From Verrucomicrobiia bacterium (GTDB taxonomy: Bacteria > Verrucomicrobiota > Verrucomicrobiia > Limisphaerales > Palsa-1400): a DNA stretch of 64,000 nt. Positions within the stretch are counted from its first letter, which is position 1. Each line of letters starts with the position of its first letter. Below, piece by piece: positions 1 through 64,000 of this stretch. The notes under the pieces are model-generated. The model had not been told where the DNA came from and made no database searches. It saw nothing but the letters and a program-made list of their open reading frames with translations. Where the stretch lies: contig DATAXU010000026.1 of NCBI GenBank assembly GCA_036272955.1, positions 1,419 to 65,418 on the forward strand. The letters run 5' to 3'. Both the position numbers and the translations under genes were made by a program.

Positions 1-78
1 TGAGGCCCTGCTGGACGCCGAAACCCGAACCCCGGCCCATGCCTGAACTGAAAATTGAACCTTTTTTAAATTAATCCT

Positions 79-354
79 ATGCCCATTAAAGTCCGTATTC
101 CCACTCCCTTGCGCAAACTCACCCACGACGAGGAAATCGTCCAGGTCAACGCCACCACCGTCGGCGGCGCCATCGCTGAATTGCAAACCCGCTATCCTGG
201 CATCAAGGAAAGGCTGACGGACGATGGCGGCAGTGTGCGCCGCTTCGTCAATATGTATGTCAACGAGGAGGACATTCGTTTCCTCCAAAACCAGGAGACG
301 GCGTTGAAGGACGGCGACGAAATCAGCATCATCCCGGCCATCGCCGGAGGCTAA
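79..354 (+). CDS. MoaD/ThiS-family ubiquitin-like sulfur-carrier protein
   Basis: ATG-initiated 91-aa ORF of beta-grasp carrier size. The C-terminus ...IIPAIAGG ends in the diglycine that is adenylated/thiocarboxylated in this family. It lies 15 nt upstream of a NIL-domain ORF. Confidence 0.8.
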   Translation: MPIKVRIPTPLRKLTHDEEIVQVNATTVGGAIAELQTRYPGIKERLTDDGGSVRRFVNMYVNEEDIRFLQNQETALKDGDEISIIPAIAGG

Positions 355-369
355 AGGAAAGACCCTGCT

Positions 370-651
370 ATGCCCGAAAAGAAATCCAGAAAGACCTCGG
401 CAACGGAGCCTGGCCGGATGCGTCTATGGTTGATGTATCCGCCCAAACTGATCACCAATCCCGTCATCTGGGAGTTGGCAAAGAAATTTCCCGTCGTCAC
501 CAACGTCCGCCAGGCCAGCGTCACCGACGAAATCGGCGTCGTTTGCCTGGAAATAAGCGGCCAGCGCCCCGATTTGAAGGCCGCGATCCGCTGGATGGAA
601 AAACAGGGGATCAAAGTCGAACCGGTGGAAATCGGAGTCATTGAGAGCTGA
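370..651 (+). CDS. NIL-domain protein (MetN C-terminal-like ferredoxin-fold domain, stand-alone)
   Basis: 93-aa ORF. The pattern MRLWLMYPP..NPVIWELAKKFPVVTNVRQASV...IGVVCLEISG....AAIRWMEKQGIKVEPVE fits the NIL domain consensus as I remember it. It is co-directional with and adjacent to the MoaD-like gene. Confidence 0.65.
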   Translation: MPEKKSRKTSATEPGRMRLWLMYPPKLITNPVIWELAKKFPVVTNVRQASVTDEIGVVCLEISGQRPDLKAAIRWMEKQGIKVEPVEIGVIES

Positions 652-661
652 CGCGTCAGCT
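646..661. repeat. Perfect 16-bp palindrome AGCTGACGCGTCAGCT spanning the stop codon of the NIL-domain gene
   Basis: Read directly: positions 646-661 are self-complementary, and the TGA stop is at 649-651. There is no following T-tract, so a terminator function is not supported. Confidence 0.6.
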
Positions 662-801
662 TTACTCCTACATACGTAAGGGTTTCCACTAGTTAAAATT
701 AAATGTTTTTTCTAATCCTCGCTTGACCGCAGCCTTGCAATGGGATAAAGCTTCTGTCAGATACAATCTGGGCTAATGCCCGTCAGAAGTCTGTAAAACC
801 T

Positions 802-1140
802 ATGACTAAACGTGATCTAGTAGTCCGCATCAGTGAAGAGACTGGATTGGTACAGCAGCAAGTGCTCGTTGTAGTCCAACGAACACTTGATCACATTTCC
901 GACGCTGTGGCGGGTGGCGCCACCGTGGAATTGCGTAATTTCGGCGTGTTCGAGGTCAAAGTTCGCAAAGCCCGCATCGGCCGCAATCCCAATCGCCCCG
1001 AAACCGACGTCCCCATCCCCCGCCGCGCAGTCGTCAAATTCAAGCCCGGCAAGGAAATGCGGGAAGCCGTGTTGAAGCTTTCTCCCTCTGCCATCGCCCC
1101 TGCCAAAAAGGTTGCCACGGACGGCACGGGCGAGGAATAG
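802..1140 (+). CDS. HU/IHF-family DNA-binding protein (integration host factor-like)
   Basis: 112 aa. It carries MTKRDLV..ISEETGL....V..VV...LD.I......G..VELRNFGVFEV+.R.AR.GRNP..P...V.IP.R.VVKFKPGKEM, the classic HU/IHF arm and beta-ribbon pattern including the conserved GRNP and Pro. Confidence 0.9.
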   Translation: MTKRDLVVRISEETGLVQQQVLVVVQRTLDHISDAVAGGATVELRNFGVFEVKVRKARIGRNPNRPETDVPIPRRAVVKFKPGKEMREAVLKLSPSAIAPAKKVATDGTGEE

Positions 1141-1338
1141 CGGGCGGTTGTCCGCGACCAAAAATTTCTTGACATTTTTGGGTTTTTTTGCGATTTTTAG
1201 CTTACGTTCGAGCATTTTGAATGGTTATATGCTTTAAATTCCGGCATAGTTGCTTCCCTGGCGGTGCTTTTTGTCGCTCGACATTTTTCCCGGCCCCTCT
1301 CAATTCCCCCCAATTGATCAGGTGCGCGGAGAATCATC

Positions 1339-2904
1339 ATGAAAACTCGGCTGCGTCTGTTACACCTCGAAGACAATCCTCTCGATGCTGAACTGATACT
1401 GTCCAGCTTGGAAAGGGACGGTTTTGAATGCGAGGTTATGGTCGTCCAAAGCCGGACGGCATTCGAGAAAGCTCTCGCCAGCGGCGGGTTCGATCTCGTT
1501 TTGTCCGATTTCGCGATCCCCGGCTACGACGGCCCCGCTGCGTTGGCGCATGTCCGAAGGAAAACGCCCGATCTCCCCTTTATTCTTGTCTCCGGCACCG
1601 TCGGTGAAGAGCGGGCCATCGAGGTCCTCAAGAGCGGAGCCAGCGACTACGTTTTGAAAACCCGCCTCGCGCGCCTGCCGACCGCCGTGCGCCGCGCCCT
1701 ACAGGACGCGCAGTTCCTATTCGAACGCAAGCGCGACGAGGAACGCATCCGCGATCAGGCGGCGCTGCTGGACAAGGCCCAGGACGCGATTTGCGTCCAA
1801 AGCCTCAACCAAATAATTCTTTACTGGAACAAAGGCGCCCACCGCCTTTACGGCTGGAGCGCGGAGGAGGCCGTCGGAGCTGATGCCAATCAACTGCTGT
1901 TTCCGGGCCAGGCCGAGCGCGCCGCCGAGCCGTTGCGCGAATTAATCCGCCGCGGCGAATGGCGGGGTGAATTCCACCAGGTCCGCAAAGACGGCGGGAA
2001 GATCGTCGTCGAAAGCCGGTGGACGTTGATGCGCGACGAAGAGTCCAATCCCAAATCGATTTTGGTCATCAACACAGACCTCACCGAAAAAAAGGATGCC
2101 GAGGCCAAATTCCTGCGGACCCAACGGATGGAAAGCATCGGCGCCCTTGCCGGCGGGATCGCGCATGATTTGAACAACACCCTCGCGCCTATCCTCATGG
2201 CCGCTGACATGTTGGAAATGGAAATTCAAAGCCCCAACGGCCGCGCCATGCTCCAAACCGTCAAAAATGGCGCCCAGCGCGGCACCAGCATGGTCAAACA
2301 GATTCTTTCCTTCGCCCGCGGAGTTTCGGGTGAGCATACGGAAATGAATCTGAAAAAACTCATCCTCGACATCGAATCCTTTATTCGCGGCACATTTCCC
2401 CCCGGCGTGCGCGTCGAAAAAAAGATCGCCCCCGGCTTGTTTACGATTCGCGGCGACGCCACGCAATTGCACCAGGTGCTGCTCAACCTGTGCGTCAACG
2501 CCCGCGATGCCATGGCCGACGGCGGCAGGATTTTGATCGAAGTGCAAAATGTGGAAGTCGATGAAACACTCCCGCGAAAACAGAAGAACGGCCCGCACGT
2601 TGTTCTTTCCGTCACCGATACCGGGCACGGGATGCCGGCGGAAGTTTTGAAAAATATTTTCGAGCCTTTCTTCACGACCAAGGAAGCCGGCAAGGGAACG
2701 GGCCTGGGACTGTCCACGGTTTTTGGAATCATCAAGACGCACGGGGGATTTGTCACAGTGTCAAGCGAAGTGGACAAGGGAACGACCTTTCGGGTATATC
2801 TGCCCGCGGTCTCCACCACGCTGGCGCCGCCGGCGCCGCAACAAAGCCGTGCGCCCGAGCCGAAAAAATCGGCGAACCTGGCCGTTGCCGCAACTTCCAC
2901 TTGA
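1339..2904 (+). CDS. Hybrid signal protein: N-terminal receiver + PAS + HisKA/HATPase histidine kinase
   Basis: The receiver carries LVLSDFAIPGYDG. A PAS-like segment follows (AICVQSLNQIILYWNKGAHRLYGWSAEEAVG). The H-box is GGIAHDLNNTL. The ATPase boxes are NLCVNARDAM, DTGHGM and GKGTGLGLSTVFG. Confidence 0.9.
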   Translation: MKTRLRLLHLEDNPLDAELILSSLERDGFECEVMVVQSRTAFEKALASGGFDLVLSDFAIPGYDGPAALAHVRRKTPDLPFILVSGTVGEERAIEVLKSGASDYVLKTRLARLPTAVRRALQDAQFLFERKRDEERIRDQAALLDKAQDAICVQSLNQIILYWNKGAHRLYGWSAEEAVGADANQLLFPGQAERAAEPLRELIRRGEWRGEFHQVRKDGGKIVVESRWTLMRDEESNPKSILVINTDLTEKKDAEAKFLRTQRMESIGALAGGIAHDLNNTLAPILMAADMLEMEIQSPNGRAMLQTVKNGAQRGTSMVKQILSFARGVSGEHTEMNLKKLILDIESFIRGTFPPGVRVEKKIAPGLFTIRGDATQLHQVLLNLCVNARDAMADGGRILIEVQNVEVDETLPRKQKNGPHVVLSVTDTGHGMPAEVLKNIFEPFFTTKEAGKGTGLGLSTVFGIIKTHGGFVTVSSEVDKGTTFRVYLPAVSTTLAPPAPQQSRAPEPKKSANLAVAATST

Positions 2905-2922
2905 CTTTGCGCCAGATGTGCT

Positions 2923-4440
2923 ATGGTTGGCGCGTCGATGAGTGGCGCTTGGCGTTTGTCGCGCGTGACCTATGGCTTTCTTGGACTGTTTCTCTTGCTT
3001 GCAAGCAGGCCGCTCCCCGTTTTTTCCGCCGACCGCCTCTCTGAAATCAAATCCGCCGGTGTTCTCCGTTGGGGGGCTGACGCGGAGGGAGGCGCGCCTT
3101 ACATTTATCCGGACCCGCAAAAGCCGGAGCAAATGACCGGCTTCGAGTTCGAGCTGGCCAACGCGCTCGCCGCGAAGCTGGGCGTTCGCGCGCAAATGGT
3201 CCAGAACCAATGGGACCAGCTCATTCCCGCCCTTCAACGCGGAAATTTCGACATCGTCCTCAACGGCCTCGAAATCACCCCCGAAAATCAGCAGCGCATT
3301 GCCATGTCGCTGCCCTATTACGTCTATGCGCAGCAAATCGTCACCCGCGCGGAAACCACCGGTTTGGAAAAGCTGGAGGAGTTAAAAGGACAGCGTGTTG
3401 GCGTGCTGTCCTCCACGGTGGCGCAACGCCTGGTGACGGGCTTGGGCGGCGTTGATGTGAGAATTTATCCCGGCAACGTTGAAAGTTTTCGCGATCTCAA
3501 GGCGGGACGCATCGACGCCGTCGTGCTGGACCTGCCCATTGCAATTTATTACGCGCGGCCCGACCCCGGCTTGAAATTCTCCGGCGCGCCGTTCGCGCCC
3601 GGCTATTATGGAATCGGCGTCCTCAAGGAAGACACGACGCTGCTGGCCGCGCTCAATACAGCCATTGAGCAACTAGCCGCCGACGGCACCTTGGAGCGCA
3701 TTTACCGGAAATACGATGTGTGGGACGACCGTCAAAAAAATTTGAAGGATTATAAACCGCAAAAAGTCTCCGCGCGGGCGACGGTATCCACACTGCGGGA
3801 TTGGCCAAAATACCTGCCCTTGTTGTTGCGCGGCGCGCTGGTGACGGCCGAAATCTCCGTGCTCGCGATGGCGCTCGCGGTCGTCGCGGGATTGGTGGTC
3901 GTGCTGGCGCGGCTGTATGGTATCGCGCCGGTGCGATGGCTGGCGCGGGCGTATGTCGAAGTCATGCGCGGAACGCCGCTGCTGATCCAACTTTTTCTGA
4001 TTTACTATGGCCTTCCGCAAATCGGCATCCGGCTCAACGCATTTCTCGCCGCTATCCTTGGCCTCGGCCTGAATTACGCCGCAAACGAAGCCGAAAATTA
4101 CCGCGCCGGAATCCTCGCCGTCCCTCGCGGCCAAAGCGAGGCCTCCCTGGCGCTTGGGATGACCCGCTGGCAATGTTTGTGCCGCATCATCCTCCCGCAG
4201 GCGGCGCGAATGGTCATCCCGCCCGTGACGAACGATTTCATCGCGATGTTCAAGGATTCCTCCATCGTCTCGGTCATCACCATGGTGGAATTAACCAAAG
4301 TGTATGGAATGCTCGCGATGGCCACTTATGATTACATTGGCCTTGGACTGATGACCGCGGGCATTTATTTTGCGTTGAGTTATCCGTTGTCGATTTTTGC
4401 AAATCATCTCGAAAAAAAGTTGTGCCATGATCGCCGTTGA
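2923..4440 (+). CDS. Fused amino-acid ABC transporter substrate-binding protein / permease
   Basis: 505 aa. It has a signal/anchor, then a family-3 solute-binding region ([15 protein letters not shown]...[15 protein letters not shown]), then a polar-amino-acid permease half with the EAA-type loop ([42 protein letters not shown]). Confidence 0.85.
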
Positions 4441-5179
4441 ACGCCTCGTCAAATCCTACAAGTCCAATTGCGTGCTCCACGGCGTGGACCACACCCAGCA
4501 GCGCGGCGAAGCCGTCGTTCTCATCGGCCCCAGCGGTTGCGGAAAAAGCACATTCCTGCGCTGCCTAAACCAATTGGAAATCGCCGATTCCGGCCGCATC
4601 ACCATTGGCGGCGTCACGGTGGAAGGCGGATGCCCCCCGCGCACGCGCGCGGAACACGACCGCCAGCGCCAGTTGCGATTGCAGGCCGGGATGGTTTTTC
4701 AGTCGTTTAATTTGTTTCCGCACCTGACCGTGTTGCGCAACATCGCCGAAGCGCCCATCGTGGTGAAAGGAGTCGCGCCGGACGAAGCGATGGCCTTTGC
4801 GCGGGAGTTGCTCGCGAAAGTCGGCCTCGAAAACAAAACTGCCGCCTATCCATCCGAGCTTTCCGGCGGCCAGCAGCAACGGGTGGCCATCGCCCGCGCC
4901 CTGGCGATGCGCCCGCAGGTGATGCTTTTTGACGAACCCACGAGCGCGCTGGACCCGGAATTGCGCGACGAAGTTTTGCGCGTCATGCGCCAGCTTGTTG
5001 AGGAGGGAATGACGATGATCGTCGTGACCCACGAAATGCAATTTGCGCGCGACATGGCGGATTACGTCATTTTTTTCGACGGCGGCCGCGTGGCGGAAAT
5101 CGGCCCGCCGGAGCAGATTTTCTCCGACGCGAAGCAGGAGCGCACCCGCGAATTTCTGAAACGATGCACGACTCGGTGA
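4427..5179 (+). CDS. Polar amino-acid ABC transporter ATP-binding protein
   Basis: Walker A is GPSGCGKST, the signature is [15 protein letters not shown] and Walker B is [12 protein letters not shown] chose the ATG at 4427 ([11 protein letters not shown]...) over the track start 4397; it overlaps the permease stop by 14 nt. Confidence 0.9.
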
Positions 5180-5325
5180 TGGCAGTCGCAACCGTAATGA
5201 AAAACCCTCACGGCGCCTTGACAAATACCCCTTTCCTTTGAAAGCATAAACGGAAGCCGCGACCTTGATTGGCTCCCGAAACGGGAATTGACCGGCAGCG
5301 GGATGCAACCGCAACCTTAACCATC

Positions 5326-6381
5326 ATGAAGAAATTATTAGTGACTGGCAGCAGTGGCTTGATCGGATCCGCGGTGGCCGAATCGTTTCATTCCCGCGGC
5401 TGGGAGATTTTTGGGGCCGACAACAATATGCGCGCGGATTTCTTTGGTCCCGAGGGCGACACTCTTTGGAACCTCAAACGGCTCTCGCGTGAGTTAAAGC
5501 ATTTTACCCACAACGACCTCGACATCCGCAATCGGGAACGTGTGTTGGCCCTGGTGGCGCAAATCAAACCGGACGCCATCGTCCACTGTGCGGCGCAACC
5601 GAGCCACGATCTTGCTGCCAAAAGACCATTCGAGGATTTTGACGTCAATGCCGTCGGAACGCTGAATCTGCTGGAGTCCGCGCGGCGGGTCAGCACCGGG
5701 ATTGTTTTCGTTCACATGTCCACCAATAAGGTTTACGGGGATGCGCCCAATCGGATCGCTCTCAACGAACTGCCCACGCGCTGGGATTATGCCGACGCCG
5801 CTTTTCAAAATGGAATCGCCGAGACGATGACGATCGACCAGTCCAAGCATTCCCTCTTCGGCGCGAGCAAGGTGGCGTCGGACATTCTTGTGCAGGAATA
5901 CGGTCGCTATTTTGGGATGCCGACTTGCTGTTTGCGCTGCGGATGTTTGACAGGCCCCCAGCATAGCGGCGTCGAACTCCACGGTTTTCTCAGCTATCTC
6001 GTAAAGTGCAATCTCGAAGGCCGGATGTACAATATTTTCGGCTACAAGGGAAAACAGGTGCGGGACAATATCCACGCGGCCGACGTGGCTGAATTCATCC
6101 GGCGGTTTATCGAGGCTCCCCGCGTTGCTGAAGTCTATAATCTTGGGGGCGGCCGCGCCAATAGTTGTTCGCTGCTCGAAGCGTTCGCGCAGGCCGAAGC
6201 CATTTCCGGCAAAGCGCAAAAAACCACCTACGTCGATAAAGCGCGCGAGGGCGACCATATCTGTTACATTTCGGATTTGTCAAAATTACAGGCGCATTTC
6301 CCCGGCTACATTTTATCGCGGTCTCTGGCGGATATTTTCAGGGAATGCGTCGATGCGTGGCGAAACCGTTTGGCTGCCTGA
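5326..6381 (+). CDS. Extended SDR NAD-dependent epimerase/dehydratase, CDP-tyvelose/paratose 2-epimerase-like
   Basis: Starts at [15 protein letters not shown] (Rossmann GxxGxxG). STNKVYGD and [13 protein letters not shown] resemble tyvelose-epimerase-type SDRs. The expected YxxxK reads FGASK (see findings). Confidence 0.8.
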
Positions 6382-6399
6382 ACAGGCGAAGACCGCTGG

Positions 6400-7437
6400 A
6401 TGAATTACGGCTTCTGGAATTTCTACAAGGTTTATAATCAAAACCGGATGCTGACCCGCAATGTGACGCCGCTGGGCGACGACCTCTCGTACCCGATGCG
6501 GCGCCTCAGCGAGACGTTGCTGGCGATGGGCCACCAAACCGCGACGCTGGACATGCAGCCGCTGGAGTGGTTCGACCGCGTTTTCTTTCTTGACTACCCG
6601 ATGCGGTTTAACCGCTTTTACCGCGGCTTTCTGGCGAACAAGCACCCGGACATCAATCTGATCATCTGCGAGCCTCCCATCGTCCGCCCCGACAATTACG
6701 ATAAGCGAAATCACCAGCCGTTCCGCCGGGTGATGACTTGGAAACACGACCTTGCCGCAATCGACCCCGCGAAATACCTTCTCTACCGCCTGCCAAATAA
6801 GTTTCAGGATCGAACGGCCTCACGCCCTTTTGCCGAACGAAAACTCTGCTGTCTCATCAACAGCTTCATGTTTTCCATCCATCCTCGGGAACTCTACACG
6901 GAGCGGATTCGCGCCATTCGCTGGTTCGAGACAAATGCGCCTGCGTCTTTTGATCTGATTGGGGTGGAATGGGACAAGCCTCTTTTCATCGGGCAGTTAT
7001 CAAGGCTGAACTTTCCGCTTCGCTTTTTTTACCGCCGAATCGGATTTCTGAAAAAGCTCAAAATCCGCAAGTTCTCCTCCTTCATCGGCCCGAACACAAA
7101 GTCCAAGCATCTGACTTTGAAAGATTACCGGTTTTGCGTCGCCTACGAAAATTCCCGCGAGCCGGATTATCTCTCCGAAAAGCTATTCGATTGCTTTTTT
7201 GCCGGTTGTGTTCCAATCTATGAAGGCGCCCCGAATGTGCTTGACACAATTCCGGCGAACACATTTATTGACAAGCGCAAATACACCTACGACGAGTTGT
7301 ATCGTTACATTTCGACGATGACGGAACGCGAGTACAATGGGTATTTGGACGCCATCGAGTCATTTCTGCAAGGCCCGGCGATGCGCCCATTTACGGCGGA
7401 GGCGTACACTGAATTGTTCGTCAAGAACTTCGCGTGA
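6400..7437 (+). CDS. Glycosyltransferase family 10-like (alpha-1,3-fucosyltransferase-like)
   Basis: The C-terminal motif YRFCVAYENSREPDYLSEKLFDCFFAGCVPIYEGAPNV matches the GT10 signature (...FENS...YxTEK...G.VPIY.G). It starts 19 nt after the epimerase gene. Confidence 0.65.
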   Translation: MNYGFWNFYKVYNQNRMLTRNVTPLGDDLSYPMRRLSETLLAMGHQTATLDMQPLEWFDRVFFLDYPMRFNRFYRGFLANKHPDINLIICEPPIVRPDNYDKRNHQPFRRVMTWKHDLAAIDPAKYLLYRLPNKFQDRTASRPFAERKLCCLINSFMFSIHPRELYTERIRAIRWFETNAPASFDLIGVEWDKPLFIGQLSRLNFPLRFFYRRIGFLKKLKIRKFSSFIGPNTKSKHLTLKDYRFCVAYENSREPDYLSEKLFDCFFAGCVPIYEGAPNVLDTIPANTFIDKRKYTYDELYRYISTMTEREYNGYLDAIESFLQGPAMRPFTAEAYTELFVKNFA

Positions 7438-7465
7438 AACGGCCTAAAAAGACGGTTGGTTTTGA

Positions 7466-10369
7466 ATGTTTTTCCCATATGCTGTCGAAAGCTCTATGAA
7501 CCGAGACGGATCCAACTCTAAACTAAAGGGGCCAAGCGGATTATTTTGGCTGTTGCTGCTGATTCTGGTGGGGTGTTATGCCGTTTTATGTTACCAGGGG
7601 TTCTTTCCATACGAGGTTTTCTTTGCCAATGATTCCGCGCTGGGCGCGATGAGAGACAGCTCGGCGCGTTATCCCGGAATTTTCACCGGATTTTGGGCGG
7701 ATTTTTGGTGGATTGGCGGCGCGGTGCCCGCCCCATCACCTTCGATTTCAGGCCTGTTTTCAGCGGCCCTTGCGCCCGAACACTACCTCAAAGTTTATGC
7801 GCCCCTGACGATGGTGTTTTTTGGGTGTTGCGCATGGTTTCTATTCCGCCAGTTGCGTTTTGCTCCGGTTGTATGCGTCGTGGGCGGGGTGGGCGCGGGA
7901 TTGAACATGCACTATTTCTCCAATGCCTGCTGGGGTCTGGGCACGTGGATCGTTTCCGCGGGCATGGTTTTCGTCGCCGTGGGAATCATCGTCAGTCCTT
8001 ACATCAGGAAACTGTGGCTCAAAGGCATATTGGCGGGATTGGCGGTCGGCATGACCATCATGGAGGGCTTTGACGTCGGGGCGATCTTCAGCATCTACGT
8101 TGGGATTTTTATCGTTTTCTATTTTCTTTCCTCGGAATCGGATTTCGCCAAAGGCGCCATGCGCGCGGTGGGCACGGAGGTGCTCGTCGTGATTTTTGCC
8201 GCTCTTATTTCCGCCAGCACACTCTACACCCTGGTGGGAACACAACTCGGCGGTGGCGGCGGTGCGGGCGGCGACCGTTGGGACTTCAATGTGCAATGGA
8301 GCATCCCAAAACTGGAATCGCTCCGCGTTTTCATCCCCGGCCTGTTCGGTTATCGCCTTCGGGAATTTACAACGTCTCCGGACAAATCCGGTTCATATTG
8401 GGGCAGCGTCGCCGAAGACCCCCGCATCGCGGAATTGCAAAGCAGCGATCCGCAAGTCCGCGTTCACGCGGCGCAGGCCATGGGCATGCCGCAAAATATT
8501 CAGGACATCTTTTCCGGCGACGATGTCAAGGTGCGCAACCAGATTATGCAACAAGTCAGGGATAGCGGCGTCCAATTGCGCCATACCGGCTCCGGCGAAT
8601 ACGCCGGCCTGCTGGTTTGCCTGCTGGCGGTCTTCGGCCTGGCAAATTCCATTCGCAAAACCGATTCCCCATACTCGCCCCAGGAGCGCCGGCAAATATG
8701 GTTCTGGACGATTGCGGGCGCAATATCGCTCATGGCCGCGTGGGGGCAGCACGGCTTCGTTTATCGGTTCTTCTATGACCTTCCATTTCTCACGGACATT
8801 CGCAGCCCGATGAAGTACATGCATCCGCTGAACCTTTCCCTGATCATTCTTTCCGGCTTCGGCCTCGAGGTGCTTTACCGCCGCTACCTAAGCGCGCCAA
8901 CTCCGAAGGGAAAGGGCTTTTTCTCGTTGATGTTGGCGGGACTGAAAAAGTTCTCCGCCTTTGACATCAAGTGGGTGATCGGATGCGCCATTGTGCTTGT
9001 CGTTTCCGTCGCCGCCTTTCTCATGATGAGGGGGTCGCGTGGCGAACTGATCCAATACCTCCATAGCGATGGATTCGGTCCGCAGATGGTCGATACCGCG
9101 CGCATGGAACTCGCGCCTCAGATTGCGGATTTCAGCATCAGCGAGGTCGGGGACTACGTCATTTACCTGGCGATCTCCGTCGGGTTGATCACGCTCATTC
9201 TCACCGGCGCCTTCACCGGGAAGAAGGCCGCAATTGCCTGGATCGGACTGTGCGTGATTACGATTTGCGACCTTGCGCGCGCGGACGCTCCGTGGATTCG
9301 CTATTTCAACTACAAAGCCAAATACGCCATGAACCCCGTCGTGGATGTCCTTCGCAAAAATCCCTGGGAACACCGCGTTACCTCCCGCTTTTCGCCGATG
9401 GGCGGATACGATCTGAGCACCGATCAAAATTTTGCCCCACTGTGCCATTGGTGGCTGGAAAATGATTTCCCCTATAACGACATCCAGTCTCTGGAAATCG
9501 ACCAGGCCCCCCGCATGCCGGCGCTCGACTCCAGCTACATCGGCACTTTTATGGCGCACTCCGGCGCCGATCTCTCCCCAGCCGCCCTTCAATGGGCCTC
9601 CACCCACCCGCGCGACAACCCGATTTGGAACTGGGTCGTGCAGTCAACGGCCGCCGCCCGCCTTTGGCAGTTGACCAACACACGCTACATCTTCGCCGAC
9701 GCCCAGTTGGCCGACGTGCTGAACCAGTTCGTCAATCCGCCGAATAGTTTCACGACGGTCCTGCGCATGGACATGACCAACAAGCCGGGGATCACATTGG
9801 CCGAAGACGCCGGTGACATGGCGGTCCGAACCAACGCGGAAGGCAAATTCGCGCTGATCGAATTCAAGAACGCCCTGCCGCGCGCCAAACTTTATTCCAG
9901 TTGGCAAATCAAGGACGATCCGGCGACGTTGCAAACCCTCTCATACCAGAGCTTCAACCCCCAGAAGACCGTTGTCATTTCGACCAACGTTCCAATCGCC
10001 GAAAAGTCCGGCTCGCCGGATGCCGATCCCGGCACGGTCGAAATCACGCATTACCAATCCAAGCATGTGCAACTTAAGGCCGATGCGAAGACGCCCGCCG
10101 TGCTGCTGGTGAACGACCGTACCAGCGAGTGGTGGAGGGCCTGGGTGGACGGCAAACAGGTTCCGATGCTGCGCGCCAACTATATCATGGAAGGCGTCTT
10201 CGTGCCCCCTGGCCGGCACTCGATTGATCTGCGCTTCCAACCGCCGCTGAAGTTTCTATACTTCAGCGTCGCCGCACTCCTGCTCGGGATCGTCCTGGGA
10301 GGATACGTGATTTACGACCACTTCAGCATCGAACCCCAAACAGAACCTTCGCCGTCGCGCCAGCCCTAA
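7466..10369 (+). CDS. Large polytopic membrane protein, YfhO-like (putative glycan/lipid-linked glycosyltransferase)
   Basis: 967 aa with many hydrophobic segments in the N-terminal two thirds. The C-terminal region ...WWRAWVDGKQVPMLRANYIMEGVFVPPGRHSIDLRFQPP plus a final TM resembles the YfhO family tail. Confidence 0.55.
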   Translation: MFFPYAVESSMNRDGSNSKLKGPSGLFWLLLLILVGCYAVLCYQGFFPYEVFFANDSALGAMRDSSARYPGIFTGFWADFWWIGGAVPAPSPSISGLFSAALAPEHYLKVYAPLTMVFFGCCAWFLFRQLRFAPVVCVVGGVGAGLNMHYFSNACWGLGTWIVSAGMVFVAVGIIVSPYIRKLWLKGILAGLAVGMTIMEGFDVGAIFSIYVGIFIVFYFLSSESDFAKGAMRAVGTEVLVVIFAALISASTLYTLVGTQLGGGGGAGGDRWDFNVQWSIPKLESLRVFIPGLFGYRLREFTTSPDKSGSYWGSVAEDPRIAELQSSDPQVRVHAAQAMGMPQNIQDIFSGDDVKVRNQIMQQVRDSGVQLRHTGSGEYAGLLVCLLAVFGLANSIRKTDSPYSPQERRQIWFWTIAGAISLMAAWGQHGFVYRFFYDLPFLTDIRSPMKYMHPLNLSLIILSGFGLEVLYRRYLSAPTPKGKGFFSLMLAGLKKFSAFDIKWVIGCAIVLVVSVAAFLMMRGSRGELIQYLHSDGFGPQMVDTARMELAPQIADFSISEVGDYVIYLAISVGLITLILTGAFTGKKAAIAWIGLCVITICDLARADAPWIRYFNYKAKYAMNPVVDVLRKNPWEHRVTSRFSPMGGYDLSTDQNFAPLCHWWLENDFPYNDIQSLEIDQAPRMPALDSSYIGTFMAHSGADLSPAALQWASTHPRDNPIWNWVVQSTAAARLWQLTNTRYIFADAQLADVLNQFVNPPNSFTTVLRMDMTNKPGITLAEDAGDMAVRTNAEGKFALIEFKNALPRAKLYSSWQIKDDPATLQTLSYQSFNPQKTVVISTNVPIAEKSGSPDADPGTVEITHYQSKHVQLKADAKTPAVLLVNDRTSEWWRAWVDGKQVPMLRANYIMEGVFVPPGRHSIDLRFQPPLKFLYFSVAALLLGIVLGGYVIYDHFSIEPQTEPSPSRQP

Positions 10370-10451
10370 CACCCCATTTACAAATATGGATGGGATGGCA
10401 GCCCACTCAAGCCGAAGCCGCCGTCAAATTTGAAGTTCTCGCTTTCCGATT

Positions 10452-10478
10452 CTTCGTGGCCTTCGTGGCCTTCGTGGT
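10452..10478. repeat. Three tandem copies of a 9-mer (CTTCGTGGC x2, CTTCGTGGT)
   Basis: Read directly in the convergent intergenic region between the 7466-10369 and 10507-10851 genes. Confidence 0.7.
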
Positions 10479-10506
10479 GTCAAGTTCGGACCCGGACGCC
10501 ACCTAA

Positions 10507-10851
10507 CTAATTATGCGACACGACCCGGGCGCGCAAACGAGATCGCGGCATGCGTCCCAATTTGAGTCCGGCGGAACCGCGCTTAGACCCGGCTTGTTTT
10601 GCCAGGATATAGCTTGGCGATTTTCGCAGCCGGCGCCGATATTTCAGTTTATGGCGCATTCTTTCGCGGGCGGCGATCGTGTGCTTCAGGCAGTACACGC
10701 CAACGGCGGGTGCTCCGCACGTCAAACAAATGCCGCGCGCTTTTTTGCGCATCATATGGATTTGCTGCCGGGACATGGGGGTGCCGTCGGCCTTGAGCAA
10801 TCCGGTAAATTCGTCGCTAATTTTCTTTCTGCTCCAGCTCTTTTTTTTCAT
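10507..10851 (-). CDS. Small highly basic protein with CxxC...CxxH zinc-ribbon-like motif (hypothetical)
   Basis: The ATG at 10851 (MKKKSWSRKK...) is preceded by GGGAGGAG about 10 nt upstream and by a perfect TATAAT (plus-strand attata at 10891-10896). The protein is Lys/Arg-rich and contains GICLTCGAPAVGVYCLKH. The opposite-strand ORF 10513-10962 looks like junk. Confidence 0.5.
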   Translation of the reverse strand: MKKKSWSRKKISDEFTGLLKADGTPMSRQQIHMMRKKARGICLTCGAPAVGVYCLKHTIAARERMRHKLKYRRRLRKSPSYILAKQAGSKRGSAGLKLGRMPRSRLRARVVSHN

Positions 10852-10968
10852 AGTTGTGTCTCTCCTCCCATCTTCGAAGTGGGTATTTGTATTATACACC
10901 AGTTTGAAAGAACCGCCAGAAAAAGTGTCAACTATTTCGGATTTATCTTGCAAAAAATATAACTGGGG

Positions 10969-11835
10969 TCAGGTCGCGGGTATAAACCGTTGCAACAGCA
11001 ACGCCAGCAGAAACAAAATCGGGAATATCGCCGTCCATGGCTTCCCGATTACCGCCACGCTCAGCAAATCTACTAATACGATTCCGGCCAGCAGCCGCGA
11101 CACTGTAAAACCAATATTCGCTCCGCGCCCAAAACTCCGGCTCACCGCCCACAGTCCCCAAAGCGCCAGCACGACCGAAAAAACCGTCGCGGCCCTCGCC
11201 GAAACGCCGTCATCGATGCATCCCGCCATGAAAATCGGCGCCACAAGCAGAATGCACGGCCAGTAATTGATCTTCGCGCGCCCGCTCTCCTTCCGGGCGA
11301 TCCAGCTCAAGCCCGCGACATAAACCGCCAGCGCAATGCCCTTCCAAATAACCTCGCCATTCACCCCATTGGACGCTGCGGACGCCGCCACGAGATAGAC
11401 TCCCAACCGGCACGCGCCCATCAAAAGCGGCGCAAACGGCGTCCATTTATGCACCGCATTGTAAGTCACGATGCACCCGCTCAATAGCAGCCCAAAAATG
11501 AGCACCGTCGAACCCCGCCACGCGACGCCCGCCAGCCCCAGAATCAGCCAGACACATCCCCACTGCCAAACTTCCCCTTCGCTGATCGCCCCTGAAGGGA
11601 TCGGCCGGGTCCGGCGATGATGCCGGTCGAAGGTCGCGTCAAAAGCGTCATTGAGAAACATTCCGCCCTCATAAAGCAAACTCAGCGAAATCGAAATACA
11701 GACCAACGTCCAAACAGCGCCGCCCCCCCCAAGCCACCACGCCGCCACGCAATCCGACCAGACAGTAGGCAAATTGGACACGCGCCCCAACGTCAGGAAA
11801 ACCCGCCATTTCGATGGCCGTGGAAACCAGTTCAT
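10969..11835 (-). CDS. UbiA-family aromatic prenyltransferase (EboC-like)
   Basis: 288 aa and polytopic. The first Asp-rich motif is NDAFDATFDRHHRRTRPIPSGAIS, typical of UbiA prenyltransferases. It is on the same strand as the TatD/EboE genes upstream. Confidence 0.8.
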   Translation of the reverse strand: MNWFPRPSKWRVFLTLGRVSNLPTVWSDCVAAWWLGGGGAVWTLVCISISLSLLYEGGMFLNDAFDATFDRHHRRTRPIPSGAISEGEVWQWGCVWLILGLAGVAWRGSTVLIFGLLLSGCIVTYNAVHKWTPFAPLLMGACRLGVYLVAASAASNGVNGEVIWKGIALAVYVAGLSWIARKESGRAKINYWPCILLVAPIFMAGCIDDGVSARAATVFSVVLALWGLWAVSRSFGRGANIGFTVSRLLAGIVLVDLLSVAVIGKPWTAIFPILFLLALLLQRFIPAT

Positions 11836-12227
11836 AGGCGGCCCAACCCCCAGGGCTGATTCATACTAGGCTGGAACTGGTTTTGAAACTCACGCATTCT
11901 GTACGCCACCTTTGAACCGCTTTAACCCGCAAATTAAATTATTTGGTCTCCACTTGATATAAAACGGCGGTTGCGAATTTGATGGGCAGTGTCCTAATTT
12001 GGATCGTCCAAATGCTTCCAAATTTTTACGATGACCCAAACGAATACAAATCCAAGCGATGCTCCGCCGAGGCAAATCCAAATCCAACGTAGCACTTCAT
12101 GTGTCATTTCTTCCCTTTCGCATCCTTCAAAATAATCGCCCCGTCTCCGCATTGCGAGTTTGAAATTGCCCAGCGGCATTGGGGGCGCTCGGAATTAAAC
12201 CGAGTGCCGTCTGGATGTACGTCGGCT

Positions 12228-12339
12228 TTTGGGGCCGTACTTAATCGTTTAACATTTGAAATTTCTCCTTGCATGTCTCGATCGGGTCTTGTCAATCAAT
12301 TTGTTGAATGTTAAAGTACGGCCCCAAATATTTTTTCTT
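12228..12339. other. Long imperfect inverted repeat (15-bp perfect outer stem + 7-bp inner stem, 50-nt loop) followed on the + strand by TATTTTTTCTT
   Basis: TTTGGGGCCGTACTT (12228-12242) pairs perfectly with AAGTACGGCCCCAAA (12314-12328). TAACATT (12250-12256) pairs with AATGTTA (12307-12313). The T-tract is at 12331-12336. The function (terminator, sRNA or miniature repeat element) is unresolved. Confidence 0.6.
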
Positions 12340-12584
12340 GTGCTCTGCACCGTGGAAACCCGTGACCGCGCGCATATCGCCGAGGTTCAACAACGGTTAG
12401 CAGAAAACAACGTAGAACTGTTCCGTGCAGAGAAATGAGTGTCTTTAACTGACTCAGTCCTGGCCCAGAGTGATTACCAAAAATAATTTCCGAACTGGCA
12501 GGAGACGGAATGGTTTTCGGAGAGGTACAGCCAGTTTGATTCTTTTTGCTCTTCGGGAGCTTCGTAGCATCCGCTGTGCGGTGC

Positions 12585-13793
12585 TTATCTCGTATTGTGC
12601 TGACTGCCTTCGTGGTAACCTTCCCGTTCACCCAACCCCCGCGACCGCAATTGCGCCACGCACCACTCATATTCCGCCGCAAGCTGATCCACGACGTTCC
12701 GGCTTTTCAATTCCGCCGGCAACACCTCCCAGGTATAAGTCTCCATCTCCAGGTGCGAACAAAGTCCAGGGTCCGCCGCCAGGACATCCAGCACCCCCAG
12801 CAAATGGTCCGCCGTAGTGTCAAACCAATTCCCCGGCCCGGGTTTAAATTGAAGCGGAATATGAAAGTGAATGCGCCATTCCTCGTCCTTCAACGACGCA
12901 GGTGAACCCAGCGCGACATCCAGATCGGGAAACCGGGTGAAGCCGCCCCCAGCCGCGCGAGCCACGACCTGGTGCAAATAAACCTCATCGGCAAAGGCAC
13001 CCACAGCCGCCCGGGCCTCCATCGTAGGCCGCATTTTCAACGCCGAACTAAGGTGAATTTTGGAGATTTTAATCCCGTGCCCGCGCAATTTCGCCAACGA
13101 CTCGCGCGGGTCTTCGTATTCGACCGCCATGTGACAGGTGTCATAATTGACGCCGAGGCACGACGCCATTTGCGGGTCATTCCCATGTTCCGAGCGCAGG
13201 AGATCAAAGAACTCCACCGTCTCATCCGTCGTCTCCAGCACGCAGAGCGGTTCCGGCTCCAACCCAAGATGCAGCGTGCGCCCGCTCTTTTCAGCGACGG
13301 CGGCGACATGCTCGACGCAACGCCAGATGTTGGAGCGGATTTGCCGCCCCTGTTCGGGCGTTTTGATAAAGTCCTTGAACGAGCAGGGCAGGGTGCTGAC
13401 GCTTCCTTCGACGCCCTCGGGGACCAATTGCGCCAACAAGTCGAACAGCCGGTTGGTATATTCGAGCCGCTCGGGCGTCGTCCAATCCGGCGAATAGACC
13501 TGTTCCTTGACCCGCTGCCCGTGAAATTTGCCGTAGGGAAACCCGTTGATAGTGAAGACGTAACAGTCATGCTGCGTGAGCCAGCGCCGAAAATCGGCCA
13601 GCGCCGCCCCCTCGGACAATTCCCGCGAGGCTCGGTCGCTCAACCTCAGCCCGATTCCGAAACTGCCGGAAGGCGAAACGCGCTGTTTTACCGCCAGCGT
13701 GTATTGTTCCAGGGCGCCGAACGTTTCCGGCCACGTCTCCCCGCGGTGGATATTTCCGCAGTAAGCAAGATGATGGCCTTTGGCGAGCAGCAT
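12585..13793 (-). CDS. eboE: Xylose-isomerase-like TIM-barrel protein, EboE-type ('metabolite traffic protein')
   Basis: 402 aa. The N-terminus HLAYCGNIHRGETWPETF...FGIGLRLS...YVFTINGFPYGKFHGQRVKEQVYSPDW...YTN matches my recollection of EboE sequences. It sits 4 nt downstream of a TatD hydrolase gene. Confidence 0.65.
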   Translation of the reverse strand: MLLAKGHHLAYCGNIHRGETWPETFGALEQYTLAVKQRVSPSGSFGIGLRLSDRASRELSEGAALADFRRWLTQHDCYVFTINGFPYGKFHGQRVKEQVYSPDWTTPERLEYTNRLFDLLAQLVPEGVEGSVSTLPCSFKDFIKTPEQGRQIRSNIWRCVEHVAAVAEKSGRTLHLGLEPEPLCVLETTDETVEFFDLLRSEHGNDPQMASCLGVNYDTCHMAVEYEDPRESLAKLRGHGIKISKIHLSSALKMRPTMEARAAVGAFADEVYLHQVVARAAGGGFTRFPDLDVALGSPASLKDEEWRIHFHIPLQFKPGPGNWFDTTADHLLGVLDVLAADPGLCSHLEMETYTWEVLPAELKSRNVVDQLAAEYEWCVAQLRSRGLGEREGYHEGSQHNTR

Positions 13794-13797
13794 CGGC

Positions 13798-14604
13798 TTA
13801 CACAGGGGCGCGGAATTTCTTTGACTGGCTCAGAAATCGCGCCGGATTTTCGAAAATCAGCGCCTCGATTTCCGCCGGAGCGTGCCCGCGCTGCCGCATT
13901 TCCAGCGCCGCTCGCGGAACCGCCAGAGGCACGCTCACCCCCCAATCGCACGCACTGTTCATCCAGAGCCGCTGATTCCCGTATAGTTCGACCATGTCCG
14001 CCGCCCGCGCCGCCGTGCATTTGGATTCCGGGTAAAGCGTCATCCCCGCCCAAAACCCCGCGTCCAGCACCAGCTTGATGGTGTGCTCCTCGACATGGTC
14101 GATAATCACACGCTCCGGGTTGATGCGGGAATCCGCCTTCAACGAATCAATGATAAGCTTTGTCCCCTTGAGCTTGTCCTCCAGGTGCGGTGTGTGAATG
14201 AGAATCAACTGCCCATGCCGCGCCGCCAGATCGACATGCCGCTCAAACACGGTTAACTCATTGCGGCTGTTCTTGTTCAATCCAATCTCCCCGATCCCCA
14301 GAACATTCGCCCGGTCCAGGAACTGGGGAATGATGTCCAGCACCTCGTTCGCCAGCTTGAGGTCCTCGGATTCCTTGGGATTGAGGCAAAGCCAGCAATA
14401 ATGAACCAGCCCGTGCCTGGCGGCCCGTTTCGGTTCGTATTCGGTCAATTGCCGGAAATAATCATAAAACCCATCGACCGACGTCCGGTCGAACCCCGCC
14501 CAAAAAGCCGGTTCGCAAACCGCCTGGCATCCTGCCGTTGCCAACGCGACGTAATCGTCGGTCGTCCGACTAACCATATGGGCATGAGGCTCGATATAAC
14601 GCAT
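13798..14604 (-). CDS. TatD-family metal-dependent hydrolase (EboB-like)
   Basis: 268 aa. It has [10 protein letters not shown] (N-terminal His-x-His metal site), GEIGLN and LILIHTPH, which are TatD/amidohydrolase-fold motifs. Confidence 0.8.
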
Positions 14605-14607
14605 GGC

Positions 14608-14883
14608 TTATTTGTGCCCCGCCCAGGCCCCCGACGCGCCGGACGTCGTCGCGGCGGCAATCGGCTCCAAAGTGGGGTCGCTCAGACTGACCAGGACGCG
14701 CTTAGCCCGCTCCGGCTTGTCGTGATGCAATTCTTTCAGGGCATTGCGGAAGGCATCGATACGGAAATCGCTGTCAGCGCCCTCAGCGCGGTCAAAGCGG
14801 TCAAGGAAAGCCGCGAGATCGATCAATTTGGCCCGAGCTTCCATGAAATACAGGTCGAGAACACGTTGGCGGGTCATGCGCAT
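14608..14883 (-). CDS. Hypothetical 91-aa protein at the head of the TatD/EboE operon
   Basis: The ATG ORF ends 3 nt before the TatD start codon. I recognise no motif. It occupies the position of eboA but is much shorter than the EboA proteins I remember. Confidence 0.4.
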   Translation of the reverse strand: MRMTRQRVLDLYFMEARAKLIDLAAFLDRFDRAEGADSDFRIDAFRNALKELHHDKPERAKRVLVSLSDPTLEPIAAATTSGASGAWAGHK

Positions 14884-15094
14884 AACCTTTCGAGTTTCTG
14901 CGAGGCTGGCCTTCGGGACAAGTTGAAAAACCGTACCGTTGTATTTTTAGACGCTTTTAAGCGATTTTTTCACTTCCGCCTTTCGGCAAGGAGTTTGCTT
15001 AAGACATGGCGATGTGTCATTTGTTCCCTTGTTCGCTGGATTTTGGCGCAGAAATGACCACAATGGACAAAAAGAACACGGGCCGCCTGTTTCA

Positions 15095-16534
15095 ATGCTG
15101 AGAAATTACAACCAGGAAAAGTTTTTCGACGAAATGATGGATGCCCACGGCGGCGTCCGCTCTCATTACCGCCAATTCTGCTCCCTGTTCGAATCGCTCG
15201 ATTCAGACGAGTTCGAGGAAAAACGCCATTCCATCGACCTCGCCTTTCTCCGCCAGGGAATCACGTTCAACGTCTATGGCGATTCCCAAGGCGCCGAGCG
15301 CATTTTCCCATTCGATCTGGTCCCGCGCATCATCCCCGCCGCGGAGTGGGAACGTCTGGAACGAGGATTGATTCAACGGATCACCGCGCTGAATCTTTTT
15401 CTGCGCGATATTTATCACGAACAAAAAATCGTCAAGGACGGCGTGGTCCCTCCCTTCTATATTCTTTCCGGAAAACACTTCCGCCGGGAGTTCGTCAATA
15501 TCAAAGTCCCCAAAGACATTTACATCCATGTGTGCGGGACAGATTTGATCCGCGGCGAGGACGGCCAATACATGGTCCTTGAGGACAACGGCAGATGCCC
15601 CAGCGGCGTGAGCTACGTGCTGGAAAATCGCCGCGCGATGAAGCGCAGCTTTCCAGAAATGTTCGAGCGCATCGGCGTGCGCCCCGTGGAGCATTACCCA
15701 CAGGAGTTGCTGAAAATGCTCCAACACATTGCGCCCCCGGGTGTCGCGAATCCGACCATCGCTCTGCTCACCCCCGGCGTTTACAACAGCGCCTATTTCG
15801 AACACACGTACCTCGCTCGGCAAATGGGAATTGAAATCGTCGAAGGCCGCGACCTCGTCGTCAGCGATTCGCGGGTGTTCATGCGCACCACCAAAGGACT
15901 CCAGCCCGTCCACGTAATTTACCGGCGCATCGACGATGATTTTCTGGACCCCACTGTTTTCCGCCGCGATTCGATGCTCGGCGTCCCGGGCCTGGTCCAC
16001 GCCTATCGTTCCGGCCATGTCTCTCTCGCCAATTCCATCGGCACCGGCATTGCCGACGACAAAGTGATGTATTATTTCGTCCCGCGAATGATCAAATATT
16101 ACCTCGACCAGGATCCAATCATCCCGAACGTTCCTACGTACCTCGCGAGCGAGGAGGCCGACAAAAAATATATTTTGGAAAACCTTTCCAATCTCGTCGT
16201 CAAGGCGGCAAACGAATCGGGCGGCTACGGAATGTTGATGGGCCCGAGCGCGGACGCCAAGGAAATCGAAGCCTTCCGCCAACGCATCGTAGCCGACCCG
16301 CGCAATTACATCGGCCAGCCGATGATCCCGTTATCGCGCCATCCGACCCATGTTGAAAGCACGGATTTCCAGGGACGCCACATTGATTTGCGCCCTTACA
16401 TTATTTGCGGGGAAAAGACCACCGTCGTCCCCGGCGGCTTGACGCGCGTGGCGCTGCGTCCGGGTTCGCTCGTCGTGAATTCCTCGCAAGGCGGCGGAAG
16501 CAAGGACACCTGGGTGCTTTATGGAGACGAATAA
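15095..16534 (+). CDS. Circularly permuted type-2 ATP-grasp protein (COG2308-type amidoligase)
   Basis: GITFNVYGD...ERIFPFDLVPRII..EWERLERGLIQRITALNLFLRDIY, VLEDNGRCPSGVSYVLENR, LLTPGVYNSAYFEHTYLARQMGIEIVEGRDL and GGLTRVAL..GSLVVNSSQGGGSKDTWVL all match this family closely. I chose the ATG at 15095 (MLRNYNQEKFFDEMMD). Confidence 0.9.
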   Translation: MLRNYNQEKFFDEMMDAHGGVRSHYRQFCSLFESLDSDEFEEKRHSIDLAFLRQGITFNVYGDSQGAERIFPFDLVPRIIPAAEWERLERGLIQRITALNLFLRDIYHEQKIVKDGVVPPFYILSGKHFRREFVNIKVPKDIYIHVCGTDLIRGEDGQYMVLEDNGRCPSGVSYVLENRRAMKRSFPEMFERIGVRPVEHYPQELLKMLQHIAPPGVANPTIALLTPGVYNSAYFEHTYLARQMGIEIVEGRDLVVSDSRVFMRTTKGLQPVHVIYRRIDDDFLDPTVFRRDSMLGVPGLVHAYRSGHVSLANSIGTGIADDKVMYYFVPRMIKYYLDQDPIIPNVPTYLASEEADKKYILENLSNLVVKAANESGGYGMLMGPSADAKEIEAFRQRIVADPRNYIGQPMIPLSRHPTHVESTDFQGRHIDLRPYIICGEKTTVVPGGLTRVALRPGSLVVNSSQGGGSKDTWVLYGDE

Positions 16535-16536
16535 CG

Positions 16537-17574
16537 ATGCTTAGCCGGGTGGCCAATTGCCTCTACTGGATGTCGCGGTACATCGAGCGTGCGGAAAACA
16601 TCGCGCGCATCGTCGATGTCAACCTGCAACTGCTGCTGGATTTGCGCGACCTTGACGACGAGCGCCTCGCCGAGCATTGGATGCCGATCGTCCAAAGCAC
16701 CGGCGACGAAAGCGCCTTCCTGAAATTGCACCCGAAAGCCACCGGCCAGTCCGTGACGGAATTTCTTGTTTTCCAGCAGGCAAACCCCAACTCCATTATT
16801 TCCGCGGTTTGCCAGGCCCGTGAAAACGCCCGCATGGTGCGGGACCAGATCACGATTGAGTTTTGGGAGGAATTGAACCGGATTTATCTTTTTGTGCGCT
16901 CGCCCGAGGCGCGCAAAGTGTGGCGGCAAAGTCCGAGCGAATTTTTCCAGGAGATCAAGGCGGCGTCGCTGCACCTGGTGGGAATCGGGGACGCCACGAT
17001 CCTGCACAACGAGGGATGGTGGTTTGCGCAGGCGGGCAAATTCATTGAACGCGCCGACAAAACATCGCGAATCCTGGACGTCCGTTACGCGAGCCTCCCC
17101 GCGCAGGGCGCGCCCGTCGCGATCAGCCAAAGCGAAGCGCTCGGTTGGGCGGCGGTGCTGCGGTCGTGCAGCGCGTGGGACGCCTACAAATCCATTCGCG
17201 GCGCAGAAATTCATCCGGTCTATGTCGCGGATTTTCTTTTGTTCAACGAGGACTTTCCGAGGTCGGCGCGATTTTGCGTGGGCGAACTGAACCGCGCGTT
17301 GCGGCGGATTTCCGGCGTCCAGCCGGGGCGTTTTTCCAACGACGCCGAAAAATTGTGCGGCCGGCTGGTGGCGGCGCTGCAATTCAGCACCGTGGACGAA
17401 ATTTTCGAGCAGGGGATGCATTTGTACCTGGACCAATTCCAGGATAAATTGAATGCGATTGGCAGCGCGCTCTTTGATGCTTACATTTTCCAGGAGTTCA
17501 GCAACGATGGGGCCGATATGATGATCCAACAAGAGGAACAGCAACAGCAACAGCAGCAACGGAGCGCGCGATGA
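16537..17574 (+). CDS. Alpha-E domain protein (COG2307), partner of the permuted ATP-grasp
   Basis: Starts with MLSRVANCLYWMSRYIERAENIARIVDV, the hallmark alpha-E N-terminus. It begins 2 nt after the ATP-grasp stop. The C-terminus carries a QQEEQQQQQQQ tract. Confidence 0.9.
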   Translation: MLSRVANCLYWMSRYIERAENIARIVDVNLQLLLDLRDLDDERLAEHWMPIVQSTGDESAFLKLHPKATGQSVTEFLVFQQANPNSIISAVCQARENARMVRDQITIEFWEELNRIYLFVRSPEARKVWRQSPSEFFQEIKAASLHLVGIGDATILHNEGWWFAQAGKFIERADKTSRILDVRYASLPAQGAPVAISQSEALGWAAVLRSCSAWDAYKSIRGAEIHPVYVADFLLFNEDFPRSARFCVGELNRALRRISGVQPGRFSNDAEKLCGRLVAALQFSTVDEIFEQGMHLYLDQFQDKLNAIGSALFDAYIFQEFSNDGADMMIQQEEQQQQQQQRSAR

Positions 17575-18950
17575 AACGCGTCGGCATCCTGACTGCGGGC
17601 GGAGACACACCGGCGCTGAACGCCACGATTCACGGAGCGGTCACCCGCGCCAACCAACTCAAGATCGAAATCATCGGGTTGATCAAAGGCTTCAACTCCC
17701 TCTTCAATCCGCAATTGCCCCACGTCCATCTCAACCCGCTTTTCCAGGAGATCCCGGAATTGGACCCGACCAAAGGCGGAACGCTCATCGGTTCCTCGCG
17801 CGATTATGTGGACCCTGAGAAAACCGAGGAACTGGACCTCATCGTGTCGAGGCTGAAAAAAATCGGCATTGAAGGATTGATCTGCATCGGGGGCGACGGG
17901 ACGTTGAACGGCCTGCAACCGCTGGCGGATCGTCTGCCCACGGTCCTGGCGCCCAAAACAATCGACAACGACCTCGGCTTGAACTACCCGAGCGAGCCGG
18001 ATGAATGGGTGCGCGCCAAGGATGGAAACACCGCCGGCTACAAATATCGCCGGACGCACTCCCACGCCGTTTTTGGCCTGGACCAGATTGTCAATTACGC
18101 GACGCCCGGTTTTGCGACGGCGGTGTATGTTTCCGCTTCCGGCGTGGAGCGCATCCGCACGACCGCTGAGAGCCACCGGCGAATTGCGATTGTGGAAGTG
18201 ATGGGACGCCATTCGGGTTACATCGCGCTGGGCACGGCGTACGGGCAGCCGGACATCATCCTGGTGCCGGAGGTCCCGATTGATTTGGAACGGATGGTCG
18301 ATCGCATCAAATATCTTTATGATTTGCAGAAAAACGTTGTGATCGTCTGCGGGGAGGGAATCACCGACGAGCAGGGGCACGAGTTCGGGGCAGGATCGGA
18401 AACGGCGGACCCCGCCGGCAACGTCGTGCTGAGCGGGGCGGGGGAAGCCTTGCGGGCGATGCTGATCCGGATGATTGGCGACCGTTATTTTCAACTTTAC
18501 AGGCGGTGCGAATCGGCGCGCGAAGCGATCTTCCTGCGCAAAGTCGGCCACACCCAGCGCGGCGGGCGGCCTATTTTATTTGACAGATTTTACGCCGCGC
18601 AACTCGGCGGCAAAGCGGTGGATTTGCTCGTCGAAGGCCGCAACAACTCCGTGGCCATTCTTCAGCGCAACGACCAGAAAGGGTTCTACGTGGACGGTTA
18701 CGACGCCAACCGTTTTCGCGACCGCTGGGGGCACATCCATGCGCGGTTGATGCACCCGTCGTTTTACGACCGCGACCGGATGTTCCTGTCGCAGACCGGC
18801 ATTGATTACCTGCTGCCGATATTCACGGACGCCATCGGAGACGATGACATGGAGGCGGTGCGCACCCGGTTGTTCGCGCCGGGAAGTTTGTCGCACCCGT
18901 ATCACAGCATCAATACCGACCTTCAGAAGAGAATGCACTACCTCGAATAA
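17571..18950 (+). CDS. 6-phosphofructokinase-family kinase (459 aa, long form)
   Basis: GILTAGGDTPALNA, CIGGDGTLNG, KTIDNDL, VEVMGRHSG and GHTQRGG are all present, with an insertion of about 30 aa after TIDND. The start codon overlaps the alpha-E stop (ATGA at 17571-17574). Confidence 0.85.
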   Translation: MKRVGILTAGGDTPALNATIHGAVTRANQLKIEIIGLIKGFNSLFNPQLPHVHLNPLFQEIPELDPTKGGTLIGSSRDYVDPEKTEELDLIVSRLKKIGIEGLICIGGDGTLNGLQPLADRLPTVLAPKTIDNDLGLNYPSEPDEWVRAKDGNTAGYKYRRTHSHAVFGLDQIVNYATPGFATAVYVSASGVERIRTTAESHRRIAIVEVMGRHSGYIALGTAYGQPDIILVPEVPIDLERMVDRIKYLYDLQKNVVIVCGEGITDEQGHEFGAGSETADPAGNVVLSGAGEALRAMLIRMIGDRYFQLYRRCESAREAIFLRKVGHTQRGGRPILFDRFYAAQLGGKAVDLLVEGRNNSVAILQRNDQKGFYVDGYDANRFRDRWGHIHARLMHPSFYDRDRMFLSQTGIDYLLPIFTDAIGDDDMEAVRTRLFAPGSLSHPYHSINTDLQKRMHYLE

Positions 18951-18959
18951 AAAAATCCA

Positions 18960-21900
18960 ATGTCCATACACATCGCGCTGCAGCACCGAACCAGCTACCA
19001 CTACGACCGGTTGGTGTCGCTTGGCCCGCAAATCGCGCGATTGCGCCCCGCCCCGCATTCGCGGACGCGCATCCTGAGCTACTCGCTGACGGCGCTGCCG
19101 CAAAAACATTTCATCAACTGGCAGCAGGATCCCCAATCCAATTACCTCGCGCGCCTGGTTTTTCCCGATAAGACCGACCGGCTTGAAGTGGAAGTCAATC
19201 TCGTCGCGGAGATGGCCGTGCTCAACCCGTTCGACTTTTTCCTGGAGCCGGAAGCGGAACGCGCGCCCTTCTCCTACGCGGCGACGTTCGACCACGAGTT
19301 GGCTCCCTATCGCCTGGAGTGCGCTCCGACGCCTCGCTTAGACGAATACTACGAAAATGTCACCGGCCCTTTCGCGCAACGCAAAGGCAACGACCGGGCG
19401 CGGACGATAGATTTTTTGGTGGCCGTCAACCAAAGCCTCCACCGGGACGTCAAGTATTTGATTCGCCTCGAGCCAGGCGTGCAGACCCCGGAGGAAACGC
19501 TGCTCAACCGCAGCGGGTCGTGCCGCGATTCGGCGTGGCTGATGGTGCAACTGCTCCGGCGTTTCGGTTTCGCCGCGCGTTTTGTCAGCGGTTATCTCGT
19601 TCAGCTTGTGCCCGACGTGAAGTCGCTGGACGGCCCGTCCGGCGCGGCGAGCGATTTCACCGATCTCCATGCCTGGTGCGAAGCGTATTTGCCGGGCGCC
19701 GGATGGATTGGGCTGGACCCGACCTCCGGGCTGCTGGCGGGCGAGGGACACATTCCATTGGCGGCAACGCCCGATCCGCAAAGCGCCGCGCCGATCAGCG
19801 GGGCTGTGGACCCGTGCGAATGCAAGCTTGCGTTCGAGATGAAGGTCACGCGCATTTACGAATCCCCGCGCGTCACAAAGCCCTACACGGAGGAACAGTG
19901 GAAGGACATGGATAAAGTGGGACTTCACGTCGATGCGGATTTGCAAGAGCACGATTGCCATTTGACGATGGGAGGCGAGCCGACGTTCGTCTCCGTGTCC
20001 GATCGCGATGGGGCAGAATGGAACACAACGGCTCAAGGGCCGTCAAAACGCGCGATTGCCGACGAGTTGCTTCGCCGGCTCAAAAAACGATTTTCCAAGG
20101 GCGCGCTTTTGCATTACGGCCAGGGAAAATGGTATCCGGGAGAATCGCTTCCGCGCTGGGCGTTTTCGGCGTATTGGCGCAAGGACGGCCAGCCGCTCTG
20201 GGAAAACGAAAAACTGTTCGCCCTGGAAAGCACCAATTACGGGCATGGCAACAAGGAGGCCGAGAAATTCATTCAGGCCTTGGCGCAACGTTTGGGATGC
20301 GGCGGCAAATGGATCATGCCCGCGTACGAGGATTCGTGGTACTATCTGTGGAAAGAACGGCGGCTCCCCGTAAATGTCGATCCGCTCAAGTCAAATCTGA
20401 AAAACGAGGAGGAACGCAAGCGGCTGGCAAAAGTTCTTGAGCAGGGTCTCGGACGCGTCGTTGGTTACATCCTGCCGGTGGAACGCGCCGCCGCGGGCGC
20501 AACGCCGGGGTGGAAGACCGGCCCGTGGTATTTTCGCCCGGAACATTGTTTTTTGCTTCCGGGAGATTCTCCCATGGGATTTCGCCTTCCGCTGGAGTCG
20601 CTCCCTTGGGTTCGCGCCGGCGATTACCCGTATATATATGAGCAGGACCCCCTGGAAACGCGTTCGGCGCTTTCGCGGCGTCCGGCGCAGCCCTATCAGC
20701 GCCAGGCGCCGCTGCAACCAGTCCCGCCCGCGCCCCAGGTATCCGCGCCTTCGGTTCCCCGCACCGCTTTGTGCGTCGAAAGTCGCAACGGGCGGTTGCA
20801 TATTTTCATGCCGCCTGCGCGCGTCCTGGAGGATTATCTGGACTGCGTCGCGGCGGTCGAAGAAACGGCGAAATCGCTGGATATTCCCGTGGTGGTCGAG
20901 GGCTACGCGCCGCCGCACGATCATCGCTTGAATGTGCTGAAGGTCACGCCGGACCCTGGAGTCATCGAGGTGAACCTGCATCCGTCCGCCTCGTGGAACG
21001 AGTTGGTCGAACAAATCGAGACGCTTTACGAAGAGGCGCGGCAGGCGCGATTGAGCACGGAAAAATTTATGATGGACGGGCGGCACGTCGGGACCGGCGG
21101 CGGAAATCATCTCGTGCTCGGCGGGCCGAGTCCGGCGGAATCGCCGTTGTTGCGCCGGCCGGATTTGCTGCGGTCGGTCGTCAGCTATTGGCAAAACCAC
21201 CCGTCACTTTCGTTTTTGTTCAGCGGACTTTTCATCGGCCCCACGAGCCAGAGTCCGCGCGTCGATGAGGCGCGCAACGACTCGCTTTACGAACTGGGAG
21301 TGGCGTTTCGTCAATTGCCGGACGGCGGAAATGTTCCGCCATGGCTGGGCGACCGTTTGTTTCGGAATTTGCTGGTCGATGCGACGGGCAACACGCACCG
21401 CGCGGAATTTAGCATCGACAAGCTTTTCCCGCCGGAAAGCAGCGCGGGACGACTCGGATTGCTCGAAATGCGCGCCTTTGAAATGCCGCCGCATCCGCGC
21501 ATGAGCCTCGCGCAGCAATTGCTGGTTCGCGCTCTGGTTTCTCGGTTCTGGCGCGCACCTTATACAGAGTCGCTGGTCCCGTGGGGGACCGATATTCATG
21601 ACCGCTGGATGCTGCCGCATTTTGTGTGGGACGATTTTTGCGACGTGATCGAGGATTTGCGGCGTCACGGCTACGCGATGCAGAGCGAATGGTTTCGGCC
21701 GCATTTCGAGTTTCGTTTTCCGCAATTTGGGGATTTGGACGTACGGAACATTCACCTGGAAATACGTCAAGCATTGGAACCGTGGCATGTTTTGGGAGAA
21801 GAACCCGGGCCGGGAGGAACGGTGCGTTACGTCGATTCCTCGCTGGAACGCGTGCAAATCAAAGCGCGCGGGCTGACGGGATCGCGTTACGTGATTATGG

Positions 21901-22256
21901 CAGCCGGCTGGGCATTACCGGTGCATCCAACGGGCGTCAACGGCGAATTTGTCTGCGGACTTCGCTACCGCGCCTGGCAGCCCCCCAATTGCCTGCATCC
22001 GACCATCGGAGTCCATACGCCGCTGGTTTTTGACATTGTGGATACGTGGAATGATAAAAGCCTGGGCGGTTGCACCTATCATGTCATGCATCCGGGCGGG
22101 CTCAATTACAGCACATTTCCCATCAATGCGTACGAAGCGGAAAGCCGCCGACTCGGCCGATTCTTCAGGCAGGGGCACACGGGAGGCGTCGTCAAGCCGC
22201 GCAAGCCGGCCAGGAGCAGCGAGTTTCCCTTTACCTTGGATCTCCGCGTGTTGTAG
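18960..22256 (+). CDS. Large transglutaminase-family protein with C-terminal DUF2126 putative amidoligase region (COG4196-type)
   Basis: 1098 aa. The N-terminus MSIHIALQHRTSYHYDRLVSLGPQIARLRP is Bact_transglu_N-like. The TGase core has Cys in RSGSCRDSAW and His/Asp in DLHAWCEAYLPGAGWIGLDPTSG. It is followed by about 750 aa typical of DUF2126 proteins. Confidence 0.85.
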   Translation: MSIHIALQHRTSYHYDRLVSLGPQIARLRPAPHSRTRILSYSLTALPQKHFINWQQDPQSNYLARLVFPDKTDRLEVEVNLVAEMAVLNPFDFFLEPEAERAPFSYAATFDHELAPYRLECAPTPRLDEYYENVTGPFAQRKGNDRARTIDFLVAVNQSLHRDVKYLIRLEPGVQTPEETLLNRSGSCRDSAWLMVQLLRRFGFAARFVSGYLVQLVPDVKSLDGPSGAASDFTDLHAWCEAYLPGAGWIGLDPTSGLLAGEGHIPLAATPDPQSAAPISGAVDPCECKLAFEMKVTRIYESPRVTKPYTEEQWKDMDKVGLHVDADLQEHDCHLTMGGEPTFVSVSDRDGAEWNTTAQGPSKRAIADELLRRLKKRFSKGALLHYGQGKWYPGESLPRWAFSAYWRKDGQPLWENEKLFALESTNYGHGNKEAEKFIQALAQRLGCGGKWIMPAYEDSWYYLWKERRLPVNVDPLKSNLKNEEERKRLAKVLEQGLGRVVGYILPVERAAAGATPGWKTGPWYFRPEHCFLLPGDSPMGFRLPLESLPWVRAGDYPYIYEQDPLETRSALSRRPAQPYQRQAPLQPVPPAPQVSAPSVPRTALCVESRNGRLHIFMPPARVLEDYLDCVAAVEETAKSLDIPVVVEGYAPPHDHRLNVLKVTPDPGVIEVNLHPSASWNELVEQIETLYEEARQARLSTEKFMMDGRHVGTGGGNHLVLGGPSPAESPLLRRPDLLRSVVSYWQNHPSLSFLFSGLFIGPTSQSPRVDEARNDSLYELGVAFRQLPDGGNVPPWLGDRLFRNLLVDATGNTHRAEFSIDKLFPPESSAGRLGLLEMRAFEMPPHPRMSLAQQLLVRALVSRFWRAPYTESLVPWGTDIHDRWMLPHFVWDDFCDVIEDLRRHGYAMQSEWFRPHFEFRFPQFGDLDVRNIHLEIRQALEPWHVLGEEPGPGGTVRYVDSSLERVQIKARGLTGSRYVIMAAGWALPVHPTGVNGEFVCGLRYRAWQPPNCLHPTIGVHTPLVFDIVDTWNDKSLGGCTYHVMHPGGLNYSTFPINAYEAESRRLGRFFRQGHTGGVVKPRKPARSSEFPFTLDLRVL

Positions 22257-22270
22257 TTTCGGTTTCCGTC

Positions 22271-22921
22271 ATGGAATCCATCGCCAAAAAAAAGGCCCGC
22301 GTCGTTAAAATCATCGAGCGGCTCAAGCAAACCTATCCCGACGCGCGGCTGGCGTTGGATTTTTCAAACCCGCTGGAATTGCTGATCGCGTTGATCCTGG
22401 CCGCGCAGGCAAGGGACGAGCGCGTCAACGTCGTCACCGCCGGGTTGTTCAAGAAATATCGCACCGCAGCCGACTGGGCGGCCGCTCCGGCGGCGACGCT
22501 CCAAAAGGAAATCAGCCAGATCACGTTTTTTCGCAACAAGACCCGTTCAATACAAGGCGCCTCCCGGATGCTCGTCGAAAAATTCGGCGGCAAGGTGCCG
22601 GATAATTTGGACGATCTTTTGACGTTGCCGGGAGTCGGGCGCAAGACGGCGAATGTTTTGTTGGGAAACGCCTTTGGCCGTCTGACGATCGGCGTTGATC
22701 GCCACGTGGCGCGCGTGTCCGGGCGGCTCGAATTAACGACGCAGACCGACCCCGATCTGATCGAGGAAGATTTGACCAGAATCGTGCCGGAAAAGGACCG
22801 GGTGAAATTCTGCCATCTATTCCAATATCATGGCCGCCAAATCTGCGTTGCCAAAAAACCAAAATGCCCCGTGTGCCCGATTAACTCCCTGTGTCCGTTT
22901 CCTAAGATCGGAATTCGCTGA
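22271..22921 (+). CDS. nth: Endonuclease III (DNA glycosylase/AP lyase)
   Basis: HhH-GPD motif LLTLPGVGRKTANVLLGNAFG, catalytic-region VDRHVARVSGRL, and C-terminal 4Fe-4S cluster loop CVAKKPKCPVCPINSLC. I chose the ATG at 22271. Confidence 0.92.
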   Translation: MESIAKKKARVVKIIERLKQTYPDARLALDFSNPLELLIALILAAQARDERVNVVTAGLFKKYRTAADWAAAPAATLQKEISQITFFRNKTRSIQGASRMLVEKFGGKVPDNLDDLLTLPGVGRKTANVLLGNAFGRLTIGVDRHVARVSGRLELTTQTDPDLIEEDLTRIVPEKDRVKFCHLFQYHGRQICVAKKPKCPVCPINSLCPFPKIGIR

Positions 22922-22952
22922 ATACCTGGCGTAATTCTGTGTCCAACTGATT

Positions 22953-24422
22953 GTGAAAAAGCAAAACTCAGTTCCTTTCGGCGCAACCCGGATGACTCGC
23001 CGCCGGTTGCTTACCTCCACCGCCAGCCTTGCCGCCGCCGCCTTCGCCTCGTCGTTGCTGCCGCCAAATCTCCGAAAAGCATTGGCCGATCCCCCCAAAC
23101 GGAGCGGTTTGCACGACATCAAACATGTCGTCGTCCTCATGCAGGAGAACCGCTCGTTCGATCACTACTACGGAACCATGGCCGGCGTGCGCGGCTTTGA
23201 CGATCCCACCGCGTTGACTTTGCCGAATGGAAAATCGATTTTTCACCAGCCTGACGTGGAGCACCCCGACGGTTACCTGTTGCCGTTCCATTTGGACACG
23301 CGCGCTACCAGCGCCCAGAAAATCCCTTCGACGAGCCACGCCTGGGGCGTTCAGCACTCCTCATGGAACGAAGGGAAAATGGACAACTGGCTGGCCGCCC
23401 ACCGCAAAGCCGACGGCGTCAACGGACCGTTTTGCATGGGCTATCACACCCGTGCCGATATTCCGTTTCAATTCGCCCTCGCCGAGGCGTTCACCGTCTG
23501 TGACGCATACCATTGTTCGCTTTTGGGCCCGACGTGGCCAAACCGCATGTATTGGATGACGGGGACCATCGATCCGGACGGGCATCACGGTGGGCCGGTT
23601 GTGCATAATAAAATGCCGGACGGCGGCTTTACGTGGACGACTTACCCGGAACGTTTGGAAAAGGCCGGCGTAAGCTGGAAGGTCTATCAGCAAAAAGACA
23701 ACTTCGGCTGCAATCCGCTGGAATATTTCAAACCGTTCATCAATTCGCCCTCCACTTCGTCACTTTATACGAGAGGAATGGTGCGCCGGCCCGAGGGCGA
23801 GTTCGAGCACGACGCCATCAACGATAAATTGCCCGCGGTTTCGTGGATCATTCCAACGGCCGCCCAATCCGAACATCCCGATTACATGCCGGCCGCGGGC
23901 GCTGCATTCGTCGCCAGCAAACTGGACGCGATTGCCGCAAACCCGGACCTCTGGGCAAAAACCGCGTTCATCATCAGCTACGACGAGAATGACGGCATTT
24001 TCGATCACGTCGTCCCCCCGGTCCCGCCGCCCGGAACTCCCGGTGAATTTGTTCACGGTTTGCCGATTGGCGCAGGATTCCGCGTGCCGTGCGTCATCGT
24101 TTCGCCGTGGACTGTCGGCGGCTGGGTGTGCAGCGAGAATTTTGACCACACCTCCATCCTGCGATTTCTCGAACAATGGACCGGCGTCAAGGAAACCAAC
24201 ATCAGCGACTGGCGGCGAAAAACTTTTGGCGACCTGACTTCCCCGTTCCGGTTCGACGACCCGAAGGCCGATCCGCCCCTGTTGCCCGACACGAGCGGCC
24301 CGCTGGCGCAGGCCCATTATGACGCGGCCTATCTTCCGAAGCCGGCGGCTCCCAATTCCGGCCAGTCGATGCCCGTGCAGGAAAAAGGCGTGCGCAAACG
24401 TATTGTGTCGCGCGCTGTTTAA
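22953..24422 (+). CDS. Phosphoesterase-family protein (phospholipase C / AcpA acid phosphatase type) with twin-arginine signal
   Basis: MTRRRLLTSTASLAAAAFA is Tat-like. HVVVLMQENRSFDHYYG is the family signature. The track start is GTG at 22953; the ATG at 22992 is an alternative. Confidence 0.8.
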   Translation: MKKQNSVPFGATRMTRRRLLTSTASLAAAAFASSLLPPNLRKALADPPKRSGLHDIKHVVVLMQENRSFDHYYGTMAGVRGFDDPTALTLPNGKSIFHQPDVEHPDGYLLPFHLDTRATSAQKIPSTSHAWGVQHSSWNEGKMDNWLAAHRKADGVNGPFCMGYHTRADIPFQFALAEAFTVCDAYHCSLLGPTWPNRMYWMTGTIDPDGHHGGPVVHNKMPDGGFTWTTYPERLEKAGVSWKVYQQKDNFGCNPLEYFKPFINSPSTSSLYTRGMVRRPEGEFEHDAINDKLPAVSWIIPTAAQSEHPDYMPAAGAAFVASKLDAIAANPDLWAKTAFIISYDENDGIFDHVVPPVPPPGTPGEFVHGLPIGAGFRVPCVIVSPWTVGGWVCSENFDHTSILRFLEQWTGVKETNISDWRRKTFGDLTSPFRFDDPKADPPLLPDTSGPLAQAHYDAAYLPKPAAPNSGQSMPVQEKGVRKRIVSRAV

Positions 24423-24946
24423 TTCGGCGAAGGCACGGAAATAACAGGGGATTGGCCGCCCGGCCCGCGCCACTCGCGCCAGTCGGTCATGATCTGGCGC
24501 GCCTCCGCCGTGCCGGCGTTGTGCCACGAATCTTCGTGCGGCCTTTTCACAAAAGTGTTATCCTGAAAGTAGGCGCTGTTCTGCGAGGGAATTTTTTCCA
24601 GGAACGGCTGTTTGCCGGCGTGCGCCGTCGCCGCCCGCTGTAGCAGGAATCTGAATTCGGGGCTGTATTTCTCGAGGTAGGCAATTTTTAATTGACTCAC
24701 GTCATCGCCCAACCCTTGGAAACCGATCACTACAGCCCGCACCCGCGCGTCTGTATCGCCGTCCGGCGGAATGAGATCGCGCGGCGCGGCGTAGAGGCGT
24801 TTCGCGCCCTGATCATAAAACCACACCCGGGCGCCGCCTTCGCCTCCGCGAATATGCCGGACCCGGCCCGTCGCAAAAATAACGGCGAGGGCCGCCAGCA
24901 CGAGAACGCTCCCGGTGGCAAAAACGGTTTTGAGTGGCTCCTTCAA
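24419..24946 (-). CDS. Hypothetical membrane-anchored protein (175 aa), translationally coupled to the DUF1559 gene
   Basis: The proposed TTG start at 24946-24944 overlaps the TGA stop of the upstream gene (TTGA). The N-terminus (L/M)[24 protein letters not shown] is a signal anchor. The longer track ORF (to 25219) would overlap the DUF1559 gene by 270 nt. Confidence 0.45.
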
Positions 24947-25815
24947 GGCTGCTGCGTCTGGTGGTATAAAAGATTGACCGACCACCAGCACTCCTGGTTG
25001 TCGCAGCGAATATCGTTCGCGCTGAGCAACTGCGCATGACCGTCGGCGAACGCGTAGTTGGCCCTGCCATCGTGCCGCTGGCAGCCGTATTGGTCCTCCT
25101 GCAAACGGTTGAACCCCGCGCCATCCTCCGATCCACTTCCGGTGGTGTCGGAATTCTTGATCCACCAACTGTCGTCCGCCCAGGTCGCCGGGCTGCCGCA
25201 GCCGCCGTCCCCGTACCAAATCAGTTTTGAGGCCGTGGTAATTTCCGTGGAACGGTGCAAGCCTTCGTAATAATCCGGCGTGGGACGTCCAAACGGCATG
25301 CTGGCCACCTGCGCCGATGGGTTAGGATTACCGTCCACATGAATCCAGTGGGCGCCTGCCACCCCAATGCCGCTTTGGTTCCACTTCTCATACGGGCCGG
25401 CGGCGCCATAGATGTCGCTCCAGTCGGTGCTGGGATCGAGCGCAAACCCGCCGTAAGAGGCGTCATAGGCGGAAATGCCGTTGGCATAGACCGCATTGTG
25501 CTCGGCCGGGCAATCATAGATGCCCGGCACGTGCGCGACATAATTCCAAAGAATGACGCGATAGGTTGTTTCCACGGTGGAATTCGGCACCGCAGTTTGG
25601 AGGGGGTTCAGCCAGTCGCCATTGTCCAGCGAATAAGTCATGGAGGCGACCGCCAACTCGCGCTGGTTGGATTTGCAGGATGCCGACTGTCCCTCATTTT
25701 TGGCTTGCGACAACGCCGGCAACAAAAGCGAAGCCAGGATCGAGATGATCGCGATAACGACCATCAGTTCGATCAATGTAAACGCCCGGCCACTTCGCCT
25801 GGAATTTGCGGCCAT
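24943..25815 (-). CDS. DUF1559 / H-X9-DG protein with prepilin-type N-terminal cleavage-methylation domain
   Basis: [31 protein letters not shown] is a type IV pilin-like leader and helix. The C-terminal [13 protein letters not shown] carries the H-X9-DG motif. Confidence 0.9.
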
Positions 25816-25860
25816 GGTTGGATGATGACAACCGCCGTCATCCAGTCAAGCGCCTTTCAG

Positions 25861-26892
25861 TCAAAATCCATTGACCACATCGATGAGCTGTCGCAACCGC
25901 CCGTACTGGCGGCGGTCAAACCCAAAGGCGATGCGCGGCAGGTCCAAAAATTCGTTTTGTTCCTTTTCTTCCGGCGTCGGTTCGATGATGCGGAATTTTT
26001 CCCCGATGATGATATCTTCGAAATCGTCATTGAGTGATTCGATGGCGGAAGGGGAGGGCGGATGTTTGAGGCGAATGACCAGCAAATCCTTTACCGTGCG
26101 GGTGGAATGATAGTTGCGATAAAATCGCGTGATGATGCGCACGGCATGGGCGGCGTTGTCCGCGATTTGATAAAGCCCCAAATCGTCCGGGGAAATGAGT
26201 TGGGCGCGCAGAAGGTGTTCGCGGATATTTTTGTCCCACGTTTTCCAATAAACGCCGCCGGGCCGGTCCAATAGCACCAGTGGCACCAGCCGGCCCTTGC
26301 CGGTTTGCATCAGCGTCAGCGCCTCGTAACCCTCGTCCAGCGTGCCAAATCCCCCCGGAAAAAGCACAATCGCGTCCGAATGGCGGATGAACGTCAGCTT
26401 GCGCGTGAAAAAATACTTGAAGGAAATGAGCTTCTTGTCCTTATCAATAATCGGGTTTGCCGATTGCTCCCACGGCAATTGGATATTGGCGCCAAAACTC
26501 ATTTCCGGACCCGCCCCCTCGTGCCCGGCCTGCATGATGCCCGGGCCTGCGCCGGTGATCACCATGTATCCTTCCTGCGCGATCTTCCGCGCGAATTCCA
26601 CCGCCTCCAGGTATTCCTGGCGCGTCGGCAGTGTGCGCGCCGAGCCGAAAATCGTCACCTTCGGCTTGTCATTCCACGGCGCGAAAAGGCGAAAGGCGTA
26701 ACGCAATTCGCGCACCGCCGTGCGGATGACGCGGGCATCGCCGCGGTCCTTGACGTCGGTGAGCAGCTTGAGGGCATTGAGCATGACGTCCTCAACCAGA
26801 TCGGCGTTGTAACCACCTCCCTTGTCCGCGATTAATTCCTGGATGCGGCGCCGGAAGTCGGCGTCCACTTGGTTTTTGTCCAGCTTTTCCAC
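25861..26892 (-). CDS. LOG-family (TIGR00730-type) nucleotide phosphoribohydrolase-like protein, long form
   Basis: GAGPGIMQAGHEGA and PGGFGTLDEGYEALTLMQTGK are the LOG signature motifs. The protein is 343 aa with N- and C-terminal extensions. The start codon is GTG. Confidence 0.8.
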   Translation of the reverse strand: MEKLDKNQVDADFRRRIQELIADKGGGYNADLVEDVMLNALKLLTDVKDRGDARVIRTAVRELRYAFRLFAPWNDKPKVTIFGSARTLPTRQEYLEAVEFARKIAQEGYMVITGAGPGIMQAGHEGAGPEMSFGANIQLPWEQSANPIIDKDKKLISFKYFFTRKLTFIRHSDAIVLFPGGFGTLDEGYEALTLMQTGKGRLVPLVLLDRPGGVYWKTWDKNIREHLLRAQLISPDDLGLYQIADNAAHAVRIITRFYRNYHSTRTVKDLLVIRLKHPPSPSAIESLNDDFEDIIIGEKFRIIEPTPEEKEQNEFLDLPRIAFGFDRRQYGRLRQLIDVVNGF

Positions 26893-26970
26893 TCCTAAAA
26901 ACTATGCCGTTGCGCCCGCTATGCAACAACCTTAAACTTTTCACCGGCCCGGCTGATTCCGCCAGGCCCA

Positions 26971-29793
26971 ATGATGACAGATTACAAAAACACCTTGAAC
27001 CTGCCGCAAACCGGTTTTGCGATGAAGGCCGACCTCATCACCCGCGAACCCCAGCGGCTTGAGAAGTGGGAAAGCCAGCGCCTCTACTGGAAAATCCAGA
27101 CTCAGCGCGCCGGCGCCAAACGGTTCGTCCTCCATGACGGACCGCCCTTTGCGAATGGCGATGTCCACATCGGCACCGCCCTGAACAAAATTCTCAAAGA
27201 CATCATCATCCGCTATCGCAGTGCCCGCGGGGAGGACGCCCCTTACATTCCCGGCTGGGATTGTCACGGCCTTCCCATTGAATTCAAGGTCACCCAGGAA
27301 ATGAGAAAAGCCGGCCAGACCTTCGCCGAGCCCGTTGCCATCCGTTCCGCCTGCGAAGCCTCGGCGCGCAAGTTCATCGACCTCCAACGCACTCAATTCA
27401 AGCGCCTGGGCGTCCTGGGCGATTGGGAAAACCCATATTTAACGCTGGACCGCAAGTACGAGGCGGACGAATTGCTGCTTTTTGCTGATATTATCGACAA
27501 AGGCCTGGTTTACCGCGGCAAAAAGCCCGTGTACTGGAGCATCCCCGCGCGCAGCGCCCTGGCCGAAGCGGAGGTCGAATACCACGACCACACCAGCCAG
27601 AGCATTTTCGTCAAGTTCCCCGTGGTCAGCCAACCCGGCACATTCATCGTTATTTGGACCACGACGCCCTGGACGCTCCCGGCCAACCTCGCTGTCGCAT
27701 ATAATTCAAAATTCACGTATTCGCTCGCCCGCGTCGGCGCCGAGCAATACTGGATTCTCTCCTCGCTCCTCCCCGCCGTGGCGGAGAAGTGCCATTGGGC
27801 GAATTACGAAACCGCGCGCACTGCCCCCGGCACCGAGTTGGCGTCGCTTCGTTACGATCATCCCTTTTGCCGCCGGCAGGGATCGCTCTTGGCCGGTGAC
27901 GCATTTGTCGAAAGTTCCACTGGCACCGGTTTTGTGCATATCGCGCCCGGGCACGGCTTGGACGACTACAACCTCGGACGCCAGAATGGCCTCCCGATTT
28001 ATTCGCCGGTCGATGACGACGGGTGTTTCGCGTGGACCAATGACCTCCCCGAAGACCAGCAAATGCCCCGCGAATTCATCGGCAAATCCATCCTGGAACA
28101 CCACGGCAAAAGCGACGCCAACGTCGTCGTCCTCCACGAATTGCGCGCGCGTAACGCTTTGTTGCACGAGGAAAATTACCACCACAGCTACCCCTTCTGC
28201 TGGCGCAGCAAGACGCCCATCATCTTTCGCGCGATGGACCAATGGTTCATCGGCATGGAGCAACCCCTCAACGCACGTACTTTCCGCCAGGCCGCCTTGG
28301 AGGAGATCGACCGCGTCGCCTGGGTCCCCGAATGGGGAGTCCAGCGCATCAAGGGCGCGGTTTCGACGCGCCCAGACTGGTGCATTTCCCGCCAGCGTTC
28401 CTGGGGTGTGCCGCTCCCGGCGTTTTATGGCGCCAACGGCGAATCCATTCTCGATCCTCAAATCGTCCGCAATGTCGCCGCCCTCATCGAACAGCATGGG
28501 TCCAATATCTGGTTCGAAAAATCGGCCGCCGAATTGTGGTCCTCTGTCAAACCTGCAAATTGGGCCGGCCCCGACGCCGTCACCAAATCCTCCGACACCC
28601 TCGATGTCTGGATCGATTCCGGCTCCTCCTCCCGCGCGGTCTTGATGCGTCGCCCGGAATTGGCGCGCCAGGCCGATGTTTACATTGAAGGCAGCGACCA
28701 GCATCGCGGCTGGTTTCAATCCTCCCTTTTGCTGTCGTTGGCGGGCAACGGCGCCGCGCCTTTTCGCACGGTGCTCACCCACGGCTTCATGGTCGATGCC
28801 GACCGCGAAAAAATTTCCAAGAGCAAGCAAGGGCAGGGGGGGTACGAAAAGCCCCAGACCGCCGCCGCGTACGTCTCCAAATATGGCGCGGATGTCGTTC
28901 GGCTCTGGGTTGCCTCGCAGGATTACCGAAACGATATTGTTGTCAGCGACGAGCGCATCAGCAAGGTCGCGGAAACCTATCGCCATCTTCGCAACACGTT
29001 GCGCTACCAGCTTTCCAACCTCTACGATTTTGACCCGGCCAAACACGCCGTCAAAGACGATAAACTGGCCGCAATCGACCGCTGGATCCTGGCGCAATTC
29101 TCAACATTGGAAGCCGACGTCGCTGCGGCCTACGATCGCTACGAGTTCCACATTGTTTACCAAAAAACCAGCCAGTTCGCCACTGTCGAGCTCTCCGCCA
29201 TTTACCACGATCTCGTCAAAGATCGTCTTTACACTTACGCCGCCGATTCCCCCCGTCGCCGCTCAGCGCAGACCGCTCTTTACCGGATCGTCCGAGGCCT
29301 GTGCGGAATGCTCTCCCCGATTCTGGCCTTCACGGCGGATGAAGCATGGGAATTTGTTCCGGGCGCCGAAACCCCTTCGGTGCATCTCGGCGTCTGGCAG
29401 GCGGTCTCCCTGGAGTTGACAGGCCAGGAATCGGCGAAGTGGGCTAGGCTGTTCGAGATCCGCGAGGCCGCTTTGCTCCAATTGGAGAAGGAACGCCAGG
29501 CAAAGAATATCGGCAAAGCCTTGGATGCCAAAGTGATCGTCACTGCCCCGGCTAAAGTTTTCGGCATTTCCGCCGATGATGATAAGGAAGTGTTACGAGA
29601 GCTTTTAAACGTGTCCCAGGTGATCCTTAGAGACGACCCGGATGCCGCGGCGGCGACCATCGAAGTGGCAAAGGCGGATGGCCAGAAATGCGAGCGCTGC
29701 TGGCATTGGGAGTCGGATATTGGCGCCGATGTGCGGTACCCGGGCATTTGTGGGCGGTGCGCCGCTGCTGTGGACGTAGCGTCAAGTAGATAA
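26971..29793 (+). CDS. ileS: Isoleucine--tRNA ligase
   Basis: 940 aa. HIGH region PFANGDVHIGTALNK, KMSKS region KISKSK, the CP1 editing-domain length, and a C-terminal Zn finger (CERCWHW...CGRC). Confidence 0.97.
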   Translation: MMTDYKNTLNLPQTGFAMKADLITREPQRLEKWESQRLYWKIQTQRAGAKRFVLHDGPPFANGDVHIGTALNKILKDIIIRYRSARGEDAPYIPGWDCHGLPIEFKVTQEMRKAGQTFAEPVAIRSACEASARKFIDLQRTQFKRLGVLGDWENPYLTLDRKYEADELLLFADIIDKGLVYRGKKPVYWSIPARSALAEAEVEYHDHTSQSIFVKFPVVSQPGTFIVIWTTTPWTLPANLAVAYNSKFTYSLARVGAEQYWILSSLLPAVAEKCHWANYETARTAPGTELASLRYDHPFCRRQGSLLAGDAFVESSTGTGFVHIAPGHGLDDYNLGRQNGLPIYSPVDDDGCFAWTNDLPEDQQMPREFIGKSILEHHGKSDANVVVLHELRARNALLHEENYHHSYPFCWRSKTPIIFRAMDQWFIGMEQPLNARTFRQAALEEIDRVAWVPEWGVQRIKGAVSTRPDWCISRQRSWGVPLPAFYGANGESILDPQIVRNVAALIEQHGSNIWFEKSAAELWSSVKPANWAGPDAVTKSSDTLDVWIDSGSSSRAVLMRRPELARQADVYIEGSDQHRGWFQSSLLLSLAGNGAAPFRTVLTHGFMVDADREKISKSKQGQGGYEKPQTAAAYVSKYGADVVRLWVASQDYRNDIVVSDERISKVAETYRHLRNTLRYQLSNLYDFDPAKHAVKDDKLAAIDRWILAQFSTLEADVAAAYDRYEFHIVYQKTSQFATVELSAIYHDLVKDRLYTYAADSPRRRSAQTALYRIVRGLCGMLSPILAFTADEAWEFVPGAETPSVHLGVWQAVSLELTGQESAKWARLFEIREAALLQLEKERQAKNIGKALDAKVIVTAPAKVFGISADDDKEVLRELLNVSQVILRDDPDAAAATIEVAKADGQKCERCWHWESDIGADVRYPGICGRCAAAVDVASSR

Positions 29794-29804
29794 TCAAGTA
29801 GTTA

Positions 29805-32594
29805 ATGAAGCGTCCGCATTTTAGCACGCCTGTTTGCGCGTTGTTGCTCGCTGCTGCCTATCTGATTGGCGGCATGCTGGGCAACGCTTCCTCGTTTATG
29901 CGGGGCGAGATCTCCCTGGTCTGGCCCCCGGCCGGAATCGCCCTGGCCGCCGTCCTGATTTTTGGCTATCGCATCTGGTGGGGCGTCGCCGTCGGCGCCT
30001 GGGTTTTCACCTTCATGCGCGGCTCACCCTTCGGTTTCTTCACAATTGCCACCGCGATCGGCAACACCGTCGGCGCTCTTCTTTGCGCCTATCTTTTGGA
30101 GCGGTTCGTCCAGTTCGAAAACGCCATGGAGCGCCTCAAACACGCGACGGGCTTTATCGTTTTTGCCTGTGTGCTCGGCACCACCGTCAACGCGCTCTTC
30201 AATGTTCTCGGCCTTTGTTACAGCGGAAAACTGCCGTGGGACGACCTTTTTTCCAACGCCGTGATCTGGTGGGTCCCCAACGCCATGGGCGTTCTGGTGG
30301 TGACTCCCATCATACTTGCCTGGTTATCGCCCAGCACTTTGCCGCCGAGGCGCCGAAGCATCGTGGAAGCCGCCTGTTGCGCCATCGGTTTGGTCGTCGG
30401 AACAGACCTTTCGTTCAACTCTTGGTTTATCAACGGCGTTGATAATTATCCGCTCGCCTATCTGCCTTATCCATTCTTGGTTTGGGCTGCCCTGCGATTC
30501 GGCCAGCGCGGCGCCACCACCGGCACCATGGTCGTCGCCGGTTGGTCGATCTACGAATTGCTTCACCGCCGCGGTCCATTTTGGGCGGGCAATGATCAAA
30601 CCAGCTTGATGCTCATTGGCTGTTACATCGGCGTCGTTGCCGTCAGCAATCTTCTTCTGGCCGCCACCGCTGTCGAACGTGAAATCGCCCTCCGCGACAC
30701 GGCCCAGAGCGAGAAACGCTACCGGGCCGTCGTCGAAGACCAGACGGATTTGATCTGCCGTTTTCTTCCGGATGGCAGGCTGCTGTTCGTCAACCAGGCG
30801 TACTGCCGTTTTCACGGCAAGCCCCGCGAGCAATTGATCGGCTCCAATTTCTTCCCCACTTTGAGCGAGCAGGACCGCGAAATTCCCCTGCGCCAATTCT
30901 CCCGCCTCACGCCCGAAGACCCAATTCAAGCTTACGACAACAAACTCCAGATCGGCGGCGGAAAACTCGTCTGGCAGCAATGCACCGTCCGCGCGTTGTT
31001 CGAGGAGGACGGACGCCTCGCGGAATTCCAGGCGGTGATCCAGGACATCACGCGCCGCAAGGAATCCGAGGAAGCCCTGCGGCTGGGCGAGGAGCGTTTT
31101 CGCGGGATTCTCTATAGCGTCGTCGATGGCGTTATTGTGCTTGATTCAGCCGGCGCCATCACCCTGTTCAACCCCGCCGCCGAGCGCGTTTTTGGATGTT
31201 CCGCCGCACAGGTCGTTAACCGCTCCTTCCGCGAATTGCTCCTGTCCGACCATTGGGAGACTTACGACAATTACCTTGCCCGGCACCTCGGCGAGACTCC
31301 GCCAAGGGTGATCGAGGTCGGCGCCGTTGGCCCGGATGGCAACGCGCTGCCCATCGACCTTGCCGTCAGCCAGGTCGTCCGCGGTGGCGTGCCGATGCTC
31401 ATCGTCGTCGTCCGCGACATTTCCAAGCGCAAATCGTTGGAGGAACAATACCGTCAAGCACAAAAAATGGAGGCGATAGGAAGACTCGCCGGTGGCATCG
31501 CGCATGATTTCAACAACCTGATGCAGGCCATTCTCGGTTACATCAATCTCCTCGACCGCCGCCTGGAGCCGGGTGATCCCAATCACGAAATGGTGAATCA
31601 AATCCAAAAATCGCTCGCGCACGCCAGCTCGTTGACCCGCCAATTGCTGGCGTTCAGCCGCAAACAAGTCCTCAAGGCCAAACCGCTGGCGCTCAATAAA
31701 GCCGTCGGGGAAATGCACGATTTGTTGCAGCGCGTCCTCGGCGAAACCATTCGTTTGGAAATTCAATTGGCCGAACCCGTCCCGTGGATTCGCGCGGACC
31801 CCGGGCAGATGGAGCAGGTGATTCTCAACCTCGCCATCAACGCGCGCGACGCCATGACTCAGGGCGGCACCCTCCGCATCGAAACCGATAATGTCACTTT
31901 CACGGAGGCGAAAGCTTTCCCGTCCGGCCAACTGCACCCCGGCCCGTATGCGTTGCTCCGGATTTCCGATACCGGTTGCGGCATGAACCAGGAAGTGCTC
32001 GCGCACCTGTTCGAGCCGTTTTTTACCACAAAAGAGAGCGGGAAGGGCACCGGGTTGGGATTGTCCAACGTCTATGGCGTTGTCAAGCAAAGCGGCGGGG
32101 ATATTGCCGTCACAACAGTCGTCGGCTCCGGCACGACTTTTCATATTTATCTGCCACGTTTCGATGCCGGCGAAGACGACGAGGAATCCACTCACATCAA
32201 ACCTGCCCGTGGCGGCGGCAATGAAACCGTCCTGCTGGTCGAGGACGAGGAACTGGTTCGCATGATGCTGGTGGAAGTTTTGAAAACCGCCGGTTACTCT
32301 GTGCTCGATGCCCGCCACGGCGAGGACGCCCTTTCTTTGGCCGCGCGATTCGGCGACCCCATTGACCTGCTCGTCACAGACATGACGATGCCCGGTTTCA
32401 GCGGGTCGGAACTGGCCCGCCGCCTCGGCGAACAACGCCCGACCATGCGTGTGCTCTTTATTTCCGGTTACACCGACCAGGAAGCCTCGCAATGGGGCAA
32501 GCTCGATCAACCCATTCACTTCCTTCAAAAACCCTTCCACCCCGACGCATTTTTAAGTAAAACTCGCCAGATCCTGGACCATGCCGAGACATGA
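29805..32594 (+). CDS. Hybrid sensor histidine kinase: MASE1 membrane sensor + 2 PAS + HisKA/HATPase + receiver
   Basis: N-terminal polytopic MASE1-like region (SLVWPPAGIALAAVLIFGYRIWWGV), two PAS segments, H-box GGIAHDFNNLMQAI, ATPase boxes NLAINARDAM / DTGCGM / GKGTGLGLSNVYG, and a receiver with LLVTDMTMPG. It starts 11 nt after ileS. Confidence 0.9.
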   Translation: MKRPHFSTPVCALLLAAAYLIGGMLGNASSFMRGEISLVWPPAGIALAAVLIFGYRIWWGVAVGAWVFTFMRGSPFGFFTIATAIGNTVGALLCAYLLERFVQFENAMERLKHATGFIVFACVLGTTVNALFNVLGLCYSGKLPWDDLFSNAVIWWVPNAMGVLVVTPIILAWLSPSTLPPRRRSIVEAACCAIGLVVGTDLSFNSWFINGVDNYPLAYLPYPFLVWAALRFGQRGATTGTMVVAGWSIYELLHRRGPFWAGNDQTSLMLIGCYIGVVAVSNLLLAATAVEREIALRDTAQSEKRYRAVVEDQTDLICRFLPDGRLLFVNQAYCRFHGKPREQLIGSNFFPTLSEQDREIPLRQFSRLTPEDPIQAYDNKLQIGGGKLVWQQCTVRALFEEDGRLAEFQAVIQDITRRKESEEALRLGEERFRGILYSVVDGVIVLDSAGAITLFNPAAERVFGCSAAQVVNRSFRELLLSDHWETYDNYLARHLGETPPRVIEVGAVGPDGNALPIDLAVSQVVRGGVPMLIVVVRDISKRKSLEEQYRQAQKMEAIGRLAGGIAHDFNNLMQAILGYINLLDRRLEPGDPNHEMVNQIQKSLAHASSLTRQLLAFSRKQVLKAKPLALNKAVGEMHDLLQRVLGETIRLEIQLAEPVPWIRADPGQMEQVILNLAINARDAMTQGGTLRIETDNVTFTEAKAFPSGQLHPGPYALLRISDTGCGMNQEVLAHLFEPFFTTKESGKGTGLGLSNVYGVVKQSGGDIAVTTVVGSGTTFHIYLPRFDAGEDDEESTHIKPARGGGNETVLLVEDEELVRMMLVEVLKTAGYSVLDARHGEDALSLAARFGDPIDLLVTDMTMPGFSGSELARRLGEQRPTMRVLFISGYTDQEASQWGKLDQPIHFLQKPFHPDAFLSKTRQILDHAET

Positions 32595-33643
32595 TGCGTG
32601 AACGGGCAAAGGAATTTGTCCTGCAGTGGATCCGCGGGCGCCAAGGCTCCGCAGCGGAATTGGTGCGCGCCATCCAGGAAGAGATCGGCTGGCCCGCGCG
32701 CCTCGTTTTGCCTTCCATTCTCGACGAATTGCGCGGCAGCCGCGAATTACCCGATGCCGGCAGAAAATATCTCCGCTACACATTGTCCGGCGGTGAAATG
32801 ACCCAGGCGCTGGCCGAGGGCGCCACGCCTGACCAGGAGCATCAATCCTCGCTCGACCAACTTTTTGGCCGCAGCCGCCGTTTTCGCCGGTCGCGCAAGT
32901 TTGCCGAGGCGGTCGAGTTCGTGGCCAAATTTCCCGAATATTCGCCCTTCAACAATATGCTCGCCTATTTGCAAAATCCGATGGCGACTTATTTTGCCAC
33001 CGCCCGCCATTGGCACAAAGCCTTTGGCCGCTCGGTCAAGGAAGACGCCCGCGGCATGGTCCTTTTGGCGCCGCGCACGCCCGTCTTGCTCGTCTATGAT
33101 ATTGGGGACACCGAAGGCCCGCCGCTGCCGGACAAGATGCGCGTTTTTTCCGAAACTCCGGGGCGCTTCAACCCGGCCATCCTCGACCGCACCATCAAGA
33201 ACGCCCAACGCGACCGCATTCGTATTGAACGCAAACCGATGGGCCAATTGCGCGGCGGATTCGCCACCACGCGCATGAATGATTCCGCCTCCAAAATGCG
33301 CATTGGATTGCGCGAAGACCTCGACGCCCCCGCCGCCTACTCCGTCCTGTGCCATGAATTGGCGCACATCTATCTCGGCCACGTCGGGGCCGATCTGGAC
33401 GGCTGGTGGCCCTATCGCGTCAGCTTGACGGAAGCCGTCGCCGAGATCGAAGCGGAATCTGTCGCCTATATTATTTGCCGCCGCGCCAACCTCGAAACCC
33501 GCTCTGTGGAATATCTTTCCAGCTACGTCGAAGACAATTCGGACATCGACGCCATTAGTCTTGACTTGGTCAGCCGCGTCGCCGGCCGCATTGAAGACAT
33601 GGGCCGCCGCCTGATGCCGCCTCGGGAATCCGTTGCGAAATAG
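32591..33643 (+). CDS. ArdC-like protein: ssDNA-binding ArdC-N-type domain fused to HExxH metallopeptidase domain
   Basis: YSPFNNMLAYLQNPMATYFATARHWHKAFGRSVKEDARGMVLLAP...VYDIGDTEGPPLP matches the YSxxNxxLxxxQxPxAT...W..lGRxVkkGekGi.ilAP...vfDvsqTeG pattern of ArdC-N/DUF1738 domains. The C-terminal CHELAHIYLGH ... AEIEAESVAYIICRR looks like an ArdC/ImmA-type zinc protease. The ATG overlaps the kinase stop (ATGA at 32591-32594). Confidence 0.6.
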   Translation: MMRERAKEFVLQWIRGRQGSAAELVRAIQEEIGWPARLVLPSILDELRGSRELPDAGRKYLRYTLSGGEMTQALAEGATPDQEHQSSLDQLFGRSRRFRRSRKFAEAVEFVAKFPEYSPFNNMLAYLQNPMATYFATARHWHKAFGRSVKEDARGMVLLAPRTPVLLVYDIGDTEGPPLPDKMRVFSETPGRFNPAILDRTIKNAQRDRIRIERKPMGQLRGGFATTRMNDSASKMRIGLREDLDAPAAYSVLCHELAHIYLGHVGADLDGWWPYRVSLTEAVAEIEAESVAYIICRRANLETRSVEYLSSYVEDNSDIDAISLDLVSRVAGRIEDMGRRLMPPRESVAK

Positions 33644-33864
33644 CGGCCCGTGCGATACTGTCTTGACAATGAGACAAACGAGAGCGAAAGCCGATCGGTC
33701 CTGGCGCAAGTCGCGCATTGCCGCGCGTCTTTTGCTTCGCCGGGAGTCCCGTTCTTTGTGTCCCCGCGATCAGGAATTGGCGCGGGGCCTGGCCCACGAT
33801 CCCGAGGTGACCAATCGCCTGATTCAGCAGGCGCTCTATTATTTGGGCATCGGCCCCCGCAAAC

Positions 33865-34536
33865 ATGCCTTCGACCAAAAACTGGTGGGCCGGCGAAATT
33901 GACTGGGCTACTCCGGCTGGCCGCGTCCTCGAGAAATTTCTCGCCTCGTTGCCGCCGGACCGTGATTTCCGTGTTACCGTCTATGGGTCCGCGCCATTGC
34001 AATTAAGCGTCGATCCTCAATTGATGAGCGCCGATGTCGATGTTTTCTCCGACGACGACGAGGACTTGTCCGCATTCATTACCGCCGCGAAGCTCGATAA
34101 ACTGCACGGCAGCGTCTATGTCGAACCTGGTTTTGAACTCAGTTTCCCAACCAGCCCGAAATGGCGGCAGCGCGCCCGGACTGTTCAGCGCGGCAACGTC
34201 ACCCTGACCATTCCTCATCCTCTGGACATTTTGATCGCAAAACTCCACCGCCTTGACGCCAAGGACCTCAAGGCCTTTGAGCGCGTCATCGAACTTACCG
34301 GTCACCCCACCGCGGAAGAGTTCAAGTTGGAATTGGAAAACGCTGTCGATTTGTTTCGCCCGGCGTTTGACGACGACTCCCCGAATCGTTTCCCGGAAAA
34401 CACGCGTCGATTATGGCGCGAGATTTTCCATGCCGATATTCAAGTTCGCCGTGACATCATCGAACCCGCGATCTCACGGCGAAACCGGGGGTTCGGCGAA
34501 ACCCCGCCCGATTACAAAACCCATCTCGATCGCTAA
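33865..34536 (+). CDS. Minimal nucleotidyltransferase-fold protein (Pol-beta superfamily, MNT/DUF-type)
   Basis: 223 aa. VTVYGSAPLQLSVDPQLMSADVDVFSDDD fits the G[SG]...D.D NTase signature. The following helical region (HPLDILIAKLHRLDAKDLKAFERVI) resembles stand-alone NTases of toxin-antitoxin/defence neighbourhoods. Confidence 0.5.
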   Translation: MPSTKNWWAGEIDWATPAGRVLEKFLASLPPDRDFRVTVYGSAPLQLSVDPQLMSADVDVFSDDDEDLSAFITAAKLDKLHGSVYVEPGFELSFPTSPKWRQRARTVQRGNVTLTIPHPLDILIAKLHRLDAKDLKAFERVIELTGHPTAEEFKLELENAVDLFRPAFDDDSPNRFPENTRRLWREIFHADIQVRRDIIEPAISRRNRGFGETPPDYKTHLDR

Positions 34537-34550
34537 GCTGAAAAACCGGC

Positions 34551-35657
34551 TCAATTATTCTTCACGAAAAGTTTTCCCGGCAATTGCCGAATCAGTCGTT
34601 TCATCTCCAATCCCAGCAACGCCACCGACACCGCCGACGGAGCCAATCCGCTTCGGCGAATCACTTCATCGATGGCGCTTTCCTCATTGCTCAGCGCGTC
34701 GTAAACGGATTGCTCGGACGTTGACAAAGTAAACGCCGGCATCTCCGTCGCGTCCTTCAACATCGAAGGGCGGTTGCTGGACGGAAATAAATATTCAAAC
34801 TCGCACAAAATGTCCTCCGCCCCTTCACACAACTTCGCCCCTTTCTTGATGAGGTCGTGGCACCCCTTGCTGCGCGGCGAGTCGATGCGTCCCGGCACCG
34901 CAAATACTTGACGCCCGTTTTCGACCGCCATCCCCGCCGTGATCAACGCTCCGCTGGTCATGTTCGCCTCGACCACCAGCGTCCCCAGCGTCATCCCCGC
35001 CACAATCCGGTTGCGAATGGGGAACCCTTGTTTGTCCGCCTTTCGGTTGAATGGAAATTGCGTGATGACCGCCCCCTGCGCCGCGATGCGCTCGAACAAT
35101 TCAACATTCTCCGCCGGAAAAATCAGGTTGATGCCCGTACCCAGCACCGCGATCGTCCGCCCTTTGGAATGCAACGCCCCCTGATGCGCCGCCGTATCGA
35201 TCCCGCGTGCCCCCCCGCTGACCACCGTGACCCCGACATACGCCAATTGGTGCGCCAGCTTTCGCGCCGTCTCCACCCCGTAATGCGTCGTCATGCGCGA
35301 GCCGACAATCGCCACGCCGTTCTTGTCCCTCGCCAGCAACGTCCCGCGCACATAAAGCACAATGGGCGGATCATAAATCTGCCGCAGCAACTCCGGATAA
35401 TTTTCGTCCGACTGGATGACAATGTTGCACCCAAATTTCTCGATCCGTTCGATCTCCCCGCGCAGGTCGATATCCTTTTCCCAACCGGTGATGGCCGCCG
35501 CCAGTTCCTGTCCGATCCCCGGCACCTTCTGCAATTTCGAGCCCGAGGCGCCAAGGATCGCCGGCGCATCGGCAAAATGCTCAAGCAAATGCCGCACGCG
35601 CACCGGCCCGATGCCCTCGATCAGGTTCAAGGCAATAAGTGCTTCGCGGGAGTCCAC
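34551..35657 (-). CDS. dprA: DNA-processing protein DprA (Smf)
   Basis: 368 aa. It has an N-terminal SAM-like LIALNLIEGIGPVRVRHLL, a Rossmann core VAIVGSRMTTHYG...VVSGGARGIDTAAHQGAL and a GRIDSPRSKGCHDLIKKGAKL tail. The start codon is GTG. Confidence 0.93.
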   Translation of the reverse strand: MDSREALIALNLIEGIGPVRVRHLLEHFADAPAILGASGSKLQKVPGIGQELAAAITGWEKDIDLRGEIERIEKFGCNIVIQSDENYPELLRQIYDPPIVLYVRGTLLARDKNGVAIVGSRMTTHYGVETARKLAHQLAYVGVTVVSGGARGIDTAAHQGALHSKGRTIAVLGTGINLIFPAENVELFERIAAQGAVITQFPFNRKADKQGFPIRNRIVAGMTLGTLVVEANMTSGALITAGMAVENGRQVFAVPGRIDSPRSKGCHDLIKKGAKLCEGAEDILCEFEYLFPSSNRPSMLKDATEMPAFTLSTSEQSVYDALSNEESAIDEVIRRSGLAPSAVSVALLGLEMKRLIRQLPGKLFVKNN

Positions 35658-35728
35658 AAACGGAGGAAACAGTTTTTTCGTCTTCGGGGCAAGCTGTTTG
35701 AATCAACATTCCAAAAAGATCTGGTAAA

Positions 35729-35763
35729 TTCCCATAATATGTGGGAATACCTATAAAGGTGAA
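35729..35763 (-). promoter_or_regulatory. Candidate sigma70-like promoter for dprA with overlapping palindrome TTCCCA-N7-TGGGAA
   Basis: The minus strand reads TTCACC-18 nt-TATTAT (plus coordinates 35758-35763 and 35734-35739). The inverted repeat TTCCCAtaatatgTGGGAA (35729-35747) brackets the -10 element, about 70-105 nt upstream of the dprA start. This is pattern-based only. Confidence 0.25.
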
Positions 35764-35937
35764 GCCGACATGCGGATATCGGGCGGAAAGGGGCGAAACA
35801 GCCAGGCGCGACTTTACGGTCAAAGCGTCAAGACCCGATCAAATCTCTCAAAACGTGCCTAATTCTAACCTAACATATTCTGGCGCAAATGGTTACAACA
35901 AATTCCCGTCCTCATCAAGTCCGACCGGGCCGCACCA

Positions 35938-35977
35938 AATCAAGTCAAATCAAGCCCAATCAAGGCTAATCAAGCTT
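35938..35977. repeat. Four 10-bp-phased direct repeats with invariant core AATCAAG
   Basis: AAATCAAGTC / AAATCAAGCC / CAATCAAGGC / TAATCAAGCT. The cores are at 35938-44, 35948-54, 35958-64 and 35968-74. The last copy overlaps the cgs stop codon (35970-35972). Confidence 0.85.
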
Positions 35978-38900
35978 GTTGAGTGGCCGCGAGGTACTTC
36001 TGGCTTTTGCTGTTCCCGTCCCCGCCGCCTACCCGGCATTCCACGAAATGTTCGCGCCGGTCGTCCACTAACGGGATCGTTTTACCGCCAAGCTCGTTCC
36101 CGTCCAGGACCAGGTCCATCGCCTCCGCCCAATCCGCGGCGTGCCGGGAGATCGTGATGTGATAAACGGTGTTCCGATAGCGGTAGTGGATTTTGTAACT
36201 CTCCCAGTTTTTCGGGAATCGCGGGGTGAGATGCAGTTGGTCCCCCGCAATGTTTGCGCCGAGCAATGTTTCGACCAGCAGCCGGTACATCCACCCCGCC
36301 GACCCGGTGTACCACGTCCAGCCGCCGCGGCCGGTATGCGGCGCTTCGCCATAAACGTCCGCCGCGATCACATACGGCTCCACTTTGTAGGTGCCGATTT
36401 GCTTGGCGGAGGCACCGTGACGGACGGGATTAAGCAGCGTGAAAAGTTCCCAGGCGCGCTCCGTTTCGCCCATCAGCGCATAGGCCATCACAGTCCAAAT
36501 CGCGCCGTGGGTGTATTGGCCGCCGTTCTCCCGCACGCCGGGGATGTAGCCCTTGATGTAACCCGGATTGAGCGCGGAATGGTCGAAGGGCGGGTCAAAC
36601 AATTGAATCAGTCCCGCGTCCCGCCGCACAAGGCGTTCATCCACCGATTGCATTGCCCGTCGCGAGCGCGACCCTTCCCCAGCGCCACTGATGACCGACC
36701 AGCTTTGCGGCAGCGAATCGATCTGGCATTCCTGGTTGGTATGCGAGCCGAGCGGTTCGCCGTTGTCAAAATAGGCGCGCCGATACCATTCGCCGTCCCA
36801 GGCGTGAAGCTCGATGTTCTGTTGCAATTCGCGCGCCTGGGCCACGCATTTCTCCGCGAAGGCCGGGTCGCCGTGCCCGCGCGCCAATTCCGCGAATTGC
36901 GTCAGCACGTCAAACAAAAAGAAAGCCAGCCAGACGCTTTCGCCTTTTCCCTGTTCGCCCACCTTGTTCATTCCATCATTCCAGTCCCCGCAGCCGATCA
37001 AGGGCAACCCGTGTTCGCCAAAGCGCAACCCGTTTTCGATCGCCCGCACGCAATGCTGGTAGAGTGTCGCCGATTCCTCGGAGCGATTGGGCAGATCATA
37101 ATAGGATTCCTCCTCCGGCTTGAGCGGGCGCCCCTGGAGGAACGAAATTTTTTCATCGAGCACCCCCGTGTCCGCCAGGCACGAAACGTAGCGGCACGTC
37201 GCGTAAGGCAGCCACAGGTAATCGTCGGAAAAATGCGTTCGCACGCCGCGCCCCCCCGGCGGATGCCACCAATGCTGCACGTCCCCCTCGCGGAATTGCC
37301 GCGACGCCGCCCGCAGCAAATGCTCCCGTGTAAGCGCCGGTTCCGCGTGAACCAGCGCCATGACATCCTGCAATTGATCGCGAAATCCAAAAGCCCCGCC
37401 GGATTGATAGAAACCCGTCCGCCCCCAAAGCCGGCAGCTCAGGGTCTGGTACAAAAGCCAGCCATTTGCCAATACATTCACGGACGGATCCGGTGTGTCC
37501 ACATTGACCGCCCCAAGCGTTCGATTCCAGTAAGACCAGACACCTGCCAGCGCCGTGCGGCTTGCGTCCGCCCAGCGAAATCGCCGTATCAGGTTCTGCA
37601 CCTCACCTACGTTGCGGCCAAGCCCGAGCCGAAAACTGGTTTCACGCTCCTGGCCTTCCGGCAGATTAAACACGACCTGCATTGCCCCGCACGGATCCAG
37701 CCCGGCGCCGGCTTTTCCGGAAAGCCGGACGCGTTTCATCGCCGCCGGCTGCGCCAGCGATCCATTCCTGCCAATGAACTCCTTGCGATCTCCCGTCACC
37801 GTTCGCGCTGTGTCATTGACATCGAGGAAGGCGATGCGATCCGGGAATTCGCTGTTGTAATAATTGCGCGCCAGCAGCCCTCCCGTCTTGAGGTCCACTT
37901 CCGTTTGCACGTGCAGCAGCCCCTTTTGCCTCAAGTCCCCCAGCACCCATTCGCAATAGTTGGTGACGGACAGCCGTCGCGGCCGCCCCGAAATATTTCG
38001 CAATTTCAGCACCGTAAACTTGACAGGAGCGTCCATCGCCACATAGACCCACAACTCGGAGGCAATCCCATTTTCCGTGTGTTCGAACACGGTGTAACCA
38101 AAACCGTGGCGCGTCACGTAAGGCGTCGCCCCGCGCGCCGGCAACGGCGTCGGCGACCAGAATTGCCCCGTCTGCTCATCGCGAATGTAAAGCGCCTCGC
38201 CGGCCGGGTCCTGCACCGGATCGTCGCTCCACGGTGTCAAACGAAACTCGTGCGAATTCTCCGCCCAGGTGTAACCGGACCCGCTCTCGGAAACGAGCGT
38301 CCCGAAATTCGGATTGGCCAGCACGTTGACCCACGGCGCGGGCGTCACGTGTCCCGGTTCCAGCGTGATGACGTACTCGTGGCCGTCGCGGGTAAAACCG
38401 CCCAGCCCATTGCGGAAAATCAAATCGCGCTGGGGCAGGGGAGTACGCGACTCAACGGGCGCGGAGCGCGTCGGCGTCAACAGTGCAATCGAAGGATCCA
38501 AAACGCTTCGATGCTGGATTTGTTCGGCCAAAGTGCCCTTCTCATCGTCCAGCACAATTCTCGCAGCCGATTGCAACAGCAGACGGTCATCATTGGGAAT
38601 TTGGTCCAGCCTCCTCACAAAAATCCCGCCTGGCCGGTCGAGCATGTTCGCTTCAAGCCCGGCGGCGATCAGGCTCGTGATTTGGTCCTGCAAGGATTGC
38701 CGGTAAACCGAAACGTCCTCGTTCAAAATCACCAGTTCCACCGGCAACCCTTTGATGCGCCAGTAGGAATGCGCCTGCACGAGCTGCCGGACAATCCCGA
38801 TCTTCGAATGGTCGCTGATCCGCAGCACAACAATCGGCGCATCGCCGGAAATGCCATAACTCCAAAGCCCGCTCTGCCCGCGCCGGTTATTGAGCAACAC

Positions 38901-41900
38901 GCTCGGATTCGCACGGCGTGCCGGGTCGGCATAAATCAGCGCACCGGCCAGCCGGCCATAAAGTTGCGCCTCCGCTTCCGTGGCGTCCAGTTGTCGCAGC
39001 GTCACCTGGCTGTGCGTCCACGCCAGGTCAAATGCCCGGTCGGCCATCCGCGGGCTTTGGTATTTTTCCACTTGCGCCACCGCCGCCTCCCGGCTTTCGG
39101 TCACGCCGATCACCAGGTCCACGGTCGCCGTTTGATTCGCCGCCACCGTGACAGTGCGCCGCAGCGAAATGATCGGGTCGAGGACGGAGCCAACTGTATT
39201 GGACAACGGCGAAACGCCCTGCATCGCGGCGGGTTTTGCAGGTGTCCTGCCCCGGCCGACAAATTTGAAACGATCCGTCTCGCAGGAGATTTCCCCCTGT
39301 TCGCCCCCGTGCCCGACCATCAGGTGCAACAACCACGGCGGCCTCTCCTCCGGCGATCGGGCGCGTCGCGTGCAAAGAATCGCGGAGGATTTCCGCGCAA
39401 ATTCCGTCTGCACAAAAAGATTGCTGAACGCCGGATGCGCCGCGTCCGCCGCCGGCGCCGTGAGCACGACTTCCGCATAACTCGTCAGTTCGATGGTCCG
39501 CGCCGCGGACGAGCGATTGGTGATCTTGATGCGCCGCAATTCCACGTCGTCTTCCGGCGAAACCGCGATTTCCGTGTGAATTTCCAGGTCCAAATGGCGC
39601 TGCCGAAATTCCGCGCGAGACTGGGAGAAAATCGCTTCGTACCCCTTGGTCGCGCGCAACGTCGGCTGGTAAGCGGTGGACCAAAACTCTCCCGTCGCCA
39701 CATCGCGCAGGTAAACAAACGTCCCCCACGAATCGCACGTGGAATCCTCGCGCCACCGCGTGACCCCAAGGTCGTGCCACCGGCTATAGCCGCCCCCCGC
39801 GCTGCTGATGACCACGTGGTAACGCCCGTTGGACAAAAGGTGGACTTCCGGCGATGGCGTTGCGGGATTGTTGAACACCCGCATCGCCGCCTCCCCGGTG
39901 CCGGCAAGGACGCGCGTGTCCTCCAATTTCAAATCTTCCGCCAGCACCCCCGCTCCCGTCTTCGGCACGCGCTCCTGCAACAACAGGTCGGCCGCCTTGA
40001 GCAGCGGACAATTCATAAAGCGCCGCTGCATCGAGCGTTGTCGCAACAAATTCGCCAGCGCCAGCAAGCTCATCCCCTGGTGGTGCGCCATGAACGATTG
40101 GATCGTCACGCTCGTATCATCCGGTGGGAGTCGCGATGGCGTGTAATCGACCGCTTCGTAAAGTCCGTAAGCTCCTTCACGCCCTTCCGCGGTCAGCCGT
40201 TGCAAATTTTCGCAGGCGTGCCGCGGCGCCACCATCAACGCCATCGCTGTGGCGTAAGGCGCGATGACCAGGTCCTCGGCCAATCCCCGTTTCAAACCCA
40301 GTCCCGGCACCCCGAATGCGCGGTACTGGTAATTCAGTTGAACATCCGTCCGGTTGTAGCCCGATTCCGAAATTCCCCACGGCACACCGCGAAATCGCCC
40401 GTACTCGATTTGTTGCTGCACCGCCGCCTGGCACGTGTGATCGAGCAGCGTGTTCTCGTAATTCGGCATCACCAGCAGCGGCATCAAATACTCGAACATC
40501 GAGCCGCTCCACGAGACGAGCGTCGGCTCCCCTCGCGACGCGACGAGCAGGCGCCCCAGCGAAAACCAATGGTCCTGCGGAACCTGCCCCAGGGCAATCG
40601 CCACGTAACTCCCAAGGCGCGCTTCCGAAGCCAGCAAATCATAGAAGCTCCCGTCGCACCGGCGTTCAGCCACGTTGAATCCGATTGAAAACAAAGCCCT
40701 CATCGGATCGAACAGGAACGTAAAATCCATCACCGCGAGTTCCTCGCATTGCGCCGCCAGCGTTTCCAACGCAACCAGCCGCTCACGCGCAGGATCGGCC
40801 TGCGCCAGTTCGCGCAAGGTCGGCGCCTTCTGGTTCCATTGCGCGGGCTGTTCCTCACCGGGTACTGCCAGCCACGGCATCAGGAATTGCATCTCCTCCA
40901 AATGTTCATCGCAATTCCGCTTCAACGCCAGCGCCCACGTTTTGATTTCGTCCGACTGGTTCGCTAGCGAAGCGGAAATCTCGGCCGCCTGCTGCGCCGC
41001 CTTCTGCAACAACGCAAACGCCGCCCGCGGGTTTGTTGGCGCCAGTCCTAATTCCCTGTCGAGGCGGGCCAGTGGGATGCTGTCCTGGGTCAAGTCCCGA
41101 AGAATGCGCAAGGTGTCCCGCAGACCTTCAAATAATTGCGGCGTGAAAATCGGCTGGTCGCATTCCTCCCGCAGTCCGGAGCCGAGTGTCAACAAATGTC
41201 CCGCCAGGTTGCCGCTATCGACGCTCGATATATAGAGCGGCAGCAGGGGCCGCAACGTTCGCGTGTCATACCAATTGTAAAAATGCCCGCGGTACTTTTC
41301 CAGCCGTAGCATCGTGGAGAGGCCATCGTGCGTGCGCTGAATCAGGCCGCGCCCCGACAAATACCCGAAATCCCGCGCGGCCAGGTTGGCCAGAAGGGAG
41401 AGGCCCATGTTCGTCGGCGAAGTCCGCGACGCAATCGTGGGCACCGGCGCCTCCTGAAAATTATCCGGCGGCAGCCAGTTTTCTTTCTCGGTGACAAACG
41501 TCTCGAAGAAATGCCATGTTTTGCGGGAGACACTTCGAAGAAAGTTGATTTGCCGTTCCGTCAGATCGAGCGGCAGAATTTCAATCGGCTGGCTGATCCG
41601 CCACGCAATCCACGGAGCCGCCAGCCACAAACCAAGCAGCGGCGCCGCGCAAATCAACGACGTGGACTCGGCGGCAGCCAGGACAATTCCGATCGCCAGC
41701 GCCAGCGCCGGCTCGATCCACATCGTCCCGTAAAAAGCGGCCAGATCGGAGCGCGTGGTCCGTTCGGAATCGCTCGTCGTTTTCCATTCGAGAAGCCGCT
41801 TGTGCGTCACCAGCAGGCGCAACAGAGTTCTTCCAATGGCGTCCAGGCTCATGAACGCGTCGTACGGCAGAAACGCCAGCGTCAGCAGAATCTGTGCAAG

Positions 41901-44552
41901 CTGCCGCGCGCAAGACGCTCCGCCGTTTCTCAGGTGCATCATCCACGGCGAATCGTCCGGCTTGCCAAACAGGCTGCCCACCGCCGGCAGCAGGCCCGGC
42001 AGGGCGATGATAAAAAGTACAAGGAGCGATCCCAACCCGCCCAGTTCGGGAACAAGCAGCCACGTCCCCACGATCAAAATCATCAGCGCGATCGGCACCA
42101 GGCTTCGCCGCAGGTTGTCGAGAATTTTCCATTGCGAAAGCGCCGAGAGTGGGTTGGCGATGCGCCGCGCATCCGAGCCGGGGACACGCGGCAAAAGCCA
42201 TTGCGTGATCTGCCAATCGCCGCGGATCCAACGGTGCCGCCGGCTGATATCGACATTATAGCGCCACGGATATTCCTCGTAAAATTCCACGTCGCTCACC
42301 AACGCCGAACGCGCATGGCACGACTCCAGCAGGTCGTGGCTCAGGATTGTGTTCTCGGGGAAACGTCCGTCCATCGCCCGCTGGAACGCGTCAAGATCGT
42401 AAATTCCCTTCCCGATAAACGAACCTTCCTTGAAAACATCCTGGTACACGTCCGACACCGCCCGCGTGTAGGGATCGATGCCCGCCTCGCCCGCGAAAAG
42501 CCGCACAAACCACGACCGCCGCGCGTTCGGCAGGCTCACCCCGACCCGTGGCTGGAGAATGCTGTAGCCCTCCGCCACGATCCCGCGCGCGTCGTCGAAC
42601 ACTGGCCGGTTCAGCGGATGCGCCATCGTTCCGGCAAGCGCCCGGGCGGCGTCGCGCGGAAGCAGCGTGTCGGTGTCGAGCGTGATGATGTATTTGATCG
42701 GCGGCAGGGTGGACATGTCCCCAACGATCTCGGAAAAGGACTCGCGCGCGCCGCCGCGCAAAAGCGCGTTCAACTCCGTGAGTTTTCCGCGTTTGCGTTC
42801 GTAACCCATCCACAATCCCTCGCCGGCATTCCAGCGGCGCGGACGGTGGAACAGGAAAAAGAGGTTCTCCGTCGCGGCATATTTCCGGTTCAACATTTCC
42901 ACTCCGGCCTTCGCCCTTTGCACAAGCGCTTCGTCGGCTGGCTCGATCTCCTCGGTCGCGTCGCGAAAATCCGTCAACAGCGCAAAGTGAAGGTGCTGGT
43001 CCCGATTTGCCAGGTGATGAATCTCCAATGTCTCGATGAGCCGGTCAACGCCCTCCAGGCTTGTCAGCATGGTCGGCACCACGACCATCGTGCGGCAATC
43101 CGGGGCGATGCCCTCGGAAAAATCCAATCGCGGCAGCAGCCGCGGTTGCACGAGCAACATGGAGAGCCAGTTCATCACCGCCACCGCCAGTTGGCTCGCG
43201 CAAAGGAAAAAAACGGCGCTGAAAAAAACCAATTGCCACCCCGCCACTCGCAACGCTTCCGCTTCGCGCACAAACCCAAATGTCGCCAGCAACGTCAGCA
43301 CCCCAATCCCGCCCGCATAAAACGCCATCGGAAATCGTTGGATGCCGCGTTCGATTACCGTTTGCCAAGGCCAGCGCATGTTGGTTGCGCGCGCGAGCGC
43401 GGCGTGGCCCTTGTCGATCAAATAATATCCCACATGGGCGGTCCGGTGGTCGCGCCCATTTTCACGCGCGCCCTCGGCCGCCATTTGCACGGCTTGCCGC
43501 GCGACGTCTTCCTCCGAATGAGGACTGTATCGCGCCATAAACTCCACCGCATGGCGGTACCGGTCGCGTGTCGCAAAATTCATCCCGGCGAAAACGTCCC
43601 CGTCCCCCGAACGCAAAGCCTTTTCCACAAGGCTCAGGTTTTCCACAAAACCCTTCCAATCCATCGCGCTCAAAAAACGAAGGCTTCCAATGCTATGGCT
43701 GACAGAAACCTGGTCCGCCGCCTGGCTTTGGCTTTCCAATTGGATCAGTTGTTCGATGGTCACCCCTTGCTCCCCGAGCCGCTGTTCCAGCCAGCTTCGC
43801 GCCAGGTGCAGCGCCGGGGATTGCCGCGTCAAACGCTGGGAGAATTCCGCCACAAACGAACTGGAAAGGTTGAGGTTGGATTTCGCCATGTCCGCCACCA
43901 CCACGACAAGCCCCGAAGGCGTGCGCTCCGCCATGTCCTGCAAACGGTCCACCCACAAATCCGCCGCGTCGCGGTCTTCCCGCCCCAACGTCAAACGGCT
44001 CGTCACGCGCTGCAGGTTTTCGATCAGCCCCAGCCGCAACATAATGGGGATCGCCCACAATTCGCCGAGCTTTAGCGGCGCCACCGTTTGATAAGCAGTG
44101 ATGAAAGCGCTCAGCGACACCGTGTCGATCTGCGCGTCCACGTGCGAGATCAATTCGAGCACAAGATCATAGACGCGCGGCAACCCCGCGTTGGGACCAT
44201 CCACGAGGCGCGGCAGTTCCCGGCTGTAACCGCGAGGCAAATGCCGCCGCGCGAGTTGGATTTGTTCTTCGATCAGGTAGAAATTATCCAGAAGCCACTC
44301 CGCCGCCGGTGTGATGCGGCGGTTGGGATTTACGGCGAAGGTCGAGCGGTTGTAGGCCCGCAACACATTCTCGTTGCGGCTCAACCTGGCAAGCAGGCGA
44401 TTGGAACCCTTTCGCGTTTCGATTCGGTGGCTGGCCGCCAGCGTCTGGGCATGGCGCGCCAATTGCTCGGTGCCGAACAATTCCGCCCTGAGCGGCAGCT
44501 CGTCTCCATTCGTGCGCGAACGTGCCTCCGCGATCCAATTTTGAAATCCCAC
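35970..44552 (-). CDS. cgs: Cyclic beta-1,2-glucan synthase (Cgs/NdvB/ChvB family; GT84 glycosyltransferase + GH94 phosphorylase-like domains)
   Basis: 2860 aa, the size of Brucella Cgs and rhizobial NdvB. The N-terminus ...LRAELFGTEQLARHAQTLA...ITPAAEWLLDNFYLIEEQIQLARRHLPRGYSRELPRL, the TM block, the GT region (TLDTDTLLPRDAA..., RHRWIRGDWQ) and the C-terminal GH94-like region (GGWTWYTGSAGWMYRL) are colinear with that family. The start codon is GTG. Confidence 0.9.
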   Translation of the reverse strand: MGFQNWIAEARSRTNGDELPLRAELFGTEQLARHAQTLAASHRIETRKGSNRLLARLSRNENVLRAYNRSTFAVNPNRRITPAAEWLLDNFYLIEEQIQLARRHLPRGYSRELPRLVDGPNAGLPRVYDLVLELISHVDAQIDTVSLSAFITAYQTVAPLKLGELWAIPIMLRLGLIENLQRVTSRLTLGREDRDAADLWVDRLQDMAERTPSGLVVVVADMAKSNLNLSSSFVAEFSQRLTRQSPALHLARSWLEQRLGEQGVTIEQLIQLESQSQAADQVSVSHSIGSLRFLSAMDWKGFVENLSLVEKALRSGDGDVFAGMNFATRDRYRHAVEFMARYSPHSEEDVARQAVQMAAEGARENGRDHRTAHVGYYLIDKGHAALARATNMRWPWQTVIERGIQRFPMAFYAGGIGVLTLLATFGFVREAEALRVAGWQLVFFSAVFFLCASQLAVAVMNWLSMLLVQPRLLPRLDFSEGIAPDCRTMVVVPTMLTSLEGVDRLIETLEIHHLANRDQHLHFALLTDFRDATEEIEPADEALVQRAKAGVEMLNRKYAATENLFFLFHRPRRWNAGEGLWMGYERKRGKLTELNALLRGGARESFSEIVGDMSTLPPIKYIITLDTDTLLPRDAARALAGTMAHPLNRPVFDDARGIVAEGYSILQPRVGVSLPNARRSWFVRLFAGEAGIDPYTRAVSDVYQDVFKEGSFIGKGIYDLDAFQRAMDGRFPENTILSHDLLESCHARSALVSDVEFYEEYPWRYNVDISRRHRWIRGDWQITQWLLPRVPGSDARRIANPLSALSQWKILDNLRRSLVPIALMILIVGTWLLVPELGGLGSLLVLFIIALPGLLPAVGSLFGKPDDSPWMMHLRNGGASCARQLAQILLTLAFLPYDAFMSLDAIGRTLLRLLVTHKRLLEWKTTSDSERTTRSDLAAFYGTMWIEPALALAIGIVLAAAESTSLICAAPLLGLWLAAPWIAWRISQPIEILPLDLTERQINFLRSVSRKTWHFFETFVTEKENWLPPDNFQEAPVPTIASRTSPTNMGLSLLANLAARDFGYLSGRGLIQRTHDGLSTMLRLEKYRGHFYNWYDTRTLRPLLPLYISSVDSGNLAGHLLTLGSGLREECDQPIFTPQLFEGLRDTLRILRDLTQDSIPLARLDRELGLAPTNPRAAFALLQKAAQQAAEISASLANQSDEIKTWALALKRNCDEHLEEMQFLMPWLAVPGEEQPAQWNQKAPTLRELAQADPARERLVALETLAAQCEELAVMDFTFLFDPMRALFSIGFNVAERRCDGSFYDLLASEARLGSYVAIALGQVPQDHWFSLGRLLVASRGEPTLVSWSGSMFEYLMPLLVMPNYENTLLDHTCQAAVQQQIEYGRFRGVPWGISESGYNRTDVQLNYQYRAFGVPGLGLKRGLAEDLVIAPYATAMALMVAPRHACENLQRLTAEGREGAYGLYEAVDYTPSRLPPDDTSVTIQSFMAHHQGMSLLALANLLRQRSMQRRFMNCPLLKAADLLLQERVPKTGAGVLAEDLKLEDTRVLAGTGEAAMRVFNNPATPSPEVHLLSNGRYHVVISSAGGGYSRWHDLGVTRWREDSTCDSWGTFVYLRDVATGEFWSTAYQPTLRATKGYEAIFSQSRAEFRQRHLDLEIHTEIAVSPEDDVELRRIKITNRSSAARTIELTSYAEVVLTAPAADAAHPAFSNLFVQTEFARKSSAILCTRRARSPEERPPWLLHLMVGHGGEQGEISCETDRFKFVGRGRTPAKPAAMQGVSPLSNTVGSVLDPIISLRRTVTVAANQTATVDLVIGVTESREAAVAQVEKYQSPRMADRAFDLAWTHSQVTLRQLDATEAEAQLYGRLAGALIYADPARRANPSVLLNNRRGQSGLWSYGISGDAPIVVLRISDHSKIGIVRQLVQAHSYWRIKGLPVELVILNEDVSVYRQSLQDQITSLIAAGLEANMLDRPGGIFVRRLDQIPNDDRLLLQSAARIVLDDEKGTLAEQIQHRSVLDPSIALLTPTRSAPVESRTPLPQRDLIFRNGLGGFTRDGHEYVITLEPGHVTPAPWVNVLANPNFGTLVSESGSGYTWAENSHEFRLTPWSDDPVQDPAGEALYIRDEQTGQFWSPTPLPARGATPYVTRHGFGYTVFEHTENGIASELWVYVAMDAPVKFTVLKLRNISGRPRRLSVTNYCEWVLGDLRQKGLLHVQTEVDLKTGGLLARNYYNSEFPDRIAFLDVNDTARTVTGDRKEFIGRNGSLAQPAAMKRVRLSGKAGAGLDPCGAMQVVFNLPEGQERETSFRLGLGRNVGEVQNLIRRFRWADASRTALAGVWSYWNRTLGAVNVDTPDPSVNVLANGWLLYQTLSCRLWGRTGFYQSGGAFGFRDQLQDVMALVHAEPALTREHLLRAASRQFREGDVQHWWHPPGGRGVRTHFSDDYLWLPYATCRYVSCLADTGVLDEKISFLQGRPLKPEEESYYDLPNRSEESATLYQHCVRAIENGLRFGEHGLPLIGCGDWNDGMNKVGEQGKGESVWLAFFLFDVLTQFAELARGHGDPAFAEKCVAQARELQQNIELHAWDGEWYRRAYFDNGEPLGSHTNQECQIDSLPQSWSVISGAGEGSRSRRAMQSVDERLVRRDAGLIQLFDPPFDHSALNPGYIKGYIPGVRENGGQYTHGAIWTVMAYALMGETERAWELFTLLNPVRHGASAKQIGTYKVEPYVIAADVYGEAPHTGRGGWTWYTGSAGWMYRLLVETLLGANIAGDQLHLTPRFPKNWESYKIHYRYRNTVYHITISRHAADWAEAMDLVLDGNELGGKTIPLVDDRREHFVECRVGGGDGNSKSQKYLAATQQA

Positions 44553-44595
44553 GACCCCATGATGCCTTAATTTCCCGCTATCAGACAGTTAGGTG

Positions 44596-46050
44596 TTACC
44601 CCACCGGCTTTTCCGCAAACAATCCAAATTCGGAAATCGCCGGGCACACCGGCCCAGTGAGGCGCAGGCGGACTCTATCCGTCACGATCGGTTGCCCGCG
44701 AACCAGCCGGCAATTCCCAATGCTCGTCCCCTTCGCGAATTCAACCCACTGGCCGTCCCGCCATTGATCGAGCGCGTACGTGTCCACGCGTTGTCCGAGC
44801 GGAAGATATTCGCGAATCCGCACCACGTTGAAAGTCACCGGTTTGCCAAGATCGAAGATAAGTTCGGAATTAGTGACCGAATCATCGGTTGACCAATATC
44901 TGTCGCCCTTTCCAGTGAGAACATTCTCCGGCGAAAACCGCGCATCACCCTCCCGAACATTCGACGCCGTCACTTTCGCGCTTGCCGCCAAATTGTGAGA
45001 AAACATCCCGCCGATAATGCGCCGGAATTCCCGCAATGATTTTGCGTCTTCGTCACTGATCCGCCCGCGGCGGTCCGGCGGGACATTCAGCAAAAGCGAC
45101 GCGCCCCGGCCAATCGAGTCGTAATAGAGGTCCACCAACTGCGCCGGCGTTTTGACCCGGCCATCTTCGCTCGGATGATAAAACCAGCCAGGCCGGATGG
45201 ACACATCGCACTCCGGGGGCATCCACTCCGGCCCGTTGCGAAGACCGTGAACGAGCATCTCCGTGTTCGCGTTCCCAGGCGCCTGGCCGCGCGAATCGAA
45301 GCCATACCAGCACGGGTCCCCGGCGACGCCGTTTTCGTTGCCCGTCCAACGGATGTCCGGCCCCGTGTCGCTGAACATCACCGCGTCAGGTTGGAGTTCC
45401 CGCACCAGCCTCCACGTATTGGGCCAGTCGTAGTAAGTGAGGTTGTTGATGTGGCGCTCCTCGCGTTTCCCCCCGTAATACCCCGAGCCGCCATTGGCGC
45501 CGTCGAACCAAACTTCGCAGATTGGCCCGTAGTGGGTCAGCAGCTCGCGAAGCTGGTTCCGATAATAAGTGATATACTCGGGCGTCCCATAAGCCGCGTT
45601 ATTGCGGTCCCACGGCGAAAGATAAATGCCGAACTTCAATCCATATTTGCGGCAGGCATTGGAAATGTCCCGCACCACGTCCCCCGCGCCGTTTTTCCAC
45701 GACGAATTTTTCACCGAATGCTCCGTGAATTGCGAAGGCCAGAGGCAAAACCCGTCGTGATGTTTGCACGTAAGAATCAGCCCTTTCATCCCAGCGTCCT
45801 TCGCGACGCGCACGATTTGATTCGCGTCGAAGTCGGTTGGGTTGAACACGCTTTCATTTTCGTCGCCTTCGCCCCATTCCCTGTCCGTGAAGGTGTTCAC
45901 GGTGAAATGCAGAAACCCGTAAAACTCATCGGTCTGTCGGACGAGTTGCGCGGCGGTGGGCGTAGGTCCATAAGGCGCGGGCGCGCCAGCCACGGCGGTC
46001 ATGCAACCAAAAACGGCCGTCGCGCCGATGAGAATGAATCTTGTCCGCAT
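44596..46050 (-). CDS. Alpha-L-fucosidase (GH29) with C-terminal F5/8 type C (discoidin) domain
   Basis: FLHFTVNTFTDREWGEGDE, LILTCKHHDGFCLWPS and EVWFDGANG are GH29 motifs. The C-terminal ~130 aa is discoidin-like. I chose the ATG at 46050 (MRTRFILIGATAVFGCMTAVAG signal peptide) over the track start 46215. The gene ends 43 nt upstream of the cgs start. Confidence 0.85.
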   Translation of the reverse strand: MRTRFILIGATAVFGCMTAVAGAPAPYGPTPTAAQLVRQTDEFYGFLHFTVNTFTDREWGEGDENESVFNPTDFDANQIVRVAKDAGMKGLILTCKHHDGFCLWPSQFTEHSVKNSSWKNGAGDVVRDISNACRKYGLKFGIYLSPWDRNNAAYGTPEYITYYRNQLRELLTHYGPICEVWFDGANGGSGYYGGKREERHINNLTYYDWPNTWRLVRELQPDAVMFSDTGPDIRWTGNENGVAGDPCWYGFDSRGQAPGNANTEMLVHGLRNGPEWMPPECDVSIRPGWFYHPSEDGRVKTPAQLVDLYYDSIGRGASLLLNVPPDRRGRISDEDAKSLREFRRIIGGMFSHNLAASAKVTASNVREGDARFSPENVLTGKGDRYWSTDDSVTNSELIFDLGKPVTFNVVRIREYLPLGQRVDTYALDQWRDGQWVEFAKGTSIGNCRLVRGQPIVTDRVRLRLTGPVCPAISEFGLFAEKPVG

Positions 46051-47062
46051 CAACCAGTCATCTCTCTTTTCGCCGCCAGAGGCAAGAGATGACTTTCGCG
46101 CCGCAAGGTTTTCACACAACATAATATCCGTGAAGCCCGAACAATCCGCGGTCAACGTTGCGGTCATTCTGACCGACTGGATCGACCCCACGCGCGACCG
46201 CGCCGTGCCCGTCAAAATTTATCACCCCGAAAATGTCCCCGGCCCGCTCCCGATAATTATTTTCTCCCACGGCCTGGGCGGCTCGCGCGACACCTACGAA
46301 TACCTCGGGCGCCGATGGGCGAGCGAAGGCTTCGTCGCCGTCCACCTCCAGCATTTGGGAAGCGACTCCGCCATCTGGCAGACACCTGACGCGGCTTCGC
46401 GGGAATCTCTCAAAAATATTTTACTCAATCCCGTCAACATCACCAACCGAACACAAGACGTCTCTTTCGCAATCGACCAAATGCTCCGTTCCAACGCCAA
46501 CAACGGCCCCTTGCGCGGAAGACTCAACGTCACCGCTGTTGGCGTTGCCGGCCACTCGTTCGGCGCCTTGACCGCATTGCAATGCGCCGGGCAAATCTCA
46601 TTCCGCTCCGACGGCACGGAAATTTCCTTCACTGACACTCGCGTCAACGCGGTCGTCGCGATGAGTTCGCCTGTGCCCGAATCAGTCAAGGCCCGCGCGC
46701 GCGAAACATTCGCCCATATCAAAGTTCCCTGCCTTCACTTCACGGGCACCAAAGACAACGGCATGGCCGCGCCCGTCCCTCCGGAATACCGGCGCATCCC
46801 CTTCGATCACGTGGCGCAATCCGACCAGTATTTGATTACCTTCAAGGATGGCGACCACATGGTCTTCACAGGCCGGCGCGTTCTGGATCATCGTTTGCCC
46901 AAGGACGACATCATCCACCGCCTCATTTTGGACAGCACCACCGCGTTCTGGAACGCTTATCTCAAGGGCGACGCCGCGGCTAAAAGCTGGCTGGCTGGCG
47001 GCCCGTTCCAGGCCGAATTGGCGGAGCACGGCGTTTTCGAGAAAAAACAGATCGCTCCATGA
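46001..47062 (+). CDS. Alpha/beta-fold hydrolase (PAF-acetylhydrolase / lipase-like)
   Basis: PIIIFSHGLGGSRDTYEYLGRRWASEGFVAVHLQH plus the nucleophile elbow VAGHSFGA. The start is uncertain: the ATGs at 46001/46028/46034 overlap the divergent fucosidase start, and the in-frame GTG at 46130 is an alternative. Confidence 0.7.
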   Translation: MQPKTAVAPMRMNLVRINQSSLFSPPEARDDFRAARFSHNIISVKPEQSAVNVAVILTDWIDPTRDRAVPVKIYHPENVPGPLPIIIFSHGLGGSRDTYEYLGRRWASEGFVAVHLQHLGSDSAIWQTPDAASRESLKNILLNPVNITNRTQDVSFAIDQMLRSNANNGPLRGRLNVTAVGVAGHSFGALTALQCAGQISFRSDGTEISFTDTRVNAVVAMSSPVPESVKARARETFAHIKVPCLHFTGTKDNGMAAPVPPEYRRIPFDHVAQSDQYLITFKDGDHMVFTGRRVLDHRLPKDDIIHRLILDSTTAFWNAYLKGDAAAKSWLAGGPFQAELAEHGVFEKKQIAP

Positions 47063-47140
47063 GCAGAAGTCTCAGCCGCCGGGCGGCTGGACATTAAACG
47101 GCGATTGGTTAAACGTGTTTGCGTGAGTCGGGATTTCAGA

Positions 47141-49127
47141 ATGCTCCGGATTTTTCCAACGCTCTGCCTTGTTCTGCTGCTGGCCGGTTGCGCCGTCCCC
47201 GGCCCCCGCAGCCGTTACGTCCAGCAAATTCAACCTTTCACCCTCACTAATCTTCTCGCCTTCCGTTACGGCACGAACTTGGAATTGCGCATCCCCATGC
47301 GCGGCAGGGACGCTTTTGCCCATGCCAGTTGGGCGGCGGCCGAGGCGATCACCAATTACCAGCACCGAATCGCCCTCCTCACATTTGACAGGCAAAAACG
47401 CGCCTTCCGCCGTTCTGTAACCGCCAAAACCAATCGCGTTGTGATTCGCAGCGTCCAGCAATGGAATCAATTGACGCACGAAATTTTCACCGGCTTGCTG
47501 CCGCGCCAACCCGGCCACGGCGTTCTTCTGCTGGTGCAAAACCGCGAGGTCGTCATTTTCCGCGATAAGGACAGCCGTTTCCGTTTGGTCAAACTCGAAG
47601 ACAAACCGCCGGACATCACGGTGGACCATACTTATAACGACACTGATTTTGCCCGCGAAGCCATCCGATTGCTCGAACGCGGCCTGACGTCGATTGATCG
47701 GAGTCAAACGCAGTTCCTTTTCGTTACAGGCGAGGACCCGGCGTTCGTGCTCGTCGATCTCCAGGGCCGGCTCATCGTTTTTATCGATTCACCCGGCGAC
47801 CCGGAAACGGAAGAGGTGCCGCTTCGATTCGCAATGCGGGCCTTCAACACTCTCGTTGTCCGCAGCCTCGTTGTCACTGCGGTCAAAAACCCCTTCACGC
47901 TGGTTTGCCGCGGCCTGTGGCACCTCGGTAATTCAGGCGCGGCCATGATTGAGTCCGGTTCGGAAATTTCTCTCCAGCCGCCCGCGCCGCTCAATACCGG
48001 GCCCGGAATGGACCTGGCCGCCTGGGAAAGGCAACTCGATCACATCGTCCGCTCCCGTCGCCGCAAGGGGCGCGTCGATTTGCTGATCGACGGCGAAAAA
48101 TTCTTTCCCGCGTTTATCGAATCCGTCCAGGGCGCGACACGCAGCGTTGATGTCCAGACCTTTATTTTTGACACGGACGATTACGCGGTGAAAATCGCCG
48201 ATCTCCTCAAAAAAAAGTCCGCCGCCGTCAAAGTTAAAGTCCTCATGGACGACATGGGCTCCCTCTTTGCCACGCAGGCCCAGGACGGTACAACGTTGCC
48301 CCCTGGCTTTCAGCCGCCGCCCGACATCAAGCGTTATCTAAAAGCCGGCTCGAAGGTGCGGGTGCGCGCTTCCGCCAATCCCTGGCTCACGGTGGACCAT
48401 CGCAAATGCATGATTATCGACGACCGCCAGGCCTACCTCGGCGGAATGAATATCGGCCGCCAATATCGTTACGATTGGCACGACATGATGGTCGGTCTCA
48501 CCGGGCCGATTGTCGGGCGCATCGAAAAAGACTACCGGCTCGCCTGGGCGCACGCGGGCCCGTTTGGTGATTTCGGTTACGCCTGGGAATGGCTCTTCGG
48601 CAGGGTCGCCCCGCGAAAACATGCGGTCGCCGGCGCCATCGACATGCGCCTGCTGCATACATCCACATTTCGACTGGAGATTTATCGCGCCCAACTCGCG
48701 GCCATCGACAACTCCAAAAGTTACATCTACATCGAAAATCCTTATTTTGACGACGACCTCATTTTGCGTGCGTTGATCCGGGCACGCATGCGCGGCGTCG
48801 ATGTCCGCGTGATTTTTCCCGCGAAAAACGACAGCGGCATCATGCAACTCAACAACATCGTCATGGCCAACGATTTGATCGGCAATGGCATTCGGGTTTA
48901 TGCCTACCCTGGCATGACGCATCTTAAGGCGGCGATTTATGACGGCTGGGCGTGTCTCGGCTCGGCGAACCTCAACAAAATGAGCCTGCGCATCGGCCAG
49001 GAGTTGGACATCGCGTATTCGGACCCCGCCTCCGTCGATCAATTGAAAAAGGAACTTTTCGAAACCGACTTCAGGCGTTCGCGCGAAGTGAAAAAGAGGG
49101 AAACGTTGAATTGGCTCGACTCGCTGG

Positions 49128-49153
<26 letters not shown>
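47141..49153 (+). CDS. Phospholipase D / cardiolipin synthase-family lipoprotein with ~290-aa N-terminal domain of unknown function
   Basis: Lipobox MLRIFPTLCLVLLLAGC at the chosen ATG 47141. Two HKD motifs are present (HRKCMIIDDRQAYLGGMNIG and HLKAAIYDGWACLGSANLN). Confidence 0.85.
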
Positions 49154-51058
<1,905 letters not shown>

Positions 51059-51259
51059 TCATAAGAACGCTGCGATGGCAGTCAAGGAGAAGCCACAGCC
51101 ATTAATAGCGGAAGTTTTTGCCTGTCCAGTTTTTGGACGTGCTGTAATGAATTAGGGGAAGCACCACCGACCCAAGGCGGATTGGCCCGCCCATCCCATA
51201 ACGATTGCAGGTAAACGCCTTAAATATCGACCCTTCGGACTTTAGGCCCGGAACCTGCT

Positions 51260-54200
51260 ATGACGTGCCCAGCAGGACCATTGACTTTGAGCTCCAACGA
51301 AACGAAAGCAGCCTCTCAAAGCACGAACGCGACCCAGGAACGGGCCGTGGCGATTTTTCGCGCTTTAAAGCAAACGACGTATAAGCAAACGGACAGAATG
51401 TTTGCTTGGCTGGTCGCCTTTGAGTGGCTGGCAGCCATGGCCGCGGCTTCACTGATTTCCCCCCAGGTGTGGCCGACGGAGAAGCCTCTTCATTTGCTCG
51501 TCACAGCCGCCACTTTGGCGGGGTTGATCTATCTGGTGCCTCTTTATCTGGCGCTGCGTTCTCCCGGCAAAGCGGTGACGCGCCATTTTGTCGCCATCGG
51601 CCAAATGTTGACCCCGGCGCTTTTCATTCACCTGACCGGCGGCGGCTTTGAAACAGACTTTTTCATCTTTGGCGCCCTGGCGTCGCTGGCCTCATATCGC
51701 GATGTCCGGGTTCTGTTCTCGGCGACGGTTGTCGTCGCGGCGGACCATTTTCTTGCCCAGTGGGTCCGCGCGGTTTTTGGCGGTTCGACCGCGGCCCCCT
51801 GGAGTTGGCTCAGTTTCACCGGTTGGGTGCTCTTCGAGGATGTGCTGCTCTCGCTTTGGATCTGGGAAAGCTTGCGCCTGACGAACCACCTCGCGCGGCA
51901 TCAGGGCGAACAACAAATCCTGCACGAGTCAATCGAAGCGGAAGTGGCCCATCACCTCGACACTCTCCACGAGGAGAATATCAAATATAAACAGGTCCAG
52001 GCCTTCCTCGAGAAGAGCGAGGCCAAATTCCGCTCTTTGGGCGAATCATCGCCGGATGGCATTTTCATGGCGGACAGCATCGGCCAGTGGATTTACAGCA
52101 ATTCGCGCTGGGCTAAAATGACGGGCCAGTCTTCCAGCGAAGCCCTCGGCAATGGTTGGAGCCGCGCCGTTCATCCCGACGACAAGGCAAAGATTCTCGA
52201 GCAATGGAGCCAGTCCCTGCGCGACCATGCCAGTTTCTGCCACGAATTCCGGCTCGTGACCCCGGCGGGCGATGTCCGCTGGGTTTCCTGCAGCATTGCT
52301 CCCGTAGAGTATCAGGCGTCCGTATCCACTGAAAGTGGCGGTTACGTCGGCACCTTCAGGGACATCAGTCAATACAAGGAGGTCGAGGAAGAGCTTCGCC
52401 GCGCCAAGACCGACGCCGAGGCCGCCGTCAAAGCCAAGGGCGAATTCCTCGCCACCATGAGCCACGAAATCCGCACGCCGATGAACGGCGTCATCGGGAT
52501 GACCAATCTCCTGATGGACACGGATATGACTTCGCAGCAACGGGAATATGCGGAGACCATCCGGCGCAGTGCCGAGTCCTTGCTGCTGTTGATTAATGAC
52601 GTGCTCGACTTTTCCAAGGTGGAAGCGCGCAAACTGATTTTTGAAACAATCGACTTCAACTTGCAGGACACGATCGAAGGCTCCCTCGAATTGATGGGGG
52701 AAACGGCGCAGGCCAAAAACATCGAACTGGCCGGTTTTGTCCTGGCGGACGTTCCCACGGAGTTGCGCGGAGACCCTGGCCGGCTGCGCCAGGTGGTGGT
52801 GAATTTGGTCAGCAACGCCGTCAAATTTACGGAAATGGGGGAGGTCGTTGTTTCCGTCGCCAATCTCGCCGAGACGGACACCCACGTCGATCTGCGCTTT
52901 GAAGTGCGCGACACCGGCATCGGGATCCCTCCGGAAATGCAGCCGCGCCTGTTCCAGATTTTCAGCCAGGCGGACAGTTCGACGACCCGCAAATATGGCG
53001 GCACCGGTCTCGGTCTGGCCATTTCAAAACAATTGATCGAATTGATGGGCGGCCAGGTCGGATGCACCAGCGTGCCCGGCCAGGGATCGACATTCTGGTT
53101 TACGGCGCGTTTTGAAAAACAGGCGACTCCCGTCTCGGCAAAACCCTCCGCCGGACAAGTCAGCCTTGGCAACCTTCACGTCCTGATCGTTGATGACAAT
53201 GACACCAACCGCCGCATCCTGGAGGACCAGATGCAGGCGTGGGGCATCCGCGCCACTTCCGCGGCCGGCGCGCAGGAAGCGCTGGAGAGATTGCAGGATC
53301 CCAAACAGGAACGTTTCGACGTGGTGATCCTGGACATGCACATGCCCGGCATGAACGGAATCACTCTGGCCAAAGTCATCAAAGCCGATCCAAAAACATG
53401 CCATTCGCGACTCATCATCCTCACTTCGCTGGGCAAAATGATGAGCGAGGAGCAGTTGAAGAAATTGGGCATTGACGCCTGCCTGGTCAAGCCCGTCAAG
53501 CAGACCCGTCTCTTTGAATGTTTGACAGGATTTCAGGGCGTGCCGGGCAGCATGGAACCCCCGCGCCCAAAAGCCGCCGCTCCCGTTGCGTCTCCGCAGG
53601 AATTGCGCGTGCTCCTGGCCGAAGACAACGTCATCAATCAAAAAGTCGCCGTCGCCCAGTTGCGCAAGATGGGCTACTCCCCGGATGTCGCCAACAACGG
53701 CCTGGAAGCGTTGGAGGCGATCAAACGCGCGCGCTACGATGTCATTTTGATGGATTGCCAGATGCCCCATATGGACGGCTACGAAGCCTCCCGAAGCATC
53801 CGGCAAAACGAGGAAATCGACGGCGGCAAACCCGTTTACATCATCGCGATGACCGCCAATGCCATGCAGGGCGATCGCGAAAAATGCCTGGCCGCGTCGA
53901 TGAACGACTACCTTTCCAAGCCCGTGAAAAATTCGGACTTGAAAGCCGCCCTTGCCCGTGCCGGCGCTGCGTCCGGCGGACCGGCCGCGCCGGAAAAAGA
54001 GACCGCGCCCGAGCCTGCTTTGGACAATCAGCCTCTGGTGGACCTGGAATGTCTGGAAGCGGCCGCCAATGACGATCCGAAAATGTTGGAGGAATTGGTC
54101 GAGCTTTATTTTGCGCAAGCGCGCGATTTGATGAATGGATTGCGCGCCGCCATTAATTCCGGCTCCGCCAAGGATGTCGATCATTTCGCGCACAAGCTCG

Positions 54201-54799
54201 TCGGCGCGAGCCTTGCCTGCGGGATGTCCGCGATGGTCCCGCCGTTGCGGGAATTGGAAAAGCGCGGAAAGGAAGGCAGCCTGGGCGACGCGGAGTCGTT
54301 GTTCGATTTGGCTAGCCGCCACCTTGAGTTGACGCGAGACAAGGTCGGAAGTTACGTCCGACAGCACCACAATTCCGCCGCCAAACCGGACGATCCCGCG
54401 GCCAAACCCGGCGCGGACAAAACTCGCGCCACTCCTCTGGCCGAACGCGCGGGTACTCCCGTGGATTTTGACCAGGTGCAGGCCGCCTCCGATGGCGACG
54501 TTGCCGTGATGCGCGAATTGGTGGAACTATATTTCCAGCAGGCCGCCCAAATCATGGCGGGGTTGGATCAAGCCATCACGGGAAGCGAAGTCCAGCAGGT
54601 GGATCATTTGGCACATAAATTGGCCGGTTCAAGCCTCGCTTGCGGCATGTCGGCTGTGGTGCCGGCGCTGCGCAAATTGGAGGGCAACGCCAAGGCGGGG
54701 CATTTGAACGGCGCCCGCCAACTCTTCGCGGAAACCGCCGCGCAAATGGAGGTTGTTCGCACTTGCGTTCAGGACCACATTCGACAAAAAGCGGCATGA
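51260..54799 (+). CDS. Hybrid sensor histidine kinase: TM sensor + PAS + HisKA/HATPase + 2 receivers + 2 tandem Hpt domains
   Basis: H-box ATMSHEIRTPMNGVIG and ATPase GGTGLGLAISKQLIELMGG. The receivers carry VVILDMHMPGMNG and VILMDCQMPHMDG. The two Hpt copies carry VDHFAHKLVGASLACGMSA and VDHLAHKLAGSSLACGMSA. Confidence 0.9.
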   Translation: MTCPAGPLTLSSNETKAASQSTNATQERAVAIFRALKQTTYKQTDRMFAWLVAFEWLAAMAAASLISPQVWPTEKPLHLLVTAATLAGLIYLVPLYLALRSPGKAVTRHFVAIGQMLTPALFIHLTGGGFETDFFIFGALASLASYRDVRVLFSATVVVAADHFLAQWVRAVFGGSTAAPWSWLSFTGWVLFEDVLLSLWIWESLRLTNHLARHQGEQQILHESIEAEVAHHLDTLHEENIKYKQVQAFLEKSEAKFRSLGESSPDGIFMADSIGQWIYSNSRWAKMTGQSSSEALGNGWSRAVHPDDKAKILEQWSQSLRDHASFCHEFRLVTPAGDVRWVSCSIAPVEYQASVSTESGGYVGTFRDISQYKEVEEELRRAKTDAEAAVKAKGEFLATMSHEIRTPMNGVIGMTNLLMDTDMTSQQREYAETIRRSAESLLLLINDVLDFSKVEARKLIFETIDFNLQDTIEGSLELMGETAQAKNIELAGFVLADVPTELRGDPGRLRQVVVNLVSNAVKFTEMGEVVVSVANLAETDTHVDLRFEVRDTGIGIPPEMQPRLFQIFSQADSSTTRKYGGTGLGLAISKQLIELMGGQVGCTSVPGQGSTFWFTARFEKQATPVSAKPSAGQVSLGNLHVLIVDDNDTNRRILEDQMQAWGIRATSAAGAQEALERLQDPKQERFDVVILDMHMPGMNGITLAKVIKADPKTCHSRLIILTSLGKMMSEEQLKKLGIDACLVKPVKQTRLFECLTGFQGVPGSMEPPRPKAAAPVASPQELRVLLAEDNVINQKVAVAQLRKMGYSPDVANNGLEALEAIKRARYDVILMDCQMPHMDGYEASRSIRQNEEIDGGKPVYIIAMTANAMQGDREKCLAASMNDYLSKPVKNSDLKAALARAGAASGGPAAPEKETAPEPALDNQPLVDLECLEAAANDDPKMLEELVELYFAQARDLMNGLRAAINSGSAKDVDHFAHKLVGASLACGMSAMVPPLRELEKRGKEGSLGDAESLFDLASRHLELTRDKVGSYVRQHHNSAAKPDDPAAKPGADKTRATPLAERAGTPVDFDQVQAASDGDVAVMRELVELYFQQAAQIMAGLDQAITGSEVQQVDHLAHKLAGSSLACGMSAVVPALRKLEGNAKAGHLNGARQLFAETAAQMEVVRTCVQDHIRQKAA

Positions 54800-56304
54800 A
54801 AAAGATTTTAATCATCGAAGACGACCTGATCGTCCGGTCCATTTACCGCCGCAAATTCGAAATGTCCGGCTACGAAGTGGAAACCGCCGAAGAAGGCAGC
54901 GCCGCGCTTGGGTTGTTGCCGGTTTTTCGACCGGATGTCATCCAGGTCGATATCATGCTTCCCGGAATCGATGGCGTCGAAGTGATCCGCCAAATCCGCG
55001 CATGGCCGGAATTCGAGCGGACCCCGATTCTCGTTCTCTCCAGCTTCTACCGTCCGGACCTCGCCAAGGATGCATGGAAAGCGGGCGCCAGCAAATGCGT
55101 TTCCAAAATGGATTGCACGCCCAACCTCGCGCTGGACCTGATCGAACAACTTCTTTCCGGTGATGGGGGCGGGTTCAAGTCAAAGTACGGCACCATTGCG
55201 CTGCCCAAAGGCGCATTGGAAATGCACAAAACACCGGGCGCCGCCGCAAAACCAGTGACGCCGGGTCAGCCCCGGCCCAGTCCCGCTGCCGCTCCGGACC
55301 CGCGGGAGTCAACTTCCGAACCGCCAAAGTTGCGTGTCAGTTTGGACCTGCCCGCCTCCAAAGGGGTGACACCGCCGAACGGAACAGCCGACGCTCCCAA
55401 ACCGCAATTTCTCAGCCAGGCGTTGCCGGCTCCGTTCAAGCCAACGACCCCGACTCGCCCGACTTTTGCCGCTCCTCCTGTTCCTATAAAGCCCATTGTT
55501 CCGCCATCCTCATCGGAGTCGCCCGCGACAAACGGTTCGACTCCCTCCGGGGCGGATTTTCGACTGGAAGTGCGCCAGGAATTTGTCCGCCGCGCCCCGC
55601 AGATTCAAATCGAATTGCGGGACCGCGTCAGTGCCCTGATCAAAAGCAAGAGCACCACCGATCAACTCAATCTCCTCCGCGATTTGGAAGGCTGCGTCTC
55701 CTCGCTTTCGAGCCTTTCGGGAATCACCGGTTTCAGCCGTATCTCGCACCTTTCCGGCGCGCTCGACGCGCTCATCAAGGACCTTCTCAAGAAGCCGAGC
55801 CAGATGACCGCCTCGGTCTTGCGCACGGTGGCTCACGCTTCGGATTGCATGAACCTCCTTTTCCGCGATCTTTCCACAATTCCCCAGGACGTTCCCGAAT
55901 CCATGCTCATCCTGGCCGTGGACGACGAGCCGATTTCCCGTCGCACAATCTCGGTGGCTTTGAGCAAAGCTGCGTTGCGTTGCGTCGGCGTGGAAGATTC
56001 GCGCGTGGCGCTGACGATCCTTACCGAAAATCCGTTTGATTTGATTTTTTTGGACGCCGAAATGCCCGGCCTCAACGGATTTGAGCTTTGCACGGAATTG
56101 AGGAAATTGCCGACGAACAAAGCGACCCCCGTCATTTTTGTCACCAGCCTCACGAAATTTGAAATCCGCGCGCAGTCTTCGCTCGCCGGCGGAAACGACT
56201 TGATTGCCAAGCCGTTTTTGATGATGGAACTGGCGGTAAAGGCGCTGACCTATCTTTTGAAACCCTCTGCACGTGTGGAATCAAAAGCCAAGCCAGCGCC
56301 GTGA
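54796..56304 (+). CDS. Dual-receiver response regulator with Pro-rich linker and central Hpt-like helical segment, no output domain recognised
   Basis: ATG at 54796 (MKKILIIEDDLIV...) overlaps the kinase stop (ATGA). REC1 has VIQVDIMLPGIDG and REC2 has LIFLDAEMPGLNG. Between them lie about 110 aa of Pro/Ala/Thr-rich sequence and a segment ...FSRISHLSGALDALIKDL. Confidence 0.8.
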   Translation: MKKILIIEDDLIVRSIYRRKFEMSGYEVETAEEGSAALGLLPVFRPDVIQVDIMLPGIDGVEVIRQIRAWPEFERTPILVLSSFYRPDLAKDAWKAGASKCVSKMDCTPNLALDLIEQLLSGDGGGFKSKYGTIALPKGALEMHKTPGAAAKPVTPGQPRPSPAAAPDPRESTSEPPKLRVSLDLPASKGVTPPNGTADAPKPQFLSQALPAPFKPTTPTRPTFAAPPVPIKPIVPPSSSESPATNGSTPSGADFRLEVRQEFVRRAPQIQIELRDRVSALIKSKSTTDQLNLLRDLEGCVSSLSSLSGITGFSRISHLSGALDALIKDLLKKPSQMTASVLRTVAHASDCMNLLFRDLSTIPQDVPESMLILAVDDEPISRRTISVALSKAALRCVGVEDSRVALTILTENPFDLIFLDAEMPGLNGFELCTELRKLPTNKATPVIFVTSLTKFEIRAQSSLAGGNDLIAKPFLMMELAVKALTYLLKPSARVESKAKPAP

Positions 56305-56311
56305 TTTTCAG

Positions 56312-56638
56312 TTACCGGCGATACCCGCCATGGTATCCACCACGGTATCCGCCGAATCCGCGACCGCCATACCCGTAATGCGGTCCCCATCCCCATCCGT
56401 ATCCGCCTCTAAAGCCGCCATAGAAATAAGGCACCGGCCGCGCAACCGGATAAGGATAAACGGGCGCCGGGTAGGCGTAGTAAGGAGCCGGCGTAACCGG
56501 CGCAACCGTCACGCCCACCGCAACTCGCCCTGGAAGCGGGGGTAAATACCACGGACGCGCCTCCGCGGACGACGTTCCAAGTGTCACCAAAGCGAGCGCC
56601 GCGGCGCCCGCGAGTATTGATTTCGTTAGTGTTTTCAT
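56312..56638 (-). CDS. Secreted Pro/Tyr- and Gly/Tyr/Arg-rich low-complexity mini-protein (hypothetical)
   Basis: The ATG ORF has a signal peptide MKTLTKSILAGAAALALVTLGTSSAEA. The mature ~80 aa has no Asp/Glu/Cys. An upstream-gene terminator at 56694-56726 implies the gene has its own promoter. Confidence 0.55.
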   Translation of the reverse strand: MKTLTKSILAGAAALALVTLGTSSAEARPWYLPPLPGRVAVGVTVAPVTPAPYYAYPAPVYPYPVARPVPYFYGGFRGGYGWGWGPHYGYGGRGFGGYRGGYHGGYRR

Positions 56639-56693
56639 ATCTTTTTAGCTTCCTTCCAACTTCCTATACGGAGCCTCCTTTCGAATCTTGCGC

Positions 56694-56726
56694 AAAAAAA
56701 ATCCCTTCGTGGATACCCGCGAAGGG
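56694..56726 (-). terminator. Rho-independent terminator downstream of the 56758-57378 gene
   Basis: The minus-strand RNA reads CCCUUCGCGG-GUAU-CCACGAAGGG (7 bp + mismatch + 2 bp, tetraloop) followed by A + U8 (the plus-strand A-run at 56694-56701). Confidence 0.8.
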
Positions 56727-56757
56727 ACGCTCGACTCTACTATTTCTCCTTTCTTGC

Positions 56758-57378
56758 TTACGACTGCGCCTGCGCAAATCTCCCTGCCCATGCGGAATCG
56801 CTAAACAGCAATCCGCATCCCACGCACAGGAATGCCGCCAGGCACAATGTCATCGGCGCAAATCCCACCAACGCCAGAACGCCCAAAACCATCCCCGTCA
56901 ACCCCGTGAGGAACTTAGTCCCGCCCGGAAAAGCCCAGCTTGCCAGGAACAACGATGTTCCCAGGACCAGCACAGCCGTGGGCAGTAACACGTTCATACT
57001 CAGGCCGATCAACGCCAGGATGCTCAACACAATGACCGCCACTCCCCCCATCGTCGTGCTGCCGATTGTTTCTGGCCCATACCGTCCGCTTTGCGAATAC
57101 CAGAGAGCCCTTGCGCTCCCTTCTGCCAGAAGCGCCGCTCCAGCCGCAATGCCCGCAATCGGCCCCAGAAAGGCGGGCGCGACACCAATCAAACCCACGA
57201 TTCCCAGAACTGCCGCTCCCAAACCAAAAAATGCCCCTGCCGAGCTGCCTCCAATGATTGTGGCATGCGCCGGTTCACTCGTCTTCGGTTTCGGAGCCTG
57301 CCCGACGCTCGGACTGCCAGACGGGCTGTATTCATGTTCCGTTTCACTCTCGTACATAATTCTATTTTGCGTTTGCAT
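56758..57378 (-). CDS. Hypothetical polytopic membrane protein with repeated Gly/Ala/Leu-rich TM segments
   Basis: 206 aa. It has a polar N-terminal ~45 aa, then 5-6 hydrophobic segments with the recurring motif L(G/S)(I/V)(L/V)(G/A)L(I/V)G(V/L/F)(A/S)P. It is followed by a strong intrinsic terminator. Confidence 0.6.
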   Translation of the reverse strand: MQTQNRIMYESETEHEYSPSGSPSVGQAPKPKTSEPAHATIIGGSSAGAFFGLGAAVLGIVGLIGVAPAFLGPIAGIAAGAALLAEGSARALWYSQSGRYGPETIGSTTMGGVAVIVLSILALIGLSMNVLLPTAVLVLGTSLFLASWAFPGGTKFLTGLTGMVLGVLALVGFAPMTLCLAAFLCVGCGLLFSDSAWAGRFAQAQS

Positions 57379-57540
57379 TACTACTCCTTTCAGGAGGTTT
57401 CCCCCCTCTGTAACAACCTAGTCCTCCCCCTCCCTGGGGCAATTGGTAATAGTGCCTTGTTTTCCCCCGGCGAATTCCCCGAACCCCCCACCCGCTGTTT
57501 AGCGTTGGTTTTGAACGATCCCCGGAGCATTATTGTCGTT

Positions 57541-58551
57541 GTGACCGTGACCGAGGCCAACGATCGAACATTCACTGAGAAGCTCGTTCTCAGGGCGTTG
57601 ATCATTTCTCTCGTGATCCATTTCGTCGCGTTTTTCACGTATAAAATCGGCCAATCCCAGGGATGGTGGACGAATTGGGCCATGCCACGTTGGATGCAAG
57701 CCTTTACGCGCGTGTTGACGCCGGCAATTCCAAAAAAACTCGCCGCCGCCACGCGCGATCAAATCCCTTTGGTATTCATGGAAACGGATCCCGCGGACGC
57801 CGTCCCGAAAGCCCCGCCAAAAACAAAATTTGAAGGCGCCCACAACACAATCGCCGCGAACGCAAAAATCGTAAAGCCTTCGGACATCCCGAATATTACC
57901 GGAAAGCAAACCAAGGTCCTCAAAACCACGGCAAACGCCAAACCCAAGGCCCCGCCCGCGCATCCCGCCGTTCAGCCCCATCAGCAAACGGCCGCCCCTG
58001 TCGCGCCTCCGCAAAAAACCTACATTCCCGGCGATCTCGCTTCAATGCGCCCAATCCCGAAGCCGCAGCCCCAGACGCAGGAAACCGACAACACGTCCGA
58101 TTCCGAGACCCCCGCGCAGTCGCAACCCCGTCGTCCCCGCACTCTTTCCGACGCCCATGAACATGCCGGCACCCTCGGCGAGACGGCGAATTTGACCGGA
58201 GGCGTCGCAAACATGAAGCTCACCGGCTCTTCATTGGACGTCAAAAGCTCGGCGGTCGGCAATTATGAGGAAACGATGGTCGATGCCATCAAACAACAGT
58301 GGTATCAATCCCTGGACAACATTCCCTGGAACGCCTCAGGAAAAGTCGTTGTCAGCTTCAAATTATATCCCGACGGCCACGTGGACAAAGTGAACATCGC
58401 CCAAAACGAAGTGACAGACGAGTTGGCCACCTTTTGCGCCGAGGCCATTATCAAGCCGTCTCCTTTCGGGGCGTGGCCCCGCGAAATGCGCTTGGACATC
58501 CCCGCCGACTTTCTGGAACTTCAATTTACTTTTTATTACGACGTGGAATGA
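57541..58551 (+). CDS. TonB-like energy transducer
   Basis: TM anchor LVLRALIISLVIHFVAFF, a Pro/Lys/Gln-rich spacer (KPKAPPAHPAVQPHQQTAAPVAPPQ...PIPKPQPQTQ) and a C-terminal TonB-C-like domain (GKVVVSFKLYPDGHVDKVNIAQNE...). It lies directly upstream of exbB/exbD. The start is uncertain: GTG 57541 was chosen, and TTG 57505/57511 are possible. The track ORF start 57091 overlaps the divergent gene. Confidence 0.6.
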   Translation: MTVTEANDRTFTEKLVLRALIISLVIHFVAFFTYKIGQSQGWWTNWAMPRWMQAFTRVLTPAIPKKLAAATRDQIPLVFMETDPADAVPKAPPKTKFEGAHNTIAANAKIVKPSDIPNITGKQTKVLKTTANAKPKAPPAHPAVQPHQQTAAPVAPPQKTYIPGDLASMRPIPKPQPQTQETDNTSDSETPAQSQPRRPRTLSDAHEHAGTLGETANLTGGVANMKLTGSSLDVKSSAVGNYEETMVDAIKQQWYQSLDNIPWNASGKVVVSFKLYPDGHVDKVNIAQNEVTDELATFCAEAIIKPSPFGAWPREMRLDIPADFLELQFTFYYDVE

Positions 58552-58580
58552 AGTAACCTGCCATCGCAAGAGAATCGAAC

Positions 58581-59210
58581 ATGGAAACTTTCATCATCTG
58601 CGTATTATTGTCAGCCTCCATCATCGGGTTGACGTTTATCATTGAGCGCGGCCTGGCCTTGCGCGTTACAAAGATTATTCCCTCCGCCGTGGTCGGCGCC
58701 CTCGAAATGTGCCGGACGGATGACGACCTGCCAATGCTCCGGCGCATCTGCCAGCAAAATCCTTCGCCGTTGAGCCGCCTTCTACTGCTCGCGGACAGAC
58801 ACCGCCAATGGCCCCGGGCCGAGAATTCCAGCGCATTGGAAACCAGCGCCCGCCGTGAGGTATCCCGTCTCGAACGCGGCCTGGTCGTGCTGGAAATCGT
58901 CGTCGGCATCGCGCCTCTGCTCGGCCTGGTCGGCACGATATACGGGTTGATCGAGCTTTTCGCCACCCTCGGCGCCTCCGGCCTTAACGACAATAGTGCC
59001 CTTGCTCACGGGATTTCCATCGCGCTGATCTCAACTTTGCTCGGATTGCTCACCGCGATCCCTTCGCTCATCGCATGGAGTTATTACAACAAGAAGGTGG
59101 AAAACCACGCGATCGAAATGGCCGCGTTGTGCGATAACTTTTTGCGCCAGCTTTATCACGGCGACGAAACTCCCGAGGCCTCCGACACGCTCGTCCGGCG
59201 CACCACCTGA
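58581..59210 (+). CDS. exbB: MotA/TolQ/ExbB proton-channel protein
   Basis: 209 aa and three TM segments. IAPLLGLVGTIYGLIELF and GISIALISTLLGLLTAIPSLIAWSYY are typical ExbB/TolQ motifs. Confidence 0.88.
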   Translation: METFIICVLLSASIIGLTFIIERGLALRVTKIIPSAVVGALEMCRTDDDLPMLRRICQQNPSPLSRLLLLADRHRQWPRAENSSALETSARREVSRLERGLVVLEIVVGIAPLLGLVGTIYGLIELFATLGASGLNDNSALAHGISIALISTLLGLLTAIPSLIAWSYYNKKVENHAIEMAALCDNFLRQLYHGDETPEASDTLVRRTT

Positions 59211-59215
59211 CCGCC

Positions 59216-59629
59216 ATGCAATTCACCACCCAAAAGCGCCGTCAGGCCCCCAATGTCATCATCGTTTCGTTGATCGATGTCCTCATCGTCGTCCTCATTT
59301 TTTTGATGGTCACCACGACCTTCAAGCTGCAGCCGTCTGTCAAAATAACTTTGCCCGAGTCAAAACACGCCAAAGCCGGGGCAACTCAAAACGTGCGCGT
59401 CGTCTCCATTTCCAGGAATGGTCCCTTGTATTTGGACAAGGACCCGGTGACATTGGCGAAGCTCCAGGAAAAATTGGTCGAAGCGGTCCGCGACAATCCC
59501 AACATCTCGCTCGCCATCGACGCCGATACGAACGCTCCCTGGGGCGAGGTGATGAACGTGCGCGACGCCGCCCAAACCGCGAATATCAAAGTGGTCAGCG
59601 CCTACGTCAAATCCAGCCAAAGCCCCTGA
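59216..59629 (+). CDS. exbD: ExbD/TolR biopolymer transport protein
   Basis: 137 aa. The N-terminal anchor is IIVSLIDVLIVVLIFLMV, followed by a periplasmic domain (ITLPES...VVSISRNGPLYLD...ISLAIDADTNAPWGEVMNVRDAA). Confidence 0.88.
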   Translation: MQFTTQKRRQAPNVIIVSLIDVLIVVLIFLMVTTTFKLQPSVKITLPESKHAKAGATQNVRVVSISRNGPLYLDKDPVTLAKLQEKLVEAVRDNPNISLAIDADTNAPWGEVMNVRDAAQTANIKVVSAYVKSSQSP

Positions 59630-59636
59630 ACTGCTG

Positions 59637-60644
59637 TTACAGCTTGAGCAATTCCTCCGCGATCTGCACCGCATTGAGCGCCGCGCCCTTGAGCAATTGG
59701 TCCCCGGCCACCCAGAAACAAAGTCCGTTGTCGAACGCGCTGTCTTTCCGCAATCGTCCCACCTGGCAATTATATTTTTCAGTGGCGTATAAGGGCAGGG
59801 GATATTCTTTCTTCTCGGGATTATCGACAACGTCCAGTCCGGGCGCCTTTTTGAGGACCTCCAGCGCCGCGCCCACCGTCACCGGCTTGTCAAATTCCGC
59901 GCTTACCGCGACCGAGTGCGCCCGGTAAACCGGCACGCGCGCGCACGTCACGCTGGCGCGAAAGTTCGGATGATGCATGATTTTGCGCCCCTCGTTTTCC
60001 ATCTTCGCTTCTTCCTTCGTGTAGCCGTTGGGAAGAAAAACATCCACATGCGGCAGCACGTTGAACGCGATTTGATGCGGGTAAACTTCCCGCGTGACCG
60101 GTTCCTGCGCGACCGTTTGTTCCACCTGCCGTTTCAATTCCTCCACCGCCTTCGCCCCAGTGCCGGAAACCGCCTGATAACTGGAGGCGAAAATTCTTTT
60201 GACTCCAAACGCGTGATGCAACGGATACAGCGCCATCAAAGTGATCGCGGTCGTGCAATTGGGATTGGCGATGATCCCCTTGTGTTTGCGCAGGTCGCCC
60301 GCGTTGATTTCAGGAATGACCAGCGGCACGTCCTCGTCCATGCGGAACGCGCTCGAATTGTCGATCACCACGCAGCCGGCTTTCGCCGCCACCGGCGCGA
60401 ATTCCTTCGAGATGCTTCCGCCCGCGCTGAACAACGCAATGTCGATCCCTTTGAAGGAATCTTTCGTCAATTCCTGCACGGTGATCTCTTCGCCGCGCCA
60501 CGTCATTTTCTTGCCGGCGGACCTCGCCGACGCGAGCAACGTCAGTTTGCCCACCGGAAAATTCCGCTTCTCCAGCGTTTTGATCATTTCAACGCCGACC
60601 GCGCCTGTCGCGCCGACGATGGCCACATGGGGTTTTGCGTTCAT
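59637..60644 (-). CDS. asd: Aspartate-semialdehyde dehydrogenase
   Basis: VAIVGATGAVG Rossmann motif, active-site IIANPNCTT, and about 335 aa. I prefer the ATG at 60644 (MNAKPHVAIVG) over the TTG at 60659 used by the ORF track. Confidence 0.93.
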   Translation of the reverse strand: MNAKPHVAIVGATGAVGVEMIKTLEKRNFPVGKLTLLASARSAGKKMTWRGEEITVQELTKDSFKGIDIALFSAGGSISKEFAPVAAKAGCVVIDNSSAFRMDEDVPLVIPEINAGDLRKHKGIIANPNCTTAITLMALYPLHHAFGVKRIFASSYQAVSGTGAKAVEELKRQVEQTVAQEPVTREVYPHQIAFNVLPHVDVFLPNGYTKEEAKMENEGRKIMHHPNFRASVTCARVPVYRAHSVAVSAEFDKPVTVGAALEVLKKAPGLDVVDNPEKKEYPLPLYATEKYNCQVGRLRKDSAFDNGLCFWVAGDQLLKGAALNAVQIAEELLKL

Positions 60645-60681
60645 AAAAAGGGATTCCAATATAATGCGTCAGACCGCCCTG

Positions 60682-61899
60682 TCAAACCGCGTGCCGAACC
60701 GTTTCCGCCGTGTGTTTACTCTCTCGCGTCTTGGTGTGAGAATGATGAGGCGAAGCCTCGCGCAATCGGGCAATGACTTCCGGCAGATGGCTCAAAACGT
60801 AATCGACTTCCCCCTCGGTGTTGTAAATGCCAAGGCTGAACCGCACGCAGCCTTTCGCCCGCGCTGGCTTGATGCCCATCGCTGTCAATACATGAGAAGG
60901 ATGAAGCGAACCCGTCGTGCATGCCGAACCGCTGGAAGCGCAAATCCCCAATTGGTCCAGCGCCATCAGAATTCCTTCAGCTTCGACAGACTCGAACGCG
61001 ATATTGCTCGTGTTCGGCAGCCGCGGTTCCTTGGTGCCGATTCGGATTGTGTTCGGAATGCCCCCCAATATGGAGTTCTCCAGCCGGTCCCGCAACGCCC
61101 GCACCCGCGTATTCTCATCGTGCAAATGCGCGACCGCCAATTCCGCCGCGCGCCCAAACCCGACAACGCTCGCCACATTTTCCGTTCCGCCGCGCCTGCC
61201 ATGTTCCTGCGGCCCGCCAATGATGTAAGGTTGAAATTTCGCGCGCCGCTTGACGTACAACATCCCAATCCCCTTCGGCGCATGAAGCTTGTGCGCGGAC
61301 AACGACAGGTAATCCAGGCCAATGCCTCGAACGTCCATCTTGAGCTTTCCCGGAACCTGGGTCGCATCCGTATGAAAGGGGACGTTCCTGCTGTGGCAAA
61401 TGGCGGCAATCTCATCGACGGGAAAAATCATGCCCGTCTCATTATTCGCCCACATGATCGAAACAATGGCCGTGTCGTGGCGAATGGACTGGTCAAGCAG
61501 GTGCAAGTCCAGCATCCCGTCCGCATCGACCTGAAGGAACGTCACTTCGACGCCCCGTTTTTGCAGGACCTCGCAATGCTTGATAATGCCGGAATGTTCC
61601 ACGGACGACGTGACGATGTGGCGTTTTCCCGGCTGCGCCGCCAGCGCGCTTTCAAGAACGGCGTTATTGCTTTCCGTCCCGCAGCTTGTAAAGACGATTT
61701 CCTTCGGCTCGGCGTCAATGAGGGCCGCGACTTTCTCGCGGGCGCGTTCAATTTCGCCCGCAACGTAAGTGCCAAAACTATATGCGCTGGACGGATTGCC
61801 CCAAAAATCGCGAAGAAACGGCAGCATCGCTTCAATGACTTCCGGCGCGACGCGGGTCGTGGCGTTATTGTCAAAATAGTATGTTGGGCAGTCGTTCAT
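60682..61899 (-). CDS. nifS: Cysteine desulfurase, NifS-type (class V aminotransferase)
   Basis: YFDNNATTRVAPEV..., PLP-lysine region SLSAHKLHAPKGIG, and catalytic Cys loop SSGSACTTGS. Confidence 0.88.
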   Translation of the reverse strand: MNDCPTYYFDNNATTRVAPEVIEAMLPFLRDFWGNPSSAYSFGTYVAGEIERAREKVAALIDAEPKEIVFTSCGTESNNAVLESALAAQPGKRHIVTSSVEHSGIIKHCEVLQKRGVEVTFLQVDADGMLDLHLLDQSIRHDTAIVSIMWANNETGMIFPVDEIAAICHSRNVPFHTDATQVPGKLKMDVRGIGLDYLSLSAHKLHAPKGIGMLYVKRRAKFQPYIIGGPQEHGRRGGTENVASVVGFGRAAELAVAHLHDENTRVRALRDRLENSILGGIPNTIRIGTKEPRLPNTSNIAFESVEAEGILMALDQLGICASSGSACTTGSLHPSHVLTAMGIKPARAKGCVRFSLGIYNTEGEVDYVLSHLPEVIARLREASPHHSHTKTRESKHTAETVRHAV

Positions 61900-61962
61900 C
61901 CAGCGATGTCAGTTTAAACATTCGCCCGGAATCCGCAAGCTTGGCGGGGGCAGGGGAGGGTT

Positions 61963-63183
61963 TCAATCCACCGTCAGCAGCGCCACCGAATCGTCGTCCT
62001 CGACGAATACCCGGTTGCCCGAAACCACCGGTTGCGGGTAGGTCGGTTTGTCCGCGACTTTAATATTGGCCAAAAGGCTGAATTCCTTGTCGCTCGGCTG
62101 GAAAACAATCAAGTGCGATTTGGGCGTCAGTGCAATCAGCACCGAACCGGCGTCCACAATCGAACCAAAATTCCCGCGCGCCCCCTCCGCCTCCGTCCAC
62201 GCGGTTTTTCCCGTTTTGGCGTCGATGCAATAAAACTTCCCCTTCTCGGAAAGGCCGTAGAGAAAACCGTCCTTGAGCACAGGCGTGCAAAATCGCGGCG
62301 AAACATCCGTGTTGGTCCACAGCCCCGTGGCCGTGAACGCGCCGTCCTGTTCGTTCAGCTTGATGGCCGTCGTCCCGCGCCCCTGGCCCGTGTAAATAAT
62401 AGTTTGACCATCGACAATCGGCGTGTCGAAATTTCCCGCCCCCATCCCGTGCCCCACGTACGGTGTTTCCCAAGCCAGTTTGCCGTCCGCCAGGACAAGC
62501 GCGATGACGCTTTTGTCCGTTTGCGTCACAATAAGTTTCGTGCCACCGACCGTCATCTCCACAGGCGACGCATACGCCGCCCCTTCGCCGGTCCATTTCC
62601 ACTTTTCACCGCCACTGGCAAGGTCGTACGCGACGACCGCGCCGTTGGTCTTTCCCCCCAATTGCACGATGCACATGCCATCGACAAGCAGGGGCGACGT
62701 CGCCGTGAAAAACCCCGGCCATCCGTGAATATCGTCCTTGCGCCAGATCAGATTTCCTGAAGCCGCGTCCAGACAGGAAAGCGTCCCGCGCGCGCCCAGC
62801 GTAACAACCTTTCCGTCCGCAACCGCCGGCGAACTGCGCGGCCCGGGATGGCTGCCCGCCGGCCCCGTGGCCGGCAAAGCCTCATATCGATTGCTCCAAA
62901 CAACCGTGCCGTTCGCGGCATTGAGGCATTGGATCTCCTCGTAATCATCCTGGCGGGAAAAGACGTAAAGGTTGTCGCCGACAAGCGCCGGTGTGGCGTC
63001 GCTCTGGCCCACGATCACTTTCCACTTCTGGTCCAGTTGTTGCGGCCATGTTTTCGGTGCAACAAAACCGGGAACCCGGTCGTCCCGATTCGGCCCGCGC
63101 CATTGCGGCCAATCCTGGGCCTGGGCCTGCATTTGCAACACCGAGACCGCGCCGATAACAATGAAAGTCAAAGGCAGTCTCAT
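61963..63183 (-). CDS. Secreted PQQ-like / BamB-like beta-propeller repeat protein
   Basis: The ATG at 63183 gives the signal peptide MRLPLTFIVIGAVSVLQMQAQA followed by DWPQWRGPNRD, a frequent N-terminus of PQQ-like propeller proteins. Repeated ...G.l.ald..tGk..W... blades follow. Confidence 0.7.
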   Translation of the reverse strand: MRLPLTFIVIGAVSVLQMQAQAQDWPQWRGPNRDDRVPGFVAPKTWPQQLDQKWKVIVGQSDATPALVGDNLYVFSRQDDYEEIQCLNAANGTVVWSNRYEALPATGPAGSHPGPRSSPAVADGKVVTLGARGTLSCLDAASGNLIWRKDDIHGWPGFFTATSPLLVDGMCIVQLGGKTNGAVVAYDLASGGEKWKWTGEGAAYASPVEMTVGGTKLIVTQTDKSVIALVLADGKLAWETPYVGHGMGAGNFDTPIVDGQTIIYTGQGRGTTAIKLNEQDGAFTATGLWTNTDVSPRFCTPVLKDGFLYGLSEKGKFYCIDAKTGKTAWTEAEGARGNFGSIVDAGSVLIALTPKSHLIVFQPSDKEFSLLANIKVADKPTYPQPVVSGNRVFVEDDDSVALLTVD

Positions 63184-63205
63184 AGTGTTGGGTCTCCGCC
63201 GAAGT

Positions 63206-64000
63206 TTACGCCGCAACAGGAGCGGCGGCTTGGACGGCGCGCGAGGCCGCCAAATCGACCTTCCGCTGCCGCAGGCTCTTGAAAAACTCGTAACCTTCGC
63301 GGCAACGCCGGACAAAAATGTTCTTGTCCTCAAGCATCGTTTTGATGATCCGCAAAATCGGCTTCGGCCGCAGATAATAAGCCCGATAAAACCGGTCCAC
63401 CGCCTCGAATATCTCGTCTTTGTTCAAACCCGGATACTCCAGCGAGCTTTGTTGAAAACCGTCGTTATGCACGATGTCCGTCTTGTCTTTGTTCGCGAAC
63501 CATCCGTTTTGCCGCGCCATTTCATACAGTTCGGTGCCCGGATATGGCGCCGCCAGCGAAACCTGAATGCTGAAAACGTCCAGGTCCATCGCGTAACGAA
63601 TGGTTTGTTCGATGGTTTCCTTCGTCTCCACCGGCAGCCCAAGGATGAATGTCCCGTGAATCACCACGCCGGCTTTCTGGCACGCCTTCGTGAATCGCCG
63701 CGCTTCCTCCAATTGAATTCCCTTTTTAATCCGGTTGAGGATTTCCTGGTTCCCGCTCTCGTAACCCACCAGAAAAAGCCGCAGCCCGGAATCCTTGAAG
63801 GATTTAACCGTGTCATAATCCAAATTCGCCCGGCTGTTGCACGACCACGTCAAACCCAAGGGCGCCAGTTTCTTGGCGATTTCCCGCGCGCGCGGCAAGT
63901 TCGCCGTGAACGTGTCGTCGTCAAAGAAAAACTCCTGCACCTGCGGAAAAAGTTTTTTCGCATGTGCCATTTCCCCCGCCACATTCTCAGGCGAGCGCAC
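63206..64000 (-). CDS. hpnJ: B12-binding radical SAM protein, HpnJ-like (hopanoid-associated); 5'-truncated by the window edge
   Basis: The C-terminal 264 aa (RSPENVAGEM..FPQVQEFFFDDDTFT...LTWSCNSRANL...GLRLFLVGYESGNQEILNRIKKG...IHGTFILGLPVETKETIEQTIRYA...IQVSLAAPYPGTELY) is colinear with HpnJ as I remember it. The ORF is open to position 64000. Confidence 0.7.
   Translation of the reverse strand: MRSPENVAGEMAHAKKLFPQVQEFFFDDDTFTANLPRAREIAKKLAPLGLTWSCNSRANLDYDTVKSFKDSGLRLFLVGYESGNQEILNRIKKGIQLEEARRFTKACQKAGVVIHGTFILGLPVETKETIEQTIRYAMDLDVFSIQVSLAAPYPGTELYEMARQNGWFANKDKTDIVHNDGFQQSSLEYPGLNKDEIFEAVDRFYRAYYLRPKPILRIIKTMLEDKNIFVRRCREGYEFFKSLRQRKVDLAASRAVQAAAPVAA

Follow-up and report, generated by a model that had tools for sequence, protein, structure and literature searches.

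A conserved eboG-eboB-eboE-eboC module of the ebo pathway in a soil verrucomicrobium

The ebo pathway and the eboG-type operon

The ebo pathway has recently been linked to the algal morphogen thallusin, a link that rests on a preprint (10.64898/2026.05.21.724671), so that the first-pass annotation of the DNA studied here, which called the product chemically unknown, is outdated on this point. In a planctomycete with scattered ebo genes, single deletions of eboB, eboC, eboE or eboF each abolish thallusin, and this core set of four genes is reported together in genomes from several Verrucomicrobiota orders (10.64898/2026.05.21.724671). EboC farnesylates hydroxyquinaldates (10.64898/2026.05.21.724671; PMC9235831). 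[quoted passage not shown] Complete clusters of this eboG type have the order D-G-B-E-C-F in Deinococcus (locus L086) and C-D-G-B-E-F in a second case (locus L087). No verrucomicrobial producer of saccharoquinoline or thallusin is reported in the literature consulted.

The locus described here is a real and conserved four-gene piece, eboG-eboB-eboE-eboC, of this known pathway. It belongs to a soil member of the Verrucomicrobiia (Limisphaerales/Pedosphaera-like) and lies in a window of 64 kb, by which we mean the whole stretch of DNA that was analysed. Three genes of the thallusin core set (10.64898/2026.05.21.724671) are present, namely eboB, eboC and eboE, and eboF is absent from the window. 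Sequence comparison shows the four genes to be orthologous to ebo genes of complete clusters, with intact catalytic residues, in a module that is conserved in many verrucomicrobial species.

The genes of the locus and their products

All of the ORFs of the locus are on the minus strand, in the order eboG, eboB, eboE, a gap, eboC and a fifth gene, s114. All five are intact and of full length, and the sequence of the locus is identical in three assemblies, without further lesions. Re-reading the DNA reproduced every ORF, spacer and motif position given at first pass. The ebo genes are physically clustered and co-directional, with spacers of 3 nt (eboG/eboB), 4 nt (eboB/eboE) and 749 bp (eboE/eboC), a clustering that covers only four of the six ebo genes. 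With spacers of only 3–4 nt, eboG, eboB and eboE probably form one transcript with coupled translation.

The first gene, eboG (14608–14883), encodes a small predicted helical protein of 91 residues, the EboA alternative of eboG-type ebo operons. It had been taken for an interposed lineage-specific ORF, which it is not: its product is 42.5% identical (E = 4e-15) to that of a 108-aa gene in the same position, between eboD and eboB, in a Deinococcus plasmid ebo cluster. The EboG family has 973 database matches, and its HMM picks out, in about 30 verrucomicrobial loci, the gene that immediately precedes TatD; the EboGs of L087 and L086 match as well, but both of these sequences helped to build the HMM. 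The AlphaFold2 model of EboG consists of three helices (mean pLDDT 77). EboG is not homologous to EboA (hhalign probability 0.1%), and EboA is absent, with no NF035938 match and no tblastn match with reference EboA in the 64 kb. Of these two mutually exclusive small proteins, the locus has EboG.

The second gene, eboB (13798–14604), encodes a TatD-fold metal-dependent hydrolase of 268 residues. Its family matches are to PF01026 (TatD; 32 bits in the Pfam scan) and, as the sole NCBIfam match, to the generic TIGR00010, with no EboB-specific NCBIfam match. Identity to EboBs from clusters of the eboG type (Deinococcus L086, L087) is 60–61%, and to eboA-type EboBs, over the full length, 38–43%. As in other eboG-type EboBs, the C-terminus is short and an HLEDK insertion is present, and residues H7, H9, E106, H137, H140, H170 and D220 are invariant. 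We assign the protein as an EboB of the eboG-type subclade.

The third gene, eboE (12585–13793), encodes a xylose-isomerase-like TIM barrel of 402 residues that contains HLAYCGNIHRGETWPETF. It matches the NCBIfam equivalog NF035939 (TIM_EboE) with 453.7 bits (cutoff 250), over model positions 1–378 of 379, and the generic Pfam family PF01261 with a weak 29 bits, so that the reservation entered at first pass, that this protein might score better against generic isomerases than against EboE, does not hold. It is 39–45% identical to four in-cluster EboEs, and is thus more diverged from these references than they are from each other (47–48%). Its C-terminus departs from those of its relatives right after ...RGLG, the final 14 residues being encoded by an insertion that is described below.

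After the gap comes eboC (10969–11835), which encodes a UbiA-family membrane prenyltransferase of 288 residues (PF01040) containing NDAFDATFDRHHRRTRPIPSG. Of the NCBIfam families it fits NF035940 (EboC) best, with 104.9 bits, under the 250-bit cutoff; this model, however, gives only 76–96 bits for the EboCs of four complete clusters, all below the protein of the locus. The second-best family is SCO3242 (77 bits). Over its full length the protein is 34–37% identical to the EboCs of four complete clusters. Nine in-cluster EboCs without exception have the aspartates D63, D66 and D70 (DxxDxxxD) together with Y55 and R143, and the latter two correspond to Tyr-56 and Arg-145 of Ubi-297 (PMC9235831). 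We regard this protein as EboC. Family scans and comparison with in-cluster proteins thus bear out the earlier proposal of an ebo locus with EboB, EboE and EboC. Since verrucomicrobial EboE (39–45%) and EboC (34–37%) are both more diverged than the references are mutually, their chemistry may differ.

The gene that follows eboC, s114 (10507–10851, minus strand), indeed encodes the basic 114-residue CxxC...CxxH protein noticed at first pass, with the pattern C-x2-C-x8-C-x2-H. It has no Pfam or NCBIfam match and no fold match. Its family comprises 367 matches at 66–94% identity, the named ones nearly all verrucomicrobial, and residues 6–81 are nearly invariant. In at least nine distinct genomes s114 occurs nowhere but just downstream of UbiA, on its strand; the two adjoin directly except in L100, which has a 117-aa ORF between them, and they stay paired even where eboE or eboG-eboB are elsewhere. 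s114 is thus a clade-specific, verrucomicrobial partner of eboC, which it follows in the eboG-type sub-cluster. The UbiA-s114 pair adjoins glycosylation genes (YfhO-like, GT10, GT2, Methyltransf_21) in most loci with s114.

At the other end of the locus, a divergent intergenic region (14884–15094) lies between eboG and a circularly permuted ATP-grasp operon; its length is 211 bp if position 15095 is taken as the start of the ATP-grasp gene, following the JGI gene call of the identical contig. The shared region described in the first-pass annotation is thus present, but the back-to-back arrangement is not conserved and occurs in this genome only: the eboG/ATP-grasp adjacency is seen in the identical contig (L001) and in 0/80 relatives. 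Across the scanned region 10300–15200, promoter-like matches are no more frequent than in shuffles.

The module in relatives and the location of eboD and eboF

Pfam scans of all large ORFs and tblastn with reference EboD and EboF agree that neither gene is present in the 64 kb, as had been noted from the sequence at the outset. A PF04185 phosphoesterase (22953–24422) is of another family than EboF, and it does not keep this position in relatives. Among relatives, the search took in some 85 verrucomicrobial loci, with about 1.24 Mb of sequence surrounding their ebo genes, or about 15 kb per genome. No PF01761 (EboD), no PF01663 (EboF) and no tblastn match was found in 80 EboE-anchored loci plus L093 and L094, and the Pfam tables of the remaining verrucomicrobial loci contain no EboD or EboF either. 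In clusters of other lineages, used as positive controls, EboD was detected at 55–58% and EboF at 62–64% identity. No named verrucomicrobial EboF occurs among the best 120 EboF homologues or in the 10 clusters inspected.

The module itself recurs in dozens of Verrucomicrobia, with eboD and eboF never nearby. The 49 verrucomicrobial loci that have at least 2.5 kb on both sides comprise 12 GBEC, 19 EC, 14 with E alone and four GBE, and eboC lies directly downstream of eboE in 40/65 relatives with enough flank. The complete verrucomicrobial chromosome OY969763.1 carries G-B-E near 1.24 Mb and C-s114 near 4.26 Mb; this separation of about 3 Mb means that ebo genes do scatter in Verrucomicrobia, as demonstrated for eboC and eboE. 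The absence of nearby eboD and eboF fits the scattered ebo genes reported for related phyla. The rearranged gene order of the first-pass description does not stand: G-B-E-C is what the interior of the Deinococcus cluster shows too, and not an odd order.

Our preferred reading, to which we give a probability of roughly 60%, is that of an eboG-type ebo sub-cluster working in the ebo pathway, with EboF and the cyclitol supply encoded elsewhere in the genome. Going by the literature, the proteins of the locus would carry out middle and late steps of the pathway. EboB and EboE would process a cyclitol-derived, aspartate-containing hydroxyquinaldate scaffold, which EboC would then farnesylate in the membrane to give a saccharoquinoline/thallusin-type meroterpenoid. 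The missing EboF (phosphodiesterase family) and the cyclitol supply (EboD or an inositol route) would be encoded at a distance, as in Planctomycetota.

The pathway could instead be genuinely reduced, in a clade without eboD and eboF where G-B-E-C (with s114) uses a different or external precursor and makes a different prenylated product, a possibility that we hold to be clearly the less probable. Highly conserved and easily detected as they are, eboD and eboF are never adjacent in the roughly 85 loci, and the best EboF matches include no named verrucomicrobial protein; yet with flanks of about 15 kb per genome an unseen distant gene says little, and the scattering of eboC and eboE is demonstrated within the clade itself. 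The unusual divergence of EboE and EboC, the near-invariant, clade-specific s114 tied to EboC and the glycosylation genes next to UbiA-s114 would suit another product, but EboC keeps its residues for the aromatic substrate and the diphosphate, and eboB, eboC, eboE and eboF, each of them essential in the planctomycete, are reported together in several Verrucomicrobiota orders. We consider it unlikely that Limisphaerales-type genomes have no EboD or EboF anywhere and that a self-contained G-B-E-C(+s114) makes a non-thallusin product with s114 as an obligate partner or regulator of EboC; were this so, the product would perhaps be a prenylated compound connected with the neighbouring glycosylation genes.

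The gap between eboE and eboC (11836–12584, 749 bp) is AT-richer, as first described, with a GC content of about 0.47 compared with about 0.59 in the flanks, but the 'island' that it was thought to form is a low-GC insertion of 779 bp (11852–12630), absent from all 80 relatives examined and found in each of the independent assemblies L001 and L002. The insertion is flanked by a 10-bp direct repeat, GGGGGTTGGG (12631–12640 and 11842–11851, minus strand), and this 10-mer has just these two copies in the 64 kb (0.19 expected). The closest relatives have an eboE stop that overlaps the start of eboC or all but touches it, and alignment of the junctions with L003, L015 and L040 shows the ancestral stop/start overlap duplicated at both ends of the insert. 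The insert has no Rfam match, and a 22-mer from it has no metagenome match. It contains a long hairpin (12228–12328; 27-nt arms and a 47-nt loop in the repeat search) with an RNA fold of -33.5 kcal/mol (z = -5.25 versus shuffles). Originally coupled to eboE via the overlapping stop and start, eboC is now separated from it by the insertion. Its expression therefore depends on read-through or on a promoter inside the insert, and may suffer from the insertion.

It seems to us quite improbable that the locus is decaying, in the sense that the insertion, by uncoupling eboC from eboE and changing the EboE C-terminus, has left the cluster partly or wholly non-functional here. The insertion does replace the stop/start overlap, add a new 14-residue tail to EboE and hold a very stable hairpin, but it lies beyond the region in which EboE is conserved and does not touch the start codon of eboC, and the five full-length ORFs, with catalytic residues preserved, are the same in all three assemblies. 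Moreover, other relatives tolerate 0.6–3.4 kb between eboE and eboC, and in one of them two genes have been inserted between eboB and eboC. The weak and generic Pfam matches, the UbiA score under the EboC cutoff and the lone TIGR00010 match of TatD might suggest that generic paralogues of TatD, sugar-phosphate isomerase and UbiA, unrelated to ebo, have come together here by chance. This is effectively refuted by the EboE equivalog score far over its cutoff, by the high identity to in-cluster Ebo proteins, by the gene order of the complete Deinococcus cluster and because this order recurs in many verrucomicrobial genomes, with synteny kept across dozens of species.

Comparison with known ebo systems

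The Actinomycetota-type ebo cluster (ino1-3 route; SCO3242-family prenyltransferase) resembles the locus in having no eboD. Unlike it, the locus has eboG, and the window contains neither ino1-3 genes nor eboF. The canonical eboABCDEF cluster (Bacteroidota, Cyanobacteria) and the EDB cluster of Pseudomonas fluorescens have EboB, EboC and EboE orthologous to those of the locus, with the prenyltransferase residues of EboC kept; here, by contrast, EboG stands for EboA, the gene order is different, EboB is shorter, eboD and eboF are not nearby and there is no association with scytonemin or tryptophan genes.

The thallusin producers of the Planctomycetota (such as Stieleria maiorica; 10.64898/2026.05.21.724671) belong, like the host of the locus, to the PVC superphylum, and both are without eboA and without a complete cluster. 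The planctomycete genes are scattered, and one verrucomicrobial chromosome is likewise split, whereas the locus keeps four genes clustered and has eboG, which is absent from the considerations of the preprint; its eboF was not located.

The eboG-type operon (Yurchenko et al., 2016; PMC5133447), from whose survey the Verrucomicrobiota were absent, is the type to which the locus belongs. Compared with the Deinococcus cluster, eboD and eboF are unattached, s114 follows eboC and the 779-bp insertion separates eboE from eboC. Both, however, share the G-B-E-C genes in the same order and orientation, the EboB signatures of the eboG type and a homologous EboG in place of EboA.

Gene identities in the ebo locus

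The ebo genes lie on the minus strand, where, in transcription order, a 91-aa ORF (14608–14883) is followed after a 3-nt spacer by a TatD-fold protein of 268 aa (13798–14604; PF01026) and, after a further 4-nt spacer, by a TIM-barrel protein of 402 aa (12585–13793; a weak PF01261 match in Pfam). A gap of 749 bp (11836–12584), with a GC content of about 0.47 compared with about 0.59 in its flanks, separates the latter from a UbiA protein of 288 aa (10969–11835; PF01040) and a basic Cys/His protein of 114 aa (10507–10851), here called s114. The ORFs, strand, coordinates and quoted peptide motifs of the first-pass annotation, made from the sequence alone, were all borne out by our ORF check.

The 402-aa protein is EboE: it covers the whole NCBIfam equivalog model NF035939 at 453.7 bits (cutoff 250), whereas its score against the generic xylose-isomerase-like family of Pfam is only 29 bits, so that the earlier reservation that it might score better against generic isomerases does not apply. 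A search of PDB sequences with EboE returned nothing. As references for the other proteins we used the complete ebo clusters annotated on plasmids of Ketogulonicigenium, Salipiger, Azospirillum and Deinococcus, together with three further complete clusters taken from metagenome and MAG contigs. The EboB tree divides into an eboA type and an eboG type (Yurchenko et al., 2016; PMC5133447). The TatD-fold protein, which within NCBIfam matched generic TatD models only, is 60–61% identical to eboG-type EboBs (61% to the Deinococcus TatD) and 38–43% identical to eboA-type EboBs, including the alphaproteobacterial ones; in the alignment it ends without the C-terminal DQxxLxxGNxxLRG tail and carries the one-residue HLEDK insertion. 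On these sequence features, the EboB of the window fits the eboG type.

The UbiA protein is 34–37% identical, over its full length, to the EboCs of all four plasmid clusters. Its DxxDxxxD motif (Asp63, Asp66 and Asp70), Tyr55 and Arg143 are invariant in an alignment of nine in-cluster EboCs and match the Asp-rich motif, Tyr-56 and Arg-145 of the characterised EboC homologue Ubi-297 (PMC9235831). On the NCBIfam EboC model NF035940 it scores 104.9 bits, under the 250-bit cutoff; in a control, however, the EboCs of complete six-gene clusters reached just 76–96 bits, so this cutoff is non-discriminating. We report here that it is too strict and overlooks genuine EboCs outside ABCDEF-type clusters, among them the complete-cluster EboCs of Alphaproteobacteria and Deinococcus (L083–L086), which for this reason are labelled by PGAP merely as ‘UbiA family prenyltransferase’.

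The Deinococcus plasmid carries, in this order, eboD, a gene for a 108-aa hypothetical protein, TatD, eboE, UbiA and eboF. The 91-aa protein of the window is 42.5% identical to this 108-aa protein (E = 4e-15), and eboG has been described as a short, poorly conserved gene that replaces eboA in Deinococcales, Herpetosiphon and a few other taxa (PMC5133447, section 3.2). The 91-aa ORF, which the first-pass annotation had taken for a lineage-specific interposed gene, is accordingly EboG, and the cluster therefore reads G-B-E-C. The protein is 100% identical to VH619_02105 of an NCBI TPA MAG (‘Verrucomicrobiae bacterium’). EboG matches no Pfam or NCBIfam family, its PDB sequence search was empty, and hhalign gave no homology between EboA and EboG (probability 0.1%), reproducing the negative result of 2016. 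Its AlphaFold2 model (pLDDT 77) consists of three helices, and Foldseek matched it to no PDB structure at better than E = 4.

A 779-bp insertion between eboE and eboC

In the closest relatives (L003, L015, L040, L012, L022 and L038) eboE and eboC are 0–27 nt apart, and in L003 the stop codon of eboE and the start codon of eboC overlap. In the window, EboE departs right after ...RGLG and ends in a new 14-residue tail, and just before eboC the ancestral ‘GLGRL-stop’ overlapping ATG is retained as a second copy. Exactly two copies of the 10-mer GGGGGTTGGG are present in the 64 kb (12631–12640 and 11842–11851; 0.19 copies expected by chance), and they bracket, as a direct repeat, a 779-bp segment of lower GC content (11852–12630). 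This segment, newly described here, is an insertion that interrupted the overlapping eboE-stop/eboC-start junction. It is not an assembly artefact, since independent assemblies carry the same sequence; identical contigs of 7.4 kb and 1.6 kb were found in JGI metagenome 3300036820 and in a Logan assembly, respectively.

The insertion contains a very stable hairpin (12228–12328; 27-nt arms, z = −5.25) and a 61-aa ORF that is a JGI gene call only. It gave no match in Rfam and no homologue in any of the 80 related loci by blastn or tblastx, and a 22-mer from its hairpin had no exact match in metagenome contigs. The 10-bp direct repeat resembles a target-site duplication; as neither terminal inverted repeats nor a transposase was found, we withhold the label of transposon. 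Foreign DNA breaking into an ebo cluster is encountered again in a related verrucomicrobial MAG, where two small genes, for DUF2283 and ORF6N-domain proteins, lie between eboB and eboC (11181–12186 in L102; 3738–4743 in L103), so that L102 reads G-B, two inserted genes, C-s114.

Arrangement and neighbours of ebo genes in Verrucomicrobia

The relatives compared are the best 80 EboE-encoding loci in a species-representative genome collection, with EboE identities from 57% to 82%. Almost all are labelled Verrucomicrobiota (Verrucomicrobiia, Limisphaerales, Pedosphaera), and the few other labels are probably binning errors. By tblastn mapping, 40 of the 65 loci whose flanks are long enough have eboC directly 3′ of eboE, and 23 of 61 have eboG-eboB upstream of it. 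The 49 loci that extend for 2.5 kb or more on either side comprise 12 with GBEC, 19 with EC, 14 with E alone and four with GBE. Loci anchored on genes other than eboE provide further arrangements, such as G-B-C-s114 without eboE in L094 and likewise in L096–L099, from an abundant organism. The ebo genes are thus modular and scatter within Verrucomicrobia, most clearly in the closed 6.03-Mb chromosome OY969763.1, where G-B-E (L067) lies near 1.24 Mb and eboC-s114 (L093) near 4.26 Mb. Scattered ebo genes have already been reported for Planctomycetes (PMC5133447; also in a preprint, bioRxiv 10.64898/2026.05.21.724671).

In the set searched, the s114 HMM detected the protein in nine distinct genomes, always immediately 3′ of UbiA, and later look-ups added three more organisms; s114 keeps this place even when eboE or eboG-eboB lie at another site. 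Some 40 further loci with eboC are without it. Homologues are encoded at 12137–12478 in L003, 10001–10351 in L093, 10001–10342 in L094 and 10001–10351 in L096. In L100, which lacks eboG-eboB, s114 is two genes downstream of eboC, a 117-aa ORF standing between UbiA and a 121-aa s114 homologue (9418–10366); this ORF may be a tandem paralogue. The family has 367 database matches, of which the organism-named ones are nearly all verrucomicrobial, and its members are basic proteins of 113–121 aa. Residues 6–81, which carry C42-x2-C45-x8-C54-x2-H57, are almost invariant, and the basic tail is variable. At 93% identity to the L003 copy, compared with 82–83% for EboE and EboC, s114 is more conserved than the enzymes. 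It belongs to no Pfam or NCBIfam family, and a Foldseek comparison of its model (pLDDT 78) with the PDB yielded nothing better than E = 4. We report s114 here as a new, clade-specific companion of EboC; its composition hints at possible binding of zinc and nucleic acid.

Next to the UbiA-s114 pair there is usually a glycosylation cluster in convergent orientation, with YfhO-like, GT10 and other genes, which in the window lies on the plus strand (5269–10369) and encodes an NAD-dependent epimerase/dehydratase, a GT10 fucosyltransferase-like protein and a 967-aa YfhO-like membrane protein. The cluster is also next to eboC-s114 in L003, L015, L040, L093, L096 and L102, and the adjacency is kept even in a genome with eboG-eboB-eboE 3 Mb away. 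Genes that recur downstream of eboC in other Verrucomicrobia resemble, on inspection by eye, those of sulfate assimilation (for sulfite reductase, PAPS reductase and CysN) and of a cysteine desulfurase; tblastn gave no match between these putative neighbours and EboD or EboF. A very large ORF of 2860 aa lies at 35970–44552 on the minus strand of the window.

On the other side of the locus, an ATP-grasp operon (15014–22256, plus strand) encodes a circularly permuted ATP-grasp protein (PF14403/PF04174), an Alpha-E protein (PF04168) and a 1098-aa transglutaminase-N/DUF2126 putative amidoligase, with an embedded phosphofructokinase-family gene (17571–18950). A control region common to both operons had been proposed. 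The adjacency is real in the window genome, but it is absent from 80 of 80 relatives, so the control region gains no comparative support and we reject a functional link between the two systems.

eboD, eboF and the ebo pathway

As the first-pass annotation had stated, the 64 kb contain neither eboD nor eboF, according to Pfam on all large ORFs and tblastn. There was likewise no tblastn match in about 1.24 Mb (the 80 EboE-anchored loci, L093 and L094), nor any PF01663 or PF01761 protein in the Pfam tables precomputed for the other verrucomicrobial loci; these loci cover about 15 kb per genome, and distant copies would lie outside that range. Between lineages EboF is 62–64% and EboD 55–58% identical, and both were readily found in the control clusters, which makes the negative result near ebo loci reliable. 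When Deinococcus EboF was searched against a large protein database, all matches listed had at least 60% identity, and those with an organism name came from Deinococcus, Cyanobacteria, Bacteroidota and Chloroflexota, the last including Roseiflexaceae and Herpetosiphon. Three matches on long contigs belong to complete clusters and are not solitary PVC-type genes, and cluster-member names for 10 unnamed NCBI matches gave Chloroflexota and Actinomycetota only.

We favour a split pathway, with EboF and the cyclitol supply encoded elsewhere, over a truly reduced one; according to the preprint, the core genes eboB, C, E and F co-occur, at any location, in genomes of several orders of Verrucomicrobiota (10.64898/2026.05.21.724671). 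A PF04185 phosphoesterase (22953–24422, plus strand; phospholipase C/acid phosphatase family, 381.7 bits) was rejected as an EboF substitute because it is of another family, lies 8 kb off beyond an unrelated operon and is syntenic in no relative.

The ebo genes are very widespread and were cryptic for a decade; the product, described as chemically unknown in the first-pass annotation, has just been linked to thallusin, a picomolar morphogen of green seaweeds. In Stieleria maiorica, where the ebo genes are scattered, thallusin is abolished when any one of eboB, eboC, eboE and eboF is deleted (preprint, 10.64898/2026.05.21.724671). EboC homologues farnesylate hydroxyquinaldic acids (PMC9235831; also described in 10.64898/2026.05.21.724671). 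EboB and EboE may thus process a cyclitol- and aspartate-derived intermediate, to which EboC would attach, and possibly cyclise, a farnesyl group in the membrane. EboA and EboG were suggested in 2016 to be accessory or regulatory (PMC5133447); EboG would be such a subunit here, and s114 is a further candidate.

The locus thus represents the eboG-type form, already published, of the known ebo system, and split ebo genes are expected in this phylum. Also new is the recurrence in many Verrucomicrobia of a G-B-E-C module, the compact form in which soil and freshwater members carry this less-studied version. The published cluster screen, in which EboG was not a target, asked for at least four of nine proteins and would not count the module as a cluster. 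Since G-B, E and C-s114 act as sub-modules that can be separated, the locus provides a natural test of the need for particular ebo genes to remain together. The earlier reading of a reduced or split ebo-like locus was correct in its observation, the presence of eboB, eboE and eboC, and is supported in part in its interpretation: the order B-E-(island)-C is no odd rearrangement, as G-B-E-C is the inner order of the Deinococcus cluster, D-G-B-E-C-F; a second complete eboG-type cluster is ordered C-D-G-B-E-F.
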